Assembly: GCA_041658485.1 (NCBI GenBank)
Contig: JBBAAE010000001.1
Location: 11,889 to 75,888 of the forward strand
Length of the DNA: 64,000 nucleotides
Source of the DNA: Minisyncoccota bacterium
Lineage (GTDB): Bacteria; Patescibacteriota; Minisyncoccia; Phycocordibacterales; Phycocordibacteraceae
Direction: 5' to 3'
Shown here: positions 1 to 64,000 of the stretch, in pieces
Layout: each line of letters starts with the position of its first letter
Position numbering within the stretch: the first letter of the stretch is position 1
Translations under genes and position numbers: made by a program
Notes under the pieces: model-generated
Database searches by the model: none
Seen by the model: the letters and a program-made list of their open reading frames with translations, nothing else
Told to the model about the DNA's origin: nothing

Positions 1-302
1 AGCCATGTTACGCAAGCGACGGGCGAGGCCGGACGGGCGATTAGAAAATCGTGCCGAGAGGCTTTACCACTTAGCGAGTCTGCGAGCTTAGTGAGCTGAC
101 GCCGACTCTCTCTTAATTTGCCCCCCTTGCCTCTCTCCCCAAGGAGGCGTATAACAATCTAAATTAATAAAATAATTCCTCTAGGATATTTGTATGTCGC
201 AAGAAAAAAAACCTGATGCACTTGATAGAGCTCTGAATTGGTTAGATAAGAATGTCGGCAGGCATGTACGCCCTGTAGGACCACGCGACCCTCGAGAATA
301 AT

Positions 303-334
303 AAAAAAAACCGCCTTGTATGAGGCGGTTTTTT
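303..334. terminator. Bidirectional rho-independent terminator: CCGCCTtgtatgAGGCGG hairpin flanked by an A-run and a T-run
   Basis: Read in sequence: aaaaaaaaCCGCCttgtatgAGGCGGtttttt, immediately 3' of the minus-strand gene ending at 340. Confidence 0.65.
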
Positions 335-339
335 CTATT

Positions 340-1878
340 TCACAAATCCGTTCCTGAGTACGAAAGATTTAAACTCTTATTGCAAAGCGGAAAATCCGGC
401 ACGATGTTTCCTGGAGCAAGTTCGCCAAAGAGCGGCCAATTGCAAAACGAAGGGTCACGAATGACGAGTCGGTCAATGCGACCTTTTGCATCAAGGCGCA
501 CAAAATCCATAATTCCACCACGCCAGCTCTCCGCGAATCCGTACGCATCTCCAGTGCCATGAGAAACGGAAGCCTGCACCTTGCCTTCGGGAATCTTCGT
601 GAGCGCAAGACGGATTAATCTGAATGATTCAGTGAGTTCACGCACACGCACATTGAAGCGTGCAAAAACGTCGCCTGCTTTTTCTATAACCACAGACACT
701 TCCATATCTGCATATGCTCCATAGGGCATGTCACGACGAAGATCTATATCGATTCCAGAGGCGCGTGCACCAATACCTTGCGCGCCATATGCGAGCGCTG
801 CCTCTTTACTTAACACGCCCGTCGTTTCAAAACGTTCCTTAAGACCGTCTTTTGCATAGGCAATCTTTAACACCTCTCCTATGTCATGCTCTATACGTTT
901 AATTGTTTCTAGAATCTTCACTTCATCGTCTGCGGTTATATCGTGCGCACCGCCAAGAGTAATTGCACCACGGAGGAATCGGTGTCCAACAAGGTCGGCA
1001 TTAAGACGACGCATTTCTTCCACCATACGAAAACCTTGTGCTGCCATAAACGTAAATCCTGTACCCATACCACCCATGTTGCCTATATCAAAGATGTGAG
1101 CACACACACGCTCTAGCTCACTCCATATAACTCGCAAATACTCCGCACGCAGAGACACTGTCACATTAGAGATTTTTTCAATAGCTTGCACGAATGCGAG
1201 CGTGTGACCAACTACCATGTCGCCCGATACACGTTCAACAAACGGCAGTGCCTCTTCAGGAGTTTTCCCTTCAACAAGTTTTAGAACACCCTTATGTTTG
1301 AAAAAGAGTTTACCCTCAAGCGTAATAATGCGCTCCCCGCGTACGTTGAAACGAAAATGCCCTGGTTCAATGATACCTGCGTGAATTGGTCCTACTGGAA
1401 TCTCATACACCCCCTCACCTTCCACTTGGTGCATAGGGTACGGAACATTCGCATGAGCTAACTTTGTATTCCACTCAAAGTCTTTTCGCATAGGGTACGT
1501 GCCCTCAGGAATATTTTCATGATGCATGAGACGGCGTGGGTCAGGGTGTCCCACTGCCTCAATACCAAACTGATCCATAATTTGTCGCTCGTACCAGTTC
1601 GCTGCCATGATTGAGCGAGTCAAAGATGGATACTGTGGTTTTTCAGGTGAGAGATAGCTCTCAAGCGTAAGCAATTCTGTACCAACAGCAAAAACTGCAC
1701 GTATAGAAAACACATTACTTTTTTTACGCTCATCGAGTGCGTACATTAAAACCAAAGGCGATCCTTTCTCCACTATATCCTCTGCCGTAAGTGCAAAGTC
1801 CGACACTGGAACCTGCACTGTGCCAGAATCGCTCACATCTTCTAGACCTATTTCTTTTAAAAGTGTTTGGATATTCAT
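340..1878 (-). CDS. Fused NuoC-NuoD-like subunit / group-4 [NiFe]-hydrogenase large-subunit-like protein (HycE/HyfG-like) with incomplete Ni-ligand cysteines
   Basis: 512 aa. The N-terminal ~120 aa carry a NuoC signature (ERQIMDQFGIEAVGHPDPRRL). The rest is NuoD/large-subunit-like (GPIHAGIIEPGHFRF...GKLFFKHKG). The N-terminal RxCGxC position reads RVCAHI (one Cys only). The C-terminal DPCxxC position reads DPSFCN (one Cys only). Confidence 0.75.
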   Translation of the reverse strand: MNIQTLLKEIGLEDVSDSGTVQVPVSDFALTAEDIVEKGSPLVLMYALDERKKSNVFSIRAVFAVGTELLTLESYLSPEKPQYPSLTRSIMAANWYERQIMDQFGIEAVGHPDPRRLMHHENIPEGTYPMRKDFEWNTKLAHANVPYPMHQVEGEGVYEIPVGPIHAGIIEPGHFRFNVRGERIITLEGKLFFKHKGVLKLVEGKTPEEALPFVERVSGDMVVGHTLAFVQAIEKISNVTVSLRAEYLRVIWSELERVCAHIFDIGNMGGMGTGFTFMAAQGFRMVEEMRRLNADLVGHRFLRGAITLGGAHDITADDEVKILETIKRIEHDIGEVLKIAYAKDGLKERFETTGVLSKEAALAYGAQGIGARASGIDIDLRRDMPYGAYADMEVSVVIEKAGDVFARFNVRVRELTESFRLIRLALTKIPEGKVQASVSHGTGDAYGFAESWRGGIMDFVRLDAKGRIDRLVIRDPSFCNWPLFGELAPGNIVPDFPLCNKSLNLSYSGTDL

Positions 1879-1885
1879 ATGTATT

Positions 1886-3358
1886 TTATGAAATGGCCGT
1901 GATTATACGTTCAAGGATTGGCGATGCCATAGGTGTCATAAGAAACACACTAAATGCGACCAACAAAATAAGGTGAAGGGCTATAGCGGTATGCGACCAT
2001 CCCCATTTTTCACCCACCGTAACTTCACTCTTTGGTGAAACAGGTGCGGACGAAAAAAGAAACGGAATGATGAGGCGTATGAATCCTGCAAAAATAATAG
2101 CGAGTGCAAGAAGTACTATTGTTGCAAATATCGGATGTAGTACAACGCTTTGCGATATCAGAAGTAGTTCACTTCCAAAAAGTGGCGATGGTGGAATAGC
2201 GAGGAGCATCAAAATCAAGGTAAGAAACAGTGCCCCCGTGTACGGTAGTGTACGCATGACCTGCCCTACTCGATCAAACTTCGTACTCTTGAAACGAAGC
2301 AATATATTGCCTGCGCCAAAAAACAACGCGGACTTTGCGAGTGCATGTCCAACAATATGAATGACTGATGCAACAGCACCCACAGTCCCGAGTCCAGCAG
2401 AAAATACGATGAGTCCCATGTGCTCAATCGAAGAATACGCAAGGAGACGCTTATAGTCTGCCTGGAGCAAAATGAACGCCGCAGGAATAATGCATGAAAG
2501 CATGCCGAAAACCAAGAAGAGCTCACTCGTCCAAACACTTGAAGCAAGTGAACCGTCTACTAACACCCGAAAGCGCAATATTCCAAACAACGCAGCATTG
2601 AGAAGAATACCTGAGAGCATGCCTGAAATCGGTGAGGGAGCCCTACTGTGCGCATCGGGTAGCCATGCATGCATTGGCACCAAACCCACCTTCGTTCCAT
2701 ACCCAATAAGAATGAACACAAACGCTATTTGCATCAAGTGTGGTGGAAGCGAAGGAGCGACAGTAAGCAAATTCGTCCAACTGATTGCTCCGAGTCCATG
2801 CAAAAGACCAGAAGATGACGCTGCGTAGTAGGTGAGGAATAATCCAATGAGTCCAAGCGAAATTCCTGTTGAGCAAAGAATGAGATATTTCCATGCTGCT
2901 TCAAGTGAGCCTTTATGAGCATAGAACGCAACGAGGAGTGTTGTAGTCAGTGTTGTTGCTTCAAGCGCAATCCACATAAAACCAAGATTGTTTGAAACAA
3001 TAGTGAGAAGCATTGAGCACACAAAGAGACCAACAAAAAAGAAGTAACGACGCACTGCGGGCAATGCTATCTCCCCTGTTCGCACTTCTTCTCCTAGGTA
3101 GTGAATACTCGTTATGGTTGCTGTCCATTGAATGAACCCAATGAGAAGCACCATGAGTGCTGCAAATGTATCAAGATACCAGTACCCATTTTCAAATGAC
3201 GGTGCGCCAAAAAATAGCGGGATGGCAGTATAGAGACTTAACGCAAACACACCAGAACTTGCCAAAAATGCTGCGCCAAAAATAAACCGCAAACCACGCA
3301 TAAAAAATGGCACGGTGGCGAGAACTAAACATGAGACAAGTAGTAGTGAGATAGCCAT
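1886..3358 (-). CDS. NuoM/NuoN (Mrp antiporter)-like membrane subunit, HyfF/MbhH-like
   Basis: 490-aa polytopic membrane protein with the NuoL/M/N family motif WLPDAHSRAPSPISGMLSG. Confidence 0.7.
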   Translation of the reverse strand: MAISLLLVSCLVLATVPFFMRGLRFIFGAAFLASSGVFALSLYTAIPLFFGAPSFENGYWYLDTFAALMVLLIGFIQWTATITSIHYLGEEVRTGEIALPAVRRYFFFVGLFVCSMLLTIVSNNLGFMWIALEATTLTTTLLVAFYAHKGSLEAAWKYLILCSTGISLGLIGLFLTYYAASSSGLLHGLGAISWTNLLTVAPSLPPHLMQIAFVFILIGYGTKVGLVPMHAWLPDAHSRAPSPISGMLSGILLNAALFGILRFRVLVDGSLASSVWTSELFLVFGMLSCIIPAAFILLQADYKRLLAYSSIEHMGLIVFSAGLGTVGAVASVIHIVGHALAKSALFFGAGNILLRFKSTKFDRVGQVMRTLPYTGALFLTLILMLLAIPPSPLFGSELLLISQSVVLHPIFATIVLLALAIIFAGFIRLIIPFLFSSAPVSPKSEVTVGEKWGWSHTAIALHLILLVAFSVFLMTPMASPILERIITAIS

Positions 3359-3363
3359 AAAAA

Positions 3364-4011
3364 TTAATCAGTTAAGGTTCGCAAATCATCAGTCGCCACC
3401 GACGCATTCTCATCTTGCGCACGGTGCGTGAACACAGTGATAAGAATAAAAAATGCTAAGAGGTCAAAAAACGATCCAATTTCAAAAAGAAACGGCATGC
3501 CGTGCGTGAGCGCCAACCCGAATGTGAAGATGCCATTCTCCATAACAAAGAATCCAATTCCTTCCCCAAACATATCTTTTCGCGAAACCAACATAAGAAG
3601 GCCGACGAGCACAATGCCAAATGATGCAGCGAGCACAAAGTAATCAGCACCAACGGGCAATAACCCACGTGCTCCGATCAGAGCAACAATAGCCAGACAC
3701 GCCGCAACGAAAGAAAGTGTTGCGGGACGTGCATATGATTGCAGGCGCTCAGATGCTCCACTCACACGCGCCGCACGAAGCAAAAACGAAGGAATAAACC
3801 AAACTTTAATAAGAACAATAAGACCTGCAACAATAAAAAGTTGGAATTCCCCCGTTACAAATGCTGCAGCAATAGCGAGGAGTGCAAGAAGCGCTGACTG
3901 TACTCGAAATGCAGTTACCAAAGACCCCAAGCGCATGCGACTACTCATAAGAAACGCTAGGAAAAACATTCCTCCAGCAAACACTGTCATGGCAGTTGCG
4001 ATTGGTGTCAT
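3364..4011 (-). CDS. Small polytopic membrane subunit, HyfE-like (hydrogenase-4 component E-like)
   Basis: 215 aa, about six hydrophobic helices, sits between the NuoH-like and NuoN-like genes as hyfE does in hyf operons. Assigned by size and context only. Confidence 0.4.
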   Translation of the reverse strand: MTPIATAMTVFAGGMFFLAFLMSSRMRLGSLVTAFRVQSALLALLAIAAAFVTGEFQLFIVAGLIVLIKVWFIPSFLLRAARVSGASERLQSYARPATLSFVAACLAIVALIGARGLLPVGADYFVLAASFGIVLVGLLMLVSRKDMFGEGIGFFVMENGIFTFGLALTHGMPFLFEIGSFFDLLAFFILITVFTHRAQDENASVATDDLRTLTD

Positions 4012-4012
4012 A

Positions 4013-4993
4013 TTAGTGATAGAGGACGATTAACTCAACGGCAAGTCCGAGGAGCGCAATAAAGAATGCGAGCATCATATACTCCTGCATCCGATAAAAA
4101 CGCATCTTCACAATCACTGATTCTATAAAAGCAATTGCAAAAGCCCCGAGTGCAAGTTTTCCGAAAAATGCAATTAGTGCGACCCCAAGCCCAAAGAATG
4201 TAACCGGTGGAGCACTAATCCCAAATGGAATGAGGATACCCATACACACCGCCAAGAGCGCGGTTAACTTTATTGCTGATGCATACTCGAGCATTGCAAG
4301 ATATGTTCCTGAATACTCTAAGATCATAGCTTCGTGCACCATGGTGAGCTCAAGATGTGTCGCGGGATTATCTACTGGGTAGCGTGCATTTTCGGCAAGC
4401 AACACAAATAAAAATCCAATGAGCGTGACGATGACAGGAGGAACAGCGACCAACCACGGCAGTGATGTGAAGTGTCCAATAATGCCTCCCATGCCCCATG
4501 CGCCCGTAGCAAGTGCAAGGGTTGCAAGCGATACATAGAATGCTGGCTCAACGAGAGCAGCGAGCGTCATCTCACGGCTCGAACCCATGTTGCCAAACGT
4601 ACTTCCCGTATCCATACCTCCAAGCACCAAAAATACTGAACCAAGCGCCACTACTGCACCAAAAAGAAAAATATTATCGAGCGAACTTGGCACAATTCCA
4701 AAAAAGAGTGAGGGTACGACGAGAGCAAGGAAGAATGCACTTCCCAAGACCACAAATGGAACTACGCGAAATACCCATGAACTATGTTTTGTAATCGTCA
4801 TCTCTTTTCGGAGGAGCGAAAGCATTGAGACATAGGGCAAAAATATCGATGGTCCTTGGCGATTTTGAAAACGAGCTTTCAACGTGCGAACCATTCCCAC
4901 GACTAACGGTGCGGAAAGAAGTACCACGAGAGCTTGAAATGTAATAAGAAGGTACGTCATAGAGTAGTAGCGAGAGTGAGCACCAGTGCGCAA
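4013..4993 (-). CDS. NuoH/HycD-family membrane subunit
   Basis: KARFQNRQGPSIFLPYVSMLSLLRKE matches the NuoH/HycD signature (Q.R.GP....G.lQ..aD..KLl.KE). Polytopic. The true start is probably the internal Met (MTYLLITF), since the ORF overlaps the upstream gene by 37 nt. Confidence 0.7.
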   Translation of the reverse strand: MRTGAHSRYYSMTYLLITFQALVVLLSAPLVVGMVRTLKARFQNRQGPSIFLPYVSMLSLLRKEMTITKHSSWVFRVVPFVVLGSAFFLALVVPSLFFGIVPSSLDNIFLFGAVVALGSVFLVLGGMDTGSTFGNMGSSREMTLAALVEPAFYVSLATLALATGAWGMGGIIGHFTSLPWLVAVPPVIVTLIGFLFVLLAENARYPVDNPATHLELTMVHEAMILEYSGTYLAMLEYASAIKLTALLAVCMGILIPFGISAPPVTFFGLGVALIAFFGKLALGAFAIAFIESVIVKMRFYRMQEYMMLAFFIALLGLAVELIVLYH

Positions 4994-6963
4994 ATAACTA
5001 GAAGGAGGTACAACTGAATAACGCCATTCTGGAGTTTTTTAACCGCATGTGAAACAGCAAAGACCGCAATACCAATCGGGCGATAGAGCCAATACTCAAA
5101 AAAGGATTGAATGCTCCACACAAGACGCCGACGCACAATCCAGGGATTACTCATTGAAATAGGCTCAATGATTAATTCTTTCTCCGACATGAGAATTGAT
5201 TTGAAGAAAAATCTAATCGGCGCTGAAAAACCAGTTGCAGTGTACTGCATCCGAGGAGTTATAGGTTGCCCACAATCCCACGTATCCGTGATGCGGGCAG
5301 GATTTCTGTTAGAAAGAAATCGACGAAATACCATGAGAAGCACCCCAATAGAGAGAACACTCAAAAGCACCCACCATGCGTTCATAGAAGCTCCACCTAA
5401 AACTGCAACATCTCCAAAAAGTGTCATACCTTCCGTGAAGGCATTCGGCGCACTGAGGATCGGGAACAAAAACAATCCTGCAGTGATTGAAAGAAGTACG
5501 GAAGATAGTGGCGGAAGCCAAAGCAGTATCGGCATTGGGGACACCTGCTCTGCGTGGGTCGTGCGTGCTCGTCCAAGAAAGATTGCACTAAACATGCGGA
5601 CATATGCAAAAAGCGCGAGCCCGCCAACCAAAGCAAGGAGAGCGAGTATCAGTGCAAAACTTCCTCCAAAAAGAGCGGAAACAGTCATACCGCTTGCAAG
5701 CGTCTGAAAATATGTCCACTCACCAAAAAAGGTACCGAATGGGGGCAACGCAGCAGCTGCAAGAGAAAGTGCAAGAAATATTCCTGCAAAAATTGGCCAA
5801 CGCTGTGCAAGACCCCCTAGCTCGTCGAGATTTCGTGTATGTGTTTTTGATGCCACAGCACCAACTGCCATGAATAGCCCTGTCTTGAAAATAAAATGGT
5901 TCACGGTATGAAGAATTATGAAAAGAGCAATGGATGGTGCAATTGCGGAAACAGCACTATCTGGAGATCCGTGTACAAGGAGGTATATTCCAACAGCAGA
6001 AAAGATGAGCCCCATATTTTCTATACTGCTCCATGCAAGGACGCGCTTTGCGTCATTCTCAACTGCAGCGCGAAGCGCACCAAAAAATGCTGAGAGAAGG
6101 CCAATACCAATAACGAGGAATGCTGAGAAAGACGGAACAAATGGGAATAGTGCTACTCCTTGAATGAAACCAAAGAGTGCCACTTTAAGCATGACACCAG
6201 AGAGAAGCGCGGAGCTTCCACTTGGTGCTTGTGGGTGCGCATAGGGCAACCACTGATGAAGTGGCACTAAACCTGCTTTCGAACCAAACCCCGCGAAGAG
6301 AAGCACAAATGCAACAGAGATGGCGAGTGGTGTGGCACTAAGAGCAGAGAGTGCAACATCATGCCACGACGCAAAAAGATTACCTCCTGCAAGAAGAAGA
6401 AGCCCTGCTGCAATACAAGCAAACCCAATGTGAGTCATCACAAAGTAGAGCCATCCTGCACGGAGTGACTCATCACTCCTATCTGCGATAACCAAGAAAT
6501 ATGCGGAGACTGACATAATTTCCCAAGCCATCAGGAAAGTAAAAAGCGATGGGGAAAGGATCGTTGCTTGCATCCCTACAATAAAAAATGCCGAGGCAAC
6601 ATTGAGCGTTGGCAACACGTACACATCCTTATATGGTGGCAAGCTCTGAATCGCATAGAGCGAGGTTAGAAGGACGCCTCCGTACACCAGCATAAGGAAA
6701 AACACCTGCATTGAGTTAAGTGCAATGTTCACCAACCCAAAGAACGTAGCATTGAAAGACGCACTATTCCCTATTCCTAAAAGAGCAAAAAAATAACTGC
6801 CAGCAATCAGGCCAGCAAAACCCGACAAAATAAATATCGATTGCACCAGCGTGTTGTTCCAAGAAAAACGGCGGGTCAGAAGAGAAAGAACTACCCCTAC
6901 AAGTGGGAGCACGAATGCTACAGCAAAAAGACAGTCGATAGTGAAGGAGGACATAAGGTGCAT
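4957..6963 (-). CDS. NuoL/HyfB-like large antiporter-type membrane subunit
   Basis: 668 aa (E. coli HyfB is 672), polytopic, with the NuoL-family motif WLPYAHPQAPSGSSALLSG. Confidence 0.75.
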   Translation of the reverse strand: MHLMSSFTIDCLFAVAFVLPLVGVVLSLLTRRFSWNNTLVQSIFILSGFAGLIAGSYFFALLGIGNSASFNATFFGLVNIALNSMQVFFLMLVYGGVLLTSLYAIQSLPPYKDVYVLPTLNVASAFFIVGMQATILSPSLFTFLMAWEIMSVSAYFLVIADRSDESLRAGWLYFVMTHIGFACIAAGLLLLAGGNLFASWHDVALSALSATPLAISVAFVLLFAGFGSKAGLVPLHQWLPYAHPQAPSGSSALLSGVMLKVALFGFIQGVALFPFVPSFSAFLVIGIGLLSAFFGALRAAVENDAKRVLAWSSIENMGLIFSAVGIYLLVHGSPDSAVSAIAPSIALFIILHTVNHFIFKTGLFMAVGAVASKTHTRNLDELGGLAQRWPIFAGIFLALSLAAAALPPFGTFFGEWTYFQTLASGMTVSALFGGSFALILALLALVGGLALFAYVRMFSAIFLGRARTTHAEQVSPMPILLWLPPLSSVLLSITAGLFLFPILSAPNAFTEGMTLFGDVAVLGGASMNAWWVLLSVLSIGVLLMVFRRFLSNRNPARITDTWDCGQPITPRMQYTATGFSAPIRFFFKSILMSEKELIIEPISMSNPWIVRRRLVWSIQSFFEYWLYRPIGIAVFAVSHAVKKLQNGVIQLYLLLVICALVLTLATTL

Positions 6964-7481
6964 TACTTGCGGGTAGTGGTAACTATACTCAAGAGCCCTC
7001 TTAAGACATCCTCTGGTGTTGGCGGATCACCGGGAATTCGAGCATCAACTGGAATAACATTTTCTACTGCCCCCACTCCCGCATAGGAATCCTTCCAAAT
7101 TCCGCCCGTGCATGCTCCGTCACCGAGAGCAATAACAATTTTTGGCTCTGGCGTCATCTCGTAGGCGGTCTTCAGTGCATGCTCCATGTTGCGAGTAACA
7201 GGACCTGAAACAGTGATTACGTCAGCATGACGGGGAGATGCCACAAATGAGATTCCGAAACGCTCAATGTCGTACAAGGCGTTACCCAGAGCAGTTAGTT
7301 CATACTCTTCACCGTTCGTGGAACCCGCATCAACATGCCGTATGCGTAGCGTTCGACCTCCATATAAAGTATGAATAGCCCTCTTCAGATTCTCACCGAT
7401 CTCCTCAACGTGAGTTGGAATTTGAGGACATTTTTCAGTTCTCTTCCCTGTGGTAATTATTTTAGAAAGAAGACGCAACAT
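6963..7481 (-). CDS. NuoB / hydrogenase small-subunit-like protein with degenerate Fe-S ligands
   Basis: 172 aa with NuoB/HycG-like blocks. GSTNGEEYEL replaces GSCNGC..E (both Cys lost). IPGDPP replaces the conserved IPGCPP (Cys to Asp). Only ALGDGACTGG keeps one Cys, so 1 of 4 canonical cluster ligands remains. Confidence 0.75.
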   Translation of the reverse strand: MLRLLSKIITTGKRTEKCPQIPTHVEEIGENLKRAIHTLYGGRTLRIRHVDAGSTNGEEYELTALGNALYDIERFGISFVASPRHADVITVSGPVTRNMEHALKTAYEMTPEPKIVIALGDGACTGGIWKDSYAGVGAVENVIPVDARIPGDPPTPEDVLRGLLSIVTTTRK

Positions 7482-7669
7482 ATTGTGGAAATGTGGCTTA
7501 CTATATTCCTCTTCACTTTAGATGTCCAGAAAGCAACAGAGTAAATAGTGAACCCATCTAGCTCATTGTTTCTTAAAATAAACCACCACACTGTTGTAAA
7601 AATTTCTTGCTTCTTACCATAAAGAGGCGTATAACTTTACAAAATAATCTAACAGAAATATTTACAAAT

Positions 7670-8434
7670 ATGGCTAGGCACGAAGGGGGTCCACGAGACC
7701 CTATGAATTTTGAAGAGGCGGAAGAATATGTTCGTCGAAATGGTGAGGTACTACCCATACCCAAACTACTTGGACCAGATCACATACACTGCATAGATAG
7801 CCGGCGAACAAAAAAAGGAATTGGATACCCGGGAGGCATGCTGGGACTTACCACGACCCTCTTTTCAGGGGTACATGCGGATGCGCACGAGCATGTTGGC
7901 GGATTCAAGGGGTTTGCTCAATTTCTTGAAGGATTATTTGGTGGAATGAGTGCTCACACCGACGATGAACATGAACATGATCCTTCTGGGTGTAGAGGGT
8001 GTGGACACATGCAATCTCTTATGAATAATCACGGTGCATACGGATTCGGATCAGAACACGCTGAGGAAGTCCACTCATATTCAAAAGGCCTGAAAACTCG
8101 GTGGAGAGAAGGTACTCCTGGTTTCAGTATTTTTCAGTACGGAGGAAAAGCAAACCCACGTGCAGTTATGCATGTAGACGACCCACGGGATGGGCACTAT
8201 ATATCTCTCCCCCCTAACGATGGAACGAATCAGGTATTTGTTCACAATAGAGGTGCCAATCACAGCATATTAGGCGATGCGGTGCATTTTATTTTGGGCG
8301 GACTTGGTGACGTATTTAAAAGCCACCCAAGAGATATCTATGATGACCATATTGCGTTAACGATAGATAAACTAGCTTCCGATTTACCCCATTTCACAGT
8401 AGGACATGACGGGAATAAAATTACAGTTAACTAA
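7670..8434 (+). CDS. Hypothetical His-rich protein, possible metal-binding
   Basis: The track ORF runs 7607-8434; the likely start is the Met at about 7670 (MARHEGGPRDP...). It contains HADAHEHVGG, HTDDEHEHDPSGCRGCGHM and HAHVH-like clusters. No recognisable family. Divergent from the Ehr-like operon. Confidence 0.5.
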   Translation: MARHEGGPRDPMNFEEAEEYVRRNGEVLPIPKLLGPDHIHCIDSRRTKKGIGYPGGMLGLTTTLFSGVHADAHEHVGGFKGFAQFLEGLFGGMSAHTDDEHEHDPSGCRGCGHMQSLMNNHGAYGFGSEHAEEVHSYSKGLKTRWREGTPGFSIFQYGGKANPRAVMHVDDPRDGHYISLPPNDGTNQVFVHNRGANHSILGDAVHFILGGLGDVFKSHPRDIYDDHIALTIDKLASDLPHFTVGHDGNKITVN

Positions 8435-8531
8435 AAATAACATCTCATAAAAACCAGAAAAATATAGGAGAAAGCACCTATAAACACTTGTAAAGGCGCC
8501 ATTATCAGGCTATCATTCTCCATACAAAACC

Positions 8532-9065
8532 TTGGCTACTCTAAAAACACGTATTAATGCGCAAATACGCGCACCCGAACTTCGGGTCATAGGTCCTAAT
8601 GGCGAAAACGTCGGCGTTATTACGCTCGTTGAAGCTATGGCGCAAGCAAAAGCTGTAGAGTTGGACTTAATAGAGGTTTCTCCAAATGCGACCCCACCAG
8701 TTGCGAAAATAATGGATTATGGTAAATTTCAATACGAGCAACAGAAAAAAGACCGAGAAATAAGGGCTAAATCGCACATTACAGAGACAAAAGCAGTCCA
8801 AGTTGAGGTAGGTACCGGAGAAAACGATCTTCTCCGAAAAGCTCGCCAAGCAGCTGGATGGCTCAAAGAAGGACATCGGGTACGAGTGGAACTCTTCCTT
8901 AAGGGACGCTACAAGTACATGGATCCGGCATTTCTCAAGGAAAGATTGAAGCGTTTCGTGCTTTTGGTTCCCGAGGATTACCGTATCGCTGAGGACATAC
9001 AGAAAGGTCCAAAAGGATTCAATATGATCCTAGAAAAGGCCGGAAAACAGAAGCCTGCAAAATAA
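8532..9065 (+). CDS. infC: Translation initiation factor IF-3
   Basis: Clear IF-3 homology (ELRVIGPNGENVGVITLVEAMAQAKAVELDLIEVSPNATPPVAKIMDYGKF). Uses a TTG start at 8532, in line with the non-AUG starts typical of infC. Confidence 0.9.
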   Translation: MATLKTRINAQIRAPELRVIGPNGENVGVITLVEAMAQAKAVELDLIEVSPNATPPVAKIMDYGKFQYEQQKKDREIRAKSHITETKAVQVEVGTGENDLLRKARQAAGWLKEGHRVRVELFLKGRYKYMDPAFLKERLKRFVLLVPEDYRIAEDIQKGPKGFNMILEKAGKQKPAK

Positions 9066-9069
9066 TAAA

Positions 9070-9261
9070 ATGAAAACGAACAAATCATACACAAAGCGTC
9101 TCCGCGTAACTCGCAACGGTAAGATTGTTGCACGCAAGGGCGGACAAGACCATTTCAATTCTCGTGACAGCCGAAAGACTCGCACCGTGAAAGCTCGTGC
9201 GAAAGCTGTAGAAATGAGTCCTGCGATGCGCGCTCGATTCCTTCCAGGAAACGGCAAGTAA
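9070..9261 (+). CDS. rpmI: 50S ribosomal protein L35
   Basis: 63 aa, basic, MKTNKSYTKRLRVTRNGKIVARKGG..., downstream of infC as in the canonical infC-rpmI-rplT operon. Confidence 0.9.
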   Translation: MKTNKSYTKRLRVTRNGKIVARKGGQDHFNSRDSRKTRTVKARAKAVEMSPAMRARFLPGNGK

Positions 9262-9297
9262 ATTTTTCCAAACACTAAATACTAATCACTAATCCAT

Positions 9298-9645
9298 ATG
9301 TCTAGAGTAAAAGGAGGACCAAAGGCGATGAAGCGCCGTCGCAATATATTGAAAGCCGCAAAAGGCTATCGTTTTGGACGTTCAACAAAAACGAAGCAAG
9401 CGCTCGAGGCCTTGAAGCACGCCGGTAAGTACGCATTCCGTGACCGTAGAGCTAAGAAAAGAACGATGCGAGGACTCGCCATTGTACGTATCAATGCAGC
9501 ACTCCGTGAGCGAGGTTTCAAGAACTACAGCACCTTCATGGGCGCAGTAAAGAAAGCAAATATCGAACTCGACCGTAAAGTACTTTCCGAAATTGCAGCA
9601 GAATATCCTGAGGCATTCGACAGACTTTTGAAGATAGCTGTCTAA
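9298..9645 (+). CDS. rplT: 50S ribosomal protein L20
   Basis: 115 aa, MSRVKGGPKAMKRRRNILKAAKGYRFGRS...RDRRAKKRTMRGLAIVRINAALRERG. Confidence 0.92.
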   Translation: MSRVKGGPKAMKRRRNILKAAKGYRFGRSTKTKQALEALKHAGKYAFRDRRAKKRTMRGLAIVRINAALRERGFKNYSTFMGAVKKANIELDRKVLSEIAAEYPEAFDRLLKIAV

Positions 9646-9677
9646 TAAAAAATCCCCGCAAATGCGGGGATTTTTTA
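9646..9677. terminator. Bidirectional rho-independent terminator
   Basis: aaaaaaTCCCCGCaaatGCGGGGAtttttt directly after the rplT stop. Confidence 0.7.
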
Positions 9678-9679
9678 TT

Positions 9680-9868
9680 TCAGAAATACTGTTTACCGAC
9701 CGGCAGCGTTTCAGCTTCTTCTTTGTATCTCTTCTGATCCGCAGGAGAAAGTGCTCCTAGTTTTTCAAAAGCTCTAGTACGAAGCGCACGAATAGACTCC
9801 CCAAGACTGAGAATTTCTGCTACAGGATCTTGCTGACGAAAACTCCTTCTATCAGGATTTAGTGCCAT
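9680..9868 (-). CDS. Small hypothetical protein (62 aa)
   Basis: An ORF only. It lies between the terminator and the beta-CASP gene start. No homology recognised. Confidence 0.2.
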   Translation of the reverse strand: MALNPDRRSFRQQDPVAEILSLGESIRALRTRAFEKLGALSPADQKRYKEEAETLPVGKQYF

Positions 9869-9927
9869 TTTGAATTAAAAATTTTATTTCGTAACAAGTG
9901 CTTAGTCTATAAAAAAGCACTACTTTG

Positions 9928-11304
9928 TCAAACGAGAGGAATTTCGTATGTCTCACCCTCTCTCGGTACATCAACGGGAATATTAAGGAATCCTGCGATT
10001 CGTTGTGCTAAAAATGTCGCTGACTCTGTTTCCCCCAATATTACAAAAACATGCTTAGGGTTAACATTTTCAGCAAAGGTCATAAGATCATCTCTGTCGG
10101 CGTGTGCAGAAAATCCGTCCGTTGATAGTATTGTTGCTCGCACCTTAACTTCAACCCCATCTATATTTACTGTCCGTGCACCATCCTTCAATCTTCGTCC
10201 TAAACTCCCTGGCACCTGATAGCCCACAAGCAAGAGCGCGGTCGACTTCTGTGGAAGATACTTCGCCTCATGCCTTCTAATACGCCCACCGTGGCTCATA
10301 CCAGCCCCTGCGATGATTATTTTAGGACCGGGGTGTTTGTCTATTGCCTCCGACTCGTCTGGGTGGACACTCACTTTTAAACCTGGGAATGAAAATGGAT
10401 CGTCTCCGCCGAGAAGTCGAGCACGTATATCAGCACGAAGAAATTCTGGATGCTTTCTGTACACATCAGTTACTTTTGCAGCAAGAGGTGAATCCATAAA
10501 TACTGCTACTTCGGGAATAACGCCGTTAGTAATTGCCTTATCTAAAGAAGCAAGAATTATTTGTGTGCGTTCAAGTGAAAATGCAGGTATAAGAAGCGTA
10601 CCTTGGTTGACAATAATAGCTTTAACAGCTGACAAGAGTGCCTGCTCACTTTCTTCAAGTGAGCTGTGTGTTTTATTACCGTATACGCTTTCTGTTATAA
10701 GGTATTCCACATCGGCAGGCACTTCCCTATCGGGCACAAGAGCGGCAGGCACACGACCTAAATCTCCTGTAAACAAAATTTTCTTTCCAAAAATATCAAG
10801 AAGGATAGTGGCGGACCCTAAAATGTGTCCAGCATTGTGAAATGTTGCAGTAATTCCAGACGCAAGCTCTAATACTTTCCCATATGTTGCTTCATCAATG
10901 TATTCAACTGCCCGTATAACATCTTCAGTGGCGTACGGCGGATCATCGTTACACCGCTTTGCTTCGAGTGCGATTATCTTTACGGAGTCCTCAAGCATTA
11001 TTGGAATAAGCGCTTTAGTTGGGGCCGTTGCAAACGCACGGCCTGTAAAGCCATCCTTTATGAGCTTAGGGAATAATCCAATGTGATCAGCATGTGCATG
11101 CGTAAAAAATACAGCATTAATAGTTGCGGGGTCATATGCAAATGTTTCTCTATTTGTTGATTCGCAGAATCGTTCGCCTTGCGCGAGCCCACAATCAATA
11201 AGTATGCGTGTGGTAACCTCTCCGTTCTTTGCTTCTACCAGAAAATTTGAACCCGTGACACGCCTCGCACCTCGTGCAAACAAAATAGAAATCGATTTTC
11301 CCAT
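9928..11304 (-). CDS. MBL-fold beta-CASP family ribonuclease (RNase J / CPSF-like)
   Basis: 458 aa with the HAHADHIG metallo-beta-lactamase motif followed by beta-CASP-like and C-terminal RNA-metabolising domain architecture. Confidence 0.7.
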   Translation of the reverse strand: MGKSISILFARGARRVTGSNFLVEAKNGEVTTRILIDCGLAQGERFCESTNRETFAYDPATINAVFFTHAHADHIGLFPKLIKDGFTGRAFATAPTKALIPIMLEDSVKIIALEAKRCNDDPPYATEDVIRAVEYIDEATYGKVLELASGITATFHNAGHILGSATILLDIFGKKILFTGDLGRVPAALVPDREVPADVEYLITESVYGNKTHSSLEESEQALLSAVKAIIVNQGTLLIPAFSLERTQIILASLDKAITNGVIPEVAVFMDSPLAAKVTDVYRKHPEFLRADIRARLLGGDDPFSFPGLKVSVHPDESEAIDKHPGPKIIIAGAGMSHGGRIRRHEAKYLPQKSTALLLVGYQVPGSLGRRLKDGARTVNIDGVEVKVRATILSTDGFSAHADRDDLMTFAENVNPKHVFVILGETESATFLAQRIAGFLNIPVDVPREGETYEIPLV

Positions 11305-11391
11305 ACCTTGTATAGTAGCAAACGCATCTGTATATACATGAAAAAAATAAAACTCGCCAAGGACGCAAGCGCCTCGCGAGTCTATTGAGAA

Positions 11392-11545
11392 GGGTCACTG
11401 ACGGAGTATTAACCTTAGAGCCGAAGCTCCAGGTGGGTGCTCGCAACATCTCGTGCGTCGGATTCTCCGGAGAGATTCACCAGCATGGAGTGATATAAAG
11501 CTCCCTAAAGTTTTTCAACGAGGTTAATACTCCGTCACTAACCCC
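11392..11545. ncRNA. Candidate structured RNA or MITE-like element: ~150 nt enclosed by a 22-bp helix formed between a 5' arm and a 3' arm
   Basis: GGGTCACTGACGGAGTATTAACC(TT) at 11392-11416 pairs with GGTTAATACTCCGTCACTAACCCC at 11522-11545 (18 continuous bp plus 4 outer bp). The ~100-nt interior holds several local hairpins (GAGCcgaaGCTC, TCTCcggaGAGA). It sits in the 310-nt gap between the GNAT stop and the beta-CASP start. Identity unknown; I could not match SRP, 6S, tmRNA or RNase P. Confidence 0.3.
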
Positions 11546-11563
11546 TCCTTAAGCGTAGCACGC

Positions 11564-11600
11564 TGTCAGCTTACAGCTTATAGCTTATAGGTTTCAGCTT
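11564..11600. repeat. Short tandem repeat (CAGCTTA x3, then TTCAGCT x2)
   Basis: gtCAGCTTACAGCTTATAGCTTATAGgtTTCAGCTTTCAGgg, adjacent to the structured element. Confidence 0.5.
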
Positions 11601-11615
11601 TCAGGGAGGAAAAAT

Positions 11616-12065
11616 TCATTCCCTAAGCAAGGTCATCACAATTCTTGGCTCGCCATCCCCAAAATAATTCTCTTTGAGCTCGCCAACTTTAAATCCAAAT
11701 GATTTATAGAGATTTAAAGCTTTTATATTTTCTGGATGCGTCACCAGCCATACCACTGACCCAATCTCCACATTCGAAAGAATCCCCTCAACCGCTTCGC
11801 GCGCAATACCCTGCCCTTGAAACTGGGGATCAATAGCAAAATTGGAAAGATACATCTCCTTCTTATTTGTATCCTCGCACGAGATAAATCCCGCGATCCT
11901 TCCTTTGCTTCTTATTGAGTAGGTCTGGCCTTTTTTAATATGTATAGCGAGTGCCTGTGGATCTGTAAAAGTAGAGAATGCCTTACTCTGCACCTTTTTT
12001 CCTATCACGATATATTCGTCTATGTCCGCATCAGTGGCTGTTTCTAATGTGATTCTTTTTTCCAT
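11616..12065 (-). CDS. GNAT family N-acetyltransferase
   Basis: 149 aa with the acetyl-CoA-binding motif region QFQGQGIAREAV. Confidence 0.8.
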   Translation of the reverse strand: MEKRITLETATDADIDEYIVIGKKVQSKAFSTFTDPQALAIHIKKGQTYSIRSKGRIAGFISCEDTNKKEMYLSNFAIDPQFQGQGIAREAVEGILSNVEIGSVVWLVTHPENIKALNLYKSFGFKVGELKENYFGDGEPRIVMTLLRE

Positions 12066-12105
12066 TCTATAACTTTAAAGTTGAATTGACTTTGAAAAGT
12101 ACAAA

Positions 12106-12717
12106 CTATTCCATTATTCCATCCAAATTCACGTCGTAGAGAATCTGTTCCTGCACAATACGATATTTCAAAATCTCTTCAGGCTTGAACCATACGGCAA
12201 TTTCACGTGATGCTTCTTCAGGACTTTCAGAACAATGAACGAGGTTTCTGACGGCACGGCTTTGTACAGAAGAATGGTCATACGAGTCCACAGTGTAGTC
12301 ACCGCGGATAGTACCCACATCCGATGTCTTTGGCTCTGTTGCACCCACAAGCTTCTTCACAACGGCTACTGATTCATTCCCTTCAACAACCATCATGAGT
12401 ACAGGACCTGCGGTCATGAATTTCACTATTGAGTCTATTATTTCTTTACCGTACCCGAGCGCATCCTTCTCTATTGGCAGGTTGTGCGTGGTGCGGTCAT
12501 TTAATATTCGAGTTCCTTTTTCAAGAAACCACTTCTCATCTTTATTGTAGTGACGCACAAGTTGGTCTTCCGTGGCAAGGCCAAATTTGAATGCAACAAA
12601 TTTCAACCCTGTTCTCTCTATCCGCTTCATTATCTCGCCGATAAGCGAACGCTGTACTGCGTCAGGCTTCAATATAATGAGCGTGCGCTCATTCTCAAAT
12701 TGTGCATTAGTGTTCAT
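12106..12717 (-). CDS. ndk: Nucleoside diphosphate kinase with N-terminal extension and internal insertion
   Basis: ERTLIILKPDAV, GPVLMMVVEG, TIRGDY and NLVHCSES motifs of NDK. 203 aa against a typical ~140. Confidence 0.85.
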   Translation of the reverse strand: MNTNAQFENERTLIILKPDAVQRSLIGEIMKRIERTGLKFVAFKFGLATEDQLVRHYNKDEKWFLEKGTRILNDRTTHNLPIEKDALGYGKEIIDSIVKFMTAGPVLMMVVEGNESVAVVKKLVGATEPKTSDVGTIRGDYTVDSYDHSSVQSRAVRNLVHCSESPEEASREIAVWFKPEEILKYRIVQEQILYDVNLDGIME

Positions 12718-12740
12718 TCCCGCGACTATAGCATTAAGAG

Positions 12741-12851
12741 GCTTTAGTGGCTAGGGTTTAGCGTTTAGGGGAGAACGAATTGAAAAATCCTGATCCCTAC
12801 GAATCCGACGAAGCATCGTCTAAACCCTGACCACTAAACGCTAGCCCCTAG
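12741..12851. repeat. Pair of inverted G-triplet repeat units (GGGTTTAGCGTTTAGGG family) flanking a 47-nt spacer
   Basis: Left unit ctttagtggctagggtttagcgtttagggg (12741-12770); right unit ctaaaccctgaccactaaacgctagcccctagc (12819-12851). Lies between the TraD-like stop and the ndk start. Confidence 0.6.
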
Positions 12852-15733
12852 CTCTTCTGGTTCTCTCGCATCTGATTATACTTCTGGTGAATATCAGCCT
12901 CCACAGCTTCGCGGGCTCGACCGTAGCGTTGATACGAAATCTGTTTCAATGCATCAATGTTCAAGAAGTCGCCAGGGGTAAACGGGATAGTCTCAATAGT
13001 AAAACCAGGGGTAGGCTTTCCTCCAGCAAGGAGCTTTAAATATGAATGGAAGTTGTCAATTTTTAGGAAGTCGGAAACCTCAAAGTTTGGAAATTGTTTC
13101 GCAATATACTCAGCATCATCGGGACCTACACGAAACACTGCCATCGTACCAACGTTACCAAAGACCGCTTCTTTAATTTTTGGAAGGAGCTGAGAAACAT
13201 ACTGGTGCGCCATAGTCATAGAGAGACGGAATTTTCGTGCTTCTGAGAGAATTGTTGAAATAGTATCGGTCGTGATGTTCTGGAACTCGTCAATGTAGAG
13301 ATAGAAGTTTGGAGGATTCAAATGCAAATACTCAGTACGTGCAAGTGCAGTCATCATTATCTTTCCAACAATCACAAGTCCAATCAAGTTTGCATTTACG
13401 TCCCCCAGTCGGCCTTTGGACAAGTTCACAAGAAGAATCTTCTTGTTGTCCATAATATCCTTGAAATTAAAGGCCGATCGTTGCTGACCTATGATGGGGC
13501 GCATAATTTCATTTGCGATGAAGATATCGAATTTTGAGGTGATGTACGGAACCACGTTACGCAAATCTCCTTCTCCCCGCACATTTTCTGCAATGTCTTC
13601 CCAGAAGTGCGTTACCACGGGATTTTTACAGCGCGACAATTTCAATGCGCGGAACTCATCGTCAGCGAGTACTCGCGAAATATCCATGAGTGTCGAGCCA
13701 GTATCAGGATCTTCCAAAACAAGCATCGTGGCATTACGAAAATACTGCTCGAAAATAGGGCCGAACGCTTCTGGTACATCACCATATAATTTCTTGAAAA
13801 TCTTAAACATCTCGTCCACCACGAATGTTTTTTGTTCAGGGAAGCGTGGATCATACTCAAGCATATTGAGCCCCATTGGCCTTGCGGTATATGCAGGATC
13901 AAAATAAATGAGGTCGTCAATGCGATCTTTAGGAATACGGGAAAGAATCTCCAATACATCCACACCGTGTGGGTCAATAAAACACACCCCTTCCCCATTC
14001 TCAATGTCCTGAATAATCATATTCTTCAGGAAGTTCGTCTTACCAGTACCCGTTTGTCCAATGGTATACATGTGGCGCAGGCGATCATCTGGAGTGAAAT
14101 GAATTGGCGTTGCAATATTTGAGTAACGATTAATGCCGATGACAATGCCTTTCTCAGGAAGCCCTGGTGGTGCAGGAGCAAGCTTAGCGCTTGCAGTTTT
14201 GGCTTCACGAGATGCTGTACCTCCTGCAATAGTGAGATGAAAAATAGTTGAGAGCTCTGCCAAATTCATCGGCATGAGTGGAATCTTATGCATCAAAGGT
14301 GTTGGCGCAGCCTTGCGTGTCCATTCAAGCCACAGCTGATAGAAAAATCCTTCGTGTGCTTGACGGTCAAACATACGGAAAATGAACAAGCGGAGAAACT
14401 CCCGCAACTCCTTTCTACCTTTTATATGCTTAAAACGAAGGCGATTCGCTTTTGCATCTTCATACTGCCCAAAGGTATTTTCAAGTTCCGTCAAAATTGC
14501 CATTGCCCTCTCTTTGGTGCGAGCAGAGGCAACAATGCGTAAATTCACTCCCACAATGACACTCTTGAGCTTTTTTGACACTGCGTCAGCCGCAAAAGAA
14601 TCAATATTCTTACTATCATCCTTCTTTTTTTCTTCAGAGCTTTCCAAAAAACTAGTGAAGCCTTTGTTCAATCCCTGAAAAAATCGACGCATTGGTGAGT
14701 AATGCTCCATGTACATATTTTTTCGAAATATGTCATTCGCAGAACCCTTACCTTTATTAAGTTCGTCTAAAACATAGCGGATACGCTTAGAGTGATAGTC
14801 TCCTGCTGGTGCAACGGTAATTTGAAGCGCAGCCCCTTCACCTTCTTTAGTGATTTTTGAAAGTGCTGCGAGCGTCACATTCATAGGGTCGTGACTAAAC
14901 TCTTCTGATGTCTTTAAAGGAATTGGTGGCGGGCGCTGATAGTAAGCAGACGCTGCAACAGTCACACCAAATTGGTTAAAAAGATTGTAGTCATCTTTTT
15001 TTTCAACAATACGTGCGCGAGGAAACATGGCAAAAATCTGCTTTTCAAACGTTTCCCGTTTTGCTCGAGGAACTGACAAATAAAAGACCGCTTCCTCTTT
15101 AGTGTGCGAAACAGCAATTTCCATTGTGAAATGCTGAAGATGAATCTTTTTGCGCTTGTGCCAATCCTTCAGGAAAATTGTATCGGGGAGAGCAACAAAA
15201 GGAATCATGCTCAAATAAAACTGCTCCATCTGCATGCAAACATCCTTAAGAGACCCCCCTGGTTTCCCTGGCGCAGCTTCAGGTACGGCTATATCCAAGA
15301 GAACAAAATCAAGAGCTACAGCGAGTGGGTCATTAGCACTCAGCCCTGGGATTGGATGACCAGCTGTCCGGTATTGCACAAGCAGGCGATGGAAATCATC
15401 TTCAAGGTGGGGATTATCAATGCGATCGAGCTCCCTCATGACAGCCTTGAATCCTTGGGTATGCAAAATACCCAACAACTCCTCCATGTCTTTGTCGTTC
15501 GAGTCAGGTGTAAGTTCAAGAATGATGCCTTGCTTCTGCTCTTGCTCTACCCCCTCTGGTGCCTCCGAAAGTGTAGGGAGAACAGACGCTTCGACAGGTA
15601 AGGCCGGATCCCCTCGATGTCCCCTTCCCCCTCCACCCGAACGCGCGGTCTCACGCAACTTCGTCAGTTGATGCTCAGGCGAAAGTTTCGCTGCTTTTGT
15701 ATCAATTCCTTTATTAGGATTAAATCCTGGCAT
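12848..15733 (-). CDS. TraD/VirD4/TrwB-like (FtsK-HerA superfamily) P-loop ATPase with a large N-terminal domain of unknown function
   Basis: 961 aa. Walker A YTIGQTGTGKTNFLKNM, Walker B LYIDEFQNI, then ARKFRLSMTMAHQYVSQL typical of type IV secretion coupling / DNA-translocation ATPases. The N-terminal ~500 aa have no recognisable similarity and no N-terminal transmembrane helices. Confidence 0.6.
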   Translation of the reverse strand: MPGFNPNKGIDTKAAKLSPEHQLTKLRETARSGGGGRGHRGDPALPVEASVLPTLSEAPEGVEQEQKQGIILELTPDSNDKDMEELLGILHTQGFKAVMRELDRIDNPHLEDDFHRLLVQYRTAGHPIPGLSANDPLAVALDFVLLDIAVPEAAPGKPGGSLKDVCMQMEQFYLSMIPFVALPDTIFLKDWHKRKKIHLQHFTMEIAVSHTKEEAVFYLSVPRAKRETFEKQIFAMFPRARIVEKKDDYNLFNQFGVTVAASAYYQRPPPIPLKTSEEFSHDPMNVTLAALSKITKEGEGAALQITVAPAGDYHSKRIRYVLDELNKGKGSANDIFRKNMYMEHYSPMRRFFQGLNKGFTSFLESSEEKKKDDSKNIDSFAADAVSKKLKSVIVGVNLRIVASARTKERAMAILTELENTFGQYEDAKANRLRFKHIKGRKELREFLRLFIFRMFDRQAHEGFFYQLWLEWTRKAAPTPLMHKIPLMPMNLAELSTIFHLTIAGGTASREAKTASAKLAPAPPGLPEKGIVIGINRYSNIATPIHFTPDDRLRHMYTIGQTGTGKTNFLKNMIIQDIENGEGVCFIDPHGVDVLEILSRIPKDRIDDLIYFDPAYTARPMGLNMLEYDPRFPEQKTFVVDEMFKIFKKLYGDVPEAFGPIFEQYFRNATMLVLEDPDTGSTLMDISRVLADDEFRALKLSRCKNPVVTHFWEDIAENVRGEGDLRNVVPYITSKFDIFIANEIMRPIIGQQRSAFNFKDIMDNKKILLVNLSKGRLGDVNANLIGLVIVGKIMMTALARTEYLHLNPPNFYLYIDEFQNITTDTISTILSEARKFRLSMTMAHQYVSQLLPKIKEAVFGNVGTMAVFRVGPDDAEYIAKQFPNFEVSDFLKIDNFHSYLKLLAGGKPTPGFTIETIPFTPGDFLNIDALKQISYQRYGRAREAVEADIHQKYNQMRENQKS

Positions 15734-15933
15734 GTCTCTCAGTATAACTCCTCTCTCGTACTGTTTTTGGCGAATCGCTCAGTGTCTCCTGCGGACACCT
15801 TGCTCGTCCTCAACTGGATTCAGCTTCTCGCTGACCAAGCAATCCAGTTTGCGGATGTTCGCCAAAAACAGCACTCGCTCTGTAAGAAAAAAGTCGTGAC
15901 TCTAAAGGCAGTGCCGATATGCACACCGAAACA

Positions 15934-16485
15934 CTAAGGGGCAGTGAGTCCTACATACTTCAGTATCTCAAATGCACCACGAGTAATCGATGAACCATCT
16001 GCCCCTACACTGAGTAATGCTTTTTTCAAAACTAACCTACCTTGTTCGTCAAAGACTCCAATTTCAGTGCCTGTAGTCTCAAACCAACATGCTATCCCGG
16101 CTTTTTCGCCCTCGAAAAGCGGCCACTCTGGAACACCTATTTCTGCACATGCACCCGCATACGCTCCGACGAAATATTCTTTACGATTCAGAGAAACTGC
16201 TACGTTCATAAGTGGGGCTCCGGAAGAATTTTTACTACCCGAATCACTGACAATCCAGTTGTATACAGGGGTTTCACACTGAGCAAATTCACAGGCGGGC
16301 CCCATCCGTCCAACAGTGCTCCCGTCTGGACAGATTTTCGCTTCTTCAGTACATACACTCGTATGTGGCACAACAGTAGTGGGAATACGGGCAAAAAAGA
16401 ACCAAGCACTGATAACCCCAACACATATAATTACACCAAAGAAAGCCCACTGAAACTTTGCCGACATCATACTAGTGTAACTCAA
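15934..16485 (-). CDS. Hypothetical membrane-anchored Cys-containing extracytoplasmic protein
   Basis: 183 aa, N-terminal hydrophobic helix (FFGVIICVGVISAWFFFA), eight Cys in the predicted extracytoplasmic part. No family recognised. Immediately upstream of the TraD-like gene. Confidence 0.5.
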   Translation of the reverse strand: MSYTSMMSAKFQWAFFGVIICVGVISAWFFFARIPTTVVPHTSVCTEEAKICPDGSTVGRMGPACEFAQCETPVYNWIVSDSGSKNSSGAPLMNVAVSLNRKEYFVGAYAGACAEIGVPEWPLFEGEKAGIACWFETTGTEIGVFDEQGRLVLKKALLSVGADGSSITRGAFEILKYVGLTAP

Positions 16486-16493
16486 ATAGAGAA

Positions 16494-16524
16494 TACAAAA
16501 AAAGGCGCCGACGGCGCCTTTTAG
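16494..16524. terminator. Bidirectional rho-independent terminator (GGCGCCgacGGCGCC)
   Basis: aaaaaaaGGCGCCGACGGCGCCtttt. Confidence 0.65.
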
Positions 16525-16707
16525 GTAGGTTATTTTTTCTTATCTTTCTTTGGTTTCTTTTTATCTTTACGATGTGTTTCTCCTTTTGCCATAGAGTATG
16601 CGATTTAGCGAAATCGTGTCGGGCACTCGATTCAGTAGAATCGTGTCGTGTACTATCCTTTGGAACACGACTTGAAGCCCGACCCTTTAAATAATGTTTT
16701 TATACTA

Positions 16708-16884
16708 TCATGTCTTTACTATTACCTTCTTACCATGACAGACACTACATATGAGCGACATATGTTGCCAGTCGCCATTTTGTTTTCTGTATCCGCGATC
16801 CTCAGTACCCCACCCGTTGCACCGTGGACATTTTTCTTCGGTAGAACCTAAAACTATCTCTCTTCCTAAGCCTTTAAAAACCAT
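16708..16884 (-). CDS. Small (59 aa) DnaJ-type CxxCxGxG zinc-finger protein (candidate)
   Basis: An internal Met of the track ORF 16708-16998 starts 13 nt after the map stop, with an AAGAG Shine-Dalgarno-like sequence upstream. It carries CPRCNGWG...(20 aa)...CSVCHGKK. The longer track ORF overlaps map out of frame. Confidence 0.3.
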   Translation of the reverse strand: MVFKGLGREIVLGSTEEKCPRCNGWGTEDRGYRKQNGDWQHMSLICSVCHGKKVIVKT

Positions 16885-16897
16885 ACAATCTCTTGCT

Positions 16898-17662
16898 CTA
16901 AAGCTCTGTAAGAATTCGATGACCATTCTCGGTAATAAGAATAGTGTGTTCGAAGTGTGCGGCGCGCGAACCATCTTTTGTGACAAACGTATAACCATCT
17001 TTTAAAAGTTTCACGCGGGGGGTGCCTTCTGTAAACATAGGCTCAATTGCAATAACAAGTCCTGGTGTTAATGGTGCCCCAGTCCCAGCATCCCCAACAT
17101 TTGGCACATACGGCTCTTCATGGACAGAGTTCCCCACTCCGTGTCCTCCAAGTTCAAAGACAATACCATACCCGCGTTTGACGCCCACCATTTCAATAGC
17201 AGAACTTATGTCTCCTATATACCCACCTGGTTTCGCCATTTTAATACCCGCCATGAGAGCTTCCTTCGTTGCATCCAATAGTGCCTTTGCGCCCATGTCC
17301 CCCTTCCCTGCAATAACCGTGAGTGCGCTATCTACCAGTAAGCCTTGATGTGTGAGCACACAATCAAGTCCAACAATATCGCCTTCTTTAATAATGCTAG
17401 GGTTTTCATTTGGGATACCGTGCACCACCTCATCGTTAATTGAAATACAGATGGTCGCAGGGTACGGGCGTGTTGCTCCCCGCGGAGTATATCCAACCAA
17501 CGACGGCACATCACCGAAGTCTCGAATCATTTTCTCCGCAAGAGCATTGAGAGTGTCGGTTGATACTCCCGGGACTACCGCCTTACCAACAGCCGTTAAT
17601 ACTGCTGCGAGATGTTTCCCGCCTTCCCGAAGAATTGGAATATCTTTTTTTGTTGCAATCAT
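16898..17662 (-). CDS. map: Methionine aminopeptidase type I
   Basis: 254 aa with the metal-binding blocks of MetAP (DIVGLDCV, HGIPNE, FVTKDGSRAAHFEHT). Confidence 0.9.
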   Translation of the reverse strand: MIATKKDIPILREGGKHLAAVLTAVGKAVVPGVSTDTLNALAEKMIRDFGDVPSLVGYTPRGATRPYPATICISINDEVVHGIPNENPSIIKEGDIVGLDCVLTHQGLLVDSALTVIAGKGDMGAKALLDATKEALMAGIKMAKPGGYIGDISSAIEMVGVKRGYGIVFELGGHGVGNSVHEEPYVPNVGDAGTGAPLTPGLVIAIEPMFTEGTPRVKLLKDGYTFVTKDGSRAAHFEHTILITENGHRILTEL

Positions 17663-17671
17663 TCTGTGGAG

Positions 17672-18253
17672 CTATTTCAAAACCTCTGCTACTTTTTTCA
17701 TTACTTCTTCATGCACTTCCGTAGGTGTTTGTTCACCGTTTATATCGATACATTTGCCCAATTGTTGGAAATATTCAATAGCTGGTTTCGTAAGACGATT
17801 ATACTCAGCGAGGCGCATACGGATAACAGACTCATCCTTGTCAGTTGAGTCACGGCCACGGAGAAGTGAGCGTTTTACTACTTCATCTTCACTGACATCC
17901 AAATTCAATACGGTGTATGAACGTCCCAGCCATGTACACACTTCATCAATGACTTTTGCTTGTTCAACATCACGTCCCGATCCTTCAAATATTGCGCCCT
18001 TTTCTGGAGCTAGCTTAAACAAAAACTCCTCGAGCATGTAATTAGCAACCCACGAAGGCATGAGAAGACCTTTTTCATAATCTGCCTTAATGCGATTACC
18101 TAACAGTGAACCTGATGCAACAATTTCACGAAACTTTCCTCCCGTACTAAACACGGTATACCCAAGCTTCTCTGCAAGTTGAACGCACTGCGTTTCTTTC
18201 CCAGAAGCAATACGCCCCACGAAGAAAAATAAATGTTTCTGCTGTGTATCCAT
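17672..18253 (-). CDS. adk: Adenylate kinase
   Basis: 193 aa with a P-loop GRIASGKETQ, LMPSWVANYMLEEF and GSGRDVEQA, in the secY-adk-map position of the spc operon. Confidence 0.8.
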   Translation of the reverse strand: MDTQQKHLFFFVGRIASGKETQCVQLAEKLGYTVFSTGGKFREIVASGSLLGNRIKADYEKGLLMPSWVANYMLEEFLFKLAPEKGAIFEGSGRDVEQAKVIDEVCTWLGRSYTVLNLDVSEDEVVKRSLLRGRDSTDKDESVIRMRLAEYNRLTKPAIEYFQQLGKCIDINGEQTPTEVHEEVMKKVAEVLK

Positions 18254-18264
18254 GAATACCTATA

Positions 18265-18837
18265 TTAACCTGCAATAAGAGATTCTACGACTTCTGCAAA
18301 ACGTTTTTTAGCAGCATCCACTTCTCCCGAATGGTTTTCAATAACAAAATCAGCCTCGGACATAAAATTCATCTCATCTTGATATCGTTCTTTTCTTTTC
18401 CCTAGTTCCGTTTCCGATATTGGTGCACGAGCCCGAATCCGAGCCTCCATTTCACTCCATGAACCAGCATTCACGAAAATAACAGCTAATTCTTCTTTAG
18501 GGATTTTCTTTTGCAATTGTCGAACTCCTTGTACTTCAAGTTCTTTGAGTGCAGTCATACCTCCGTCTAGCAGTGGCATAACTTCGGATGCAAGCGTGCC
18601 GTAAAAATGCCCACCATATTCTGCCCACTCTAAAAAATCACCACTCTCGATGCGGGACTGAAACTCCTCGCGAGAAAGAAAATAATAGTGCTCGCCATGC
18701 TTCTCGTTCGCACGCATGGAACGAGTTGTTGAAGACTTTGGATATTGAAGCGCTGGGAATAGAGGGCGGATATGATTAATAAGCGTTCCTTTTCCAGAAC
18801 CAGATGGACCAATAACGAGTATGAATTTCCCTTTCAT
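18265..18837 (-). CDS. gmk: Guanylate kinase
   Basis: GPSGSGKGTL...SSTTRSMRANEKHGEHYYFLSREEF...FLEWAEYGGHFYGT. Confidence 0.85.
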   Translation of the reverse strand: MKGKFILVIGPSGSGKGTLINHIRPLFPALQYPKSSTTRSMRANEKHGEHYYFLSREEFQSRIESGDFLEWAEYGGHFYGTLASEVMPLLDGGMTALKELEVQGVRQLQKKIPKEELAVIFVNAGSWSEMEARIRARAPISETELGKRKERYQDEMNFMSEADFVIENHSGEVDAAKKRFAEVVESLIAG

Positions 18838-18864
18838 ATTTTTGCTATTTAGAAGCTACACACA

Positions 18865-18883
18865 AACGCTAGCCACTAAACCT
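18865..18883. repeat. G-triplet intergenic repeat unit (AAACGCTAGCCACTAAACC)
   Basis: Lies in the 50-nt spacer between the secY stop and the gmk start. Confidence 0.5.
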
Positions 18884-18887
18884 TGTC

Positions 18888-20159
18888 TTAATATTCTCGT
18901 AAAGAAATTTGTGCTCCAATCTTACGCACCAAATCCAAGACGACTGATACAACAATGAGGAGCGCTGTACCGCCGATGGCAAGCGTACTAAGGCCCGTGA
19001 GAGATTGCATGATGAGCGGAAGAACGGCAACAACACCAAGAAACAATGCGCCAACCATAGTAATCCGCGTAATGACGGTGCCAAGATACTCTGCTGTTTG
19101 TACTCCTGGGCGTACCCCTGGCACAAACGCTCCGTTCTTCTGCAGATTGGTTGCGAGCATGTTTGGGTCAAAAGTAACTGCAGTGTAGAAGTATGTAAAG
19201 AGAAACACGAGGAGGAAATAAAACACTGCATAAATCACCGCACCACCACTCCACGAGAGAAGTGCGCTCGCAATTCCTGAAAGCCACACCACAGAAGATT
19301 TTGCTGCAAAATTCAAAAGGAGCTGAGGGAACAACAGAATGGAGAGGGCGAAAATAATAGGAATAACCCCTGCCTGATTTAAACGAAGCGGTAAGTAAGT
19401 AGAAACACCACCATACATTTTATTACCGCGAACTCTCTTTGCATATGTCACGGGGACTGGTCGTTCTGCTTCGGTCATGACCACAACGCCGTAGATAATA
19501 ACCAATGCTGCGATAACAAAGCCCATATAGAGAGGAATTTGCGCGGGGTTAAAGGAGAACAAAAGCTGTGCAAAATTCTGCGGAACGCTCGCAACGATAC
19601 CTGCAAAGATTATGAGCGACACACCATTACCAACACCAAACTCGGTCATAAGCTCTCCAATCCACATCAACAAGACCGAGCCTGCAGCTATGATAAGAAC
19701 ATTCAACATGAACGCCATGAGTGGAAGTTGGTCAACGATTCCCTGACTCTGGAATAAAGAGAGGTACGCGTAGCCTTGAATAAATGCGAGCGGAATAGAA
19801 AGTAATCGTGAGTACTGACTAAACTTCTTGCGTCCCTGATCTCCCTCCTCCTGATACATCATCTTCAACTTTGGGAACATGATGGTAAGAACTTGCATGA
19901 TGATGGACGCAGTGATGTATGGCGCAACACCGAGCATGACTATTGAAAGATTGGAAAGCCCTCCTCCTGAGAAAATATTGAGGAGACCAAGGAATTGATT
20001 ACTTGAAAAGAATTGCGAGAGACGCACCGGATCAATTCCTGGAATTGGTATCGTTGCGAGAAGTCTGAATACGGCAAGTGCCACAATGACAAAACCAATA
20101 CGCTTGAGAAGCATACCGTCGCTCAGAATGAGTTTGAGTTTTGCAAAGAATCCAGACAT
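18888..20159 (-). CDS. secY: Preprotein translocase subunit SecY
   Basis: 423 aa, ten transmembrane segments, SecY signature, follows rplO. Confidence 0.93.
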   Translation of the reverse strand: MSGFFAKLKLILSDGMLLKRIGFVIVALAVFRLLATIPIPGIDPVRLSQFFSSNQFLGLLNIFSGGGLSNLSIVMLGVAPYITASIIMQVLTIMFPKLKMMYQEEGDQGRKKFSQYSRLLSIPLAFIQGYAYLSLFQSQGIVDQLPLMAFMLNVLIIAAGSVLLMWIGELMTEFGVGNGVSLIIFAGIVASVPQNFAQLLFSFNPAQIPLYMGFVIAALVIIYGVVVMTEAERPVPVTYAKRVRGNKMYGGVSTYLPLRLNQAGVIPIIFALSILLFPQLLLNFAAKSSVVWLSGIASALLSWSGGAVIYAVFYFLLVFLFTYFYTAVTFDPNMLATNLQKNGAFVPGVRPGVQTAEYLGTVITRITMVGALFLGVVAVLPLIMQSLTGLSTLAIGGTALLIVVSVVLDLVRKIGAQISLREY

Positions 20160-20171
20160 GGTAACCAGTGT

Positions 20172-20681
20172 TTAGCTTTTAGCTTTTAGCGAAGAGACAG
20201 CTTTCTTAGAAGGCATAACCTTCTTTGAAACAGGGGCGCGGACAGCACCTCCTGCTTTCTCAATTGTAGCTCGTGCTACTTCAGAGATGAAAACATCCTC
20301 AAAAGAGAGCTTCACGGTGAGTTCACCTCGCGCAAGAACTTTTATTGGAGGAACCTTACCGGAAATGCGTCGTACAACTCCAGCCTTTACGAGTGCGATA
20401 GGAGTAACGATATCCCCTGCCTTAAATTGTCTTGAGAGCGTATCGAAGTTCACCGTAGCAAATCTAACGCGAGGGACTGCGGTTCGAGAACGATTTCTAC
20501 CATACCCACGGCGTTTTGGAATTTTCTTGATTATATCTCGCCATTCTGGACGAAATTTTGCGCCAGCGCGTGATTTCTGACCTTTAGCACCACGACCAGA
20601 TGTCTTACCTCGTTTTCCTCCACGACCAACACGACGGCTTGTCGCATTACTCTTTGTTCGTGCCAATGTGTGAAGTTCCAT
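20172..20681 (-). CDS. rplO: 50S ribosomal protein L15
   Basis: RRVGRGGKRGKTSGRGAKGQKSRAG. Confidence 0.9.
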   Translation of the reverse strand: MELHTLARTKSNATSRRVGRGGKRGKTSGRGAKGQKSRAGAKFRPEWRDIIKKIPKRRGYGRNRSRTAVPRVRFATVNFDTLSRQFKAGDIVTPIALVKAGVVRRISGKVPPIKVLARGELTVKLSFEDVFISEVARATIEKAGGAVRAPVSKKVMPSKKAVSSLKAKS

Positions 20682-20682
20682 A

Positions 20683-21306
20683 TTATTTCTTTAGACTTGA
20701 AAGTGCCTTAATGGTTGCTCGTGCAATGTTGAGTTTATTTTTAGATGGTGACAAAACTTTTGCCGTCACATCTTTAATTCCCGCTAGCTCCAAAACAATT
20801 TTAACTGCAGAGCCAGCCACAATACCGCGCTCAGGAGAAGGACGAATGGCAACTATCCCTGAAGATGTCTTTGCCATCACATCGTGTGCAATGCTCATGG
20901 TCTTTGTCATTCTGACAGTAATCATGTTCTTTTTTGCATCACGGAGAGCCTTCTCAATTGCAAGTGCTGTGTCCCCCCCTTTACCGATACCTATTCCTAC
21001 ACGACCTTTTCTGTCTCCTGCGGCAATAGCTGCAGAGAATGAAAAGCGTCTACCTCCTGCCATAACGCGAGCAACACGACGAATGAGGATGGTTCTCTGA
21101 TCAAATTCTGCTCGTTCACGAGGTTCACGCTTTCGGTCTCCCCCACGAGAAGGTCGGCGATCACCACCAGCGCCAGCGCCACCACGAACAGGCCTGCGAC
21201 CACGAGGAGCATTACCTGGCGCACGAGATGCGGGAGCAACAGGAGCCGATGCTGGAGTTGCGTCGGTTGTATTTTCAGATACTGGTGTGTTTTGTTCGTC
21301 GTTCAT
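20683..21306 (-). CDS. rpsE: 30S ribosomal protein S5 (with Arg/Gly-rich N-terminal extension)
   Basis: RVARVMAGGRRFSFSAAIAAGDRKGRVGIGIGKGGDTALAIEKA. It is directly followed by rplO, so no L30 gene lies between them. Confidence 0.9.
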   Translation of the reverse strand: MNDEQNTPVSENTTDATPASAPVAPASRAPGNAPRGRRPVRGGAGAGGDRRPSRGGDRKREPRERAEFDQRTILIRRVARVMAGGRRFSFSAAIAAGDRKGRVGIGIGKGGDTALAIEKALRDAKKNMITVRMTKTMSIAHDVMAKTSSGIVAIRPSPERGIVAGSAVKIVLELAGIKDVTAKVLSPSKNKLNIARATIKALSSLKK

Positions 21307-21328
21307 ATTCTAAAATGGTGAAGCTAGA

Positions 21329-21685
21329 TTAAAATTCCAATCCTCCAGCTCTCGCAGCTTCTGCTAATGCTCGGACGCGTCCCGTGTAGGTGAAGCCCCC
21401 TCGATCAAAGACAATCTTCTTTACGCCCTTTAAAAGTGCAGCTGCTGCAACGCGTTCACCGACAATTTTTGCATCCTCCATCATAGTCTTACCTTTCACA
21501 TCCATAGACGAAGCGCTTGCAATAGTGACCTGTTTATCATCATCAATGAGTTGTGCGTAGAAATATTTATTTGAACGAAATACAGCAAGACGAGGGCACG
21601 AAGCTGTGCCTTTTACCTTCGCACGGATACGGCGATGGCGACGAGCGCGAAGAGCAGATTGAGTTTTTGGAGTGAGTTTAGACAT
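21329..21685 (-). CDS. rplR: 50S ribosomal protein L18
   Basis: RRHRRIRAKVKGTASCPRLAVFRSNKYFYAQLIDD. Confidence 0.9.
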   Translation of the reverse strand: MSKLTPKTQSALRARRHRRIRAKVKGTASCPRLAVFRSNKYFYAQLIDDDKQVTIASASSMDVKGKTMMEDAKIVGERVAAAALLKGVKKIVFDRGGFTYTGRVRALAEAARAGGLEF

Positions 21686-21690
21686 ACAAA

Positions 21691-22227
21691 TTATGCAGAT
21701 GCTTTCTTACCTTGCTTACGGCGCACATACTCACCATCGTAACGAATCCCCTTACCTTTATATGGCTCAGGTTTCTTCACTGCACGAACAACTGCAGAAA
21801 ACTGACCTACTGCATCTTTATCAATACCACTCACCGTGATTTGGTTCTTCTCAACAACAACATCAATGCCCTCAGGGATTGCCAAAATTACTGGATGAGA
21901 AAATCCAACGAGGAATTTCATATTCCTTCCCTGCACTTCAACGCGGTACCCGATACCTTCAAGAGTTAATTTCTTTTCGTATTTCTTATTCACACCAGCA
22001 ATCATATTCTTGAGGTGAGATGCAAATGTTCCCCAGAGAGAGCGCGCAAGTTTTGAAGAATTCAAAGGCGCAACCGTTACGGCTTCACCTTCAACAGTTA
22101 CCGATACCATCGAGTGTACTGGTCGTGTTATTACGCCCAAAGGACCCTTCACAGTCAACACGCCCTCAGCAACTGAGATCTGCGTATTTGCTGGAATGGT
22201 GATTGGGTTTTTACCGATGCGTGACAT
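21691..22227 (-). CDS. rplF: 50S ribosomal protein L6
   Basis: MSRIGKNPITIPANTQISVAEGVLTVKGPLG. Confidence 0.9.
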   Translation of the reverse strand: MSRIGKNPITIPANTQISVAEGVLTVKGPLGVITRPVHSMVSVTVEGEAVTVAPLNSSKLARSLWGTFASHLKNMIAGVNKKYEKKLTLEGIGYRVEVQGRNMKFLVGFSHPVILAIPEGIDVVVEKNQITVSGIDKDAVGQFSAVVRAVKKPEPYKGKGIRYDGEYVRRKQGKKASA

Positions 22228-22254
22228 ATATATTTTTGTAGTGATTGTATTGGA

Positions 22255-22650
22255 TTACCAGATTTTGAAAAGCGTTTCTCCTCCGAGTCTATTTTGTCTC
22301 GCCTCACGATCAGTGACGATGCCCTGTGGTGTAGAAAGTACCATAAGTCCTTTGCCGTACTTCACAGGGAACACTTCGCGAGCTTTTGCATACAAACGGC
22401 GACCAGGCTTCGAAATTCTTTTAACGCCGTTGATTCTTGGAAGGCCTTCAGCATCGTAGAGCAATTCAACAACGAGAGTCTTATGAATCCCTGAACCTTC
22501 TTCAGAAACTTCACCAAGGTATCCCGACTTACGGAGTGCAAGTGCTACAGCAAGCTTGAGTTTGGAAAATGGCACAGCAACTGATGCTTTGCGCACCGCT
22601 GTGGCGTTTTTCAAACGAACAATGAAATCTCCAATAGGATCTGTAATCAT
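22255..22650 (-). CDS. rpsH: 30S ribosomal protein S8
   Basis: MITDPIGDFIVRLKNA...GIVTDREARQNRLGGETL. Confidence 0.9.
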   Translation of the reverse strand: MITDPIGDFIVRLKNATAVRKASVAVPFSKLKLAVALALRKSGYLGEVSEEGSGIHKTLVVELLYDAEGLPRINGVKRISKPGRRLYAKAREVFPVKYGKGLMVLSTPQGIVTDREARQNRLGGETLFKIW

Positions 22651-22674
22651 GATGAAATTATTGCTGTGGATGAA

Positions 22675-22944
22675 TTACCAAGAAGACTTCTTAACACCTG
22701 GGATCTCCCCTCGGCGTGCCATCTCACGAAACTGAATACGAGAAAGACCGAAATGACGCATATAACCCTGACCACGGCCAGTAACCGCGCAACGATTCTT
22801 CACACGAATCGGTGAAGCATCTTTAGGAAGCTTTTGAAGTGCTTCCCAGTCTCCTGCCTTTTTCAAGGTAGCGCGCTTCACAGCAAAACGAGCGACCGTC
22901 TTGATACGCTTAGAATTACGAGCTAGTTGTGATTTTTTTGCCAT
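22675..22944 (-). CDS. rpsN: 30S ribosomal protein S14
   Basis: 89 aa, [13 protein letters not shown]...[39 protein letters not shown]. Confidence 0.85.
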
Positions 22945-23223
22945 TTTTTAGAATTCCTCTGAAAATCGCGATCTGCTTTGTTGCAGGATTCGAGCATGCC
23001 AGAGTCGTCGTATGATGCATACGCCTCCCGACCTGTTCTTCCTGCGCCTCGCATATCATCGATTTGCAAAGGACTTTGGGGAACCGTCGCTTTCGTCCAT
23101 TTGGACCAGAGCGGGGTATTCGCCTTTTTGAGCCTTCTTCCGTATCCCGAGGGCCGAGACCTTAAAGAAAAAGCGCTTCGAAAAGCTTTTTCAAGAATAG
23201 CAGAAAGGAACTGAGAGGTCAAA

Positions 23224-23634
23224 TTATGCTCCACCTCCTACAATAGGCTTCCCGGCATCTGGTCCTCCAGTAAAATCTTTAAGATCGCCAGACCTTACAG
23301 TAACAAACAATTCCCCACCCATTGGTACCTCTCTATCAGTTTCAATGAGAATACCGTAACTAACACCTTTCAGTTGACTCAAAACAGCCTCAAGGGCCTT
23401 GTAACCTGCCGTCTCTCGTATTTGACTTGGAGAAAGACCAAGAAATGCTAATTCTCTCCGGGCAAGAACTACACCGCTCTTCTCCCCTGTGGCAGCAAGA
23501 GCTTTTTCGACTTGTGTTCCCAAACGAGAAGCCATGAGCTTCAAAGAACGATCGATAGTATCGAGTGCCCCACGAAGCACAGGGGCCTCTAATATTTTCC
23601 TCCCATTGTCAGGAGATGAAATAGCTTCACCCAT
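23224..23634 (-). CDS. Hypothetical protein inserted between rpsN and rplE
   Basis: The track ORF runs 23224-23712; the likely start is the internal Met (MGEAISS...), since the upstream 26 codons look non-coding. About 136 aa, no family recognised, a Gly-rich C-terminus GGPDAGKPIVGGGA. Confidence 0.4.
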   Translation of the reverse strand: MGEAISSPDNGRKILEAPVLRGALDTIDRSLKLMASRLGTQVEKALAATGEKSGVVLARRELAFLGLSPSQIRETAGYKALEAVLSQLKGVSYGILIETDREVPMGGELFVTVRSGDLKDFTGGPDAGKPIVGGGA

Positions 23635-23882
23635 ATATTTACAGTATGTGTGAAATGAAAAATCTGTCAATAAATTAACAAAAACAAACAAGAAAGTGCC
23701 CTCCTTATCCAATTATCCAAATTTTTAAGTTCCAATTATTTGTTGGGCTTCGGAACAAGAAAAGGTCCCGGAAGGGGCTTACCAGTAAGTCCAAGACCTT
23801 TGAGTAATGCCGCTACATCTTCTTTTGGAGGAACAGGAAAAGAAGTCGAGCTTTCGTACGCCATAAGAACTAAAAAACAAAC

Positions 23883-24446
23883 TTAAACTGCTTCCTGAAG
23901 TGGAACCCCAATGTGGCGGAAGAAGGCCTCTGCCTGCTTTGCGTCTTTTGCGGTCGTGACGATGGTGATAGCAAGGCCAAACACATCTTTCAACTCTTCG
24001 TCTGAAGTCTCAGGGAAAATAGTGTGCTCTTTGATACCAAGCGTGATGTTACCAAGTGAATCAATCGCTTTTGCAGAGAGTCCACGGAAGTCACGGGTAC
24101 GAGGAAGAGAGATATGAACAAGTTTGTCCAAGAAATCATACATGCGAGCACCACGGAGTGTTACTTGGTAACCTACAGGATCCCCTTCACGAACCTTGAA
24201 TGAAGCAACTGATTTCTTTGCACCACGAACCGCTGCTTTTTGACCAGTAATCAAAGCAAGTCTGTCTTCAATGACTTCAATTTTCTTTTTATCTTTTATC
24301 TTTCCAATACCTGTTGAAATAACCACCTTCACAAGGTGTGGTGCTTGAAAGACATTCTTGTAACCAAAATCCCCCTTTAGGGTTTTGAATGCGCTTTTTT
24401 CTTGTGTACGAACTGATTGCATATATTTTTTATACTTCTGAACCAC
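23883..24446 (-). CDS. rplE: 50S ribosomal protein L5
   Basis: DFGYKNVFQAPHLVKVVISTGIGK...FLDKLVHISLPRTRDFRGL. Confidence 0.9.
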   Translation of the reverse strand: MVQKYKKYMQSVRTQEKSAFKTLKGDFGYKNVFQAPHLVKVVISTGIGKIKDKKKIEVIEDRLALITGQKAAVRGAKKSVASFKVREGDPVGYQVTLRGARMYDFLDKLVHISLPRTRDFRGLSAKAIDSLGNITLGIKEHTIFPETSDEELKDVFGLAITIVTTAKDAKQAEAFFRHIGVPLQEAV

Positions 24447-24732
24447 TCTTAACGGCTACGCGGACACGCTTATCTCCCTTCATTTTAATCGAAATACGAG
24501 TACCCTTGCCTGACTTTGGATCAACGAGCATTGCATTTGATACATGAAACGGCATCGACATATCAACAATCTGACCTTTTTTGTTGCCACGAGGTTTCTG
24601 ATGCTTCTTCTTCATATTCAAACCTTCCACAATAATTTTACTTACCGCTGGAAGCGCTCTCGTTACCGTGCCTGTCTTACCTTTATCCTTGCCGGTAATG
24701 ATTATGACTTTATCTCCTTTTCTTATTTTCAT
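24430..24732 (-). CDS. rplX: 50S ribosomal protein L24
   Basis: MKIRKGDKVIIITGKDKGKTGTV. Confidence 0.9.
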   Translation of the reverse strand: MKIRKGDKVIIITGKDKGKTGTVTRALPAVSKIIVEGLNMKKKHQKPRGNKKGQIVDMSMPFHVSNAMLVDPKSGKGTRISIKMKGDKRVRVAVKSGSEV

Positions 24733-24785
24733 ATTGTTTTTGTTTTTGTGTTTTTCTTCTCTCCTCCCTAAAAGCTAAAAGCTTC

Positions 24786-25166
24786 TTATACTACTTCTGG
24801 CGCAAGAGAGCCAATCTTCTGATATCCCAAATCGACGATTTCGCGAGGGATTGGACCGAAGACACGATTTGCCTTTGGTTCAAAAGGATCTTTTGCATTC
24901 TTTGAAAGAATCACCACAGCATTATCATCGAAGCGAATATAGGAACCATCAACACGACGGAATGTCTTTCTTTGTCGAACTACTACCGCAGTCAATACAT
25001 CTTTTTTCTTAACCATTTTTCGTGGTTCAGCAGACTGCACAGAAAGCACTACTCTGTCGCCAATCTGAGCAATAGTTTTTTTGGAACCACCAAGCACTTT
25101 GAAAATGCGTCCAACCTTTCCGCCGGTGTTATCTGCAATGATGACGAGTGAGCGATCTTGAATCAT
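24786..25166 (-). CDS. rplN: 50S ribosomal protein L14
   Basis: MIQDRSLVIIADNTGGKVGRIFKVLGG. Confidence 0.92.
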   Translation of the reverse strand: MIQDRSLVIIADNTGGKVGRIFKVLGGSKKTIAQIGDRVVLSVQSAEPRKMVKKKDVLTAVVVRQRKTFRRVDGSYIRFDDNAVVILSKNAKDPFEPKANRVFGPIPREIVDLGYQKIGSLAPEVV

Positions 25167-25402
25167 ATAACTATGAAATGTTTATTCTTCGACATTGGGC
25201 GACATGGCTGAATGGTGACGCGCTCTCCTTCTTTCTTTGTATTCCCTGCGTCATGCGCAAGATACTTCTTTGTTTTCTTCACATACTTTTTATACTTTGA
25301 ATCCTTCACATAGCGATTTACAGCAACCGTTATCGTGTCTTTCATTTTTGTGGATACGACCACGCCGGTGAGTGTTTTCTGATTTTTTGTGTTTGTTTCC
25401 AT
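25163..25402 (-). CDS. rpsQ: 30S ribosomal protein S17
   Basis: KTLTGVVVSTKMKDTITVAVNRYVKDSKYKKYVKKTKKYLAHD. Confidence 0.9.
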   Translation of the reverse strand: METNTKNQKTLTGVVVSTKMKDTITVAVNRYVKDSKYKKYVKKTKKYLAHDAGNTKKEGERVTIQPCRPMSKNKHFIVI

Positions 25403-25407
25403 ATAGT

Positions 25408-25596
25408 TTATGCCTCTCTTTCTGCCATGACTAGCTTAATACGGGCGATGTCGGCACGAATTCCGCGAGCCTTGCGGACATTCTTAGTGCGTGATCCCGA
25501 CATACCAAAACGAAATTCACGAAGCTCAATTTCGAGCTCACCAAGAGCCTTCATAAGCTCACTATCAGTCTTCTTCCTAACATCTATAGCTTTCAT
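25408..25596 (-). CDS. rpmC: 50S ribosomal protein L29
   Basis: MKAIDVRKKTDSELMKALGELEIELREFRF. Confidence 0.85.
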   Translation of the reverse strand: MKAIDVRKKTDSELMKALGELEIELREFRFGMSGSRTKNVRKARGIRADIARIKLVMAEREA

Positions 25597-25604
25597 ATGC
25601 AAAT

Positions 25605-26024
25605 TTAGTGGCGAGCAATTACGGTCGTTTTAACTGACAATTTAGTTGCAGCTTTGCGAAGCGCTTCTCTCGCAATCGCATCAGTAACACCGTCGATTTC
25701 AAAGAGAATTCTGCCTGGCTTTACCTCAACAACAAAACGGTATGGGTCACCCTTACCCTTACCCATCGGCAATTCCCCTCCCTTCTTCGTATCAGGACGG
25801 TCAGGAAATACACGGATCCACACACGGCCAGTTTTACCGAGAAGTCGTGCTCCCGCTCGACGAGCAGCCTCAAGCTGATTTGATGAAATACGATCAGAGG
25901 TAAGCGCTTTCAACCCATGAGAACCGAAGGCAAGCGTAATACCACGCGTTGCGACCTGCTTCTTGTTAGGGTTTACGCGTGAGCGTTGCCACTTTCTATA
26001 TTTAACTTTTTTTGGAAACAACAT
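25605..26024 (-). CDS. rplP: 50S ribosomal protein L16
   Basis: MLFPKKVKYRKWQRSR...GKGKGDPYRFVVEVKPGRILFEIDGV. Confidence 0.92.
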   Translation of the reverse strand: MLFPKKVKYRKWQRSRVNPNKKQVATRGITLAFGSHGLKALTSDRISSNQLEAARRAGARLLGKTGRVWIRVFPDRPDTKKGGELPMGKGKGDPYRFVVEVKPGRILFEIDGVTDAIAREALRKAATKLSVKTTVIARH

Positions 26025-26030
26025 AAAAAT

Positions 26031-26711
26031 TTATACCTTTGGACGTGACGCATCATCAGCGAAAATATCGCCACGATAAATCCAAACCTTAACGCCGATT
26101 TTGCCCAAAGGAAGTTGTGCTGCTATCTGCGCATAATCAATGTCTGCGCGGAATGTCTGAAGAGGGATACGTCCACGCTTCAATTCTTCAGTGCGTGACA
26201 TAGAGCCTGAACCGAGCATGCCAGCAACAGCAATACGCACACCCTTCACATCCCTATTTGCCATAACCTTATCAATGGTCTGTTTCAAAACACGGCGGAA
26301 AGGAAGGCGCTTCTCGAGACTCTCTACCACCATACCTGCAACAATTGCTGCATTAGATTCAGGAGATCTGACTTCAATAACATCAAGGTGAAGCGCGGGC
26401 ACTGACGAAAGCTTCATGCTTTTGAGCATTTGGTGCAAATCCTTTTTCAATTTTGTTGCACCTTCACCTGAGCGACCAATAACCATACCTGGACGTGCTG
26501 TGTGAATCTGGACGCGCAAATCTTTTTGGGAACGCTCAATTTCAACATGCGACACATAGCTTCCACGAAGGCGCTTTGTCAAAAATTGACGAATCATGGC
26601 GTCAGTGCGAATGAATTCACGGTTCTTTTTTGCAGAACCAGCAAACCAACGACTCTGCCAATCCCTAAGGATGCCGAGACGGTGCGCGTATGGATGAACG
26701 ATTTTTGTCAT
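26031..26711 (-). CDS. rpsC: 30S ribosomal protein S3
   Basis: MTKIVHPYAHRLGILRDWQSRWFA, KH domain. Confidence 0.92.
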   Translation of the reverse strand: MTKIVHPYAHRLGILRDWQSRWFAGSAKKNREFIRTDAMIRQFLTKRLRGSYVSHVEIERSQKDLRVQIHTARPGMVIGRSGEGATKLKKDLHQMLKSMKLSSVPALHLDVIEVRSPESNAAIVAGMVVESLEKRLPFRRVLKQTIDKVMANRDVKGVRIAVAGMLGSGSMSRTEELKRGRIPLQTFRADIDYAQIAAQLPLGKIGVKVWIYRGDIFADDASRPKV

Positions 26712-26713
26712 AA

Positions 26714-27055
26714 TTATTTTTTCTTCTTTGGCTTTGCTTTCCCTAAAGTCACTGTTATATGGCTCATTCTATGGCGAATTGGGGACGAACGACCAAATGC
26801 ACGAGGCATCGAGCGCATAGCAACCAAACCTTTATTGACCGTAATATTTTGAACAACGAGAGTTCTTCCGTCTTCGCCTTGCTTCTCAGCGTTTGCGACA
26901 GCAGAAGAAATGAGTTTTGCCATGGGACCTGCGGCGCGCTTATCCAAGAACTTCAGTGCAAGAAGCGCTTCCTCAATGCCCTTACCCTTCACAAGCTCAG
27001 TAACGAGTCTGGTTTTTCGTGGAGTCTGCTTGTAATTGGAAAGTGTCGCCTTCAT
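26714..27055 (-). CDS. rplV: 50S ribosomal protein L22
   Basis: QTPRKTRLVTELVKGKGIEEALLALKF. Confidence 0.9.
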   Translation of the reverse strand: MKATLSNYKQTPRKTRLVTELVKGKGIEEALLALKFLDKRAAGPMAKLISSAVANAEKQGEDGRTLVVQNITVNKGLVAMRSMPRAFGRSSPIRHRMSHITVTLGKAKPKKKK

Positions 27056-27080
27056 ATGCTGATTCTAGGGGTATCAAAAA

Positions 27081-27440
27081 TTACTTCTTTGCGGGAGCCT
27101 TAGCTTTACCGTCGGCTGGAGACTTAGCTGCTTGGGCTGCTGCAATTTCAGATTCTTTCTTCTTCTGCTCAAGTTCTTTCTGCATCTTACCTCCGTGACG
27201 AGTAAATTTCGTTGTTGATGAAAATTCACCAAGACGATGCCCTACCATTTCTTCTGTAACAAATACCTCAGGGAAATCCTTTCCGTTATGGACAAGAAAA
27301 ACAAAACCAACCATTTCAGGACTGATTTCAGATGCACGAGCCCATGTTTTAATAGGCGCCGTTGTTGCAGGCTTCTTGCCTTCAATCTTCTTTAGAAGCT
27401 TGTGGGCGACATACGGACCTTTTTTAAGTGAACGAGACAT
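27081..27440 (-). CDS. rpsS: 30S ribosomal protein S19 with Lys/Ala-rich C-terminal tail
   Basis: [20 protein letters not shown]...[26 protein letters not shown]. Confidence 0.9.
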
Positions 27441-27538
27441 TGTTGTAGTTTTGACCCAAATGAAGTGCGCACTAAGAAAAATGCGCCCTTACGAGCTTTG
27501 GGCATACTATCCCAATCACCCACTCACTGTCAACATCA

Positions 27539-27566
27539 TTTGTGCAACCTCCGGAGGTTGCACAAA
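27539..27566. repeat. Perfect 28-nt palindrome TTTGTGCAACCTCCGGAGGTTGCACAAA
   Basis: Read in sequence, 21 nt beyond the stop of the Y1 transposase gene. It recurs at 28301-28334. Confidence 0.85.
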
Positions 27567-27587
27567 TGACATATCGTATAAAAAAAA

Positions 27588-28286
27588 TTACAAAATAATA
27601 ATGCCTTCAAGCTCCTCAGCTAAAAGTTTTTTGTTGGTTGTTTTAACAAAATCAGCGTAATTACTTTTTGCTGTTATGGCAAACTGCCCTGTAATGATTT
27701 CGGGCACTATGAGTCCTCCCCATCGGTTTGCATCAGTAAAATCTTGGAGCGACGACCAAGGATATTCAAATTCCTTTCCTGACCATTCTCGTGTATCACG
27801 AGGGTTTCTATGAATGTAGGCGGATGTGTAGAGAAGTTGAGAGTCTGTCTTTACATGCACCGCTTTATACGGACCCTGAAATACATGCCCAGTGGCGTCA
27901 TATTTAACATTATAATATTTTGTATATCCATCAGACACACGTTGCATATAGCGTGCGATTCCACCTTCAATAGTTTCTTTGACCAGTAAGTGAAAATGGT
28001 TGGACATCAGACAAAAACAAACCACTTCTACAAAACGACTCTCGATAATGGACTCGATATCTTCGTTAGGAACAGAAAAACCAATATCCGGAACAAAACT
28101 TTCCGTAATGCGATGTATATTTTTAAACTCGTGCGGGGATTGGAGAAACAGCACATTAAAAAGGAATCGCCGCCAATCGTTTTTTTCTTTAAAAACCGTT
28201 TGTCGGTGAGCTCCGCGATTAAAAATATGGTAGTACTCCCCTGGAGCAATTCCTTCTCGCGATTTTAGTAATACTTTAGGCATCAA
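27588..28286 (-). CDS. IS200/IS605-family (REP-associated tyrosine transposase, RAYT-like) Y1 transposase
   Basis: 232 aa. EYYHIFNRGAHRQTVF opening block, CLMSNHFHLLVKE (HuH motif), GHVFQGPYKAVHV with the catalytic Tyr region. This is the typical Y1_Tnp / RAYT layout. Confidence 0.75.
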   Translation of the reverse strand: MMPKVLLKSREGIAPGEYYHIFNRGAHRQTVFKEKNDWRRFLFNVLFLQSPHEFKNIHRITESFVPDIGFSVPNEDIESIIESRFVEVVCFCLMSNHFHLLVKETIEGGIARYMQRVSDGYTKYYNVKYDATGHVFQGPYKAVHVKTDSQLLYTSAYIHRNPRDTREWSGKEFEYPWSSLQDFTDANRWGGLIVPEIITGQFAITAKSNYADFVKTTNKKLLAEELEGIIIL

Positions 28287-28300
28287 TGTAGACTAACACG

Positions 28301-28334
28301 CCCCTTGTGCAACCTCCGGAGGTTGCACAAGGGG
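28301..28334. repeat. Second copy of the palindrome, extended: CCCCTTGTGCAACCTCCGGAGGTTGCACAAGGGG
   Basis: Read in sequence, 15 nt upstream of the transposase start codon. It has the same 24-nt core as the copy at 27539-27566. Confidence 0.85.
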
Positions 28335-28360
28335 CTCGAAACCAAAAATATTTGCCGAGA

Positions 28361-31300
28361 TTAAAACTCGTCGAAGCGCGGAGTAACACCTATGGTCACT
28401 GACTTTGAACTCGGAACCCCACCGGTCAAACAATTCATTGTGTATGTACTTTGTTGATTTATGATCACAGATTGTGCGCCTGAAAAAGCTGTTGAAGAAA
28501 GCCCAGGGCCAGAAATCGAACAAGAGTCAGGAGTGCCCACCACTCCCCATGACACCGTTGCAGGGTCGCCTTGGCGAACAGTAACGGCTGGGCTAATGCT
28601 GAGAGCAATATCAGCAGGGTTTACAGTAACTGTTGCACTTGAAGATGCACTTCTCGTACCGTTTGTACAAGTGATGCCGTAGGTTGTAGTAACTGGAGGG
28701 GAAACAGTAACCGAACCAACGGTTGCACTCCCTGTTGGGAAGTTAGTTCCTGTACAAGAAGTGGCGTAAGAAGATGTCCAGTCAATGCGTGGAGAAGTTA
28801 CACCTTTAATTATTACGTTTGGTGTAACAGTAATGAGCACCGTGGGAGTGTTCTGTATAGTTCCCGCTGCACATGTCGCAGTAACTGACCCTGCACCTGA
28901 GGTCACAATAACTGAAGCCGATTTCGTACCGGCAGTAGCGTATGTTTTCGAGACAGTTACACCTGTGCCGAGAAGTCCGTCAGTGCCACTCCAGACATAT
29001 GTATATGAACCTACACCACCAGAAGGTGTGACGGTCCACGTTAATGAATCTCCCACATACCCAGTACTTGGTGATGGAGAACATGATGCTGTCACTGCAC
29101 CCGGGTTTACAGTTAATGATGTCCATACACTACAGTTATCAAGCTCATTGGATTCGTTCACTTCATTGAGTGGTGTATCAGCACAAAAACGCATCTGGTA
29201 CGAACCCGGTGAAGGAAATGTGTAGCTTCCTGTTTGAGTACCACTGCCCCCAGCTACAATCGATATTCGACTTAAAGCAATTTTAATTGACGTATTGGCT
29301 TCCGCAAAATTAATAAAGAAACTAAAGATGCGACTCCAAATAGAGTCTGACTTGGTGAGATAATTATTGAGACAAGCACTGTCCGAAGTGAGACACACAT
29401 ACATCCTTGAACCAAAAACTGGAGTCGCTGCCCCACCACGATTAGTAACGCCAGCGGTAAATGTGGTATTTACTCCCGCAGTTACACTGGCAGGAGAGAG
29501 AGACCCTGTAGTTAAATCCGCCAAAGAAACACCAACTACAACAGAGTTTGAACAACTCGCCGTAACTGATGCATTCGATGCAGTTGCCATACCTGCCAAA
29601 TAATTATGTCTCGTTGTACTACCGCTCGTTGAGGTTTTCGAGGCAAGAGAAGCATTCGAATATGCTTCGTAGCGATAGTAGGTATTAACAGGTTGCCCAG
29701 CTGAATTCAAAGTCTCTCGCACATCAACACTACAGCAACCGCCTGCTGGGGTTATACCTGCGCACACTCCTGCCATAGAGCTAGTGTTGAGAGTAAATCC
29801 AACACCATCCTCGGTAGTACCATAACTACCTACTTTCGTACCTCCAGAACAATGCTTTTCCCCTTGAAGCGTAACAGAAGTTGCGCCGGAAGGGCTAGTG
29901 ATAGTGATTGAGGCTGTTTTTGTACCGACAGTTGTATATGTTTTTGAAATAGATGCAACGGCACCCGAGAGACTATCAGTACCACTCCATGAATACGTGT
30001 ATGAACCGGCTCCACCCCATGCAGAGGCAGTCCAAGTTACAGGACTACCGGTGTATACACTTGTTGGCGATACTGAACATGACCCAGAAAGAGCGCCGGA
30101 GGAGGTTGAATTTACTTGAACATTTGCGGTAGCGAAAGCGGTCTGAGGAGTCACGGCAGGAGAGGCGCCGACACATGAATAGATATCAGTATTGATGCTG
30201 CATGCACTGATGGTGTTCACCTTACACGTTGGGATACTACAAGTCTTTCCTGTTGGATTCGAAGGGCAAGTTGGTACGCTTGAATATGCCTTGTTTGGAT
30301 CTGTGAGCGGGCAAGCAAAATCACTTATATCAGACTCTGAATATTGCCATGTACCTGACGATACTGCGCTAGCTCCTGTACAGGTGATGGAGTAGTTTGT
30401 ACTAGCACTTAACGCTCCGGTAGAAATAGAGCCTGATGTATTCCCGCCAGTTTCAAATCCACTACCAACACAAGAAACTGCATTAGTTGAGGACCATGTG
30501 AGAGTAGCGGAAGATCCAGAATTCAAACTTGTTGGAGTTGCAGAGAGTGAAACCGTTGGCGAAGGGATTGAACTTACAGTGACCGTTTGGGATGCCGCCG
30601 CAGAACCGCCAGCGCCAGTACATGAGACAAGATAACTTGTTGTTTGCGATGGGATAACTGTTACAGAGCCTGCAGTTGCCGACGCTGTCGAAAAATTGGT
30701 TCCTGTACAGGAAGTTGCGTTCGTTGAACTCCAAGTAATAACTGACGAGGCACCTGCGACAAGAGAGGTTGGATTTGCAGAGAGCGTTGCCGTTGGCGCT
30801 GCAGGAAGATTCACGGTCACCGTCCGAGATGCAGACGCAGAACCACCAGCGCCAGTACATGAAACGAGGTAACTGGTTGTTTGTGACGGGACCACCGTTA
30901 CGGAACCTGCAGTTGCTGATGCTGTCGAAAAGTTAGTGCCCGTGCAGGATGTTGCGTTAGTTGAACTCCAAGTTATTACCGATGATGCACCTAATATAAA
31001 GGAGGTTGGATTTGCAGAGAGTGAGGCAGTTGGGGCAACAACAGGAGCACTGACAGTCACCGTTGCGGAAGAAGAAATTGTCTGGGCACCATCGGTACAG
31101 GTAATTAAGTAGGCTACTGAAGAAGATGGTGAGACAATAAGCGAGCCTGAAGTAGCGCCACTAGTTGAAAAATTAGTGCCCGTACATGAGGTTACATAGT
31201 CCGAACTCCATGTTAAAAGAGACGAACCTCCACTAGTTATGGAAGCAGGTGTCGCAATAATTCCAACATACGGCGCTGTTGGCTCTTCGATACAACCCTC

Positions 31301-31597
31301 ATCCATGTCGCCAACAGTTGCGGTCTGATAGGCACTTTGCACTGTATAACTATCTCCACCATACACTGCATAAAAGGCCGCGGCACCTCCACTGCCCGGG
31401 GGGAATGGATTAGTTACTACAGTGTAGGAGTATTCCCATATCGAACCACTACACCCTCCGACACCACCTCCTCCACCATCCATGTTTGGTGCAGCGTATA
31501 CCGATTGAGGAATTATACTGAGTACCGCAACTACAAAGACAGCAACCACAAAAAAGCTTTTAAAAGTGCGGGCAACAAACTGGCGGAAGGCTATCAT
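28361..31597 (-). CDS. Giant secreted Thr/Ser-rich repeat-domain protein (surface or S-layer-like candidate)
   Basis: 1078 aa. Signal peptide MIAFRQFVARTFKSFFVVAVFVVAVLSIIPQSVYA, followed by poly-Gly. At least six copies of a ~75-90-aa module (xTPTSLxxGxSSxxTWSSTNATSCTGTNFSTxxATxGSxTVxPSQTTSYxVxCTGAGGS). A Cys-rich central module (GTWQYSESDISDFACP...CKVNT...YSC). PKD-like GSYTYSWSGTD modules. Many N-x-S/T sequons. C-terminal tail ...PRFDEF. Confidence 0.8.
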   Translation of the reverse strand: MIAFRQFVARTFKSFFVVAVFVVAVLSIIPQSVYAAPNMDGGGGGVGGCSGSIWEYSYTVVTNPFPPGSGGAAAFYAVYGGDSYTVQSAYQTATVGDMDEGCIEEPTAPYVGIIATPASITSGGSSLLTWSSDYVTSCTGTNFSTSGATSGSLIVSPSSSVAYLITCTDGAQTISSSATVTVSAPVVAPTASLSANPTSFILGASSVITWSSTNATSCTGTNFSTASATAGSVTVVPSQTTSYLVSCTGAGGSASASRTVTVNLPAAPTATLSANPTSLVAGASSVITWSSTNATSCTGTNFSTASATAGSVTVIPSQTTSYLVSCTGAGGSAAASQTVTVSSIPSPTVSLSATPTSLNSGSSATLTWSSTNAVSCVGSGFETGGNTSGSISTGALSASTNYSITCTGASAVSSGTWQYSESDISDFACPLTDPNKAYSSVPTCPSNPTGKTCSIPTCKVNTISACSINTDIYSCVGASPAVTPQTAFATANVQVNSTSSGALSGSCSVSPTSVYTGSPVTWTASAWGGAGSYTYSWSGTDSLSGAVASISKTYTTVGTKTASITITSPSGATSVTLQGEKHCSGGTKVGSYGTTEDGVGFTLNTSSMAGVCAGITPAGGCCSVDVRETLNSAGQPVNTYYRYEAYSNASLASKTSTSGSTTRHNYLAGMATASNASVTASCSNSVVVGVSLADLTTGSLSPASVTAGVNTTFTAGVTNRGGAATPVFGSRMYVCLTSDSACLNNYLTKSDSIWSRIFSFFINFAEANTSIKIALSRISIVAGGSGTQTGSYTFPSPGSYQMRFCADTPLNEVNESNELDNCSVWTSLTVNPGAVTASCSPSPSTGYVGDSLTWTVTPSGGVGSYTYVWSGTDGLLGTGVTVSKTYATAGTKSASVIVTSGAGSVTATCAAGTIQNTPTVLITVTPNVIIKGVTSPRIDWTSSYATSCTGTNFPTGSATVGSVTVSPPVTTTYGITCTNGTRSASSSATVTVNPADIALSISPAVTVRQGDPATVSWGVVGTPDSCSISGPGLSSTAFSGAQSVIINQQSTYTMNCLTGGVPSSKSVTIGVTPRFDEF
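30590..31130. repeat. Near-identical in-frame tandem DNA repeats (~270 bp, about 90% identity) inside the giant gene
   Basis: Two successive ~90-aa modules (...SLSANPTSFILGASSVITWSSTNATSCTGTNFSTASATAGSVTVVPSQTTSYLVSCTGAGGSASASRTVTV / ...TLSANPTSLVAGASSVITWSSTNATSCTGTNFSTASATAGSVTVIPSQTTSYLVSCTGAGGSAAASQTVTV) encoded by nearly identical DNA. Confidence 0.6.
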
Positions 31598-31654
31598 TCC
31601 ATCTATTGTACAGGGAATTCATACTTGCTGTTAAGAGAAATTTGTGAGGGGTGG

Positions 31655-31688
31655 AGTAATAAAAACTCTCCAGGTAATGGGGAGTTTT
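31655..31688. terminator. Bidirectional rho-independent terminator between the two giant genes
   Basis: aaaaACTCTCCaggtaatGGGGAGTttttttatttc. Confidence 0.5.
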
Positions 31689-31847
31689 TTATTTCAGCTC
31701 CCTGATTTGCGTTGCTTGCCCCATCATTAGAATTTGGCGTTACTCCTTATAGTGAAGTATTAGACGTTTTAGACACCGACCACACGGTCGTGAATCTGTG
31801 ATTTGCAGTATCCCGTACATCGAAACAATCTATTACGCACCTGTGTA

Positions 31848-34325
31848 TCAAAACTCTTCGTATGCTGGTAGCAGTTTGACTGTTATTGATTTTGAAGTGG
31901 TCCCTCCACCTGTCGTACATGAGAACGTATAGGTACTTTCTTGACCTATAATGACACTTTGCGAACCTGAAAAAGAACCTGATGAGAGCCCTGGGCCACT
32001 CATGAGACACGAATCAGGACTTCCTGATACTGACCAGTTAATAATTACCGAATCATTACGACGAACTGAAGTGTTTGGGGATGCAGTAAGCACTAGATCC
32101 GCTACATATACTGTAACGACCGCGCTCGAGTAAGCACTTTTTGATGCGTTCGTGCACGTAAGGTTATAGGTAGTGGTGTTAGTTGGTGTTACCGATAGAG
32201 CGCCAGACGTTTGGCCTCCTGTTGCAAAATTAGTGCTTGTGCACGATGTTGCGTTTGTCGAAGACCACGTAAGTTGCGACGCATTTTGCCCGCGAATAAT
32301 TGAGCTCGGGGTCGCACTTAAAAGTGCCGTAGGAGAAGCTGAGATTGAGGTTGAATTGCTACATGCTTGAGTAACAGACTGTGTGCCTGAAGCAACAATC
32401 ACAGAGCCGGCTTTGGTTCCCACTGTTGTGTATTGCTTCACAACCGATTGCGTTGTTCCTGATAAACCATCTGTACCACTCCACGAATACGTATAGGAAC
32501 CGGTGCCCCCCGCAGGAGACGCTGTCCACGTTATGTTGTCATTTGTATACCCCGAGGTGGGAGCAACAGCGCAGGAGGTATTAAGTGATGGAATTGCGAC
32601 GGTCACAGCAGTCCACGCACCACAATTATTTGTTTCATTGGACTCGTTGATAACGCCGGAACCCGTAGATGAGTTTTTGTCAGCACATGCACGCACGTAC
32701 CACGTACCTGCCGAAGGGAACGCGTACGAAAAAGTAGTTGCCTCAGAACTATTCGTCGAAATGTTTGGTGACATACCAGTGCCAATATCTTCTGTATTCG
32801 CACCACTTGAAGATGTAGCTCGCTGAAAAAGATTGATGAACTCTCCTCCTGTCGCAGGGTTACCTGCATTCGTGATTGTTGCGGAAAATGTTTTTGCGAC
32901 GTTAGTAATTGCGGAGGTTGGTGAAATGGCGCTCGCACTAAGATCGGACAACACTACACTCACTGCAACAGAATTTGAACAACTCACTCCCGCCGAGTTA
33001 CCGCCCGAAGTAATTGTCACTGCACCACTCTTCGTACCAGTGGTTGAGTATGTTTTGGATACCGATGCACCTGTGCCAGAAAGACTATCGGTACCACTCC
33101 ACGAATACGTATACGAACCGGTGCCACCCGATGCAGATGCAATCCAAGTAACCATCTCTTCCGTATACACACTTGTGGGAGACACTGCACACGATGCCGT
33201 AAGGGGCGTACTTGAAACAGTAACGTACGCACTGCCCGATACACTTGGCGGAGGCGATGTTACTTGGCACGAATACAAGTCCGTAGTGATACCACATCCG
33301 GGACCGATTGTGTTTACTTTACACGTTGAAGGAGGTGAGGTGCATGATTTACCTTGAGGACTCGCTGGGCAATCTGGTACAGAACTATAAACATTGTTGC
33401 TGGATGATACAGGGCACGATAGATCCGAGTAATCACTTTGATAGTATTGCCATGTTCCAGTGCCACTCCCCGAAGAACCCGTGCATGTAAGCGTGTAATT
33501 TGTGCTAGCGTTTGGCGTAATGGTGATCGAGCCCGATGTGGCGCCAGCGGTATCAAATTGAGTGCTCGAGCAATACGAAGTATTGCTCGAAGTCCACGAA
33601 AGCGTTGTACTCCCTCCCGCGGTAACCGAGGAGGGAGACGCGGTCAACAATATACTTGGCGACGAACTTGGGGGCGTTACCGTAAGAGTCGCCGAGCCTT
33701 GCGCTGTACCTCCAGCACCAGTACAACTTACTGAATACGTTGTAGTTTGCGACGGTGAAACAGAAACTGTACCAGAGAGTGCTCCGCCCGTACTGAATCC
33801 CGTTCCCGTACATGATGTTGCATTTGTGGAACTCCACGTGAGTGCAGATGAGTACCCTGCCGAAATGGACGTGGGCGCTAGAGATATTGACGTGGTTGGT
33901 GCGGGAGAAGCGTTGATATAGGTAAGTGCATATGTCTTAGTTGCACTTGCCGTGCCGGCGCCACTATACATTTTATAGAGTATGTTCCAACTGCCGCTGT
34001 TCGACGTTAATTCTCCTTGAATACAGTACGAGCCTGGAGTGTTATAGCCACTTGGGATGAGAGTGCCATCTATAAACCCCCACGCGAGAATGCTCCACGA
34101 CGGTGCAGACGGTGGCGACAAGTCCCCCTCACCACCGAGATTCGCCACAAACGCCCCCGTACATTTTGTATTTGCACTGGTAACGGCGCCAGAAGAAGTT
34201 GGTGGATTGGGGTAGGCGTACGCCTCCGCAAAAGAGACAGAAACGCTTCCCACAAAAACGGCCGCGATTAAAAAACTTCCGAATGTTTTCAAAACAAAAG
34301 ATGTAATCGGTGTGAGCGAGTTCAT
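31848..34325 (-). CDS. Giant secreted Thr/Ser-rich repeat-domain protein, paralog of 28361-31597
   Basis: 825 aa. Signal peptide ...VSVSFAEA. Same module types as its neighbour (SLAPTSISAGYSSALTWSSTNATSCTGTGFSTGG...; central GTWQYYQSDYSDLSCP...CKVNTIG...YSC; GSYTYSWSGTDSLSGT). C-terminal tail ...LLPAYEEF. Confidence 0.8.
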   Translation of the reverse strand: MNSLTPITSFVLKTFGSFLIAAVFVGSVSVSFAEAYAYPNPPTSSGAVTSANTKCTGAFVANLGGEGDLSPPSAPSWSILAWGFIDGTLIPSGYNTPGSYCIQGELTSNSGSWNILYKMYSGAGTASATKTYALTYINASPAPTTSISLAPTSISAGYSSALTWSSTNATSCTGTGFSTGGALSGTVSVSPSQTTTYSVSCTGAGGTAQGSATLTVTPPSSSPSILLTASPSSVTAGGSTTLSWTSSNTSYCSSTQFDTAGATSGSITITPNASTNYTLTCTGSSGSGTGTWQYYQSDYSDLSCPVSSSNNVYSSVPDCPASPQGKSCTSPPSTCKVNTIGPGCGITTDLYSCQVTSPPPSVSGSAYVTVSSTPLTASCAVSPTSVYTEEMVTWIASASGGTGSYTYSWSGTDSLSGTGASVSKTYSTTGTKSGAVTITSGGNSAGVSCSNSVAVSVVLSDLSASAISPTSAITNVAKTFSATITNAGNPATGGEFINLFQRATSSSGANTEDIGTGMSPNISTNSSEATTFSYAFPSAGTWYVRACADKNSSTGSGVINESNETNNCGAWTAVTVAIPSLNTSCAVAPTSGYTNDNITWTASPAGGTGSYTYSWSGTDGLSGTTQSVVKQYTTVGTKAGSVIVASGTQSVTQACSNSTSISASPTALLSATPSSIIRGQNASQLTWSSTNATSCTSTNFATGGQTSGALSVTPTNTTTYNLTCTNASKSAYSSAVVTVYVADLVLTASPNTSVRRNDSVIINWSVSGSPDSCLMSGPGLSSGSFSGSQSVIIGQESTYTFSCTTGGGTTSKSITVKLLPAYEEF

Positions 34326-34336
34326 ATCATTACATG

Positions 34337-34999
34337 TTATTTGATGTCTGATTTGGAATATGTAACAGAACCCAAATGTCGTACGCCAGTTCGAATATCA
34401 TACAGCTCAAAGGAATTTGGACGACCGGTGTGCATGACGATGGTCGCGGGTGACGCGAAACCGACGGCAATGAGGTAGGTTGGCAAATTCGGGATTTTGA
34501 ATGAACCACGATACGAGACGCTCGCGCCACCGTCATACACCTTGAACACATCAAATTGGTTGGTGACCTGATTGAACAATACCGCAGCACTTCCGTCAGG
34601 AGCAACGGCACCAACATCAGGAGTAATGCCTTCTTGCGCAATGAGCACAAGTTCACTTTTTGCTTTCGGATTACGCCAGACTAGCCCTTTCTCGGTAACT
34701 ACAAGAATCATACCGCTCGGAAGTGTAACGTTATTTGAGACTGAGAGAGTTTGTTGTGGTGCCGTGGCAGTATGCACTTCATTCGCAGAATTCAAGGCAT
34801 ACCACCGATAAGTATCAGTTTCATACATTGAAAATACTTGATCTGCCATTCGCTCGTTCGCCTCTTTTGGTATCCATTCAGAAAAAAATGTACGTAGAAT
34901 AGGGACCGCATACAACAGACCGCTCAATGCACCCAAAATGAGCGCAATAGAAAGTGTGATACGCATTGGTCGAGAGAGTCTCTGTACTATCTGACTCAT
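34337..34999 (-). CDS. Hypothetical membrane-anchored protein
   Basis: 220 aa, one N-terminal transmembrane helix (ITLSIALILGALSGLLYAV), no family recognised. First gene of the accessory island downstream of rplB. Confidence 0.45.
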   Translation of the reverse strand: MSQIVQRLSRPMRITLSIALILGALSGLLYAVPILRTFFSEWIPKEANERMADQVFSMYETDTYRWYALNSANEVHTATAPQQTLSVSNNVTLPSGMILVVTEKGLVWRNPKAKSELVLIAQEGITPDVGAVAPDGSAAVLFNQVTNQFDVFKVYDGGASVSYRGSFKIPNLPTYLIAVGFASPATIVMHTGRPNSFELYDIRTGVRHLGSVTYSKSDIK

Positions 35000-35039
35000 A
35001 CTCTCAGCAGTCTACAACGAAAAGATAGCACCCCTTAAA

Positions 35040-35072
35040 AAAACACCCCGCATGATGCAGGGTGTTGGTGGA
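35040..35072 (-). terminator. Rho-independent terminator immediately after rplB
   Basis: Minus-strand reading: CACCCTGCATCATGCGGGGTGttttttt. Related in sequence to the hairpin at 37779-37812. Confidence 0.55.
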
Positions 35073-35074
35073 TA

Positions 35075-35938
35075 TTACGCGCCTTTCGTTCTTTTTTTCC
35101 CGACACGACGACGAGAAACAATGAAGGGATTCGAGTATTTCTTTGGAGTTCGTGTCTTTTGTCCCTTTCCAGATGGCTTACCCCACATGGTGCGTTGTCT
35201 GCGGTGACCACGGCCTTGACGACCTTCACCTCCTCCATGTGGATGGTCAACTGGGTTCATTGCAGTACCACGAACCGTTGGGCGAATACCCATGTGTCGT
35301 GCACGACCTGCTTTACCAATGATAACGAGATGGTGCGCATCGTTTGAAACTTCACCAATCGATGCCCATGCGGTATCAACAACTTTTCGAACTTCAGTCG
35401 AAGGGAGTTTTATTTGAGCGTAGCCAGCATCGAGCGCGATCAACTCAGCGTGGTTACCTGCACTTCGTGCCATTTTTGCACCACCGTTTGCATGTACTTC
35501 AATGTTGTAAATGAATGTGCCGATTGGAATGTTCTTCAAAGGAAGACGGTTACCGGGAGTGATAGGCGCAGTCTCTGAAGTAATAACCTTATCGCCGACT
35601 TTCAAAGATTTAGGTGCAAGGATGTATCGGCGCTCACCGTCAACATCTACAATACGAGCAATGAAACCTGTACGAGTAGGATCGTATTCAATGTGCTCAA
35701 CTTTGCCTGGGATATTCTTCTTAGCGAACATGAAGTCAACCACACGCATCTGTTGCTTGTGTCCACCTCCTTGGTGACGTGTGGTGATGCGACCGAGTGA
35801 GTTTCTACCTGCGTGATTTTTCTTTCCTTTCGTCAAAGACTTCAAGGGCTTCCCGGTCGTCAAAACATCGCGGTAACGAATCACGCTCATGTGGCGAGTA
35901 GATGCGGTTCGTGCTTTGTAATTTCGTGTAGTAGACAT
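35075..35938 (-). CDS. rplB: 50S ribosomal protein L2
   Basis: GRNSLGRITTRHQGGGHKQQMRVVDF...GRARHMGIRPTVRGTAMNPVDHPHGGGEG. Confidence 0.93.
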   Translation of the reverse strand: MSTTRNYKARTASTRHMSVIRYRDVLTTGKPLKSLTKGKKNHAGRNSLGRITTRHQGGGHKQQMRVVDFMFAKKNIPGKVEHIEYDPTRTGFIARIVDVDGERRYILAPKSLKVGDKVITSETAPITPGNRLPLKNIPIGTFIYNIEVHANGGAKMARSAGNHAELIALDAGYAQIKLPSTEVRKVVDTAWASIGEVSNDAHHLVIIGKAGRARHMGIRPTVRGTAMNPVDHPHGGGEGRQGRGHRRQRTMWGKPSGKGQKTRTPKKYSNPFIVSRRRVGKKRTKGA

Positions 35939-35955
35939 ATTCGTGTATTAAAAAT

Positions 35956-36354
35956 TTATGAGAAACGGATAGTGTCTCCTTTCTTTAAAAATACCAGAGC
36001 CTTTCTTGATGCAGATGTCTTACCAAAACCACGCTTCTTCCTCATTTGTACTCGTTTTGCTGGAGTATTCACTACATTCACCTTGATTGGCATAACTTTG
36101 TAGAGAGCGTTGACTGCCATAGCAACATCCTTCTTTGTTGCCGATTTGCGGATATCAAAAGTGTACACACCTTGCGCGGTCATATTTGCTGCTTTTTCCG
36201 TAATGCGAGGGCGTACCAAAATATTGGCATACTCAGCAAGCGCTGAAGGACGATCAGTCTTTTTAGTAGCAGAAACTTTTGTTTCAACCTTCTTAGCTTC
36301 TGCCTTTGGAGCATCAGCTTTTTTTGTATTCGTTTTTGATTTAAAAATTGCCAT
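35956..36354 (-). CDS. rplW: 50S ribosomal protein L23 (Lys-rich N-terminal extension)
   Basis: YANILVRPRITEKAANMTAQGVYTFDIRKSATKKDVAMAV. Confidence 0.85.
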   Translation of the reverse strand: MAIFKSKTNTKKADAPKAEAKKVETKVSATKKTDRPSALAEYANILVRPRITEKAANMTAQGVYTFDIRKSATKKDVAMAVNALYKVMPIKVNVVNTPAKRVQMRKKRGFGKTSASRKALVFLKKGDTIRFS

Positions 36355-36359
36355 AAAGT

Positions 36360-37025
36360 TTATTTCTCTAGTCGTTCTGTAAGCGTTTTAACAGACACCT
36401 TTGGATCTACAACGAGAATATAACGGTACGTGAGCAAGTCAACAGGGTTTGCATTTCGTGCCTCGTCAACCATCACATTCTTCATGTTACGGAAACTTTT
36501 TACGACAGCAACATCATGCTTTGAAAGAAGAATAAGTGCTGCGTTATTTCTTCGTGTAGCGAGCTCGGCAAATCCTGCAATCTTAGCAAGGCCACCGAGG
36601 GTTGCCTTTGCATCCTTTGTCTTTGGAGCCTTGAAAGAAAGCGAGTCAACGAAAATCATTTTTCCTTTGCGGAGTTTTTCTGAAAGAACTGTTGCGACTG
36701 CTTTTGCACGCATCTTCTTATTAATCTTCTGTGAGAAATCGCGTTCCTTTACCGGTCCGTGCGTTGTGCCTCCTCCTCTCCAGATTGGAGATCGAATAGA
36801 TCCGTGACGAGCTCGGCCAGTACCCTTTTGCCTCCATGGCTTCTTGCCTCCTCCGCGTACCTCACCACGACCCTTTGTGTGGGCAACTGGTGTGCGAGCG
36901 TTTGCCTGCATAGCAAGAACAACCTGATGCACCAAGGCATCATTTCTCTTTGCATCAAAAATGCCCTCTGGGAGTTCAATCTCCCCTACTTCTTTTGCGC
37001 TTGTATTGTAAATGGAAGCTTTCAT
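36360..37025 (-). CDS. rplD: 50S ribosomal protein L4
   Basis: MKASIYNTSAKEVGEIELPE...GGGKKPWRQKGTGRARHGSIRSPIWRGGGTTHGP. The start is placed at the internal Met; the track ORF extends to 37097. Confidence 0.9.
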   Translation of the reverse strand: MKASIYNTSAKEVGEIELPEGIFDAKRNDALVHQVVLAMQANARTPVAHTKGRGEVRGGGKKPWRQKGTGRARHGSIRSPIWRGGGTTHGPVKERDFSQKINKKMRAKAVATVLSEKLRKGKMIFVDSLSFKAPKTKDAKATLGGLAKIAGFAELATRRNNAALILLSKHDVAVVKSFRNMKNVMVDEARNANPVDLLTYRYILVVDPKVSVKTLTERLEK

Positions 37026-37029
37026 ATAT

Positions 37030-37638
37030 TTATTTTCCTCGAATTTCAATGACGGTACCTTTTCGTCCTGGAACTGCTCCACGAACAAAAATCTCATTTT
37101 TTACAGCGTCAACGCGAACTACCTCGAGGTTTGGAACAGTCACACGGTCAGAGCCCATTCGGCCTGCCATGCGCATACCTTTCACGACGCGACCGCCCGC
37201 TCGACCTGGACCTCCTCCTGAAGAACCGCGCTCTCTTTCAGAATGTTTCTGACCGTGTGTACGAGGGCCTCCTTTAAAGCCATATCGCTTAACCACACCT
37301 TGGAAACCCTTACCTTTTGAAATACCTGAAACAACGACGCTTTCACCTTCTGAGAAAGCAGTGACATCAAACGTTGCGCCTACTTCAAAGCCTTCGGCTC
37401 CATCGAAACGAAACTCACGAAGTCCACGAACATTTCCTTTAGGTTGTTGCGGTTTTGCGATGCGTGATTCCTTCTGCTCACCGTAACCTACCTGTACTGC
37501 CTTGTAGCCATCAGTCTCCACGTTCTTTACTTGAGTCACCGTAACCTTTGGTGCATGTATAACGGTAACAGGCACAGCGTGACCTGCTGAATTGAAGACC
37601 TGTGTCATTCCTTGTTTTGTTCCTATGATGAATTTCAT
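37030..37638 (-). CDS. rplC: 50S ribosomal protein L3
   Basis: MKFIIGTKQGMTQVFNSAGHAVPVTVI...GFKGGPRTHGQ. The start is placed at the internal Met; the track ORF extends to 37689. Confidence 0.9.
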   Translation of the reverse strand: MKFIIGTKQGMTQVFNSAGHAVPVTVIHAPKVTVTQVKNVETDGYKAVQVGYGEQKESRIAKPQQPKGNVRGLREFRFDGAEGFEVGATFDVTAFSEGESVVVSGISKGKGFQGVVKRYGFKGGPRTHGQKHSERERGSSGGGPGRAGGRVVKGMRMAGRMGSDRVTVPNLEVVRVDAVKNEIFVRGAVPGRKGTVIEIRGK

Positions 37639-37778
37639 TTTGTGAAAAGAAAAACGCGCACTAGTATTTCGCAGTGCGCGATATACCATTGGTCCGAAAG
37701 TAGCCTATTGGGCTTCCGTACGTAGCGTTTCGACTACTATACACAAAGCATCTAAAAGATGCAAGAAAACTCAAAACA

Positions 37779-37812
37779 ACAAAAAACACCCCATGCAGGG
37801 GTGTTTTTTGTT
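37779..37812. terminator. Terminator/attenuator-like hairpin between rpsJ and rplC
   Basis: aaaaaaCACCCCatgcaGGGGTGttttttgttgttttt, with T-runs on both strands. Confidence 0.5.
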
Positions 37813-37828
37813 GTTTTTAAAAATTCAA

Positions 37829-38224
37829 TTAAAGCATTCTGACATCAACCGAGACGCCTGATGGAAGCGAAAGGTTCGTCAAAGCATCAATGATTTTTGG
37901 TGTTGGATTCAGAATGTCCAAGATGCGCTTATGAGTACGAATCTCAAACTGCTCACGAGCATCTTTGTAGACGAACGATGAAGCATTGACCGTGAATTTC
38001 TTGATATCAGTTGGAAGTGGAATGGGCCCTACAACCTCCGCATCAAAGCGAAGCGCTGTGTCAATAATTTGCTTTACCGAAGCATCCAAGACTTTGTGGT
38101 CATATGCGCGAACACGGAGACGCAATTTGCCTACACCTCCTGCTGGAGCAGCAGCTTTCGCTGTCTTTGCTCCTGCTTTTGGTGCCTTGCGGACAGGCGT
38201 CTTTTTTTCTTTAGTGTCGGACAT
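37829..38224 (-). CDS. rpsJ: 30S ribosomal protein S10 (Lys/Ala-rich N-terminal extension)
   Basis: LRLRVRAYDHKVLDASVKQIIDTALRFDAEVVGPIPLPT...RTHKRILDI. Confidence 0.9.
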   Translation of the reverse strand: MSDTKEKKTPVRKAPKAGAKTAKAAAPAGGVGKLRLRVRAYDHKVLDASVKQIIDTALRFDAEVVGPIPLPTDIKKFTVNASSFVYKDAREQFEIRTHKRILDILNPTPKIIDALTNLSLPSGVSVDVRML

Positions 38225-38253
38225 AGATTTTCAAAGTTCGTGAATACTAGGCT

Positions 38254-39450
<1,197 letters not shown>

Positions 39451-39665
39451 ATAATTAATTATTAGTGCGTAGTAATTGGTAACACTGGTAAAAACAAATC
39501 AAAGAGCCCGAGAGCTCTTGCCGTCGATAGTCCTCGCACAACATTAGTGAGGAGTCTATAGACGAAAAGAACGCGTGAAGCGTTACGAGGTACTGTATCT
39601 GAAAGCTACAAAAGAGTCAAGAAAACAGGCGTATCTTTGGATATCTAAACACTCAACTCAGCTTT

Positions 39666-39917
39666 TTAATCATCAATTTCACGACCATTCCCATCGCACC
39701 CCGTTAAAACACCATTCTGTCGAGAGAAATGAGGCAAAATAACGGATTTCAGTCCATTTTGAACAATCATGACAATTTTTGAGCACACGGGACAGAAATG
39801 TGTAGGCCGAGTTTCTTTTTGTATTGAATCAAACGACATATGGGTTTCTACAAGGCACACAGCCTTAGTCATTACTGAATCCAACCCTTGAGAGGTGCGC
39901 AGGGGTCGCAATACCAA
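39666..39917 (-). CDS. Doubtful small Cys-containing ORF in the fusA-tuf gap
   Basis: 83 aa with a TTG start and no homology. It is the only ORF in an otherwise non-coding ~600-nt spacer. Confidence 0.12.
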   Translation of the reverse strand: MVLRPLRTSQGLDSVMTKAVCLVETHMSFDSIQKETRPTHFCPVCSKIVMIVQNGLKSVILPHFSRQNGVLTGCDGNGREIDD

Positions 39918-40057
39918 GCCCTATCTATATAAACGTCTGCAGTGTTTGAGCAAAGTTTACACTTCGGGTTTTCTGGAGGCAATCCAGAAATTTCTCTATT
40001 CCCCAGACTTTCCTGCCCTCCCCACATAGTAATTAAGAAAATAGCCTAGAGAAAACT

Positions 40058-42211
40058 CTACTTGCGAGATGCTTTGATAGTCTCAGCGACGTTTTGTGGC
40101 ACCACTTCGTAGTGATCGAATTCCATTGCCATAACGCCACGACCCTCGGTCATTGAGCGAAGTGCTGTGGTGTAACCAAACATTTCTGAAAGTGGCACTT
40201 TTGCATTCACTACCTTTGCCATACCTCGCTCTTCAATTGAATCAATGGCACCGCGCTTTGAAGTAATGTGTCCGGTGATATCACCCATGAATTTTTCAGG
40301 TACTACCACCTCCACTTTCATAACAGGTTCGAGCAATACTGGTCGTGCACGCTCAGCAGCTTCTTTGAATGCCATCGACGCTGCAATTTTGAATGCAATT
40401 TCTGATGAGTCGACATCGTGGGATGAGCCGTCAAAGAGATCAATTGAAATGTCCTCCATTTTGAAGCCGGCAACAATACCGCGTTCCATTGCTTCACGAA
40501 TACCCTTCTCAACCGCAGGAATAAATTCTTGTGGAATAACGCCCCCCTTAATGTTGTTGATGAACTCAAAGTGCGCTTCGCGCTTCACATTGTTCTTTAC
40601 CTTTGCACCAGGATCAATTGGTTCCATTGGTCGAATTTTGATTGCCACATGTCCGTACTGACCTTTACCACCAGTCTGCTTAATATATTTATGATTTGCT
40701 TCTGCTTCTTTCTGAATTGTTTCACGGTATGCAACTTGTGGTTTACCAGTGTTCGCATCCACATTGAACTCGCGCTTCATGCGGTCTACCAAAATTTCCA
40801 AGTGAAGTTCACCCATGCCTGCAATAATTGTTTCCATGGTTTCAGCGTCTGAAGTGACACGGAAACTTGGGTCTTCATCAGAAAGTTTTTTGAGCGCCAT
40901 ACCCATTCTCTCTTGGTCACCTTTTGTTTTTGGTTCAATGCGCATCGACACCACTGGGTCTGGTGCCTTGATGACTTCAAGAATCATTGGGTTTGCTTCA
41001 TCAGCAAGCGTGTTAGAAGTTTTTGCTTCTTTCAATCCTACTGCTGCAGCAATTTCTCCTGTGAAAACTTCTTTCACTTCTTCACGCTTGTCGGCTTGCA
41101 AACGCACAATGCGTCCTAAGCGTTCCTTCACACCAGTTGATGCGTTGTAGACATACGAGCCTGCTTCAATTTTTCCTGAGTACACACGGAAGAATGAAAG
41201 TGCTCCCACGAATGGATCGGTCTGGAGTTTAAATACGAGCGCACAGAATGGTTCGTCATCTGATGCAGTGCGGAAAACTTCTTCACCTGTGTCTGGATTA
41301 ATACCTTTCGTTGGAGGCAAATCGAGTGGCGATGGAAGATATTCAACAACTGCGTCGAGTACGAGCTGCACACCTTTGTTCTTCAATGCAGAACCTGCGT
41401 ACACCGGAACAATTTTGTTATCAATAACTGCCTTGCGGAGTGTTTTCTTTAAATCAGCAAGTGATGGCTCTACTCCTTCCAAATATGCCTGCATAAGCAC
41501 ATCGTCCTCTGTAACAATTTTCTCAATGAGTTCTGCGCGATACTTTTCAACATCTGCTTTCAAATTTTCAGGAATTTCTTTTTCACGACGAACAACCTCA
41601 CCCATGTCGCCATCGAAGTACACCGCTTCGCGAGTCAAAAGCTCAATGACGCCCACATGCTCTCCTTCCTCACCAATAGGAACCTGCATGCGAACGGCAT
41701 CTTTTGTAAGACGGTCAAGAATAGATGCGTACGAGCGTTCAAATGATGCGCCGGTTCGATCGAGTTTATTTATGAAACAAATACGAGGAACTTTTCCTTC
41801 GTCAGCGTAACGCCAGTTTGTTTCTGATTGTGGCTCTACGCCTGCAACGCCGTCAAAAACAACAACTGCGCCGTCAAGAACACGAAGTGATCGTTTCACT
41901 TCAATCGTGAAGTCGATGTGACCAGGAGTGTCGATAACATTAAAACGAATTTTCTTCGAGGTATCTTTTTTATCTGTCTCTTCAGTAGGTGTCCAGAAAC
42001 AAGTGATAGCAGCAGAGGTAATGGTGATACCGCGCTCACGCTCTTGCTCCATCCAGTCGGTCGTCGTCTCACCTTCGTGCACCTCGCCGATTTTGTGTTG
42101 AGAGCCTGTGTAGTACAAAACACGCTCAGAGGTTGTTGTCTTACCTGCATCAATGTGCGCAATGATGCCGAAGTTTCGAACGCGATCCAATGGATAGTCT
42201 CTTTTGCCCAT
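40058..42211 (-). CDS. fusA: Elongation factor G
   Basis: 717 aa; AHIDAGKTTTSERVL, DTPGHIDFTIEV, full EF-G domain layout. Confidence 0.97.
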   Translation of the reverse strand: MGKRDYPLDRVRNFGIIAHIDAGKTTTSERVLYYTGSQHKIGEVHEGETTTDWMEQERERGITITSAAITCFWTPTEETDKKDTSKKIRFNVIDTPGHIDFTIEVKRSLRVLDGAVVVFDGVAGVEPQSETNWRYADEGKVPRICFINKLDRTGASFERSYASILDRLTKDAVRMQVPIGEEGEHVGVIELLTREAVYFDGDMGEVVRREKEIPENLKADVEKYRAELIEKIVTEDDVLMQAYLEGVEPSLADLKKTLRKAVIDNKIVPVYAGSALKNKGVQLVLDAVVEYLPSPLDLPPTKGINPDTGEEVFRTASDDEPFCALVFKLQTDPFVGALSFFRVYSGKIEAGSYVYNASTGVKERLGRIVRLQADKREEVKEVFTGEIAAAVGLKEAKTSNTLADEANPMILEVIKAPDPVVSMRIEPKTKGDQERMGMALKKLSDEDPSFRVTSDAETMETIIAGMGELHLEILVDRMKREFNVDANTGKPQVAYRETIQKEAEANHKYIKQTGGKGQYGHVAIKIRPMEPIDPGAKVKNNVKREAHFEFINNIKGGVIPQEFIPAVEKGIREAMERGIVAGFKMEDISIDLFDGSSHDVDSSEIAFKIAASMAFKEAAERARPVLLEPVMKVEVVVPEKFMGDITGHITSKRGAIDSIEERGMAKVVNAKVPLSEMFGYTTALRSMTEGRGVMAMEFDHYEVVPQNVAETIKASRK

Positions 42212-42355
42212 AATATTATTAAGAATTCTTATTTTTTAACTGACAAGTCTTTGTTTCCATATCGCAATAAAAACCAGCTGGGCAATCTCCTGCAAGAGGA
42301 CTACAACGTCTCCCTTCTGCTGATTTTTCTACAACTTTCTCTACTGGCATAGAAA

Positions 42356-42826
42356 CTACCAAGCTAAGTGCGCAAATGCGCGGTTTGATTCCGCCATGCG
42401 GTGCACATCCTCACGCTTCTTCACAGCACTTCCTTCATTTTTTGATGCTGCCATCAACTCATCCGCAAGCTTCAAAGCCATTGGCTTTCCTTTCTTTGCA
42501 CGAGCCGCTGAAACAATCCATCTAAACGCGAGCGAGCGACGGCGCTCAGGTCTGACTTCACGAGGGACTTGGTAGTTTGCACCACCAACGCGTCTCGAGC
42601 GTACTTCAATTGTTGGGCTTACATTAGAAATTGCTGTATCAAAAACAACTATTGGATCAAGCGTTTCATCGCGCTTTTTTATTTCATCGAGAGCATCATA
42701 GACAATTGTCTGTGCAACGCTCTTCTTTCCATCCCACATAACAGTGTTGATGAAGCGTGCCAAAAACTCTGAATCATATTTTGAATCAGGATTGATGATA
42801 TTTTGTTTTTTGAGTCGTCTACGCAT
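42356..42826 (-). CDS. rpsG: 30S ribosomal protein S7
   Basis: [39 protein letters not shown]. Confidence 0.93.
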
Positions 42827-42829
42827 ATA

Positions 42830-43243
42830 TTATTTTGCCTTTGGGCGCTTACTTCCGTAACGGCTTCGTCCACGGCGACGCTTTTCAAGACCTGCTGCGT
42901 CAAGGCGTCCACGGACAACCTTATAGCGAAGTGAAAGGTCTTTAGTACGACCACCACGGAGCATAACCACTGAGTGTTCCTGCAAGTTGTGACCTTCACC
43001 AGGAATGTATGCGGTGACTTCCATGCCGTTTGTAAGGCGGACACGAGCAATTTTACGAACAGCTGAGTTTGGCTTTCTTGGAGTTTTGGTTGTTACTTTT
43101 GTACAAACACCGCGTTTAAATGGTGACGGGTAGAAGGTAGGACGATTCTTTAATACATTGAAACCACGAGACAAAGCAACGGTTTTCGTCTTGCGAGATG
43201 TTTTTTTGCGAGGGTTTTTCCTCAGTTGATTTATTGTAGCCAT
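42830..43243 (-). CDS. rpsL: 30S ribosomal protein S12
   Basis: [14 protein letters not shown]...[47 protein letters not shown]. The start is trimmed to MATINQ; the track ORF runs to 43291. Confidence 0.93.
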
Positions 43244-43291
43244 TGTTACGAAAAAACTGCGCAAGGGCAGTTCGGATACTATACAAGGCAA

Positions 43292-43702
43292 GGCTCAAAA
43301 ACGCAACAGTGCTAGCTAAACTCTAGTTCAAAATGACTAAAACTTTAGTGCATTTTGCAACGATACCCCCGGTCAGTCCAACGGACCTGGAAGTTTTTAC
43401 CCCTCTCATCACACACGCCACATCTGGGCTTTACATTTCGACGTTCATGGGAAATTCTCATTACTAGCAACTGTAACACAAAATAACACTATATGTCAAA
43501 TTTCCTCCTTAAAAAGCTCTTAAATAATGCTTATTTAAGAAGCTATTCAAATAAGGCACCAAAACTTATATATTATATTGCGGGTTTGTGTTTTGAGCAC
43601 CGAAACCCATATTCTCCGTAGTGCCAACCTAAGGTTCCACATCTCTTGTACCCGCACTTTCCTTTTTGTACCCCTTCGCGTGCCATAGTCTCAGAATACT
43701 AC
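43292..43702 (-). promoter_or_regulatory. About 410 nt of non-coding leader/promoter region upstream of rpsL (first gene of the ribosomal supercluster)
   Basis: No ORF and no tRNA found. A minus-strand TTGACA at about 43493-43498 has an AT-rich -10-like region 17 nt downstream. The promoter assignment is tentative. Confidence 0.3.
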
Positions 43703-44332
43703 TTAAGTACCAACGATCAATGAGAAGAGAGTCTGCACAAAGCCTGAAAGGTACGGCCATAAGAGGTATATAGCAACAAGACTGACCATAATGAGCCCAA
43801 AAGGGCCTAGCGCATACATCGAGGTTTCAAGGCGTCCGTAGGCAAGGGCAAGCTTGCTTGGGAGGATAGAACGAAGGACTTTTGAGCCATCGAGAGGGGG
43901 TATTGGGATGAGATTGTAGATTGCCAGCACGAGGTTGGCATATACCACCGTTACACATATACCGAGAAACGCCCCTGAAAGACCTAGAGAACCAGAAAAA
44001 CGCAAAATAAGCCCAAATATAAGGGCGATAAGGATATTAGTGAGCGGGCCTGCGACACCAACCATTGCTTCTCCCCATCGCTGATTCCTTAAATTGTAAG
44101 GGTTATAGGGGACTGGCTTTGCCCAGCCAATTAAAAAAGAAGAGCCTGTTAATGCGAGGATTCCCGGAATAAGAATAGAGCCTACTGGGTCAATGTGTGG
44201 CAGTGGGTTCAGGGTCAATCTCCCTGCATAACGCGCCGTTGGGTCACCGAGCCAGTTTGCCGCAAAGCCGTGCGCAATCTCATGAAGGATTATCGAAAAA
44301 ATAACTATGACGATGCCGATGAGGAATTCCAT
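43703..44332 (-). CDS. Site-2 protease family (peptidase M50) membrane zinc metalloprotease
   Basis: HEIAHG (HExxH) inside transmembrane helix 1, GRLTLNPLPHIDPVGS, four transmembrane helices, 209 aa. Confidence 0.7.
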   Translation of the reverse strand: MEFLIGIVIVIFSIILHEIAHGFAANWLGDPTARYAGRLTLNPLPHIDPVGSILIPGILALTGSSFLIGWAKPVPYNPYNLRNQRWGEAMVGVAGPLTNILIALIFGLILRFSGSLGLSGAFLGICVTVVYANLVLAIYNLIPIPPLDGSKVLRSILPSKLALAYGRLETSMYALGPFGLIMVSLVAIYLLWPYLSGFVQTLFSLIVGT

Positions 44333-44346
44333 ATTTAGCTAGCCAG

Positions 44347-44404
44347 TAGGGTATAGGGTATAGGGTAACAGCATTAAAATCTAGTGGCTAAACCCTAGTG
44401 GCTA
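44347..44404. repeat. (TAGGGTA)x3 tandem plus a CTAGTGGCTAAACCCTAGTGGCTA unit of the G-triplet repeat family
   Basis: Divergent spacer between the site-2 protease and the TrmH-family methyltransferase. Confidence 0.55.
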
Positions 44405-44430
44405 ATGACTGCCGATGCTACACTCGCACT

Positions 44431-45171
44431 ATGCAACGAGAGAAAGTCTATATATATGGAAAGCATGCGGTCGCTGAGGCGGTTGAGCACGCTACGCATG
44501 TAGTTAAGAAAGTTTTCCTTTCCCCAGTCTTTGATGATGAAAAAATAAAAAATCTCTTAGAAAAGAAAAAAATAACCATCGCCACACTAAAAGGAAGCGA
44601 CATGGTTGGAAATGATGCGGTGCATCAGGGCATTGTCGCTATCATCGACACCGAAGCGCTCTTGGTTCCTTTTGAAACATTCATACAAACACTCAACATT
44701 TCTAAAAAGCCAGCGCTCGTACTTTTAGGAGAATTACAGGATCCACACAATGTAGGCGCAATTATTCGTTCCGCTGCAGCGATGGGACTCTCTGCTGTTC
44801 TTATTCCTGAACATCGAACAGCTCCGATAACAGGAGCAGTCGTAAAAACTTCCGCTGGTATGGCATTCCGTATTCCTCTAGTAACCATTGGCAATGTAAA
44901 CCAAACCATTCGTCTTCTGAAAGAAAAGGGGTTTTGGACATACGGTCTTGCAGGTAAGGGCGCACAATCTTTGATCGATGAATCTTTTAGCGAGCCATCG
45001 CTTTTTATCGTTGGCAACGAAGGAAAAGGTATTCGTGAGAAAACTGAGGAGCTCTGCGATGTGTTGCTCCGTATTCCTGTACATCCACGCACAGAGTCAC
45101 TAAACGCCGCCGCTTCCGCCGCAATCGTATTTTACGAATGGAGTCGAGGCCATCAAGGCGCTCTTAAATAG
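44431..45171 (+). CDS. TrmH/SpoU-family RNA 2'-O-methyltransferase (RlmB-like)
   Basis: LLGELQDPHNVGAIIRSAAAMG...IVGNEGKGIREKT...IPVHPRTESLNAAASAAIVFYEW. The track ORF starts at 44398. Confidence 0.8.
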   Translation: MQREKVYIYGKHAVAEAVEHATHVVKKVFLSPVFDDEKIKNLLEKKKITIATLKGSDMVGNDAVHQGIVAIIDTEALLVPFETFIQTLNISKKPALVLLGELQDPHNVGAIIRSAAAMGLSAVLIPEHRTAPITGAVVKTSAGMAFRIPLVTIGNVNQTIRLLKEKGFWTYGLAGKGAQSLIDESFSEPSLFIVGNEGKGIREKTEELCDVLLRIPVHPRTESLNAAASAAIVFYEWSRGHQGALK

Positions 45172-45215
45172 AGTTGTAAGGTTCTAGATTTAAAGCTGGA
45201 AGCTACCCTCATCTC

Positions 45216-45932
45216 ATGAGCAGACAAAACAACTTCTGGAATAAAGAATACGGTAAATCAGACCGCACTGGTGGCGCCAACCCTCACCTCGCTCTTTCAG
45301 TTGAACCATCTGAAGACTTAGAAAAATTCGGACGATTTTTGATGCGCGAATACGGAAAGAAGTTCCTCAATGTAACCGCACAAGCGCTCGACATTGGATG
45401 TGGCAACGGGCGCAACCTCATTTACCTTGCAAACGCATTCGGCATGCGCGGTGTCGGATACGACCTTTCAGAAGTAGCAATCACTGTCGCAAAAAAAGCA
45501 GGTGAAGGTTTGCCTATCAAGTTTTTTGTGCAAGATATGGAGAAGCCAATTCCCTTGCCTGACGCATCCGTCACCATTGCGCTCGACATGATGAGCTCGC
45601 ATGTTTTGAAACAAGCAGAGCGAGAACAACTTCGAAGTGAAATACTCCGTGTCTTAAAACCGGGTGGGTGGCTTTTCTTTAAATCGTTCCTTCTTGATGA
45701 CGATTCTCACGCGAAACGCCTACTTCGTGAAAGTCCAGGAGATGAGCCTGGGATGTACATCCATCCAGAAATTCACACTGCCGAGTATGTGTGGACAGAA
45801 GAGGCACTGCGCGAGTTCTTTGAACCCTATTTCACTATCCACAAAATCGAAAAATCTTTTAAACACAAGCATGCTGACGGAAGTGCTTGGAAAAGACGAA
45901 CGATCGTCGCCTATCTTGAGAAGAGCAACTAG
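45216..45932 (+). CDS. Class I SAM-dependent methyltransferase
   Basis: LDIGCGNGRNLIYLA (motif I), VLKPGGWLFF. Confidence 0.7.
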   Translation: MSRQNNFWNKEYGKSDRTGGANPHLALSVEPSEDLEKFGRFLMREYGKKFLNVTAQALDIGCGNGRNLIYLANAFGMRGVGYDLSEVAITVAKKAGEGLPIKFFVQDMEKPIPLPDASVTIALDMMSSHVLKQAEREQLRSEILRVLKPGGWLFFKSFLLDDDSHAKRLLRESPGDEPGMYIHPEIHTAEYVWTEEALREFFEPYFTIHKIEKSFKHKHADGSAWKRRTIVAYLEKSN

Positions 45933-46003
45933 CTAATCAACACTCTATAAATCCTGAGCGTGGGATTTACTTTTCATTTTTGGGATGGTATCCTCTAAAA
46001 ACT

Positions 46004-46246
46004 ATGGCTAAGGCATGCGCTGTAACAGGTAAATCATCTCTCGTCGGAGGGAGATACTCAAATCGCACTCGTGCGACGCAGTACAACCCATGCGGTAAGG
46101 TGCGCCGTAAGGCAAACCTACAAAAGCACAAAATCTTTGTGCCTGAGCTTAATAAGCACATTTCGCTTCTTCTTTCAGCTCGTGCTGTAAAGACCATTGC
46201 AAAGCGTGGTGCTTTTAAGACCCTCAAGAAAGCTAATATTATTTAA
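46004..46246 (+). CDS. rpmB: 50S ribosomal protein L28
   Basis: MAKACAVTGKSSLVGGRYSNRTRATQYNPCGKVRRKANLQKHKIFVPELNKHISLLLSARAVKTIAKRGA. The track ORF starts at 45980. Confidence 0.8.
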   Translation: MAKACAVTGKSSLVGGRYSNRTRATQYNPCGKVRRKANLQKHKIFVPELNKHISLLLSARAVKTIAKRGAFKTLKKANII

Positions 46247-46464
46247 CCGCTCTTTAAGGTAGACGGTACGCCGTTTACATTAGGGAGTTTTTTTATTGTG
46301 AAATATATGTCAGAAAAAAGATTTCCACCAACTAAGGGCGACAGCGGGCGCTCATTCCACGAAGAGTCGGTAACTCGACAATGCTTAAGCATTGATTGTT
46401 CTAAAGATGTCCCTCTCTATGTGCTCATGTTTACAGGTGGCACATGCCTTGGGTGCAGAACAGC

Positions 46465-47301
46465 TTAGTTATCTAAAGCGCTTACTCTCAAGCCGTTTGA
46501 TACAAAAGTGATTCTACTGTCCTTGCAGGTATCGAAGATAAAGATGCTGAGACTCTGAAATAGATCTACAACCTGTGGCGCTGGATGTCCGTACTTGTTA
46601 TCGCATCCACGAGAGAAGACTCCGTATGCGGGGTTAACTGCTTTCACAAATTCAGGTGCACTAGAGTTTTTTGAGCCATGGTGCCCTGCTTTGAGGACAG
46701 TGCTTTGAAGGCTCTTACCATCAACCGACACCAAATATTTTTCAATTACCTGCGGTGAATCTCCGTTCAGTAGAAACGACGTGTCTCCATACACAACACG
46801 CATCACTATTGAGCCCGTGTTGGTTTCAATGTTAGACACATCTCTATCTGGAAAAAGAATATCTGCGTATGCCCCACCGCCAAGAATTAATCGCATACCT
46901 CGCCTAGCAATAATCTTTTTCACTCCTGATTTTTGTACTGCAAGCACCACCGCTTTCGTCGCTTTTGTATCATTTGGAATCCCTGGCTCCAAAAATGTTC
47001 CCACCTGATATCGCTCAAACACATCAGGAATACCTCCAAGGTGATCTTGATCTGGATGTGTCTCTACTACTGCATCGATAGCGCGATCAAAAAGAGGCAT
47101 CACACTCCCGAGCTCCCGAAGCACTGACTTGTCTGGCGGTCCCGCATCGATAAGCATTTGTATGCCCGTTGGACCTTCTATGAAAATAGAATCGCCTTGT
47201 CCTATATTTAAAAAAGAAACCTTGAGTCCATGCGGAACAGGAATCGTCCATACAAAAATATTCCCCAAAACAAGAATGCCAACCAGTATAATTCTCGCCA
47301 C
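46465..47301 (-). CDS. ComEC-type MBL-fold metallo-hydrolase domain protein (ComEC C-terminal domain as a separate gene)
   Basis: N-terminal transmembrane anchor, then LNIGQGDSIFIE and HPDQDHLGG, typical of the ComEC/Rec2 beta-lactamase domain. Confidence 0.7.
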   Translation of the reverse strand: MARIILVGILVLGNIFVWTIPVPHGLKVSFLNIGQGDSIFIEGPTGIQMLIDAGPPDKSVLRELGSVMPLFDRAIDAVVETHPDQDHLGGIPDVFERYQVGTFLEPGIPNDTKATKAVVLAVQKSGVKKIIARRGMRLILGGGAYADILFPDRDVSNIETNTGSIVMRVVYGDTSFLLNGDSPQVIEKYLVSVDGKSLQSTVLKAGHHGSKNSSAPEFVKAVNPAYGVFSRGCDNKYGHPAPQVVDLFQSLSIFIFDTCKDSRITFVSNGLRVSALDN

Positions 47302-47351
47302 ACTGACAATGATATAATGCCACCGAGGCTAGTAGCCATTCAGAAGATATT

Positions 47352-47380
47352 CACCTAAACGCTAACCACTACCCCCCTAG
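47352..47380. repeat. G-triplet family repeat unit (CACCTAAACGCTAACCACTACCCCCCTAG)
   Basis: Divergent spacer between the ComEC-MBL gene and sod. Confidence 0.5.
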
Positions 47381-47385
47381 TTCAT

Positions 47386-47961
47386 ATGTACACTGCAAAA
47401 AAATTCACCTTCGGAAACTTGGATGGTATTTCACCCAAGCAACTTGAAGTACACATCAAACTCTACGAAGGGTATGTAAAATTCCTGAACACTCTTGAGG
47501 AAACTGTTGCGGATCTAAAAAAAGACTCTGAAAAAAATGCCTACGCCCTCGCTGAAGTTACGCGTCGCATCGGCTTTGAATGGAATGGTATGCGCATGCA
47601 TGAACACTACTTCGCACAGTGGGAAGGAACACCTTCTCCTATTGAAGGAGCACTTAGAGATGCACTGGCAGCGCAATACGGCAGTTACGAAAAATGGGAG
47701 AACGAATTCAAAGCAGTCGGAATGATGCGTGGCATTGGTTGGGCAATACTTTCATACGATGCCACAACTAAGAATTTTCTTACTCACTTCGTTGCCGACC
47801 ACGAACTAGGACAACTCAACGACACAAAAACAATCCTTGCTCTCGACATGTGGGAACACGCCTATATGGTGGATTACATTCCTGCAGACAAAAAACAATA
47901 TATAGAAGCGTTTTTTAAGAATTTGAATGGTGCTTCGATCCAAGTGCGATTTCCTTCCTGA
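47386..47961 (+). CDS. Fe/Mn-type superoxide dismutase family protein (divergent)
   Basis: C-terminal DMWEHAYMVDY (Asp and His ligands), WNGMRMHEHYF, N-terminal EVHIKLYEGYV. Several second-sphere His residues are substituted. Confidence 0.7.
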   Translation: MYTAKKFTFGNLDGISPKQLEVHIKLYEGYVKFLNTLEETVADLKKDSEKNAYALAEVTRRIGFEWNGMRMHEHYFAQWEGTPSPIEGALRDALAAQYGSYEKWENEFKAVGMMRGIGWAILSYDATTKNFLTHFVADHELGQLNDTKTILALDMWEHAYMVDYIPADKKQYIEAFFKNLNGASIQVRFPS

Positions 47962-49324
47962 ACCGGAACACCAACAAGCCTACAGTTGCATACAAAAACC
48001 CGAGCACCATTAAAAGTGGCCACATCCACTCTCGTGGAATAGGGAGCGATGCAAACGGCAATGAGCCGAAAAATGTTGCTATAGAAATAATATAGGAAAG
48101 AATTCCATAGCCGAGAATACTTAAGGGGAAAGCGAATATCGGCGAGAGAAGTGCAGTAATCGATGCGAAAAATCCAACAAACATTGCAATCGGAACTGCA
48201 GGAAGAACCAAAACATTAGCGGGCAAAAAAACTAATGACACCGCTCCGATAGAAAATATAAGAAGTGGTAACACGGTCACTTGTGTTGCCAGAGTCGTCG
48301 ACACAATTTCCCGAAACGGGAAATATTTAAAGTCAGGAATGAACTTCAAACGACTCGCGATTGTTTCAGAGAAAAGTATAAGTCCGAGCGTTGCAAGAAT
48401 GGAGAGTTGGAATGAAAGGTCATAGAGAACGATGTACGGATTCCACAAAGCCATCACCGCCGCCGCAATTGCGAGCATGCGGAGTGCTACTTTTGGTCGA
48501 TGCAACACAGTAGCAACCATCATTAAGAGCGCCATGATGAGGGCTCTGATTGTAGTCTCGGAGCCACCGGTCATGATCGCAAAGCCAATAACAAAAAGTG
48601 CAGAGAAGCCGTATGCAACAGTTCGTGGAAATATTTTTAAAAATATAAATAAAATCCATTGAATAACCAGCGCGACATTGTATCCAGAGAGAACAATAAT
48701 ATGTATCACACCGGCACTTCGAAAGAATCCTGTTATTTTTTCACCTAACGATTGTTTTTCACCAAGAAGCAAGCCAGCAAGAAGTGCAGATTGAGGTTCT
48801 GGCACTGCGCGCTCAATTCCTTTAATAAATAAATGTTTAACAGATAGAAGCCCTGCAACAATTACATTTCCCTCCCCAGTTCTGAGTTTCGTAACCTGCG
48901 GGAATGAAATTGTGTAGAAAATACTATGCGCACGAAGATACTTTGGATAATTAAATGTCCGTCCTGAGTCAGTTTCAAATGGTTCAGGCTTTTTAAGTTT
49001 TCCTTTTACACTAACGCGATCCCCATAGACGGCCGTCTCAAACGAATCCGCAAAGAGAAGTACTCTCACTTTTTCTGCAACAGAAACACCATTCAACTTT
49101 TCCACTTTCACAACAAGATGTGTGGTGCGTTCACGCTGGTCGGGGTCTCTCACCACTACACCCTCGACAACGACACTAGTATCAACTGAATCTTCAAAAA
49201 TCGAAGGAAATTTTTCAGGCACAAGGACTGAATACGCCCCTGCACCAATAACAACCGCGATACAAAGTAGCGGTACGAAATTTCGAATTAAAAAGTCCCT
49301 TAAAAATTCTGTATGATATATCAT
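47915..49324 (-). CDS. comEC: ComEC/Rec2 DNA-uptake channel protein (N-terminal DUF4131 plus competence domain only)
   Basis: 469 aa. N-terminal transmembrane and OB-like region, then a polytopic domain with LLAGLLLGEKQSLGEKITGFFRSAGVIHIIVLSGYNVALV. It lacks the MBL domain, which is encoded separately at 46465-47301. Confidence 0.75.
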   Translation of the reverse strand: MIYHTEFLRDFLIRNFVPLLCIAVVIGAGAYSVLVPEKFPSIFEDSVDTSVVVEGVVVRDPDQRERTTHLVVKVEKLNGVSVAEKVRVLLFADSFETAVYGDRVSVKGKLKKPEPFETDSGRTFNYPKYLRAHSIFYTISFPQVTKLRTGEGNVIVAGLLSVKHLFIKGIERAVPEPQSALLAGLLLGEKQSLGEKITGFFRSAGVIHIIVLSGYNVALVIQWILFIFLKIFPRTVAYGFSALFVIGFAIMTGGSETTIRALIMALLMMVATVLHRPKVALRMLAIAAAVMALWNPYIVLYDLSFQLSILATLGLILFSETIASRLKFIPDFKYFPFREIVSTTLATQVTVLPLLIFSIGAVSLVFLPANVLVLPAVPIAMFVGFFASITALLSPIFAFPLSILGYGILSYIISIATFFGSLPFASLPIPREWMWPLLMVLGFLYATVGLLVFRFRKEIALGSKHHSNS

Positions 49325-49364
49325 ACAGAATTTTTAAGGGAGGAATATAAAGACATACTGGGAA

Positions 49365-49784
49365 TCAAATGCCTCTATCCATTGCTTCGTTTGCAAGAGC
49401 GTCCGCTTCACTATTTTCTTCGCGCGGTATGTGCATAAATTTTATTTGAGGAAATGATTCAGCAATGAGTACACGCACTTTTGTGTGCTGTTCTTTAAGT
49501 ACTGGATGCTTCACTTTGTATTCGCCTTTCATCTGTCGAACAATTAATTCTGAATCCATTCTCACAATCACCTCGTGCGGTACCGGCGTTCCAAACGAAT
49601 CAACCGTTGCTCTAAGTGCCAAAATGAGTGCTTCATACTCTGCCCAATTATTAGTACGCACGCCTAAGAATGCTGAGATGCTCGCCGCATTCTTCCCTTT
49701 CAAATCTTTTACGACAGCACCAGCGCCCGACGGTCCGGGATTTCCTCGCGAACCTCCATCGGTATAAATAATCACATGTGACAT
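49365..49784 (-). CDS. rnhA: Ribonuclease HI
   Basis: VIIYTDGGSRGNPGPSGAGAV...TNNWAEYEALILAL...EENSEADALANEA. Confidence 0.85.
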   Translation of the reverse strand: MSHVIIYTDGGSRGNPGPSGAGAVVKDLKGKNAASISAFLGVRTNNWAEYEALILALRATVDSFGTPVPHEVIVRMDSELIVRQMKGEYKVKHPVLKEQHTKVRVLIAESFPQIKFMHIPREENSEADALANEAMDRGI

Positions 49785-49975
49785 TGGGGCATTGTATCGC
49801 ACAGTTTAATGTATCCGCACTAAACACACTTTAGTATTTTGCAAAAAACTAAAGTGTACAAATGTGGAGATTGAGAGTGTCTGTATACTACTTTGACAAA
49901 ATAATATATTTAAAGCATAATCATGACTCTGGAATTTTGAAATAACTTCTAATTTGTAATAAAAATTTAATTTAT

Positions 49976-50173
49976 ATGCCATTTGGTGCATTCGAAGTAT
50001 TGAGAGCAGGTTCTCGCCCATCTAGAAAAGAACGACCTAGATGCAAAATCTGTACAGGGAAGAAAATGATAGGCTACTGGAAAATTGAAACAGTTGGTAG
50101 ATTTAAGGTGCGACAAAAAAGATGGGCGTATAAAAAATGTAGTGCCTGTGGTGGGAGTGGGAGAAAAAATTGA
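49976..50173 (+). CDS. Small (65 aa) DnaJ-type CxxCxGxG zinc-finger protein (candidate)
   Basis: CKICTGKK...(about 27 aa)...CSACGGSG. Basic. Architecture similar to the 59-aa ORF at 16708-16884. Confidence 0.35.
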   Translation: MPFGAFEVLRAGSRPSRKERPRCKICTGKKMIGYWKIETVGRFKVRQKRWAYKKCSACGGSGRKN

Positions 50174-50186
50174 TTGCCGTGCACCT

Positions 50187-50909
50187 CTAGAGAGGAACTT
50201 CGATGATGAGCACCTTGGCTGAGATAGACGAGGTAATCGTCATCTCATCTGTGCCTGAAACTGCCATAGCGTCGCGTGAATGTAGAATCTCTCCATCGAG
50301 AGTAACTTTCCCTTCAACCACAAACAGATACACACCATTACCTTTCTCTTTCAAGTTGTACGTACAAGGAATATTTTTATCTAACACTGCATACGAAATA
50401 TATGCGTCCTGATTAATGGGTAAACCACTACCCACTCCAATAGGTGCAACAAGCAGTGTCAATCCATTCTTTACTTCAGCAAGATTGAAAGAGCTTTGAG
50501 CGTAGTGAGGCTCAATACCAAATTCTTTTGGCTGTATCCATATTTGAAATAAAGAAAGAGCTTCTTCTTTCGAGTCATTATATTCGGAGTGCGTAACGCC
50601 AGTTCCGGCGGACATAACCTGCACGTCGCCCGCAGGAACTATCCCGATGTTTCCCATACTGTCTTTATGGGTCACAGTGCCATAAGTCACAATGGTGATT
50701 ATTTCCATATCTTGATGATGATGCATACCAAAACCGGAGCTTGCTGAAATCACGTCGTCGTTAATGACTCGAAGTGCACCAAAACCCATACGTGTTGGCT
50801 CATGCCAATCTGCAAAACTAAAACTGTAGCGAGTAGTGAGCCACCCATACTCCCCTCTCCCCCTATCACCACTTCGATCTATCACTTTTTTCATACTCAA
50901 AATCTTCAC
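50187..50909 (-). CDS. Pirin-family cupin protein
   Basis: GFGMHHHQDMEIITIVTYGTVTHKDSMGN...GDVQVMSAGTGVTHSE, bicupin, 240 aa. Confidence 0.75.
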   Translation of the reverse strand: MKILSMKKVIDRSGDRGRGEYGWLTTRYSFSFADWHEPTRMGFGALRVINDDVISASSGFGMHHHQDMEIITIVTYGTVTHKDSMGNIGIVPAGDVQVMSAGTGVTHSEYNDSKEEALSLFQIWIQPKEFGIEPHYAQSSFNLAEVKNGLTLLVAPIGVGSGLPINQDAYISYAVLDKNIPCTYNLKEKGNGVYLFVVEGKVTLDGEILHSRDAMAVSGTDEMTITSSISAKVLIIEVPL

Positions 50910-52570
50910 GCTGTAACAATATTCTCTATCCGTAATCGCAACTCCTTCCTACCTGCGAAATAGGATCGTTCCACAGAGGCTTCAATGGTGCAGACATCAC
51001 CAACTGAAAGAAGTCCAAGTTTCTCCTTAAATAGAGAGCGTGGAACGAAAAAGACTATTGCATCCGCCTTGCGCCCCGAATCATCAGCGAGGGTAAGCCG
51101 GAGGTGATCCTTTGCTTTACCAAAATAATTAATGCCAGCAATTGAAACATTGTGGAATCTAAAAAATGGCTTGGGATTCTCCATTCCGAAAGGACCAAGG
51201 GAACGGAGTGCATCGAACGCAACATCATTTACTTCGGCAAGGGTGAGCGAGCTTTCAACCATTCCTTTATTCCTGCCACCCGAATCTATCTCCCCACCTC
51301 CTTTTGTTGTAATCAACTCGAGCGCTTGTTGAAGCTTTAATGGTAGGTCGTGAATTTTTTCAGGCGAGACAGAAAAACCACCCGCAAGCTCATGTCCGCC
51401 AAAATCCAAAAACGCATCTTTAGCCTCCACCATTAACGAAACAATATTCACGGTGCCATTTGACCGGCATGAGCCTTTTATCAAACCGCCATCCATTCCC
51501 CACAAACACACGGTGCGTTGATATGTCTCAACAACACTTGTTGCAGCTATGCCTAAGAGGGACGGGCGCCACGATTGGCTCCCCATCACAATGACTGAGT
51601 CCGATGTAGGTGTCATTTCCATGCGCTTCTTTACATCCTTCGCAACACGCATGCCTTCAATTTTTCGCTCTTGGTTTAATTGCACTAACTCTTTCGCAAT
51701 CTCGCGTGCCCGCGTCTCTGATTCAGTAGTCAATAACTCGAAAGAAAGTTTAGGGCTTTTCATGCGCGATGCTGCATTTATTTTTGGTGCAATTGAAAAA
51801 GCTATGTCATCTTCTGCAACAGTCATAAGCGGAATGCGCTCAGCTTCAAGTAATGCTTTGAGCCCGGGACGCCTACCTTTACGAAGTACCGTGAGTCCAA
51901 ATTTTACGAGCGTTCTATTCTCTCCAGTTAGTGGGACCATGTCGGCAACTGTTGCAACAGCCACTAAATCTAAAAGCCATTTCTCCGAGCCTTCCGGAAT
52001 ATCAAACGAACCTTTTTGAATAAGTGCCTCTACTAACTTAAATGCAACACCCGTGCCACACAGCCCCTTGAATGGATACACATCATTCGACTGGTGCGCA
52101 TTGATGACTGCGAGAGCCGGAGGAAGTGTAGCTTGAGGAAGATGGTGATCAGTAATAATTGTTTCAATGCCGAGAGTGCTTGCATGTGCCACCTCTACAA
52201 CATCAGTGATTCCACAATCAACAGTAACAATGAGCGAGACACCTTTTTCTTTCAGAGAATCAATACCAGAAATATTCAAACCATACCCTTCGCTTCGCTC
52301 GGGCACATAGGTTTCCACTTCATATCCAATACGACGAAAAAAATCAAAGAGGAGTGCGCCCCCAGGAATACCATCACAATCATAGTCGTGCCATACGCAA
52401 ATCTTTTCTTTCTTTTTTATAGCCTCAAGAATGCGAGCTACCGCCGTCTCCATTCCCTTCAAAAGAAACGGGTCGTGACGTGCGTCGTAGAGAGGATTCA
52501 AGAACAATTCTTTATCTGTAATTTTCCTATTCTCCAATATTCGCTCTACAAGAGGGTGCAGGATACTCAT
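50906..52570 (-). CDS. recJ: Single-stranded-DNA-specific exonuclease RecJ
   Basis: DHH-family motifs (VWHDYDCDGIPG, IITDHH), a DHHA1-like region, 554 aa. Confidence 0.85.
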   Translation of the reverse strand: MSILHPLVERILENRKITDKELFLNPLYDARHDPFLLKGMETAVARILEAIKKKEKICVWHDYDCDGIPGGALLFDFFRRIGYEVETYVPERSEGYGLNISGIDSLKEKGVSLIVTVDCGITDVVEVAHASTLGIETIITDHHLPQATLPPALAVINAHQSNDVYPFKGLCGTGVAFKLVEALIQKGSFDIPEGSEKWLLDLVAVATVADMVPLTGENRTLVKFGLTVLRKGRRPGLKALLEAERIPLMTVAEDDIAFSIAPKINAASRMKSPKLSFELLTTESETRAREIAKELVQLNQERKIEGMRVAKDVKKRMEMTPTSDSVIVMGSQSWRPSLLGIAATSVVETYQRTVCLWGMDGGLIKGSCRSNGTVNIVSLMVEAKDAFLDFGGHELAGGFSVSPEKIHDLPLKLQQALELITTKGGGEIDSGGRNKGMVESSLTLAEVNDVAFDALRSLGPFGMENPKPFFRFHNVSIAGINYFGKAKDHLRLTLADDSGRKADAIVFFVPRSLFKEKLGLLSVGDVCTIEASVERSYFAGRKELRLRIENIVTA

Positions 52571-52681
52571 TACAAGCTATGGTAGCATTTTGGAAAGAAA
52601 GCTTTCAGGTTCCAGGTGTCAGCTTTCAGCTTTGAATTAAAAGAAGCTGGAACCTAAAAGCTGGCAGCTAACAACTAACTT

Positions 52682-53092
52682 ATGAACGATGATCTTTTCT
52701 TGAAAATTGCACGGCGAGAAATACCAGCAGAAATAGTCTACGAGGATGAAAAAACACTCGCGTTTTTAGACATCCGACCCAACAATCATGGACATACGCT
52801 CGTCATTCCTAAAGAACGGTACAGAAATATCTTAGACATACCAGAAGACCTCTGGCTCGCGGTAATGAAAACGGTACACTTACTCGCGCCAGTTATAAAA
52901 AAAGCGGTTGGAGCCGACGGCATTAACATTGCGATGAATAACGAACCCGCCGCACACCAGCTCGTCTTTCATGCACATGTGCACATCATTCCTCGCTTTG
53001 AGGGCGACCAGCACCAGCCATGGACTGGCACTCCTTATAAAGAAGGTGAAGCAAAAATGATCGCAGAAAAAATACGGGGTTCTTTGAGTTAA
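52682..53092 (+). CDS. HIT-family (histidine triad) nucleotide hydrolase
   Basis: HAHVHIIPR histidine triad, 136 aa. Confidence 0.85.
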   Translation: MNDDLFLKIARREIPAEIVYEDEKTLAFLDIRPNNHGHTLVIPKERYRNILDIPEDLWLAVMKTVHLLAPVIKKAVGADGINIAMNNEPAAHQLVFHAHVHIIPRFEGDQHQPWTGTPYKEGEAKMIAEKIRGSLS

Positions 53093-54207
53093 GTTTTTTT
53101 CTCAAGTGCATCTATCCCCGGCAACGTGCCATTTGCAAGAAAATCAAGCATCGCGCCACCTGCCGTTGAAACGAATGTAAATTTATCCATGAGTCCGAGA
53201 TTTTGAATCGAGGAGAGTGTGTCTCCCCCACCAACAATAGATTTTGCAGATGAGCTCGCAATAGCGATAGCAAGCGCATCGGTTCCTGCAGTGAATCCCT
53301 TTTCAAAATTTCCCATCGGTCCATTCCAAAGTATTGAGCGTGACGCAGTAATGATAGATTGAAGCGCTTGAATAGAAGCTGGGGCAATATCTAAAATAGC
53401 TTCGTCATGCCCAACTTCGCTCGCAAGAATATCTCGTCGCCCCTGTGGCCCTTCAACCGTGACAAACTCGGGGAGAATTATTTTTGGATTGCCGAGCATC
53501 GTGCCTGCGGTCGAAGCTCCTGACACCAGAGATACTCCCACTTCGTACCCTTTCGCTTTGAAAAAATCATTGGCAATAGCCCCGCCAACAAACACGGAGT
53601 CATATTTTTTAAGTAACGTCTCTATTAATGCAACCTTCGTGGTAAGTTTTGCACCACCAACTATTGCAAGCGATGGACTGATCGGTGTAAGTGCAGGAGT
53701 GAGGCCTCTAACTTCATCAAGAAATTGAAATCCTGCGTACGAAGGCAAAATATCGGGTATGCCAACAATGGATGCATGCGCGCGGTGGGATGCAGGAAAT
53801 GCATCATTTACATATATGTCAGCGAGCGACGCGAGCTCATGAGCAAAATGTGCATCATTTTTCTTTTCGTCTTCGCTCATGCGAATGTTTTGTAAGAGGA
53901 CCACTTCCCCATCCTGAATTGCCATCACAGCCTGATGCGCCTCTACTCCTGCTATGTCATTAACGAATGTAAGTGGTATTTTTTTCTTAAGATATTCATA
54001 CACTGGAACCAGCGATCCCCTACTGTCACTCAAATGACTCACGAGAATTACGCGTGCCTCTAAAGCAACGAGAAATTGAATAGATTTCAATGCTCTATCA
54101 ATACGAAATGGGTCAGTAATCGCACTGTTCACTATCGGAGCATTCAAATCCAAACGCAATAAGACACGCTTGCCTTTTATATCTTTCAGTTCATTAATTG
54201 AGCGCAT
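53089..54207 (-). CDS. pgk: Phosphoglycerate kinase
   Basis: MRSINELKDIKGKRVLLRLDLNAPI... with full PGK layout. The start is trimmed to the internal Met; the track ORF extends to 54396. Confidence 0.9.
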   Translation of the reverse strand: MRSINELKDIKGKRVLLRLDLNAPIVNSAITDPFRIDRALKSIQFLVALEARVILVSHLSDSRGSLVPVYEYLKKKIPLTFVNDIAGVEAHQAVMAIQDGEVVLLQNIRMSEDEKKNDAHFAHELASLADIYVNDAFPASHRAHASIVGIPDILPSYAGFQFLDEVRGLTPALTPISPSLAIVGGAKLTTKVALIETLLKKYDSVFVGGAIANDFFKAKGYEVGVSLVSGASTAGTMLGNPKIILPEFVTVEGPQGRRDILASEVGHDEAILDIAPASIQALQSIITASRSILWNGPMGNFEKGFTAGTDALAIAIASSSAKSIVGGGDTLSSIQNLGLMDKFTFVSTAGGAMLDFLANGTLPGIDALEKKT

Positions 54208-54217
54208 GAGGTGCTGG

Positions 54218-54970
54218 CTACTTTTGAAATGCGCGGATAATATTTGTAAATTCTTCAGCATTAACACTTGCACGCCCAGCAAGAAGTCCCTGTATACCAG
54301 GAGTCGTTGCAAACAATGCGGCACTTTCTGTATTGACCGACCCCCCATAGATGATGCGCACCTTAAGCGCGCGCTCTCGTCCCCACAGGTCGGCAATGGT
54401 TTTTCTGATGAACATTATTGCTTCTGCAACAACACGAGACGATGGAGCCTCCGTGGCGCCAATCGCCCAGAGAGGATCATACGCTATCGTAAATTTCGAA
54501 GCGTCTACTGCATTAATGCGTGCGAGCGAAGAGATTACATTGTTACTCAGGTAAGTTAGGTACGCACCTTCAGAGTCACGAGACGGTTCGCCAACACACA
54601 CAATGGGGTGCAATTTTGCCTTAATTGCCGTGACTGCTTTTTTTGCAACAACATCATCAGTATCTCCCTCTCGACGTCGCTCAGCATGCCCAATAATCAC
54701 ATATTTGATTCCTGACGAGACGAGAGCCTTCGGGGAGGTTTGCCCGGTATGCGCTCCGTCTTCTTCAAAAAATACATCTTGCGTACCAAAAGCTATTCGC
54801 TTTCCTCCGTAGCTACTTTTCAAAAGTGATGCGAGCGACACCTGAGGACAAAGAACCACTTCTACCTTCAATCCACGAGGCAACTTCTTATCAATGTCAC
54901 GGATGAGCTTTTTCCCTTCAGCGGGAGTGTTTATATAGAGTTTCCAATTTCCTACAATGAGTTTCTTCAT
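54218..54970 (-). CDS. tpiA: Triosephosphate isomerase
   Basis: MKKLIVGNWKLYIN, IIGHAERR, AYDPLWAIGAT, GGSVN. Confidence 0.9.
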   Translation of the reverse strand: MKKLIVGNWKLYINTPAEGKKLIRDIDKKLPRGLKVEVVLCPQVSLASLLKSSYGGKRIAFGTQDVFFEEDGAHTGQTSPKALVSSGIKYVIIGHAERRREGDTDDVVAKKAVTAIKAKLHPIVCVGEPSRDSEGAYLTYLSNNVISSLARINAVDASKFTIAYDPLWAIGATEAPSSRVVAEAIMFIRKTIADLWGRERALKVRIIYGGSVNTESAALFATTPGIQGLLAGRASVNAEEFTNIIRAFQK

Positions 54971-54995
54971 CGAGAAATCGTAACACGATTGAGGA

Positions 54996-55059
54996 GGGTT
55001 TAGTGGTTAGCGTTTAGGGGTTAGTTTTCTCTAAACACTGCCCACTAAACGCTAAACCC
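54996..55059. repeat. Inverted pair of G-triplet repeat units separated by 6 nt
   Basis: gggtttagtggttagcgtttaggggttag / ctaaacactgcccactaaacgctaaaccc, between the tpiA start and the downstream gene stop. Confidence 0.6.
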
Positions 55060-55064
55060 TTTTG

Positions 55065-56246
55065 CTAGTCCTGCGTACGCCAATCAATAATACGAAATCC
55101 ACTTCCTGTTGCAGGGGTAAATGGTGGCGGTAGTTGCGCTAAAAGTGCATCGTGGACATCTGTCCGAGTACTATAGCCCGAGATAAATGCACCAGACGAT
55201 GTCCATTTTGTTTCAACGGTACTAGGCGATGCAAATGTACCGAAAGTATTTAGTGTGGAACGAAGTACATATGATTGCAGGTCAGTAGGAACAGCATGCG
55301 TACCCGAGGCATCATACCGATGTCGCCCAAAGTGGCCAGTGCTTGCGACAAAAACACCATTCATCTGTAACACATCGGGTGATTGGAGTGAAATCAACAC
55401 TGATCGCTCAGCAATTGCGGTTAACCCATCGTCATATGCGTGCGCATAGGTAATGTTTCCCGTGATAACAATGTCGGGATTAATGCTCGTGCTCGCTACA
55501 TTTGCCCCAGCAAACGTAACCTTTCCAGATACGATCCCCTCAAGCCAAACAGAATCTTCTACAAACACAACAGGACACCCTGATGGTATGGCGTAATTTG
55601 TGGTGGCGCCAATTGAAGCAATTATTGTGTTTTCTTCCTCCCAACCTTCATCATCTGAATATCCCATTATCTCAGTAACTGCGGTAACAGGACTTGCATC
55701 GAATGTTCCGTTCGACTTGAAAACAATTTTATAACCATACGCATCCACAGGCGATGGATCAATATATACACCAGACGCTTGCGCATATGTTTTTAAGTTT
55801 GTGAGGGTGGCCGTAACAACTGCGGAATCAGTCTTTGCTGGACTCGTTGATGCCGCAAGTGTCGGTGTTCCATACTGAGCAATAAGTGTTTTTGTGTGTG
55901 ATGCATTTTCCAGTGCCCATCCCGTTGAACGCACTGATGCGGATGTAAGTACTCCGCAAGAAGTTATACCTGAAATAGCGAGAGAAAAATTCCCGACAGT
56001 AGCTCCGCTTTCCGGATCAAGAATTGCATGTACATATGGCCCAGACAAACCCGTGCCGTCTTGTACATCAGTAGGAAACTCTGAGAAGTGCCACCGATAG
56101 TACTCAAGCCCTGCTTCAGAAATACTTAGTGCTTTGTCGGCCTCAGATCCAAAACGCTCTTTAGTTCTCTCGAGTGTCAACGCACTCATAAAATCAGAGA
56201 GAAGAAAAAAGAAAACAGCGGAAGCAATAAGTACAAAAACAGTCAT
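55065..56246 (-). CDS. Hypothetical secreted / membrane-anchored protein encoded with the pilus genes
   Basis: The track ORF extends to 56315, but its first 23 codons coincide with an intergenic repeat unit. The likely start is the internal Met (MTVFVLIASAVFFFLL..., an N-terminal transmembrane anchor). About 390 aa, Thr/Ser/Gly-rich, no family recognised. Confidence 0.45.
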   Translation of the reverse strand: MTVFVLIASAVFFFLLSDFMSALTLERTKERFGSEADKALSISEAGLEYYRWHFSEFPTDVQDGTGLSGPYVHAILDPESGATVGNFSLAISGITSCGVLTSASVRSTGWALENASHTKTLIAQYGTPTLAASTSPAKTDSAVVTATLTNLKTYAQASGVYIDPSPVDAYGYKIVFKSNGTFDASPVTAVTEIMGYSDDEGWEEENTIIASIGATTNYAIPSGCPVVFVEDSVWLEGIVSGKVTFAGANVASTSINPDIVITGNITYAHAYDDGLTAIAERSVLISLQSPDVLQMNGVFVASTGHFGRHRYDASGTHAVPTDLQSYVLRSTLNTFGTFASPSTVETKWTSSGAFISGYSTRTDVHDALLAQLPPPFTPATGSGFRIIDWRTQD

Positions 56247-56270
56247 AAACCCCCGTGCACTTCTTATGCT

Positions 56271-56306
56271 CCCCCCTAAACTCTCCCCCCTAAACGCTAA
56301 ACCCTG
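56271..56306. repeat. G-triplet family repeat unit (CCCCCCTAAACTCTCCCCCCTAAACGCTAAACCCTG)
   Basis: Spacer between the prepilin gene stop and the 55065 gene. Confidence 0.5.
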
Positions 56307-56311
56307 TTCAT

Positions 56312-56962
56312 TCATAATGCTTTGAGATTACGAAGTGTGGTGGTAGCGGTGAGTATGAACGGGGTGGTCATTCCAGGAGCGAGCACATCAATAGAAACCA
56401 GTACGGATGCGACATCCTTTACTCGGTTCATGTCAGAAACTTCAATGCCGTTCCGATCGTAATAGCGAAAAAGTGAAATGGAGTTAGCGCTGTTGTTCAT
56501 ATACGTTGCCAAGGATTCGCTCACTGGCATACCACTGTATGTTGGCGGAGTACCTGCACTCACTTGGCTCCGAGAAAGTGTAGTCCCATTAATTTGATAC
56601 TGAAATCGCGTCGCTCCAATGCTGTTTGGAGTATTACTAAAAAAAGTTAACGAATATGCGGACATAGAAACAATTGGGTACGAACCATCATTGCCATACG
56701 CAATACTACGCATATCTGTCATTAGTGTAGTAAGCGCCGACCGAGCACTACTTATTTGAGTTAGGGCGCGAGTCCCTGTGTTATTTGTTTTGTAGAGCGC
56801 TAATACCGAATTTGATGCACTCATCATGATCAACGAAACAACCGCAAGAGTCACCAAAACTTCTATCAAACTCATTGCTCGCGCTGTATTATTTTTATGG
56901 TGCAACATAGGTAACTGCAGACATACTGTGTGAAAATCCGCGTATATTCCAACTTGCCTCAA
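56312..56962 (-). CDS. Prepilin-type N-terminal cleavage/methylation domain protein (pilin or pseudopilin)
   Basis: ...ARAMSLIEVLVTLAVVSLIMM class III signal-like segment near the N-terminus. Start uncertain, since the track ORF overlaps the upstream gene. Confidence 0.55.
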   Translation of the reverse strand: MRQVGIYADFHTVCLQLPMLHHKNNTARAMSLIEVLVTLAVVSLIMMSASNSVLALYKTNNTGTRALTQISSARSALTTLMTDMRSIAYGNDGSYPIVSMSAYSLTFFSNTPNSIGATRFQYQINGTTLSRSQVSAGTPPTYSGMPVSESLATYMNNSANSISLFRYYDRNGIEVSDMNRVKDVASVLVSIDVLAPGMTTPFILTATTTLRNLKAL

Positions 56963-57347
56963 CTTTCACTACCTTATAATCATTCCCACCTACGCCATTC
57001 GCTCCATCATCCTTATATGTCACAACCGTTCGAAGTGTGTACGGAATATTATTAATAAGTCGTGATTCAGTAGATACTAAAATTCCTGAAGGAGTACCAC
57101 TAACAGTCCCAACGCTCGCATACGGAAGTCCTCTCACATACTCGACAGTACTCGCAATAAGCGCACTCGCATTTGTGCGCGACGCAATACTTTGCACTAA
57201 TGTAGCGGATGCCGCATATGCACCAAAAAAGCCTAAAAAGATTACGAGCATAAGGGAGACGGCAACAATCACTTCAATGAGTGTCATTCCCCGAGAAGTT
57301 TTCTCCCGTCTTTCCGCACACCTGACACCTGACACCTGACACCTCAT
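56895..57347 (-). CDS. Prepilin-type N-terminal cleavage/methylation domain protein (type IV pilin)
   Basis: Leader ...KTSRG followed by MTLIEVIVAVSLMLVIFLGFFGAY, a canonical G | (F/M)TLIE class III signal. The leader codons contain a (GGTGTCA)x3 tandem. Confidence 0.65.
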   Translation of the reverse strand: MRCQVSGVRCAERREKTSRGMTLIEVIVAVSLMLVIFLGFFGAYAASATLVQSIASRTNASALIASTVEYVRGLPYASVGTVSGTPSGILVSTESRLINNIPYTLRTVVTYKDDGANGVGGNDYKVVKVEASWNIRGFSHSMSAVTYVAP

Positions 57348-58562
57348 TTAAATATGACTCGACAGCGAGTAGATAGGAGCAATCATCGAAATCGCAAAAA
57401 ATCCAACCATAGCGCCGATGATAACCATGAGAAATGGCTCAATAACCGTAGAGAGATCTTTTGTTTTTCGCTCAACTGATTCTTCATAAAATTCAGCGGT
57501 TTCCTTAAGGAGACTTGAGAGACGTCCTGTTTCTTCACCAACAGCAACAATTTCAGCAACTAACGGAGGGAAAAGAATAGGGTGTTTTGCAAGAGAGAGC
57601 GAAAGCGGTGAGCCCTCAGTAAGACTTTTCTCGGCTTCAGTAAGAACCTTTTTATACTGACTATTCTCGAGCACATCATGGGTAATTTTGACCGACAAAA
57701 CCATATCGACTCCCGACGAAAACAATGAAGCAAGTGTGCGAGTAGTCCTCGCAACATTCACTTCAACGATCAGTCCACCGATGATAGGAACTTTTAGCAT
57801 AAACCAGTCTAGAAAAATCTTACCCTTTGCTGATCGAATTGCTGAAAGTGATACAAATATAAAAACCACCAATAACACCAGCGCAAGCAGTGTATTGTGA
57901 ATTAAAAAATCACTTGCATTAATGATGAATTGCGTTGTTGGAGGAAGAGCTGCATGTAATTCTTTAAAAGTCCCTGACAGTGTCGGAACGACGTACAGCA
58001 ACATCAATATGCCAATACATACCATTGCACTCAAAACAATGCTCGGATAGATAAGTGCACTTTTGACTTTTTTCTGCAAATTAGAAGCTCGCTCCATTTG
58101 AATAGACGAGACTCGAAGCGACTCAGTCAACTTTCCTGACTCTTCTCCAGCACGCACCATAGAAACCAAGAGCGATGCAAAGACCTTAGGAAATGCAGAA
58201 AGAGCGGTTGAGAACGTCTCGCCCTTTTTTACGCTGGTAATTATTTCAATCAAAATTTCCTGCAAGTGAACATTTCGTGTTTGTCTTTTGGCTATCTCAA
58301 GTGAACGAGAAATAGTTAAGCCCGCATCAAGCATGGTGGCAAGATTACGCACCAGCAGTACCTTTTCATCAAGAGAAATAGTGTGAAAAAATTCTAAAAT
58401 GAAATCGAGGGAAAATAAGTTGTCCGCACGTACTTCTTTGAGCTCCAGCACTCGGTCACCTCGGTCACGTATATCGTGATGAACCGCAAAACGATCATTC
58501 CCATCAATGATGTCGGAATACGTTTCGCCAGTCTGAGTGATTGCAGTAACTTTAAATTTCAC
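57348..58562 (-). CDS. pilC: Type IV pilus assembly platform protein PilC (GspF family)
   Basis: 404 aa with two T2SSF-type repeats and three transmembrane helices. Immediately downstream of the GspE-family ATPase. Confidence 0.85.
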   Translation of the reverse strand: MKFKVTAITQTGETYSDIIDGNDRFAVHHDIRDRGDRVLELKEVRADNLFSLDFILEFFHTISLDEKVLLVRNLATMLDAGLTISRSLEIAKRQTRNVHLQEILIEIITSVKKGETFSTALSAFPKVFASLLVSMVRAGEESGKLTESLRVSSIQMERASNLQKKVKSALIYPSIVLSAMVCIGILMLLYVVPTLSGTFKELHAALPPTTQFIINASDFLIHNTLLALVLLVVFIFVSLSAIRSAKGKIFLDWFMLKVPIIGGLIVEVNVARTTRTLASLFSSGVDMVLSVKITHDVLENSQYKKVLTEAEKSLTEGSPLSLSLAKHPILFPPLVAEIVAVGEETGRLSSLLKETAEFYEESVERKTKDLSTVIEPFLMVIIGAMVGFFAISMIAPIYSLSSHI

Positions 58563-58626
58563 TTTTTCAGTATAACGTCAAAAAATAATTCCTAGCGTGC
58601 TAATTGGTACACCATGTGTACCTAAG

Positions 58627-60363
58627 TTATTCAGATATAACTCGGAGAACTTCTTCAATAGTTGTAACTCCGGTAACTGCCTTGAAAATACCATCCTCCA
58701 CCATCGTAAGCATGCCTTCACGTTTTGCCTGCAGTTCAATCTCATCTGCTGAAACTCTTTTAAGAATAAGCTCTCGTATTTCATGCGTTACTGGCAATAC
58801 TTCATGTATGCCAACACGCCCTGCATATCCGTCGGGAGAGACACCATTTTCTTTTGGCTTAAAAAACGGAATCTCCTTAATGGTTGCCTCTTTGGGAATA
58901 TGTTTTTCTTCTTTCAAAGTTGCGAGCACTCGGTCAATGTCTACTGCGGATTTTAATTGAGCAATTTCCTCTTCTGAAAGAATGTGCTCAATACGGTCCG
59001 ATGCCAAGCGACGAACTAGACGTTGCCCAACAATGACACGCAGCGTCGACACAAGAAGGAACGGTTCTGCTTCCATATCCATGAGCCGAGGGATAGTCGC
59101 TGAGGCTGAATTGGTATGCAGTGTTGAAAGAACCAAGTGGCCTGTGAGTGCTGCATTAATAGCAAGAGATGCTGTTTCGGTATCTCGAATTTCTCCAACC
59201 ATAATGATGTCAGGGTCTTGGCGCACTAATGAACGGAGCCCTGATGCGAAAGTAAATCCAATGTCGGCCCTCACTTGTGTCTGGTTTACACGAGGCATTT
59301 GATATTCGATAGGATCTTCAATCGTAGCAATGTTCACATCAGGCGTATTCAGAATATCCAAAATAGTATAGAGCGTCGTTGTCTTTCCGCTGCCCGTCGG
59401 CCCTGTCATTAAAATCATTCCTGTCGACTGCTTAGAGGCTGCATGTATTCGCTCTAATGCAGCGCCGTGGAAACCTAATGATTCGAGAGTAAAACCTCCG
59501 CCACCTTCTCTGAGTAATCGCATAACTGTTTTTTCTCCAAAATAGGTAGGCATTACGGACACACGCAAAGACACGCGCTCTTTATCTGCCTCCATTTTAA
59601 AGCGACCATCTTGTGGAAGACGCTTCTCATCAAGTTTCAAGTTTGCTAAAACCTTTATGCGCGCCGTTACTCCCGCTGCAATATTTTTTGGCAACTCCAT
59701 AGCATCATGCAAAATGCCATCAATGCGGTAACGAACCAAAAGTATCTCTTCTAAAGGCTCAATGTGAATGTCAGATGCACCCTGAACAATTGCGTGCCGA
59801 AGGAGCGTGTCAACTACTTTTATAACAGGAAGATCATCTGCAAGTTTTTTTAAGCCAGCAGTATCTAGAGAGGGACTATCTTCTATTGAAAGTGATGCGC
59901 CTTGAATAATATTGCCAAATTCTTCTTTGAGAGATTTTTGATATTGCAACAGAGCACTTTTAAGAGAGGCCGTGTCAGTGAGTCGAGGTAAAATCTTCAA
60001 ACCAATTTTCTTTTTTATAAAGTTAAGTGGCTCTAAGTCGCCCGTATAGAGCATGGCAACTTCCAATGCATCCGCAGTCTTTTTGTAAGCAATGACATTG
60101 TGCTTGCGGGCAATAGGCTCAGGGATGAGTGAAAGAACTTCAAAATCTATCTTCATGCCGGCAAGAGATATAAAAGGAATGCCGAGTATGTGTGCCTGCA
60201 TACGACGAAGCTCATCTTCACCTAAAACACCCCCTGAAACGAGGGCGTCACTCAATGGTTGCCCTGTATCTTTTGCATCCCGCTCTGCAGCTTCAAAATC
60301 TTTACGAGATACTAACCCCGAGTCAATGATGAACGTTTTCAATTGTGCGTCGGGGACAATCAT
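58627..60363 (-). CDS. pilB: Type IV pilus assembly ATPase PilB (GspE family)
   Basis: 578 aa. An N-terminal GspII-like domain, Walker A LMTGPTGSGKTTTLYT, and Asp and His boxes. Confidence 0.9.
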   Translation of the reverse strand: MIVPDAQLKTFIIDSGLVSRKDFEAAERDAKDTGQPLSDALVSGGVLGEDELRRMQAHILGIPFISLAGMKIDFEVLSLIPEPIARKHNVIAYKKTADALEVAMLYTGDLEPLNFIKKKIGLKILPRLTDTASLKSALLQYQKSLKEEFGNIIQGASLSIEDSPSLDTAGLKKLADDLPVIKVVDTLLRHAIVQGASDIHIEPLEEILLVRYRIDGILHDAMELPKNIAAGVTARIKVLANLKLDEKRLPQDGRFKMEADKERVSLRVSVMPTYFGEKTVMRLLREGGGGFTLESLGFHGAALERIHAASKQSTGMILMTGPTGSGKTTTLYTILDILNTPDVNIATIEDPIEYQMPRVNQTQVRADIGFTFASGLRSLVRQDPDIIMVGEIRDTETASLAINAALTGHLVLSTLHTNSASATIPRLMDMEAEPFLLVSTLRVIVGQRLVRRLASDRIEHILSEEEIAQLKSAVDIDRVLATLKEEKHIPKEATIKEIPFFKPKENGVSPDGYAGRVGIHEVLPVTHEIRELILKRVSADEIELQAKREGMLTMVEDGIFKAVTGVTTIEEVLRVISE

Positions 60364-60391
60364 TCTTTGGTAAGAATAACATTGCGAAGCA

Positions 60392-60426
60392 GGGTTTAGC
60401 GTTTAGGGTATAGGGTTTAGTGGAGG
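60392..60426. repeat. G-triplet family repeat (GGGTTTAGCGTTTAGGGTATAGGGTTTAGTGG)
   Basis: About 30 nt upstream of the pilB start, in a divergent spacer. Confidence 0.55.
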
Positions 60427-60602
60427 AAAATTAGAAATGAAAAAAGAAAATGAAATACTAAGAAGAAAAAAATTCAAGATGGTGCAAAAAATACCAAAAA
60501 GTGCCACTAAAAATGCCTAGAAAGAAGTACTTGACAGAATGATTTAAGTGTAGTACCCTACTCATATTAGAAATCCCAGAAATTTATTGCATAAAATTAC
60601 AT

Positions 60603-60980
60603 ATGGCTTCTCCTGAAAGACTAATTCCTGCTTTTGAATCTCACCATGCGAGTAACGGCGCCTCTGCTATAAGTCGTGGATCTGAAAACCTTGCTTTTCC
60701 TCCTGTCGAAGCGGCTAATATCTTTAGGAAACCAGGTGCAGAAGCGAAAGTGCAGAGTGTCTCACTATTGCCCGAGATTGCTGATGTCGTTACCTACCAT
60801 GCAATCACATACGGAAACGACGCATACAACGCAGGAGTAAACACAATAGAATACCTGAGATTAACTGGTTTATTTTGGTTAAAAACTTTGGGTGCTCTTT
60901 GGGCGTTCGGGCAAGCTAAGCGGTTTGGTCGTTTTGCAAAGCGTAAATTCGATGACTTCACTTCTCCATATAATAATTAG
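60603..60980 (+). CDS. Hypothetical protein (125 aa)
   Basis: An ORF with a plausible terminator downstream. No family recognised. Confidence 0.35.
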   Translation: MASPERLIPAFESHHASNGASAISRGSENLAFPPVEAANIFRKPGAEAKVQSVSLLPEIADVVTYHAITYGNDAYNAGVNTIEYLRLTGLFWLKTLGALWAFGQAKRFGRFAKRKFDDFTSPYNN

Positions 60981-61054
60981 GCGAGCAAGATTCGTACCGC
61001 TGAACTATTGACACACCTACCCCTCCACGCTATACTTTCGAAGTCAGTTTCCCT

Positions 61055-61090
61055 CCACGGGTCCGCGCAACGCGGGCCTGTTTTTTTACC
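61055..61090 (+). terminator. Rho-independent terminator
   Basis: GGGTCCGCGcaaCGCGGGCCtgttttttt. Confidence 0.5.
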
Positions 61091-61119
61091 AAAATGGAGA
61101 GAAACTCAATCTTTCTTAT

Positions 61120-61153
61120 CCCTAAACACTAGCCACTAAACGCTAACCCCTAA
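61120..61153. repeat. G-triplet family repeat unit (CCCTAAACACTAGCCACTAAACGCTAACCCCTAA)
   Basis: Ends 6 nt before the nusA start codon. Confidence 0.55.
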
Positions 61154-61159
61154 TTAAAT

Positions 61160-62368
61160 ATGTTCGACCTAAAAACAATAAATCTAGTCATCGATCAGCT
61201 CTCTGAAGAGCGTGGTATCCCCCGTGACAAAATGATAGAAGCCATTGAAGGTGCTGTTGCAACTGCCTATAAGCGTGAGTACGGTAAACGAGATCAAATC
61301 GTTCGTGCACATTTTGATATTTCAACTGGCGGTGTCGATTTCTATCAAGTAAAAATGGTTGTTGCGCCTGAAGAAGTTCGCATGGACGGCGACGAGTCTC
61401 CAGTAGAAGAAGGAGACGATCGTCCCCACTACAATGAAGAACGATTCCTTTTCCTTGAAGACGCAAAGAGAATCAAGAGAGATGTTGCTGTTGGTGACGA
61501 GCTCATATTCCCACTCGAAAAGAAGACCGATTTCGGACGCATTGCAGCGCAAACTGCAAAGCAGGTCATTATGCAGAAAATCCGTGAAGCAGAACGTGCT
61601 TCAGTTGTTGAAGAGTACGGCGGTAAAGAAGGGGACATCGTTCACGGTATCGTGCAACGCATTGAGCGTGGCAACTTGTATGTCGATTTGGGTCGTGCAA
61701 CAGGCATTATGCCGTACCACGAACAAATTCCAGGAGAGCGATATCGCGCTGGTGAGCGTGTGCGTGCATATCTCTTTTCAGTGGAGGAAGGAGTACGTGG
61801 CGTATTCTTGCGACTGTCCCGTGCACATCCAAAATTCTTGGAAAAACTTTTCGAACTTGAAGTTCCTGAAATCGCAAGCGGTGCCGTTGTTATAAAAGCA
61901 ATTGCCCGTGAAGCTGGTGGTCGCTCTAAAGTTGCTGTGCACGCAACTGATTCACGCATCGACCCAGTTGGCGCACTCGTCGGTCAGAGAGGTGTTCGTG
62001 TTTCAACTGTCATGAGTGAACTTGGCGGTGAGCGCATCGATATCATCGAGTGGTCAGAAGAAATAAAACAATTTATTGAAGACGCACTCTCCCCTGCCCA
62101 AATTCTTTCAATCGAACTTGATGAAGAAACACACCGTGCAGTTGCTGAAGTCTCTGAGGATCAGCAATCTCTTGCTATTGGTCGTGGCGGTCAAAACGTA
62201 CGCCTCGCCGCAAAACTAACTGGTTGGTCAATCGACATCCGCCCAGTAGGAGGCGCCGTAGTTGCTGAAACTGATGAAAACGTAGCAAAGGCGGAGGAAG
62301 AAACTGAAACCAACAAAGAAAAATCTGATACTGTAGAAGAAGCTGGCGACGCAGAAGTCAAAAACTAA
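61160..62368 (+). CDS. nusA: Transcription termination/antitermination factor NusA
   Basis: N-terminal domain, S1 and KH1/KH2 blocks (IVHGIVQRIERGNLYVDLG, VKAIAREAGGRSKVAV, LAIGRGGQNVRLAAKLTGWSIDI), acidic C-terminus. Confidence 0.9.
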   Translation: MFDLKTINLVIDQLSEERGIPRDKMIEAIEGAVATAYKREYGKRDQIVRAHFDISTGGVDFYQVKMVVAPEEVRMDGDESPVEEGDDRPHYNEERFLFLEDAKRIKRDVAVGDELIFPLEKKTDFGRIAAQTAKQVIMQKIREAERASVVEEYGGKEGDIVHGIVQRIERGNLYVDLGRATGIMPYHEQIPGERYRAGERVRAYLFSVEEGVRGVFLRLSRAHPKFLEKLFELEVPEIASGAVVIKAIAREAGGRSKVAVHATDSRIDPVGALVGQRGVRVSTVMSELGGERIDIIEWSEEIKQFIEDALSPAQILSIELDEETHRAVAEVSEDQQSLAIGRGGQNVRLAAKLTGWSIDIRPVGGAVVAETDENVAKAEEETETNKEKSDTVEEAGDAEVKN

Positions 62369-62398
62369 ACCCTTTACACTAACCCCTAAACGCTAACG
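62365..62398. repeat. G-triplet family repeat unit filling the nusA-ppa spacer
   Basis: CTAAACCCTTTACACTAACCCCTAAACGCTAACG. Confidence 0.55.
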
Positions 62399-62401
62399 AA
62401 T

Positions 62402-62926
62402 ATGAATCTTTGGCACGATATTGATCCAGGAACTGCAGACGAAATGAATGCGGTTATTGAAATCCCAAAAGGGTCGCATAACAAGTACGAGATCGACAAA
62501 GAGACGGGCATGCTTGCGCTCGATCGAGCTAACTATGGCTCAGCGCCATACCCATTCGAGTACGGTTTTATTCCAAAAACATACTGGGACGATGGCGACG
62601 CACTGGATGTCGTACTGCTCGCAACATTTCCAATTCCTTCTGGAATGCTTGTTCGTATTCGCCCTGTAGCATTTATGGAAATGATTGATGCGGGAGAGAA
62701 TGACTACAAAATTATTGGGGTGCCAATAAAAGACAAGCGCTGGGATGATGTACACGACCTCGCCGATATCAACAAACATACACTTAAAGAAATAAAAAAC
62801 TTCTTTGAGACCTACAAAGACCTCAAGGGAGAAACGGTGACTGTACCTAGTTTTAAAGGTGCGGCAGACGCAAAAACTGCCTTTGAGCGCGGAAGAAAAC
62901 TTTACGACGAAAAATTCGCAAAATAG
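62402..62926 (+). CDS. ppa: Inorganic pyrophosphatase (family I)
   Basis: VIEIPKGSHNKYEIDKETG...DGDALDVVLL...IIGVPIKDKRWD. Confidence 0.9.
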   Translation: MNLWHDIDPGTADEMNAVIEIPKGSHNKYEIDKETGMLALDRANYGSAPYPFEYGFIPKTYWDDGDALDVVLLATFPIPSGMLVRIRPVAFMEMIDAGENDYKIIGVPIKDKRWDDVHDLADINKHTLKEIKNFFETYKDLKGETVTVPSFKGAADAKTAFERGRKLYDEKFAK

Positions 62927-62930
62927 CCTC

Positions 62931-62975
62931 AAAATCCCCACTTTTCTCTAGAGAAAAGTGGGGATTTTGCTTTTG
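62931..62975 (+). terminator. Rho-independent terminator after ppa
   Basis: aaatCCCCACTTTTCTCtagaGAAAAGTGGGGattttgcttttg. Confidence 0.65.
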
Positions 62976-63070
62976 TACTTCCCAACATCCTTTGGGGTTA
63001 TATACTATATAAAAGACATTCAAATATAAATTTGGATGGTGTTGTTGTAAAAACTAATCATTGAATCACT

Positions 63071-63817
63071 ATGAAACGCACATGGACATATAATGCACTC
63101 ACTCTCATGGCAGTAGCGCTCGTCGCTAGCTCTGGTACAGTCGCGTTCGCAGAAACCGATGCAAGACCTCTACCAAAAATACCTTCAGCAAAAACATATC
63201 TTGATAATCTTGGAAACAATCCAAAAACAGAACCGCGAGCTGGTTTTATAGATCCAGTACGACCAACAGGTGGTCGCCCTGCAGTTCCCGCACCTGGCGT
63301 GCGCAGAGCAGAAGAAGCGCGTGACCGCATGGGCTCAACCACACGCGAAGGGGTGCGTCCTGGGATTGCCTCAACAACTCGACCAGGTCATATGAGTACT
63401 ACTACCCGCGAACGCAACGAACAAAGAATCAAAGAGGAGATGAAGCGCTTGGCAGAAAGACTTCTTGCTGTCATTCATCGATTAGAGGAGCTCATTGTAC
63501 GAATTGAATCGCGCGCAACAAAAATAGATCAGGCAGGCGGGAATACCGTCTCAGCTCGAGCTGACATCGCAATTGCAAAAACTGAAATCGCCTCCGCAAA
63601 ACAAGACCTTTCAACCATACAGGCAGCAGCAGTAAGCATACTGAACGCGTCTAACATGGCAGCTGTATCGGCAAGCCTCGCCCCTATCCGCACCACTACA
63701 GACAATGCGCAGATGCATATAAAGAAAGCGCGCGAAGCAATCGAAAGTGCTGTGAAAAAACTTGGTGTCGCAGCTCGTGCAATACACAAGAATGCAACCA
63801 CAACACCTAGAACATAA
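63071..63817 (+). CDS. Hypothetical secreted protein with a C-terminal coiled coil
   Basis: Signal peptide MKRTWTYNALTLMAVALVASSGTVAFA, a Pro/Arg/Thr-rich middle, and a heptad-like C-terminus. Confidence 0.5.
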   Translation: MKRTWTYNALTLMAVALVASSGTVAFAETDARPLPKIPSAKTYLDNLGNNPKTEPRAGFIDPVRPTGGRPAVPAPGVRRAEEARDRMGSTTREGVRPGIASTTRPGHMSTTTRERNEQRIKEEMKRLAERLLAVIHRLEELIVRIESRATKIDQAGGNTVSARADIAIAKTEIASAKQDLSTIQAAAVSILNASNMAAVSASLAPIRTTTDNAQMHIKKAREAIESAVKKLGVAARAIHKNATTTPRT

Positions 63818-63852
63818 TCACATCGAGTCTTTTTAAAAAAATAAAATAAAAA

Positions 63853-64000
63853 CATGGAAACAAACGAAAGTGTCCAAACTCCTCCTCTAGAGACCCCAAC
63901 ACCACCAAAGAAAAGTGCTATGGCTATCGGCCCTATCGCTGTCATTGTGATTATCGTGGGCATCCTTGCTGCAGGAGCGTGGTATTTCTTGAATCAGAAC
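63853..64000 (+). CDS. Partial (5') ORF of a membrane-anchored protein; runs off the window end
   Basis: METNESVQTPPLETPTPPKKSAMAIGPIAVIVIIVGILAAGAWYFLNQN... Confidence 0.3.

Follow-up and report, generated by a model that had tools for sequence, protein, structure and literature searches.

Coupling proteins of type IV secretion systems (T4SSs), such as TrwB of R388, TraD of F, and VirD4, carry two N-terminal transmembrane (TM) helices and are linked to relaxase and mating-pair genes. A variation on this theme is found in plasmid pIP501, where TraJ, a coupling protein devoid of TM segments, is recruited by a separate membrane protein, TraI, encoded immediately upstream in the conjugation operon (PMC4981023). 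In Patescibacteria, homologues of type IV coupling proteins (T4CPs) are nearly ubiquitous; a published survey lists a total of 5,713 in 2,918 of 3,035 genomes (96%), 148 of them near virB4, versus 2,417 genomes that encode VirB4 (PMC12102498). The same survey describes chromosomal T4SSs without a relaxase as widespread in the phylum, suggests exaptation, and reports that the sole t4cp tested, that of Southlakia, is non-essential though the T4SS is essential (PMC12102498); this gene may not be of the DUF8128 type considered below. In phage SPP1, the non-essential gp32 is preceded by two small membrane proteins, and a translocon was proposed (PMC6316719).

Here, a 64,000-nucleotide stretch of DNA from a Minisyncoccota bacterium (the window) was analysed around a minus-strand gene for a 961-aa ATPase and a co-oriented ORF upstream of it, both of which are present as the initial annotation had reported (Table 1). 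Because the ATPase could be aligned end to end with more than 100 orthologues (916-990 aa, 46-98% identity, 93-100% coverage), a frameshift or gene-fusion artefact, which had been entertained for the N-terminal region, is excluded. Nor can the protein be assigned to a well-studied family whose partners are known, since the DUF8128 ATPase family is uncharacterised. The AF2 model (pLDDT 77) consists of soluble domains, and the protein comprises a disordered Gly/Arg-rich tail, a small helical bundle, a DUF8128 domain of ~385 aa, and a C-terminal coupling-protein motor. No TM segment was predicted in the 961 residues and no hydrophobic window was detected in aa 1-520 by Kyte-Doolittle analysis, the sole window above 1.6 (1.71, at aa 779) falling within the nucleotide-binding ATPase core; this profile bears out the earlier suggestion that an N-terminal membrane anchor is lacking.

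Table 1. Features of the ATPase locus and of the surrounding window (positions in the window)
Feature	Position	Strand	Basis
ndk (nucleoside diphosphate kinase), conserved downstream neighbour	12106..12717	-	NDK, 137 bits
DUF8128/T4CP-like ATPase gene, 961 aa	12848..15733	-	ORF, whole CDS incl. stop codon
T4CP (TrwB/TraD)-type nucleotide-binding domain, inserted all-alpha domain, C-terminal helical tail, aa 521-961	12851..14173	-	Foldseek, HMMs
SEARK, aa 830-834 (candidate arginine finger R833), through AHQ, aa 842-844 (sensor Gln)	13202..13246	-	
Walker B YIDEFQN, aa 813-819	13277..13297	-	Motif
All-alpha insertion, eight helices, aa 633-762, at TrwB AAD position	13448..13837	-	AF2 model
Walker A GQTGTGKT, aa 559-566	14036..14059	-	Motif
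DUF8128 core, alpha/beta domain with predicted VirB4 N-terminal-domain fold, aa 136-520	14174..15328	-	
Three-helix bundle, aa 76-135	15329..15508	-	Helices 80-93, 95-105, 108-123 in model
Disordered Gly/Arg/Pro-rich N-terminal tail, aa 1-75	15509..15733	-	AF2 pLDDT, consensus
Structured leader, 200 nt, between small ORF and ATPase gene	15734..15933	-	Folding
Small single-TM surface protein, 4-Cys motif	15934..16485	-	ORF; TM at about aa 13-33
Intrinsic terminator closing map transcription unit, directly upstream of small ORF	16500..16522	-	10-bp stem, 6 GC pairs, T-run
map (methionine aminopeptidase), conserved upstream anchor of synteny	16898..17662	-	Peptidase_M24, 133 bits
ComEC	47915..49324		Window ORF
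RecJ	50906..52570		Window ORF
PilC	57348..58562		Window ORF
PilB	58627..60363		Window ORF

The C-terminal 440 aa form a coupling-protein (TrwB/TraD)-type nucleotide-binding domain, in agreement with the TraD/VirD4-like P-loop ATPase proposed at the outset. Foldseek aligned the model to TrwB structures 1e9s, 1gki, and 1gl7 (E about 5e-12, TMt 0.60-0.67) over 417-461 columns (soluble chains of 412-427 residues), and hhalign matched the ATPase to TrwB with 92% probability. Pfam matches were marginal and partial (TrwB_AAD_bind, 22.8 bits, cut-off 20.5; TraG-D_C, 23.0 bits, cut-off 22.0), and NCBIfam T4CP models all scored far under their own cut-offs (SXT_TraD, 55 versus 366 bits). The Walker A, Walker B, and AHQ motifs previously noted were all recovered and, together with SEARK, are collinear with those of F TraD, whose PEARKF...GIQS aligns to the SEARK-AHQ block. 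Across an alignment of 69 sequences, G559, Q560, T561, G562, G564, K565, D815, E816, F817, N819, E831, R833, K834, A842, H843, and Q844 are invariant, among them the catalytic residues K565, D815/E816, R833, and Q844. The all-alpha insertion is acidic (pI 4.8) and has the highest mean identity (0.82) of any ATPase segment. VirB4-type ATPase HMMs AAA_10 and P-loop_TraG did not match the ATPase, the NCBIfam models VirB4_plasma (16.9 bits) and CD1110 (11.6 bits) fell far under their cut-offs and under the T4CP scores, and TrwK and TraC matched only at the P-loop.

The N-terminal ~500 aa had been considered novel and unassignable, a view that no longer holds: PF26449/DUF8128 appears in the precomputed Pfam annotation of nearly all full-length homologues at 46-98% identity, including the 98% identical P0001, and one relative is named 'DUF8128 domain-containing protein' in UniRef. 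The assignment is an indirect one, made via the annotation of homologues; a literature search for PF26449 and DUF8128 returned no papers. In the AF2 model, the domain is predicted to adopt the fold of the VirB4 N-terminal domain (NTD), in place of the two TM helices of coupling proteins. This relationship is at the level of fold: Pfam CagE_TrbE_VirB (PF03135) gave no match in the ATPase at E<=1, trimmed hhalign of the DUF8128 columns against a 19-sequence VirB4-NTD profile (proteobacterial MPF_T type only) returned a probability of 0.2% (E 0.32), single-sequence comparisons likewise failed to reveal homology, and the whole-alignment profile matched VirB4 at the P-loop only. Disorder is confined to aa 1-74 (pLDDT <50 at aa 1-17 and 30-74), and the tail has the lowest mean identity of all segments (0.36) while including one conserved short helix at aa 19-31 (consensus SPExQxxKLRExxRSGGxGGG). 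The three-helix bundle is restricted to the ~950-aa subfamily, relatives of ~800 aa matching only from about aa 200.

Both classical ATPases of type IV secretion, the coupling protein and VirB4, differ from this architecture. With TrwB, TraD, and VirD4, the best HMM and fold matches for its C-terminal half, the protein shares Walker A, a DE(F/L) Walker B, (S/P)EARK(F), and the sensor Gln in the same order, as well as an all-alpha insertion in the nucleotide-binding domain. Unlike those proteins, it has a ~450-aa cytoplasmic N-terminal region, scores far under the curated NCBIfam T4CP cut-offs, is best conserved in its all-alpha domain, and is encoded by a chromosomal core gene with no relaxase or mating-pair genes nearby. 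With VirB4 ATPases (TrwK of R388) it shares the predicted N-domain fold but not sequence similarity, its ATPase half scores as T4CP rather than VirB4, and virB2, virB3, virB6, and virB8 do not adjoin its gene among the scanned window ORFs and examined loci. TraJ of pIP501 is not known to have a VirB4-like N-domain. TraJ is also a VirD4-like ATPase without its own anchor, thought to be membrane-bound via another protein (PMC4981023), but the membrane protein upstream of the ATPase gene here is not conserved. The T4CP homologues of Quinonero-Coronel et al. (2025) are likewise VirD4-type, phylum-wide, and nearly all far from virB4; they are treated as generic T4CPs, however, and that study is not known to describe a DUF8128 or VirB4-like N-domain, TM absence, or map-ndk synteny. 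The present family may be among these homologues. Because T4CP homologues distant from virB4 are the norm in Patescibacteria, the 'orphan' status initially emphasised is no special property of what is a syntenic core gene.

Relatives also occur in phages. The phrog_5156 (SPP1 gp32-like) profile matched aa 200-960 of the ATPase to positions 74-816 of 824 (E 2e-72, 245 bits), and homologues were found in Bacillus phages, including gp156 of Bacillus phage G (N-domain HMM, 36.6 bits), which adjoins a TrbL/VirB6-family protein and a VirB4-type ATPase. Like the ATPase, these proteins are built of the two domains and have no TM segment. They are shorter (about 830 aa), lack the disordered tail and helical bundle, are 20-25% identical, and are encoded in phage early regions, in SPP1 beside small membrane proteins and in phage G beside VirB6/VirB4-type genes.

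Ultra-small Paceibacteria, members of the candidate phyla radiation (CPR), conserve the DUF8128 ATPase gene on the chromosome, and it is present in at least 595 species genomes, all Patescibacteria, with N-domains that form 611 clusters at 50% identity. In Paceibacteria it is a single-copy gene passed on vertically; map and ndk flank its ancestral position, a synteny kept from 47 to 90% identity. Genes for map were located <=2.5 kb upstream in 31 of 62 loci, plus further relatives' gene tables, and ndk <=1.5 kb downstream in 33 of 71 loci (<=250 nt in 26) and in every gene table examined; the gene adjoins the spc/secY/adk/map operon and ndk, a core-genome position. Deep paralogy of the non-syntenic copies was rejected because syntenic and relocated loci interleave in identity clustering; one pair from the same MAG, 63% identical, may stem from recent duplication or from a mixed bin. 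When the neighbours of the 31 non-syntenic loci were clustered, nothing was shared beyond scattered housekeeping genes. No T4SS gene or relaxase was detected near the ATPase of relatives in the examined gene tables or those clusters (in the remaining syntenic loci, the flanks were screened for housekeeping markers alone), or in the window among scanned ORFs (most, not all, of those >=150 aa), which upholds the original statement that conjugation genes are absent nearby.

The upstream ORF had been described as a membrane-anchored protein with eight extracytoplasmic Cys that is co-encoded with the ATPase. A single TM anchor is indeed present, but Cys number 7 (positions 21, 45, 52, 65, 70, 113, and 133), of which 6 are extracytoplasmic because C21 sits inside the TM helix. 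The true start is probably M7 (16467), and a 100% identical database twin of 177 aa (P0277) begins at that internal Met. Co-orientation with the ATPase gene stands, with a 200-nt structured gap between the two genes and a strong terminator directly preceding the small ORF. The partnership is not conserved: the Cys-rich protein was found near ATPase homologues in 0 of 80 species loci, about 11 full-length homologues were found in all, and its slot is filled by different genes in relatives 79-90% identical. It was rejected as a conserved partner on these grounds and is an unrelated, lineage-specific surface protein, a neighbour only. The leader folds with an MFE of -76.2 kcal/mol (z -4.64; none of 200 shuffled sequences reached this stability), and in its outer stem the GAGAGGAG ribosome-binding site is paired to a tract rich in C and U; the leader is partly conserved only in one 85% relative (L092), and Rfam searches of the leader and the whole window gave no match at gathering thresholds.

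We give roughly even odds to the reading that the ATPase is a cytoplasmic P-loop translocase within the FtsK-HerA superfamily (VirB4/VirD4 branch) that probably forms a ring and was exapted as a coupling ATPase docking onto a T4SS. The C-terminal half would form a TrwB-like hexamer that threads a polymer substrate at the expense of ATP, with the VirB4-like N-domain standing in for the membrane anchor. In published structural work on R388, the VirB4 N-domain reportedly contacts the cytoplasmic tails of membrane subunits; the DUF8128 domain may dock the ring onto such tails of VirB3/VirB6/VirB8-type subunits, the target being the relaxase-less chromosomal T4SS encoded at another site in most Patescibacteria genomes. 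The ATPase would then be the exapted coupling ATPase of the phylum and no conjugation protein. For the CPR side, all functional statements are ones that we infer. A link to T4SS-type machinery is favoured by the end-to-end phage sister family, by the VirB6- and VirB4-type neighbours of phage G gp156 and the small membrane proteins preceding SPP1 gp32, by the widespread relaxase-less T4SS with its distant T4CP homologues, and by the TraJ/TraI precedent. Against it stand the fold-only relationship to the VirB4 NTD, the lack of adjacent T4SS genes in the ORFs and loci examined, the larger number of genomes with T4CP homologues than with VirB4, the non-essential Southlakia t4cp, and the high conservation and acidity of the all-alpha domain. 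The housekeeping location may point instead to a T4SS-independent cellular role. Such a housekeeping DNA translocase, a cytoplasmic ring acting on the cell's own DNA in FtsK/HerA-like segregation, resolution, or repair with the VirB4-like domain used for oligomerisation or regulation, is conceivable but rather unlikely. Vertical inheritance at a core position, the very high conservation of the motor and the all-alpha domain, the greater number of genomes with T4CP homologues than with VirB4 (PMC12102498), and the presence of HerA structures 4d2i and 9x1m among structural neighbours (E about 5e-11) argue for it. However, secretion ATPases are nearest to the protein in both sequence and fold, VirB6- and VirB4-type genes neighbour the phage G homologue, and an acidic all-alpha domain is unexpected for a DNA clamp. 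Furthermore, FtsK_SpoIIIE scored 14.4 bits (cut-off 24) at the P-loop only, and the winged-helix FtsK gamma (KOPS) domain and the N-terminal TM domain are absent from the AF2 model; DUF87 scored 19.2 bits (cut-off 23.2) and NCBIfam HerA 12.3 (cut-off 970), a HAS-barrel is not found in the N-domain, whose predicted fold is VirB4-like, and no NurA-like gene was seen in the examined neighbouring gene tables.

The DNA-uptake motor first proposed, which would act together with ComEC and type IV pili and might be recruited by the Cys-rich membrane protein, is improbable. ComEC, RecJ, PilB, and PilC are all encoded in the window, the ATPase gene lies among the nucleotide kinases gmk, adk, and ndk in an organism dependent on nucleotide salvage, and the pIP501 coupling protein without TM segments uses an upstream membrane protein (PMC4981023). 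The association is one of co-residence, however: ComEC and the pilus genes are >30 kb from the ATPase gene, ComEC, pilus, and RecJ genes were never seen in the +/-6-8 kb neighbourhoods of its relatives, and the Cys-rich protein, missing from all 80 species loci, has a cytoplasmic part of only about 6-12 residues. Moreover, mutation of comEC in Southlakia left viability unchanged, which means that the essential nucleotide route there is not uptake (PMC12857230). Least credible, and in our view very improbable, is a phage or mobile-element gene that was domesticated (a remnant of an early phage function like that of SPP1 gp32) or a defence ATPase of the HerA/MADS type. While the end-to-end phrog_5156 match, the Bacillus phage homologues, a PADLOC mad8 match (E 4e-11), and weak HerA matches are compatible with such an origin, the PADLOC matches are confined to the generic P-loop core, and the gene is single-copy, syntenic, and vertically inherited, with neither an integrase nor defence partners at its flanks. 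Nothing in the composition profile of the region stands out by eye, and a search of 2.9 million viral contigs with two motif patterns found no relatives.

A large share of bacterial diversity lies within Patescibacteria, and a common origin of VirB4 and VirD4 has long been discussed. In the sole tractable Patescibacteria lineage, a chromosomal T4SS is essential for epibiotic growth, and coupling-type ATPases are encoded elsewhere without an assigned role. In one very widespread set of T4CP homologues with a fixed core-genome position, a predicted VirB4-like N-domain replaces the anchor, which makes docking a concrete hypothesis open to testing and defines a family that can be profiled across phylogeny. 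It also ties an uncharacterised CPR protein to SPP1 gp32, a phage protein that is genetically tractable in Bacillus subtilis. The DUF8128 ATPase is no new kind of machine, and its function is one that we infer; it may be a structural intermediate bearing on the shared origin of VirB4 and VirD4. Tentatively, and with more doubt than confidence, DUF8128 proteins might constitute a previously unrecognised third architectural class of type IV secretion ATPase, with a VirB4 N-domain, a coupling-protein motor, and no anchor, that is an ancient core gene of Paceibacteria with a sister lineage in Firmicute phages, possibly a VirB4-VirD4 intermediate, and that would serve a non-conjugative epibiotic role in CPR, such as energising traffic through the chromosomal T4SS.

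The region is housekeeping in content throughout, with an ORF scan recovering an NADH-dehydrogenase-like complex, infC-rpmI-rplT, a beta-CASP RNase, a GNAT protein, ndk, the ATPase gene and map; adk, gmk, secY, the spc/S10 ribosomal operons, tuf and fusA; and comEC, recJ, pgk, tpi, pilB/pilC and nusA. GC content around it, judged by eye, is unremarkable. No T4SS component or relaxase was found among the window ORFs scanned (most of those of at least 150 aa), which agrees with the initial annotation of a TraD/VirD4-like ATPase with no conjugation genes nearby. The motifs quoted there, Walker A (GQTGTGKT, aa 559), Walker B (YIDEFQN, aa 813) and AHQ (aa 842), are exact, and the protein indeed lacks a membrane anchor, its sole above-threshold hydrophobic 19-mer sitting within the ATPase core.

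Features of the ATPase locus, the encoded protein and the related phage loci (window coordinates unless a locus is named)
Feature	Position	Strand	Source
ATPase ORF, 961 aa	12848..15733	(-)	ORF call
Leader of the ATPase gene, 200 nt	15734..15933	(-)	
Small Cys-rich ORF, 183 aa, same orientation, 200 nt upstream of the ATPase ORF	15934..16485	(-)	ORF call
Strong intrinsic terminator, immediately upstream of the small Cys-rich ORF	16522..16500	(-)	
Tiny Lys-rich ORF	~16525..16590	(-)	
NADH-dehydrogenase/group-4-hydrogenase-like membrane complex	340..7481	(-)	
gmk, between secY and adk	17672..18837	(-)	
Insertion in S10/spc operon	27588..34999	(-)	
rplB	35075..35938		
cmk, relative's locus L004	6115-7218		
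Leader counterpart, 85% relative (L092)	~2800-3000		By eye
ATPase: disordered tail, one conserved short helix	aa 1-74		AF2
ATPase: three-helix bundle	aa 80-123		AF2
ATPase: alpha/beta region	aa 136-500		AF2
ATPase: RecA-like domain	aa 530-915		AF2
ATPase: eight helices interrupting the RecA-like domain (all-alpha domain)	aa 633-762		AF2
ATPase: helical tail, C-terminal to the RecA-like domain			AF2
Phage G gp153, gp155, gp156 (L007, JN638751.1 87747-97120)	26-985, 1448-3097, 3113-5590		
SPP1 genes 31.1, 31.2, 32 (L008, NC_004166.2)	2046-2426, 2439-2756, 2753-5263		

Several other features of the window were recorded. The membrane complex, found here in a CPR genome, comprises a fused 30-kDa+49-kDa subunit, two Proton_antipo_M subunits, NADHdh and Oxidored_q6, and these same genes also flank the ATPase locus of the 81% relative (L001; relatives are named by ATPase identity to the window protein). 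The ribosomal-protein operon is interrupted just downstream of rplB by an insertion holding an IS200-like Y1 transposase, a 220-aa ORF without assignment and two very large CARDB+PKD surface proteins (1078 and 825 aa). A second nucleotide-monophosphate kinase gene, gmk in the window and cmk in another relative, lies between secY and adk and, with ndk downstream of the ATPase gene, clusters nucleotide-salvage kinases around it.

The gene had been described as an orphan; it instead belongs to a vertically inherited family and forms part of the core genome. Hundreds of full-length orthologues (916-990 aa, 46-98% identity, 93-100% coverage) emerged when 5.8 billion proteins were searched; the named ones are all from Patescibacteria, and these orthologues rule out a frameshift fusion of two genes. 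When aa 76-520 alone were searched against 1.84 billion representatives, 611 clusters at 50% identity were recovered, the complete partners were without exception proteins of 790-1120 aa, and the matches mapped the N-domain core to about aa 200-458. At least 595 species genomes carry the family in a scan of one genome per species; the loci kept (80 of 80) are from Patescibacteria, namely Kaiser-, Nomura-, Taylor- and Zambryskibacteria and other Paceibacteria, and Wolfebacteria carry a version of ~790 aa. Gene tables of the 81, 64, 60 and 48% relatives have the same gene order as the window, the common order being rplO-secY-(gmk/cmk)-adk-map-[variable slot]-ATPase gene-ndk-(DUF2238)-beta-CASP-<rplT-rpmI-infC. 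Of the 80 species loci, 62 are informative for map, which is found no more than 2.5 kb upstream in 31 of them; 71 are informative for ndk, which is found no more than 1.5 kb downstream in 33 and no more than 250 nt downstream in 26. The synteny is kept in all eight members of the clade to which the window belongs. In identity clustering, syntenic copies are interspersed with relocated ones, and the 31 relocated copies have no common neighbours, which indicates, from sequence comparison, one orthologous family with lineage-specific relocations. A scan of 2.9 million viral contigs, limited to motif patterns, found no relatives. One Nomurabacteria MAG (CALRBL01) holds two copies (L020 and L060, 63% identical), just one of them adjoining ndk, a pair explained by recent paralogy or by a mixed bin.

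The small protein encoded upstream was initially taken for a co-encoded partner with eight extracytoplasmic Cys. It contains a single TM helix (about aa 13-33); of its seven Cys, one falls within that helix and six lie outside; its 100%-identical database entry is 177 aa and starts at an internal Met. A homologue is present in the 90% relative, and the 81% relative encodes one at 45% identity, with a CAP-domain gene intervening before the ATPase gene. The Cys-rich ORF occurs in none of the 80 species loci. Between map and the ATPase gene, the 90% relative has DUF6496 and the Cys-rich ORF, the 85% relative a GFA gene on the opposite strand, and the 79-81% relatives PAP2 plus CAP or CAP alone; in the 60-64% relatives the slot is empty. 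On account of this absence and variability, a conserved partnership with the ATPase was rejected. Moreover, only about 11 full-length homologues of the Cys-rich protein were found, and because only about 6-12 of its residues would lie on the cytoplasmic side, it could hardly recruit a cytoplasmic ATPase. The remaining matches share a 4-Cys motif alone (aa ~45-70, C-T-x-E-A-K-x-C-P-D-G-S-x-V-G-R-x-G-P-x-C-E-F-x-x-C), which turns up again in unrelated CPR surface proteins; it is found, 60-86% identical, in numerous Patescibacteria proteins of 130-320 aa that share nothing else, some with Gmad2 or DUF333 domains, and looks like a mobile extracellular mini-domain.

Two further elements lie close by. 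Between map and the terminator is the tiny Lys-rich ORF (MAKGETHRKDKKKPKKDKKK), at a position equivalent to that of a 62-aa DUF6496 gene in the 90% relative. The leader of the ATPase gene folds into an extended nested stem (-76 kcal/mol, z -4.6; none of 200 shuffles folds equally well). In its outer helix a CU-rich tract is paired to the GAGAGGAG ribosome-binding site, making the leader a candidate element for translational control. Judged by eye, the 85% relative shares these nested inverted repeats, with substitutions in both arms; the 90% relative has a gap of only 59 nt in place of the leader, and Rfam returned no match to it.

Invariant residues in the family alignment include K565, D815, E816, R833, K834, H843 and Q844, as expected of an active enzyme; the ATPase is thus a P-loop NTPase of the cytoplasm whose catalytic residues are intact. 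Mean identity to the window protein is 0.36 in the N-terminal tail, 0.61 in the bundle and 0.47 in the N-domain, rising to 0.71-0.76 in the NBD and 0.82 in the all-alpha domain; aa 76-520 are basic (pI 9.2) and the all-alpha domain is acidic (pI 4.8). The coupling-protein character proposed for the C-terminal half was borne out. Pfam TrwB_AAD_bind (22.8 bits) and TraG-D_C (23.0 bits) match partially and barely above cut-off, DUF87 and FtsK_SpoIIIE score under theirs, and the best NCBIfam matches are TraD/VirD4 models, far under cut-offs, with VirB4 models lower still. Against PDB sequences the family profile finds only TrwB and DotL, at about 20 bits and around the P-loop. In hhalign the probability is 92% for TrwB and only 6% for F TraD, to which the alignment is collinear (Walker A ... 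DEF/SEARKF/AHQ versus DEL/PEARKF/GIQS), with no match to TrwK or F TraC outside the P-loop. Foldseek aligns about 450 columns of the predicted model to TrwB soluble chains (TMt 0.60-0.67).

The N-terminal ~500 aa, at first deemed unassignable and novel, contain Pfam PF26449 (DUF8128) in most full-length orthologues. With the full-length AF2 model (pLDDT 77, pTM 0.65), the top Foldseek matches are whole TrwK/VirB4 chains of the R388 T4SS, ahead of TrwB (E about 1e-15, about 930 aligned columns). Pfam CagE_TrbE_VirB does not match the ATPase, and a trimmed profile-profile comparison with a 19-sequence, proteobacterial-only VirB4-NTD alignment is collinear without reaching significance (probability 0.2%, E 0.32). 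The domain is modelled as having the VirB4 N-domain fold, without support from sequence. Since the C-terminal half is coupling-protein-like, the predicted architecture is a VirB4-type N-domain joined to a T4CP-type motor, in a protein that lacks certain defining features of VirB4 and of T4CPs alike.

A sister family occurs in phages of Firmicutes. Residues 200-960 match positions 74-816 of the 824 in phrog_5156 (E 2e-72), annotated as function unknown, and tblastn matched the ATPase half to 47 phage records, among them Bacillus phage G gp156 (825 aa), SPP1 gene 32 (gp32, 836 aa), GBK2 and SP-10. The CPR N-domain HMM matches residues 47-283 of gp156 (36.6 bits) and, weakly, gp32. In SPP1, gp32 is made early, is dispensable and has no TM segment; its similarity to TrwB/VirB4/FtsK was noted, and it was proposed to work with the small membrane proteins gp31.1 and gp31.2 (PMC6316719). 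The match of gp31.1 to TrbC/VirB2 pilins is below threshold (13 bits, E 0.1). The position of these two proteins ahead of gp32 is reminiscent of virB2-virB3-virB4. Upstream of gp156, the jumbo phage G encodes gp153, a TrbL/VirB6-family membrane protein (44 bits), and gp155, a P-loop_TraG/AAA_10 VirB4-type ATPase. Because gp156, itself DUF8128-like/T4CP-like, follows these two, it is, judging by its gene context, the second ATPase of a small T4SS-like cluster. By analogy, this cluster provides the best contextual evidence that the family may work with T4SS-type membrane parts. The phage G record annotates gp156 as an 'MsbA-like permease', apparently wrongly.

Under the reading favoured here, the ATPase would assemble as a TrwB-like hexamer whose N-domain substitutes for a TM anchor and attaches the ring to membrane subunits of the chromosomal, relaxase-less Patescibacteria T4SS, where it would serve as an exapted coupling or energising ATPase. 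In R388, VirB3 and VirB8 are contacted by the VirB4 N-domain. We hold this overall reading tentatively, as nearly an even call. A TM-less coupling protein recruited by another protein has a precedent in pIP501 TraJ/TraI (PMC4981023), whereas here the upstream membrane protein is not a partner. VirD4-type homologues number 5,713 across 2,918 of 3,035 Patescibacteria genomes; only 148 lie close to virB4, relaxases are nearly absent, and exaptation was raised as a possibility (PMC12102498). Against docking on a T4SS stand the lack of T4SS linkage in any CPR genome examined, the greater abundance of T4CP homologues than of VirB4, and the non-essentiality of the sole t4cp tested, that of Southlakia epibionticum, be it of DUF8128 type or other (PMC12102498).

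The chief rival, a housekeeping DNA translocase independent of any T4SS, is considered rather unlikely. The initially suggested DNA-uptake motor associated with ComEC, pili and RecJ has co-residence in the window as its only point in favour and is quite improbable, and an origin of the gene in defence or a prophage, which clashes with the synteny, is more improbable still.

The family is already catalogued as a DUF, and Patescibacteria T4CP homologues have been counted generically (PMC12102498). The literature searched yielded no report of the VirB4-like fold of DUF8128, of the hybrid architecture, of the fixed map-ndk position, or of the link to phrog_5156, SPP1 gp32 and phage G gp156. More speculatively, and at a likelihood that we place low, the ATPase might represent a third class of T4SS ATPase architecture, perhaps an intermediate linking VirB4 and VirD4.

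Follow-up and report, generated by a model that had tools for sequence, protein, structure and literature searches.

The junction between rplB and rpsS, the genes for ribosomal proteins L2 and S19, is an old, stable and lineage-wide break of the S10 operon in a clade of ultra-small bacteria (CPR/Patescibacteria, Paceibacteria-like), where two genes that are normally inseparable are held apart. In the genome analysed here, this slot holds fast-evolving surface-protein genes together with an anciently resident transposase-like gene. We consider it probable that the clade-wide break has long served as a slot for accessory genes, that the transposase-like gene (Y1) is an old resident inherited vertically, and that the island now found at the junction arose as a tandem composite.

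Results

In the window, i.e., the whole stretch of 64,000 nucleotides that was analysed, 7.6 kb with four non-ribosomal genes separates rplB (35075..35938; TIGR01171, 352 bits), with which the upstream transcription unit ends, from rpsS (27081..27440; TIGR01050, 112 bits), the first gene of the downstream unit. The adjacency of these two genes in the canonical S10 operon (rpsJ...rplB-rpsS...rpsQ, one unit) is absent here. All elements lie on the minus strand and, in the direction of transcription, the island comprises hyp220 (34337..34999), giant A (31848..34325), giant B (28361..31597) and Y1 (27588..28286). The first-pass annotation had described four such genes at essentially these positions, including two secreted paralogous giants and an IS200/RAYT-like gene between palindromes, and each of these descriptions is supported by the present analysis. 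As regards the hallmarks of a mobile genomic island or integrative element, profile searches found no integrase among the island ORFs, a scan of the window found no repeat common to both island borders, and Rfam models recognized no RNA gene in the window. The content of the island is polymorphic among close relatives: the closest genome, L004, lacks the segment corresponding to window positions 35093-31712, and the content also varies among L168, L167, L169, L171 and L172.

The break itself is not a peculiarity of this genome. In the clade, delimited by a threshold of L2 identity and by a rapid four-protein NJ tree rather than by a robust phylogeny, the median gap between rplB and rpsS is 610 bp, compared to 1 bp in the outgroup (maximum 126 bp, n=130); it exceeds 150 bp in 14 of the 18 clade genomes, and the remaining clade junctions have median gaps of 6-91 bp. 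All promoters and terminators considered below are consensus or energy predictions, and their activity is presumed accordingly. A predicted intrinsic terminator lies just 3' of rplB (35042..35066, minus strand; AACACCCTGCATCATGCGGGGTGTT followed by a U-run; -17.2 kcal/mol, z=-6.4), and equivalents are present in 14/24 clade genomes versus 2/133 outgroup genomes. Ahead of rpsS, a predicted promoter (27504..27533, minus strand) consists of TTGACA, a spacer of N16-18 and GATAGTAT; promoters scoring at least 9/12 occur at this place in 19/19 clade genomes versus 5/128 in the outgroup. The earlier suggestion was that rpsS would be driven from within the island or the mobile element; the predicted promoter lies outside the Y1 element, and it is alignable and homologous with that of Y1-less relatives. 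By this sequence comparison it is ancestral and shared across the clade. At its predicted 5' end, the transcript carries a leader hairpin (27476..27496, minus strand; GCUC-GUAA-GGGC, then a U-run). A hairpin with a U-run was found in 18 of 19 leaders, compared to 3.0 expected; its offset from the start of the -10 box is fixed at 13-16 nt in 21 genomes, and compensatory changes are present among the hairpins, which were chosen by eye for the pair table. No Rfam family reached the gathering score anywhere in the window, so the hairpin does not correspond to a described leader.

The combination of break, terminator, promoter and leader is also found in clade genomes with other cargo, or with hardly any. 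The cargo of relatives is unrelated and includes DAGK, DUF5674, a Phd/YefM antitoxin, DUF3298 and coiled-coil proteins; on the tree, the operon split extends to sister groups that lack Y1. Because the break with its terminator, promoter and leader is clade-wide, it is not the product of a one-off insertion. The transcriptional split of the ribosomal operon that had been proposed is supported as a prediction, whereas the accompanying idea of a single insertion into an otherwise intact operon is contradicted by a break that the whole clade shares, whatever the cargo.

The first gene of the island, hyp220 (minus strand), is predicted to encode a protein that is anchored in the membrane by its N-terminus and has a partial (half) beta-propeller as ectodomain; a search for a family match returned none. 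The AF2 model (pLDDT 75) comprises an N-terminal transmembrane helix (residues 10-42) and an all-beta domain, for which the Foldseek matches are 7-bladed propellers, among them 1L0Q, an S-layer protein of the YVTN+PKD type. The hyp220 family has only five members, each located directly 3' of rplB and ahead of a type-A giant gene, and the product is probably an anchor or partner of that giant. The dN/dS is about 0.28; when the window is compared with L167/L168, hyp220 has a dS of 0.40-0.49, close to the rplB value of 0.42. A -10-like box (35009..35014, minus strand; TAGACT preceded by TTG), recognized by reading the sequence only, is kept as TTGTA[GC]ACT in L164, L165, L167 and L168, suggesting a promoter with a very short leader upstream of hyp220. 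In L164-L168, hyp220 and a giant occupy the same site. In three of these genomes, L164, L165 and L166 (L2 87% identical), the order is rplB-hyp220-giant-rpsS with no Y1 gene; hyp220 with its giant is therefore a lineage feature. The first-pass annotation had reasoned that conservation in relatives with no mobile element would make the island ancestral rather than inserted, and this holds for part of the island, i.e., for hyp220 and its giant.

Giants A (825 aa) and B (1078 aa), both encoded on the minus strand, are secreted proteins of Ig-like repeats with CARDB and PKD matches. They are 46% identical over 404 aa, and type A and type B giants in general share 30-49% identity; they are two old paralogous types, for which a surface or adhesin role may be proposed. 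Giant A, the ORF of which is absent from public gene calls, has the mature N-terminus AYAYPNPPT... and the C-terminal tail ...PAYEEF; its orthologues in L164, L165 and L168 have 959-1017 aa. Giant B has the N-terminus ...GGC..W.Y.YTVV.NP.. and the tail ...PRFDEF, contains a 237-nt tandem module at 30591-31021, and is 85% identical to its L004 orthologue (dN/dS 0.14). A promoter-like site ahead of giant B (31605..31634, minus strand; TTAACA-N18-TACAAT) is conserved in L004 and L168.

Between the two giants, the 3' end of an earlier rplB survives as a relic (31694..31720, minus strand), which reads GKQRKSGS* in frame. Whereas the functional rplB of the window ends in ...GKKRTKGA*, the relic corresponds to the tail with which the functional rplB of L004 and of L171 ends (GKKRKSGS*). 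It is followed by a relic rplB terminator (31661..31690, minus strand; -10.5 kcal/mol, z=-4.5), i.e., the hairpin with a U-run that had already been noticed between the giants at 31690-31661; this terminator is orthologous to the one that follows rplB in L004, and relic tail and terminator together are about 75% identical to their functional L004 counterpart. The window island is a tandem composite of two cassettes, with A-type and B-type cassettes at one site and, between them, a recombination scar that derives from a conserved flank (31720-31661).

The Y1 gene (232-aa ORF, minus strand) encodes a RAYT-like HUH protein that matches Y1_Tnp (PF01797) with 35 bits, above the cut-off of 23 bits, but reaches only 27.8 bits against the NCBIfam family NF047646 (REP_Tyr_transpos), for which the cut-off is 80. 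In the alignment, the HUH motif (H97/H99) and the catalytic Y157 are invariant across 47 family members. For the AF2 model (pLDDT 87), the top Foldseek match in the PDB is 4ER8 (TnpA-REP; E=2.6e-5, TM 0.68 relative to the target), which ranks above ISDra2 and IS608 by a modest margin. Two perfect palindromes flank the gene, on the left at 28301..28334 (core TTGTGCAACCTCCGGAGGTTGCACAA, 28305-28330; -33.6 kcal/mol) and on the right at 27536..27569 (identical core, 27540-27565). The right palindrome stops 2 nt short of the rpsS -35 box, and the geometry is alike in all eight Y1-bearing lineages. A search of the 64 kb allowing up to 3 mismatches found no third copy of the palindrome (0 expected by chance); in particular, a copy at the other end of the island near 35000, for which the first-pass annotation had proposed to look, is absent from the rplB-side boundary. 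Y1 stands between identical perfect palindromes in the window and in L004, L169, L171 and L173, a single palindrome is present in L172, L174 and L176, and the palindromes co-vary between Y1 lineages.

The distribution of Y1 is that of a resident gene. All six sampled homologues, down to 53% identity, adjoin rpsS (6 of more than 1800 homologues, picked for long contigs), and every examined locus has one copy. Divergence of Y1 follows that of ribosomal proteins (Mantel r=0.945, 0/5000 permutations), the Y1-bearing genomes are monophyletic with one loss on the tree, and dN/dS is 0.05-0.08. Y1 is present without giants in L172 and L174. Among 2.9 million viral contigs, only 3 weak matches to Y1 were detected. 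On this sample, Y1 is not a hopping insertion sequence but an old resident that is inherited vertically.

Discussion

In the organization that we propose, the upstream unit would stop at the intrinsic terminator directly after rplB, and the downstream unit, from rpsS onward, would start at its own strong sigma-70-type promoter, with a transcript that opens with the hairpin and U-run. DNA between the two signals would leave ribosomal gene expression undisturbed, and different lineages could therefore have gathered different cargo. High expression of the locus, as proposed in the first-pass annotation, may be a reason for its use. Y1 would have entered once, directly upstream of the rpsS -35 box, and then descended vertically under purifying selection. 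As for the composite, the receiving locus would have had the order rplB-terminator-giant B-Y1, and the incoming cassette would have brought a new rplB tail with a terminator, followed by hyp220 and giant A. Recombination would have comprised a single crossover within rplB and a single illegitimate junction, a few codons ahead of the former stop codon, and the old rplB tail and terminator would thereby have been left as a relic between the giants. It should be noted that L169 combines a type-B locus with the RTKGA rplB tail, hence the type of tail does not always go with the type of cassette, and the event may have run in either direction (A into a B locus or the reverse); both direction and mechanism are given here as the arrangement suggests them.

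An artefactual join of unrelated contigs within the ribosomal cluster, raised in the first-pass annotation, might be suspected in a metagenome with giant, repeat-rich genes that are difficult to assemble, but it has a negligible probability: three independent assemblies from different samples (ERZ27247322 k141_183048, SRR8449812 contigs and an NCBI contig of 86.6 kb) show the identical order with 100% protein identity, at least eight other genomes have homologous arrangements, including a closed 721-kb chromosome, and the window and L004 are collinear on either side of the island. Recent insertion of the whole island into an intact rplB-rpsS operon, carried or mediated by an IS200-like Y1 element, is close to the alternative offered in the first-pass annotation, and we regard it as very improbable. 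A Y1_Tnp gene with identical flanking palindromes does stand at one end of the island, and the closest genome does differ in island content; however, the palindrome is missing from the rplB-side boundary and its surroundings, the giants lie outside the palindrome-bounded unit, and Y1-less sister groups have the operon break. Moreover, hyp220 with a giant occurs without Y1 in L164-L166 and Y1 without giants in L172 and L174, Y1 co-diverges with its host, and the latest rearrangement left the relic of the rplB 3' end and no transposon end. The relic tail with its terminator argues for recombination by way of the adjacent core gene rather than for transposition by Y1.

A purely vertical history is unlikely as well. 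It would start from the order rplB-hyp220-giant A-giant B-Y1-rpsS in the ancestor of the window's genus and proceed by differential loss only, with no import or recombination between alleles. Consistent with it, L168 likewise has giant A followed by giant B, Y1 was lost once on the tree, and hyp220 has a dS like that of rplB and therefore gives no sign of recent import among the window, L167 and L168. Yet this history requires at least three independent losses of hyp220 and giant A (L004, L169/L171 and L172), plus a loss of giant B and Y1 in L164/L165, and leaves the recognizable rplB tail and terminator upstream of giant B unexplained. These call for some duplication or recombination of the rplB 3' end, and types A and B are too diverged for the relic to date from their own duplication. 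Differential loss from an ancestral locus with both giants could account for part of the pattern, alongside the recombination that we favor.

In certain lineages, the translational-machinery supercluster can be divided by multigene insertions (2019, PMC6735719; Brandis 2021, PMC8046335). These papers describe insertions that fall between operons, whereas the break analysed here interrupts the S10 operon itself, at the tightest of its junctions. It is clade-wide, with its own conserved terminator, promoter and leader.

The locus resembles hypervariable loci of the capsule/O-antigen type, which are exchanged by homologous recombination, in that alternative surface cassettes are placed between highly conserved genes, close relatives differ in the cassette, and a recombination scar is present in a flanking gene. 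It differs in that both flanking genes are neighbors within the operon that is the most conserved in bacteria, the cargo consists of genes for giant Ig-repeat proteins and not for polysaccharide biosynthesis, and functionally unrelated cargo is found across the wider clade.

With IS200, the Y1 element shares a size of about 0.8 kb, a lone Y1 tnpA-like gene and, close to either end, palindromes that can form hairpins. In IS200, the upstream hairpin can block incoming transcription, and by analogy that of Y1 could do so, too. Unlike IS200, Y1 has no signs of mobility, with one copy, a constant site in the sampled genomes and co-divergence with the host; its palindromes are perfect and identical, whereas the LE and RE hairpins of IS200/IS605 are distinct and imperfect.

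The closest parallel in fold is RAYT/TnpA-REP (E. coli RayT, PDB 4ER8; Bertels et al. 2017, PMC5581495), with which Y1 shares the HUH motif and the single catalytic Tyr. Like RAYT, Y1 behaves much as a housekeeping gene does, with apparently a single copy, vertical inheritance and purifying selection, and is flanked by palindromic hairpins that co-evolve with the protein lineage. Unlike RAYT, it has no dispersed REP/REPIN population in the 64 kb, where the palindrome is confined to the two copies beside the gene, and it is about 228 aa long compared to 165 aa for E. coli RayT. Long fixation at one site in the ribosomal cluster, beside the -35 box of the rpsS promoter, is not described in the RAYT literature examined and sets Y1 apart from these relatives.

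Structure of the island

On the minus strand of the window, the gene order is tuf, rpsJ, rplC, rplD, rplW, rplB, four non-ribosomal ORFs, rpsS, rplV, rpsC, rplP, rpmC, rpsQ, rplN, rplX and rplE. The first-pass annotation had placed four non-ribosomal genes between rplB (35075-35938) and rpsS (27081-27440), and this was borne out by ORF calls and by the equivalog models matched by both flanking genes. The four genes, all on the minus strand, encode hyp220, a membrane-anchored protein without a family match (34337-34999); giant A of 825 aa, with CARDB and PKD matches (31848-34325); giant B of 1078 aa, with PKD and CARDB matches (28361-31597); and a Y1_Tnp protein of 232 aa (27588-28286), hereafter Y1, which is RAYT-like and of the HUH type. 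Folding energies agree with the earlier reading of a terminator 3' of rplB (35066-35042) and of a second one (31690-31661), a hairpin with a trailing U-run that separates giants A and B; both are energetically strong. The palindromes noticed beside Y1 are present on both sides of the gene as a 26-nt perfect palindrome, TTGTGCAACCTCCGGAGGTTGCACAA, found nowhere else in the 64 kb; at the rplB-side boundary, where a further copy was sought, there is none, even with three mismatches. Thus, the feature is real, and its parts were correctly read.

An assembly error, which had been raised as a possible explanation, is contradicted by contigs from two other samples and by an 86.6-kb NCBI contig, all with identical gene order and 100% identical proteins; since independent assemblies share the arrangement, the island is not a mis-join. 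GC composition was uninformative as a sign of foreign origin (0.42-0.52 in the island and 0.40-0.49 in the flanks, the giants being Ser/Thr/Gly-rich). An Rfam scan of the whole window gave no matches.

The S19 protein of the window has 119 aa, versus ~92 aa in the bacterial model, with a Lys/Ala/Glu-rich C-terminal extension of ~30 aa (27081-27170, the 3' end of rpsS) that is common to close relatives. Elsewhere in the window, there is a 46-nt perfect palindrome without spacer (49296-49341; TCCCTTAAAAATTCTGTATGATA / TATCATACAGAATTTTTAAGGGA), and an intergenic repeat family, unrelated to the Y1 palindrome, of heptamer-like units TTTAGGG/TTTAGCG (complement CTAAACC/CTAAACG), which is dispersed in both orientations (12745-12849, 18855-18887, 20167-20195, 24760-24783, 44340-44379, 47354-47376, 54988-55060, 56269-56305, 60391-60436, 61115-61151 and 62365-62397).

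The rplB-rpsS junction across the clade

The S10-spc cluster is the most conserved prokaryotic gene arrangement. We mapped 15 ribosomal proteins across 163 loci and determined the length of each junction, taking as the clade the loci with 57-75% identity to the window in L2, the rplB product (n = 18), and as the outgroup those with less than 57% (n = 130). In the outgroup, the gap between L2 and S19 is the tightest of the junctions (median 1 bp, maximum 126 bp, n = 130); in the clade, its median is 610 bp and its maximum 2256 bp, and it exceeds 150 bp in 14 of 18 loci. The other clade junctions have medians of 6-91 bp, with S10|L3 as a weaker second hotspot (over 150 bp in 5/12). Of 24 clade genomes, 14 have a canonical terminator no more than 90 nt from the rplB stop codon, versus 2 of 133 in the outgroup.

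The cargo of the clade gaps consists of genuine genes that are unrelated to one another: a diacylglycerol kinase (L014), a DUF5674 protein (L008), a Phd/YefM antitoxin (L092), an antisense DUF3298 membrane protein (L085, L086) and coiled-coil proteins (L010, L085). Between rplB and Y1 of L173 (CP174359.1, 4790-5340) are two ~280-bp units, which share the identical terminator AAAACCCGCTCTCAAGCGGGTTTT and each have a promoter-like site; they may represent genes for small RNAs or peptides within the slot.

The rplB-rpsS junction is therefore a break across the clade, not a private insertion, and the island is the largest example observed of an accessory slot that the clade shares within the S10 operon. 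In a large CPR clade, exactly this junction has become a stable, insulated site for accessory genes, which shows that the most constrained operon can open without harm to ribosome synthesis.

Promoter and leader of rpsS

A promoter that scores at least 9/12 lies 180 nt or less from rpsS in 19/19 clade genomes, versus 5/128 in the outgroup; in clade members with tight junctions (L087, L088, L093), it is fitted into or over the rplB 3' end. In the window, the predicted promoter (27533-27504, TTGACA-N16/18-GATAGTAT) has the right palindrome on one side and rpsS on the other and is thus outside the Y1 element, contrary to the suggestion that rpsS might be driven from within the mobile element. A short GC hairpin with a U-run behind it lies 3' of the -10 box in 18 of 19 leaders, versus 3.0 expected from dinucleotide shuffles; the distance from the first -10 base to the hairpin is 13-16 nt in 21 genomes, so that the hairpin begins approximately at the predicted transcript 5' end. 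Compensatory changes affect 3/4 inner pairs; it should be noted that these hairpins were picked by eye, so that their perfect pairing is partly by construction. The clade-wide signals indicate that rpsS is driven from its ancestral, predicted promoter with a conserved leader.

The S10 operon is interrupted a second time, at the rpsJ|rplC junction (37641-37829), where a very strong rpsJ terminator hairpin (37817-37773, -30 kcal/mol) is followed by a promoter-like TTGCAT-N17-TATAGT, by a leader hairpin with U-run (37680-37655) and, just after it, by the likely rplC start (37641). The hairpin in the rplC leader (..ACTAGTGCGCG+UUUUU) is similar to those of the rpsS leaders in the window and L164. 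L004 (SCTS01000006.1, the closest relative) has ~700 extra bp at this junction (7436-8299). The rpsS leader hairpin with its U-run, together with the similar one before rplC, could represent a new autoregulatory or attenuator leader, which would have arisen after the S10 operon was cut into pieces.

hyp220 and the giant proteins

Only five relatives of hyp220 exist among 5.8 billion proteins (100, 83, 80, 69 and 50% identity), all encoded directly 3' of rplB and 5' of a giant CARDB/PKD gene. The AF2 model of hyp220 (pLDDT 75) combines an N-terminal TM helix with a partial beta-propeller of ~3-4 blades, and its fold matches are seven-bladed propellers, including the archaeal S-layer protein 1L0Q (YVTN+PKD).

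The giants are of two old types: type A, with the mature N-terminus AYAYPNPPT..., always follows hyp220, and type B, with the N-terminus ...GGC..W.Y.YTVV.NP..., always precedes Y1. Signal peptides are present in all giants, and giant B contains a 237-nt tandem module. Every giant (window, L004 and L164-L171) ends in P-x-[FY]-x-E-[FI], with the variants PRFDEF, PAYEEF, PAFEEF, PHFEEF and PRFQEI (28361-28390 and 31848-31877 in the window); this tail may direct sorting or anchoring, or may be a peptide that docks onto hyp220. The dN/dS ratio is ~0.28 for hyp220 and 0.14 for giant B, and 0.00-0.04 for ribosomal genes. We infer that the giants are surface or adhesin proteins, with hyp220 as the probable anchor or partner. 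The slot marks precisely, and in a way that is easy to search for, where fast-evolving surface proteins are encoded; in episymbiotic CPR bacteria, these are prime candidates for host attachment.

The giant ORFs are missed by public gene calls, e.g., the 825-aa gene (L001/L002 3290-5767; L003; L167; L169-L171), and four or five short antisense ORFs of 60-267 aa are annotated in their place. This gene-calling error is systematic on these Ser/Thr/Gly-rich genes and calls for caution in the practical use of such annotations.

Residence of Y1 and origin of the composite island

The Y1 family has more than 1800 matches, all of ~220-235 aa and all from Patescibacteria; a scan of viral contigs gave only three weak matches, so that the family is essentially absent there. 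Genomic context was examined for six homologues, and Y1 adjoins rpsS in all six: the order is rplB-giant-Y1-rpsS in L169 and L171 (92 and 83% identical to the window Y1), rplB-Y1(antisense)-rpsS in L172, L174 and L173 (73, 61 and 56%, the last on a closed 721-kb chromosome), and Y1(antisense)-rpsS at a contig end in L176 (53%). Across eight genomes, Y1 distances follow those of ribosomal proteins (Mantel r = 0.945, as high in 0/5000 permutations), with Y1 evolving ~1.7 times faster. The dN/dS of Y1 is 0.05-0.08, and the HUH histidines and catalytic tyrosine are invariant in 47 sequences. The best fold match of the AF2 model (pLDDT 87) is the RAYT-REP complex 4ER8, with IS608 and ISDra2 ranking lower; a PDB sequence search with Y1 returned only noise.

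The window L2 is 99% identical to that of MAG FW305_bin.14 (Patescibacteria, L004), and the two loci are collinear with ~91-94% DNA identity; the next species representatives, labelled Paceibacterota, Kaiserbacteria and Zambryskiibacteria, have 61-66% L2 identity. Genome and metagenome scans with L2 found no relative between 73 and 99%, and intermediate relatives were reached only via hyp220 and Y1 homologues.

The first-pass annotation had considered, as one alternative, an insertion mediated by Y1, as opposed to a conserved lineage feature without a mobile element. The latter holds for part of the island: L164, L165 and L166 (L2 87% identical to the window) have rplB-hyp220-giant-rpsS without Y1, and L167 and L168 (L2 99-100%) begin with the same rplB-hyp220-giant order, so that hyp220 with a giant gene is a lineage feature. 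In a neighbor-joining tree of L2, S19, L22 and S3, genomes with Y1 group together in one clade, inside which the gene was lost once (L164/L165), and the split junction is present throughout the Y1-less sister groups. Therefore, the split predates Y1, which rules out Y1 as its cause; Y1 is an old, long-term resident, neither the insertion vehicle nor a hopping IS.

The present composite was most probably built by recombination through rplB, not by transposition. L004 lacks the segment 35093-31712 (rplB tail, terminator, hyp220 and giant A) and keeps giant B (85% identical) and Y1 (89%). The sequence just upstream of the window giant B aligns with the L004 rplB 3' end and terminator, and contains an in-frame relic, GKQRKSGS* (31720-31694), followed by the terminator at 31690-31661. 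This relic is ~75% identical to the functional rplB end of L004, indicating that giant B formerly lay directly behind rplB; a cassette of new rplB tail, terminator, hyp220 and giant A would have joined later, by one crossover inside rplB. The functional tail is GKKRKSGS* in L004 and L171, both type-B loci, and GKKRTKG[A/S]* in the window, L164, L165, L167 and L168. The argument for this direction of change is weakened by L169, a B-type locus with an RTKGA tail, and by L168, which has A then B without a relic. As a source of the two giants and the relic, tandem duplication is unlikely, as types A and B are only 30-49% identical and the relic is still ~75% identical.

Palindromes and the possible role of Y1

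The palindrome contains CAACCTCCGGAGGTTG in the window, L004 and L169, and CAACACCCGGGTGTTG in L171; L172, L173, L174 and L176 have other palindrome sequences. It is perfect in every lineage, with both sides identical where two exist, and its end lies 0-4 nt from the rpsS -35 box or overlaps it. Since every palindrome equals its own inverted repeat, Y1 would be flipped by recombination between the two copies, and such flipping would explain the sense and antisense orientations of the gene. Because the spacers of A-type loci do not align with those of B-type loci, the Y1 empty site is not definable to the base. In two public records, N runs fall exactly within the long palindrome upstream of the rpsS promoter (L174 ~3940-3950, L175 ~2194-2209), so that it is not fully readable there.

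Y1 together with its palindromes may constitute a domesticated HUH system whose function is bound to this site and, jointly, the rpsS/rplC leader may be a new one; we hold this possibility to be rather improbable. Y1 binding to the extruded hairpin could modulate or insulate transcription of the rpsS-led operon; nicking of the hairpin could, alone or alongside such a role, stimulate local recombination. If so, the slot would be a self-renewing hotspot that diversifies surface-protein cassettes. These functions of Y1 and of the leader hairpin are predictions.

Comparison with known systems

Open-access papers on RAYTs and on the translation supercluster report that RAYTs have been domesticated and that insertions can separate operons of the supercluster; among the open-access papers covered, none mentions the rplB|rpsS break or a Y1 gene fixed there. 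Like RAYTs, the Y1 module is apparently single-copy, vertically inherited and hairpin-flanked; unlike them, it has no dispersed REP population in the 64 kb, and its score is far below the curated model cut-off. The anatomy of Y1 is that of IS200, but no signs of mobility were seen. Y1 is a transposase-like gene that has long stayed fixed at a single place in the chromosome, with host co-divergence, strong purifying selection and intact catalytic residues but no visible REP population; it bears directly on the role of domesticated RAYT-type nucleases in their hosts. Taken as a whole, the island resembles in its behaviour those variable surface loci that lie between core genes and are reshaped by recombination, and a slot with a hairpin-nicking Y1 would be the Y1-based counterpart of an integron-like platform.

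Follow-up and report, generated by a model that had tools for sequence, protein, structure and literature searches.

In a Patescibacteria genome, the junction of the ribosomal-protein genes rplB and rpsS contains a single gene for a Y1 HUH protein, set between two copies of one perfect palindrome. The gene is a member of a large family in which the hairpin varies together with the enzyme. We read the gene and its hairpin as a REPtron/TIRtron-like module, in which a class-2 (RAYT-type) Y1 HUH single-stranded DNA (ssDNA) endonuclease is paired with a cognate hairpin, and we regard this reading as probable. The protein has the fold and the motifs of such enzymes, hairpin and protein co-vary, solo and intragenic copies of the hairpin have empty counterparts in relatives, the locus is conserved, and the unit is swapped as a whole between alleles. 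The window, in what follows, is the whole stretch of 64 kb that was analysed.

The Y1 gene, its palindromes and its ribosomal locus

The Y1/HUH endonuclease gene of the window (27588..28283, minus strand) encodes 231 amino acids from an ATG start, or 232 if a TTG one codon upstream is used. Its product carries the motifs YYHIFNRG, NHFHLL (HUH, with H96 and H98), GHVFQGPY and SAYIHRNP (with the catalytic Tyr156), and its C-terminal region reads YPWSS..NRWGGL..SNYADF. In an alignment of 32 members the residues H96, H98 and Y156 are invariant (32/32), as is the YPWSS...NRWGGL...SNYADF block, and within YIHRNP we find Y156, I157, H158 and P161 invariant and R159 and N160 kept in at least 90%. The protein passes the Pfam model Y1_Tnp (PF01797; 35.3 bits for a gathering score of 23), which is the only family found in the Pfam scan, with no HTH domain detected, and it does not reach the cut-off of the NCBIfam RAYT equivalog of the E. 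coli type (NF047646; 27.8 bits for a cut-off of 80). Sequence-profile matches in the PDB are weak only (ISDra2 TnpA, E 0.004; 4er8, E 0.04), so that a fold search was needed to place the protein, and this search returned the IS200/TnpA_REP-type transposase fold. PADLOC and PHROGs gave no match.

A database search recovered more than 1100 homologues of about 220-235 aa, nearly always on one contig each, and those that bear a name are all from Patescibacteria; an exhaustive profile search gave 790 clusters (50% identity, E <= 1e-30). Matches to plasmids in tblastn reach at most 33% identity (one has 45% over a 32% fragment) and are annotated 'transposase' or unannotated. The window holds one Y1 gene, as does each contig in nearly all clusters, and no near-identical duplicates were seen across the window and the homologue contigs, in keeping with an earlier, sequence-only reading of the window that had set the gene apart from multi-copy IS200 elements. 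One 20-kb metagenome locus (L076) carries two to three divergent Y1 paralogues: two full cassettes stand in opposite orientation with distinct hairpins (9935-14030 and 19359-19946; TGTTCAACAC.. and TGGTCAACAC..), and a third Y1 relative has 29% identity.

The sequence-only reading had described a Y1 (HuH) gene flanked by two copies of a perfect palindrome, and the motifs of the ORF, its PF01797 score and the palindrome count all agree with this description. The 26-nt core TTGTGCAACCTCCGGAGGTTGCACAA occurs exactly twice in the window (27540-27565 and 28305-28330), with no further copy when up to three mismatches are allowed, and shuffled sequences give a chance expectation of 0 copies. The upstream, promoter-side palindrome (28300..28335) is perfect over 36 nt with outer arms GCCCC/GGGGC, and is made up of a conserved 24-nt core, TGTGCAACCTCCGGAGGTTGCACA, at 28306-28329 and a variable outer stem, GCCCCT/AGGGGC. 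The downstream, rpsS-proximal palindrome (27536..27569) is perfect over 34 nt with outer arms TCAT/ATGA, its 24-nt core lying at 27541-27564 within an outer stem TCATT/AATGA; neither palindrome is assigned to a strand. The outer extensions of the two differ in sequence and each is self-complementary. The CCCC/GGGG arms that had been noticed at the upstream copy are present, but extension is not a property of that copy only. The distances quoted at the time, 21 nt past the stop codon and 15 nt before the start, were right to within 1-2 nt, since we measure 22 nt from the 26-nt core to the Y1 stop codon and 17 nt from the 34-nt CCCC..GGGG form to the ATG.

Folded as ssDNA, the downstream palindrome (27536-27569) has an energy of -16.4 kcal/mol (z -6.4) and the upstream one (28300-28335) of -21.1 kcal/mol (z -7.0). 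These two are the only hairpins of the TG-stem-loop-CA class in the window, where 0-0.2 are expected, and an Rfam scan of 27000-28800 found no family and only two sub-threshold chance matches. We considered the palindromes as terminators of the upstream PKD-repeat gene or of the Y1 gene; no T-tract follows either of them and a terminator scan calls neither. The CCCC/GGGG caps had also been said to echo a family of G-triplet repeats scattered across the window. This likeness has to be given up, as the caps are one version of an outer stem that is hypervariable in relatives, where TCCC, CCC, CTT and others stand at the cap position. The C4/G4 palindromes at 9644-9679 and 37773-37817, taken up as possible relatives of the caps, look like ordinary terminators with an A-tract, a GC-stem and a T-tract, and these two, together with 300-339, are canonical bidirectional terminator-like hairpins. 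Two other long perfect palindromes in the window (49296-49341, 46 nt; 62930-62969, 40 nt) are found at gene ends, and their sequences have no relation to that of the Y1 hairpin.

On the minus strand the order of features is rplB, a PKD/CARDB gene, the 36-nt palindrome, Y1, the 34-nt palindrome, a promoter-like site, rpsS, rplV, rpsC, rplP and rpmC. The upstream operon neighbour rplB (ribosomal protein L2) is found at 35075..35938, minus strand, and rpsS (ribosomal protein S19; 27081..27440, minus strand), identified from its ORF and from Pfam labels on an identical contig, is the first gene downstream of the cassette. The gene for a 1078-aa PKD/CARDB-repeat protein (28361..31597, minus strand) separates rplB from the cassette in the window's clade only, and in other lineages Y1 lies directly between rplB and rpsS. 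This gene and the PKD-like repeat segments at 31600-35000 are enclosed in the S10 operon, with rplB on one side and the Y1 cassette on the other, and the region is hypervariable, with 85-90% amino acid identity where the ribosomal proteins are 100% identical and 30-60% nucleotide identity to the locus L001.

The Y1 gene stands beside rpsS in all close relatives and in about 35 of the 80 metagenomic loci described below, and at least 25 loci place it between rplB and rpsS, with L2 identities of 62-98%; in another clade the module sits between pth and rpsA. A co-directional Y1 gene with two hairpins is seen in the window, L028, L037, L072 and L087. In a divergent clade Y1 points away from rpsS and has a single hairpin, upstream (5') of Y1; flanking hairpins on both sides are not universal in the family.

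The rpsS promoter-like site, TTGACA-18 nt-TAGTAT (27504..27533, minus strand; 10/12 in a consensus scan), is conserved in relatives. The edge of the downstream palindrome is 2 nt from its -35 box and the core is 7 nt away in the window's clade, and at the loci whose flanks were read about 7 nt separate the hairpin core from this box (RATGRnGTTGACA) in both Y1 orientations, the same -35 box abutting the hairpin at loci with an inverted Y1 gene. The centre of the hairpin is about 60-160 nt before the rpsS start. On the upstream side, an extended -10-like element, TGtTAGTCT (28290..28298, minus strand), was read from the sequence 6 nt before the Y1 ATG. TGnTAGnnT is kept at this position in six relatives, and most family members have a -10-like box immediately after the hairpin and an ATG 6-9 nt later, with the hairpin 8-52 nt upstream of the Y1 start. 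The sequence here suggests that the Y1 mRNA may be leaderless, from the candidate promoter at this element. The rpsS leader contains a further hairpin, GCGCATTTTTCTTAGTGCGC (27467-27486, minus strand), downstream of the promoter-like site and ahead of the start codon; all aligned relatives conserve it, and it may act as a leader or attenuator of the ribosomal-protein type.

Contigs from two sequencing runs (L117 and L118, position 1) end inside or just beside the rpsS-proximal hairpin. Assembly breaks in the ribosomal-protein block are from the palindrome or from the two-allele polymorphism described below, and because contigs break at the hairpin, the assembly and interpretation of ribosomal-protein syntenic blocks are affected.

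Hairpins across the family and away from the Y1 gene

To describe the hairpin beyond the window we used a family set of 80 metagenomic loci with relatives at 50-68% identity. A hairpin of one architecture is present within about 130 nt of the Y1 gene in about 70 of the 80 loci, in 66 different sequences. The shared architecture consists of TG, a 10-bp stem, a 3-4-nt GC-rich apex (CCGG, CCCGGG, CGA/TCG) and CA, and such TG-stem-loop-CA hairpins almost never occur away from the Y1 gene in 593 kb of family loci. The upstream arm equals the downstream arm in 19 of 25 non-redundant loci, compared to 27 of 600 between loci. The evidence that we used is the position of the hairpin relative to the gene, the chance expectation, and the identity of arms within as opposed to between loci; covariation statistics were avoided, because the hairpin set was preselected for pairing and the argument would be circular. 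The hairpin goes with the allele of the enzyme and not with the genes beside it, which argues against a purely host regulatory palindrome.

We found no conserved asymmetric guide or cleavage motif, such as GTAG, beside the hairpin, whose foot is TG[TG]...[CA]CA on both sides, and the flanks point to no particular cut site. The sequence-only reading had raised the question of a cleavage-site tetranucleotide 5' of the hairpin, and no GT[AG]G is present at the foot. In a more distant branch (L050-L105) the Y1 ORF itself includes the hairpin of its locus as an in-frame third copy, about 155 nt after codon 12, and this copy co-varies with the flanking ones. In L097 the internal hairpin lies at 8094-8120 and is read as EFVQSRALDS. 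Half-hairpins that end in the loop are found beside complete hairpins at L086 10653-10700, L097 7870-7915 and L098 ~110-155, and the same set shows tandem repeats of the 3' arm (GTTGGACA x3); these half-hairpins and repeats may be footprints of apex cleavage or of replication slippage.

Pairing in the outer stem is maintained as its sequence changes. All 19 core copies (19/19) extend the perfect palindrome by 1-10 further bp beyond the 24-nt core, with extension sequences that differ, and the extension averages about 4.2 bp per side compared to 0.33 expected by chance (19 independent copies). At orthologous solo sites the outer stems differ yet remain paired, and the upstream palindromes of two near-identical strains measure 26 nt and 40 nt, both flanks having changed together. 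In L001 the Y1-side arm now complements the rpsS-side flank as far as the -35 box. Quasi-palindrome template-switch correction is a known replication error mode, and the paired pattern of the outer stems would fit it. The 3-nt loop is CGA or its complement TCG among the copies of one locus (L051, L059, L077, L090, L097 and others), with no fixed pattern relative to the gene; both forms occur within one locus, and therefore the hairpin or its loop flips.

We also searched for the core away from the Y1 gene, using its central 18-mer in one genome per species (596 Gb), and obtained 22 stretches. Seven of these are in unrelated phyla and are without the TGTG/CACA ends, a number that fits the approximately 9 chance matches calculated, and the other 15 are in five Patescibacteria genomes, all with the 24-nt core. 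The core is present in 7, 4, 3, 2 and 1 copies in these five genomes. In a 749-kb genome (one contig) the seven copies are two that flank the orthologous Y1 gene, three that are intergenic and two that are in frame within genes. The Y1 gene is present at four loci only and the remaining 11 copies are solo, so the palindrome is not confined to the Y1 locus, as the sequence-only reading had anticipated. Among the solo copies, nine of 11 are intergenic, mostly 20-75 nt after a stop codon or between convergent genes, and two of 11 are intragenic, in frame and in the same reading frame (VQPPEVAQ), in a cofE-like ligase gene and in the tRNA-dihydrouridine synthase gene dus. Conserved promoter boxes were looked for beside the solo copies and none was found.

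Close homologues provide empty sites in which both in-frame segments are absent, with a net difference of 24 nt for cofE and, for dus, a clean insertion of 48 nt that falls between AAA and CCG; these comparisons of filled and empty sites were read by eye from the sequences where MAFFT misplaced gaps (alignments A3 and A8). Decayed versions of the segment occur at the same cofE and dus sites in other genomes, and in one of them the stem of the cofE copy has undergone a compensatory change from C-G to A-T. The empty and decayed sites in relatives imply that the hairpin-bearing segment is gained or lost as a unit, and REPs inside genes have been described as gained or lost in this way (PMC3733652). 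Copy number is very low, with only two copies in the window, which implies that ongoing dissemination is weak, and the solo copies could be relics. At one orthologous site (L024 2170-2225, L016 7740-7795) a solo window-type hairpin lies directly beside an L028-type hairpin, which SCTS01 has in intact form and two other genomes have in decayed form. The pair is a small BIME-like cluster of two hairpin families, and one such genome has the window-type Y1 gene.

Comparison with known Y1 systems

We place the module with the REPtrons and TIRtrons rather than with IS200/IS605 because it appears to be single-copy, has the Y---NP motif and a TnpA_REP-like fold, includes solo and intragenic copies, and descends mostly vertically. 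It is not a canonical RAYT/REP system, because its copy number is low, the GTAG foot is absent and the NCBIfam RAYT cut-off is missed. The RAYT-like interpretation offered by the sequence-only reading is supported in part, by the solo copies and by the lack of near-identical gene copies, and gives way on the number of repeats (2-7), on the GT[AG]G foot and on the NCBIfam RAYT score (27.8 vs 80 bits).

In the classification of TnpA_Y1 proteins, class 2 (RAYT) has the tyrosine motif Y---NP, and IS200 has Y---Q and about 150 aa (PMC6006769). The system described here shares with class 2 the Y---NP motif and the cognate hairpins that flank the gene, in the window, in close relatives and in most of the 80 loci. 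RAYT repeats number tens to hundreds, whereas here we count 1-7 per genome in five genomes and 2 in the 64-kb window, and the RAYT hairpin has a GT[AG]G tetranucleotide 5' at its foot, whereas here the perfect palindromes carry TG...CA on both sides. The E. coli REPtron combines TnpA_REP (RAYT, subclass 2.2; PDB 4er8) with REP/BIME (PMC3333891, PMC3479197). The Y1 protein has about 11% identity to TnpA_REP over the structural alignment, and it differs in its length of 231 aa and in its C-terminal region. There are hundreds of REP copies in E. coli compared to 2-7 copies here, and the host phylum here is Patescibacteria.

Within class 2 the closest signature match is to subclass 2.1 (Bertels group 1), the TIRtrons or TIRYT (PMC3733652, PMC6006769, PMC5581495). 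This subclass is characterized by NH[YF]H, FQ, Y[IV]HLNP and SS with a median of 238 aa (PMC6006769, Table 1), and by inspection the Y1 protein has NHFH, FQ, YIHRNP and SS in 231 aa. The flanking repeats of subclass 2.1 are sometimes self-complementary and of moderate abundance, and can be likened to the hairpins here. However, TIRYT are reported to have no REP-like hairpins, a distal HTH-like domain and GGGGWSAS repeats, whereas we find a compact 23-24-nt hairpin, no HTH in Pfam and no GGGGWSAS in the flanks. The REPtrons of subclass 2.4 have 'double-foot' REPs, and REPs in frame inside tnpA_REP (PMC6006769), which resemble the symmetric hairpins here and the third, in-frame copy inside the Y1 ORF of the distant branch. 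They differ in their foot (GTRG/CYAC, compared to TGK/MCA here), in their taxonomic range, and in having the internal REP between the HUH motif and the Tyr, whereas the internal copy here precedes the HUH motif.

With IS200/IS605 elements (IS608, ISDra2) the system shares a Y1 HUH enzyme, subterminal hairpins on both sides of tnpA in some clades, and a hairpin-bounded unit that is exchangeable between genomes. In contrast to these elements, it has Y---NP instead of Y---Q, a protein about 80 aa longer, a fixed chromosomal locus, no multiple identical copies, no tnpB among the gene neighbours, and many members with one hairpin only. The sequence-only reading had separated the two groups on the premise that the ends of IS200/IS605 carry different hairpins. 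This premise is imprecise, as the left-end and right-end hairpins of IS608 are similar, and twin hairpins alone therefore do not separate IS200/IS605 from RAYT.

Inheritance, rival readings and proposed mechanism

Y1 identity tracks S3 identity (Spearman 0.69, 253 pairs), which indicates mostly vertical descent. The S3 protein was used for strain comparison, and an exact look-up of the window's S19 returned no record. In strains with 100% identical S3/S19 and near-identical flanks we observe two Y1 alleles that are about 69% identical, each of which carries its own hairpin, the window-type allele with the window-type hairpin and the other allele with a different one. The window and L028 have a nucleotide identity of 0.84-0.99 on either side of the cassette, which drops to 0.57-0.69 over precisely 28376-27477; in relatives with a different cassette allele homology resumes exactly at the rpsS-side edge of the downstream palindrome. 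Between the window and L001, identity is 0.79-0.91 in the cassette, 0.31-0.67 on the PKD side and 0.75-0.92 in the ribosomal genes, the cassette being about as conserved as the ribosomal genes or slightly more. As the cassette swap shows, the entire unit is able to pass from one genome to another, and in this it behaves like an IS.

These breakpoints could be taken to mean that the unit is an autonomous, site-specific mobile cassette of the IS200/IS605 kind, with the hairpins as its left and right ends and an enzyme that would excise the unit in full and insert it at a single preferred target beside the rpsS promoter. Replacement of the unit as a whole in the L028 comparison, a cassette more similar to that of L001 than are its flanks, the return of homology at the palindrome edge, both orientations between the same neighbours (L027 compared to the window) and assemblies that break inside the hairpin all point in this direction. 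We nevertheless consider such an element unlikely, because there is one copy per locus or contig with no near-identical copies, the tyrosine motif is Y---NP and not the Y---Q of IS200, the protein has 231 aa compared to about 150 aa (PMC6006769), the divergent clade has a single hairpin and so no second end, and Y1 identity co-varies with S3 identity. The allele swaps themselves can be explained by homologous recombination via the highly conserved ribosomal flanks.

We judge it quite unlikely that the palindrome is primarily host regulatory, as a double-stranded DNA operator or an RNA/DNA structure that serves the rpsS and Y1 promoters or insulates a split S10 operon, with Y1 as a domesticated DNA-binding regulator and not an active nuclease. 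The position of the hairpin is what would recommend this explanation: the core is fixed a few nt from the rpsS -35 box in either Y1 orientation and is centred some 60-160 nt ahead of the rpsS start, the Y1 start in every case follows the hairpin at 8-52 nt, with a -10-like box immediately after the hairpin, and the locus is conserved over lineages with L2 identity of 62-98%. A fixed hairpin position against two promoters would also fit a double-stranded operator. However, a different Y1 allele comes with a different hairpin sequence where the rpsS promoter and genes remain the same, the catalytic residues (HUH and Tyr) do not vary, the solo and intragenic copies are not beside promoters, and other clades keep the module at a different locus, pth-rpsA.

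A very doubtful proposal, in either of two versions taken jointly, is that the hairpin and Y1 module is a fixed functional part of the Patescibacteria S10 operon and not a passenger. In the first version it would be a replication- or ssDNA-sensing switch, in which hairpin-bound Y1 would tune rpsS-rplV-rpsC transcription. In the second it would be an integron-like site, where strains would exchange hairpin-bounded cassettes via ssDNA with the help of an HUH enzyme in the place of a tyrosine recombinase; this version, if true, would account for the co-circulation of two alleles, for both orientations and for breakpoints that fall exactly at the palindrome. Palindromes are able to cause assembly breaks, but the idea that the twin copies are due to chance or to an assembly artefact unrelated to the gene is already refuted by an expectation of 0 copies and by the recurrence of the arrangement in independent assemblies (NCBI, JGI, ENA, Logan).

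For the REPtron/TIRtron-like module we infer ssDNA binding and cleavage, a cut site, autoregulation and template switching, which may act as follows. The enzyme, presumably a dimer like other Y1 transposases, would recognise a TG-(10-12 bp stem)-CA hairpin extruded from ssDNA, for example from the lagging-strand template, and would cut and rejoin the DNA through Tyr156. This activity would keep the gene-side copies of the hairpin matched to the enzyme, and would occasionally seed or remove short hairpin-bearing segments at intergenic 3' ends and at in-frame positions in genes. Binding probably autoregulates expression, because the upstream hairpin adjoins or overlaps the Y1 gene's own promoter. 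The Y1 gene would remain essentially single-copy, mostly vertical and at a fixed site (here rplB-rpsS), with the whole hairpin-bounded cassette now and then replaced by a divergent allele, and the perfect, outward-growing palindromes would be best explained by quasi-palindrome template-switch correction in replication.

A large Y1 family with hairpins that co-evolve with the enzyme appears to be undescribed in the literature that we searched, in which no paper links such enzymes with Patescibacteria or with the rplB-rpsS junction, and the stable place of the module in this highly conserved junction, against the rpsS promoter, was likewise not found there. Work on RAYT-type enzymes and their repeats has dealt almost exclusively with Proteobacteria and Cyanobacteria, and what they do for the host is still unsettled. 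The Patescibacteria family, with its 790 clusters, represents a stripped-down system, with a single gene, one type of short hairpin and only a few copies. Its clear co-variation of enzyme and hairpin and its natural filled and empty sites make it a tractable case in which to ask what these enzymes cut and why their hosts keep them.
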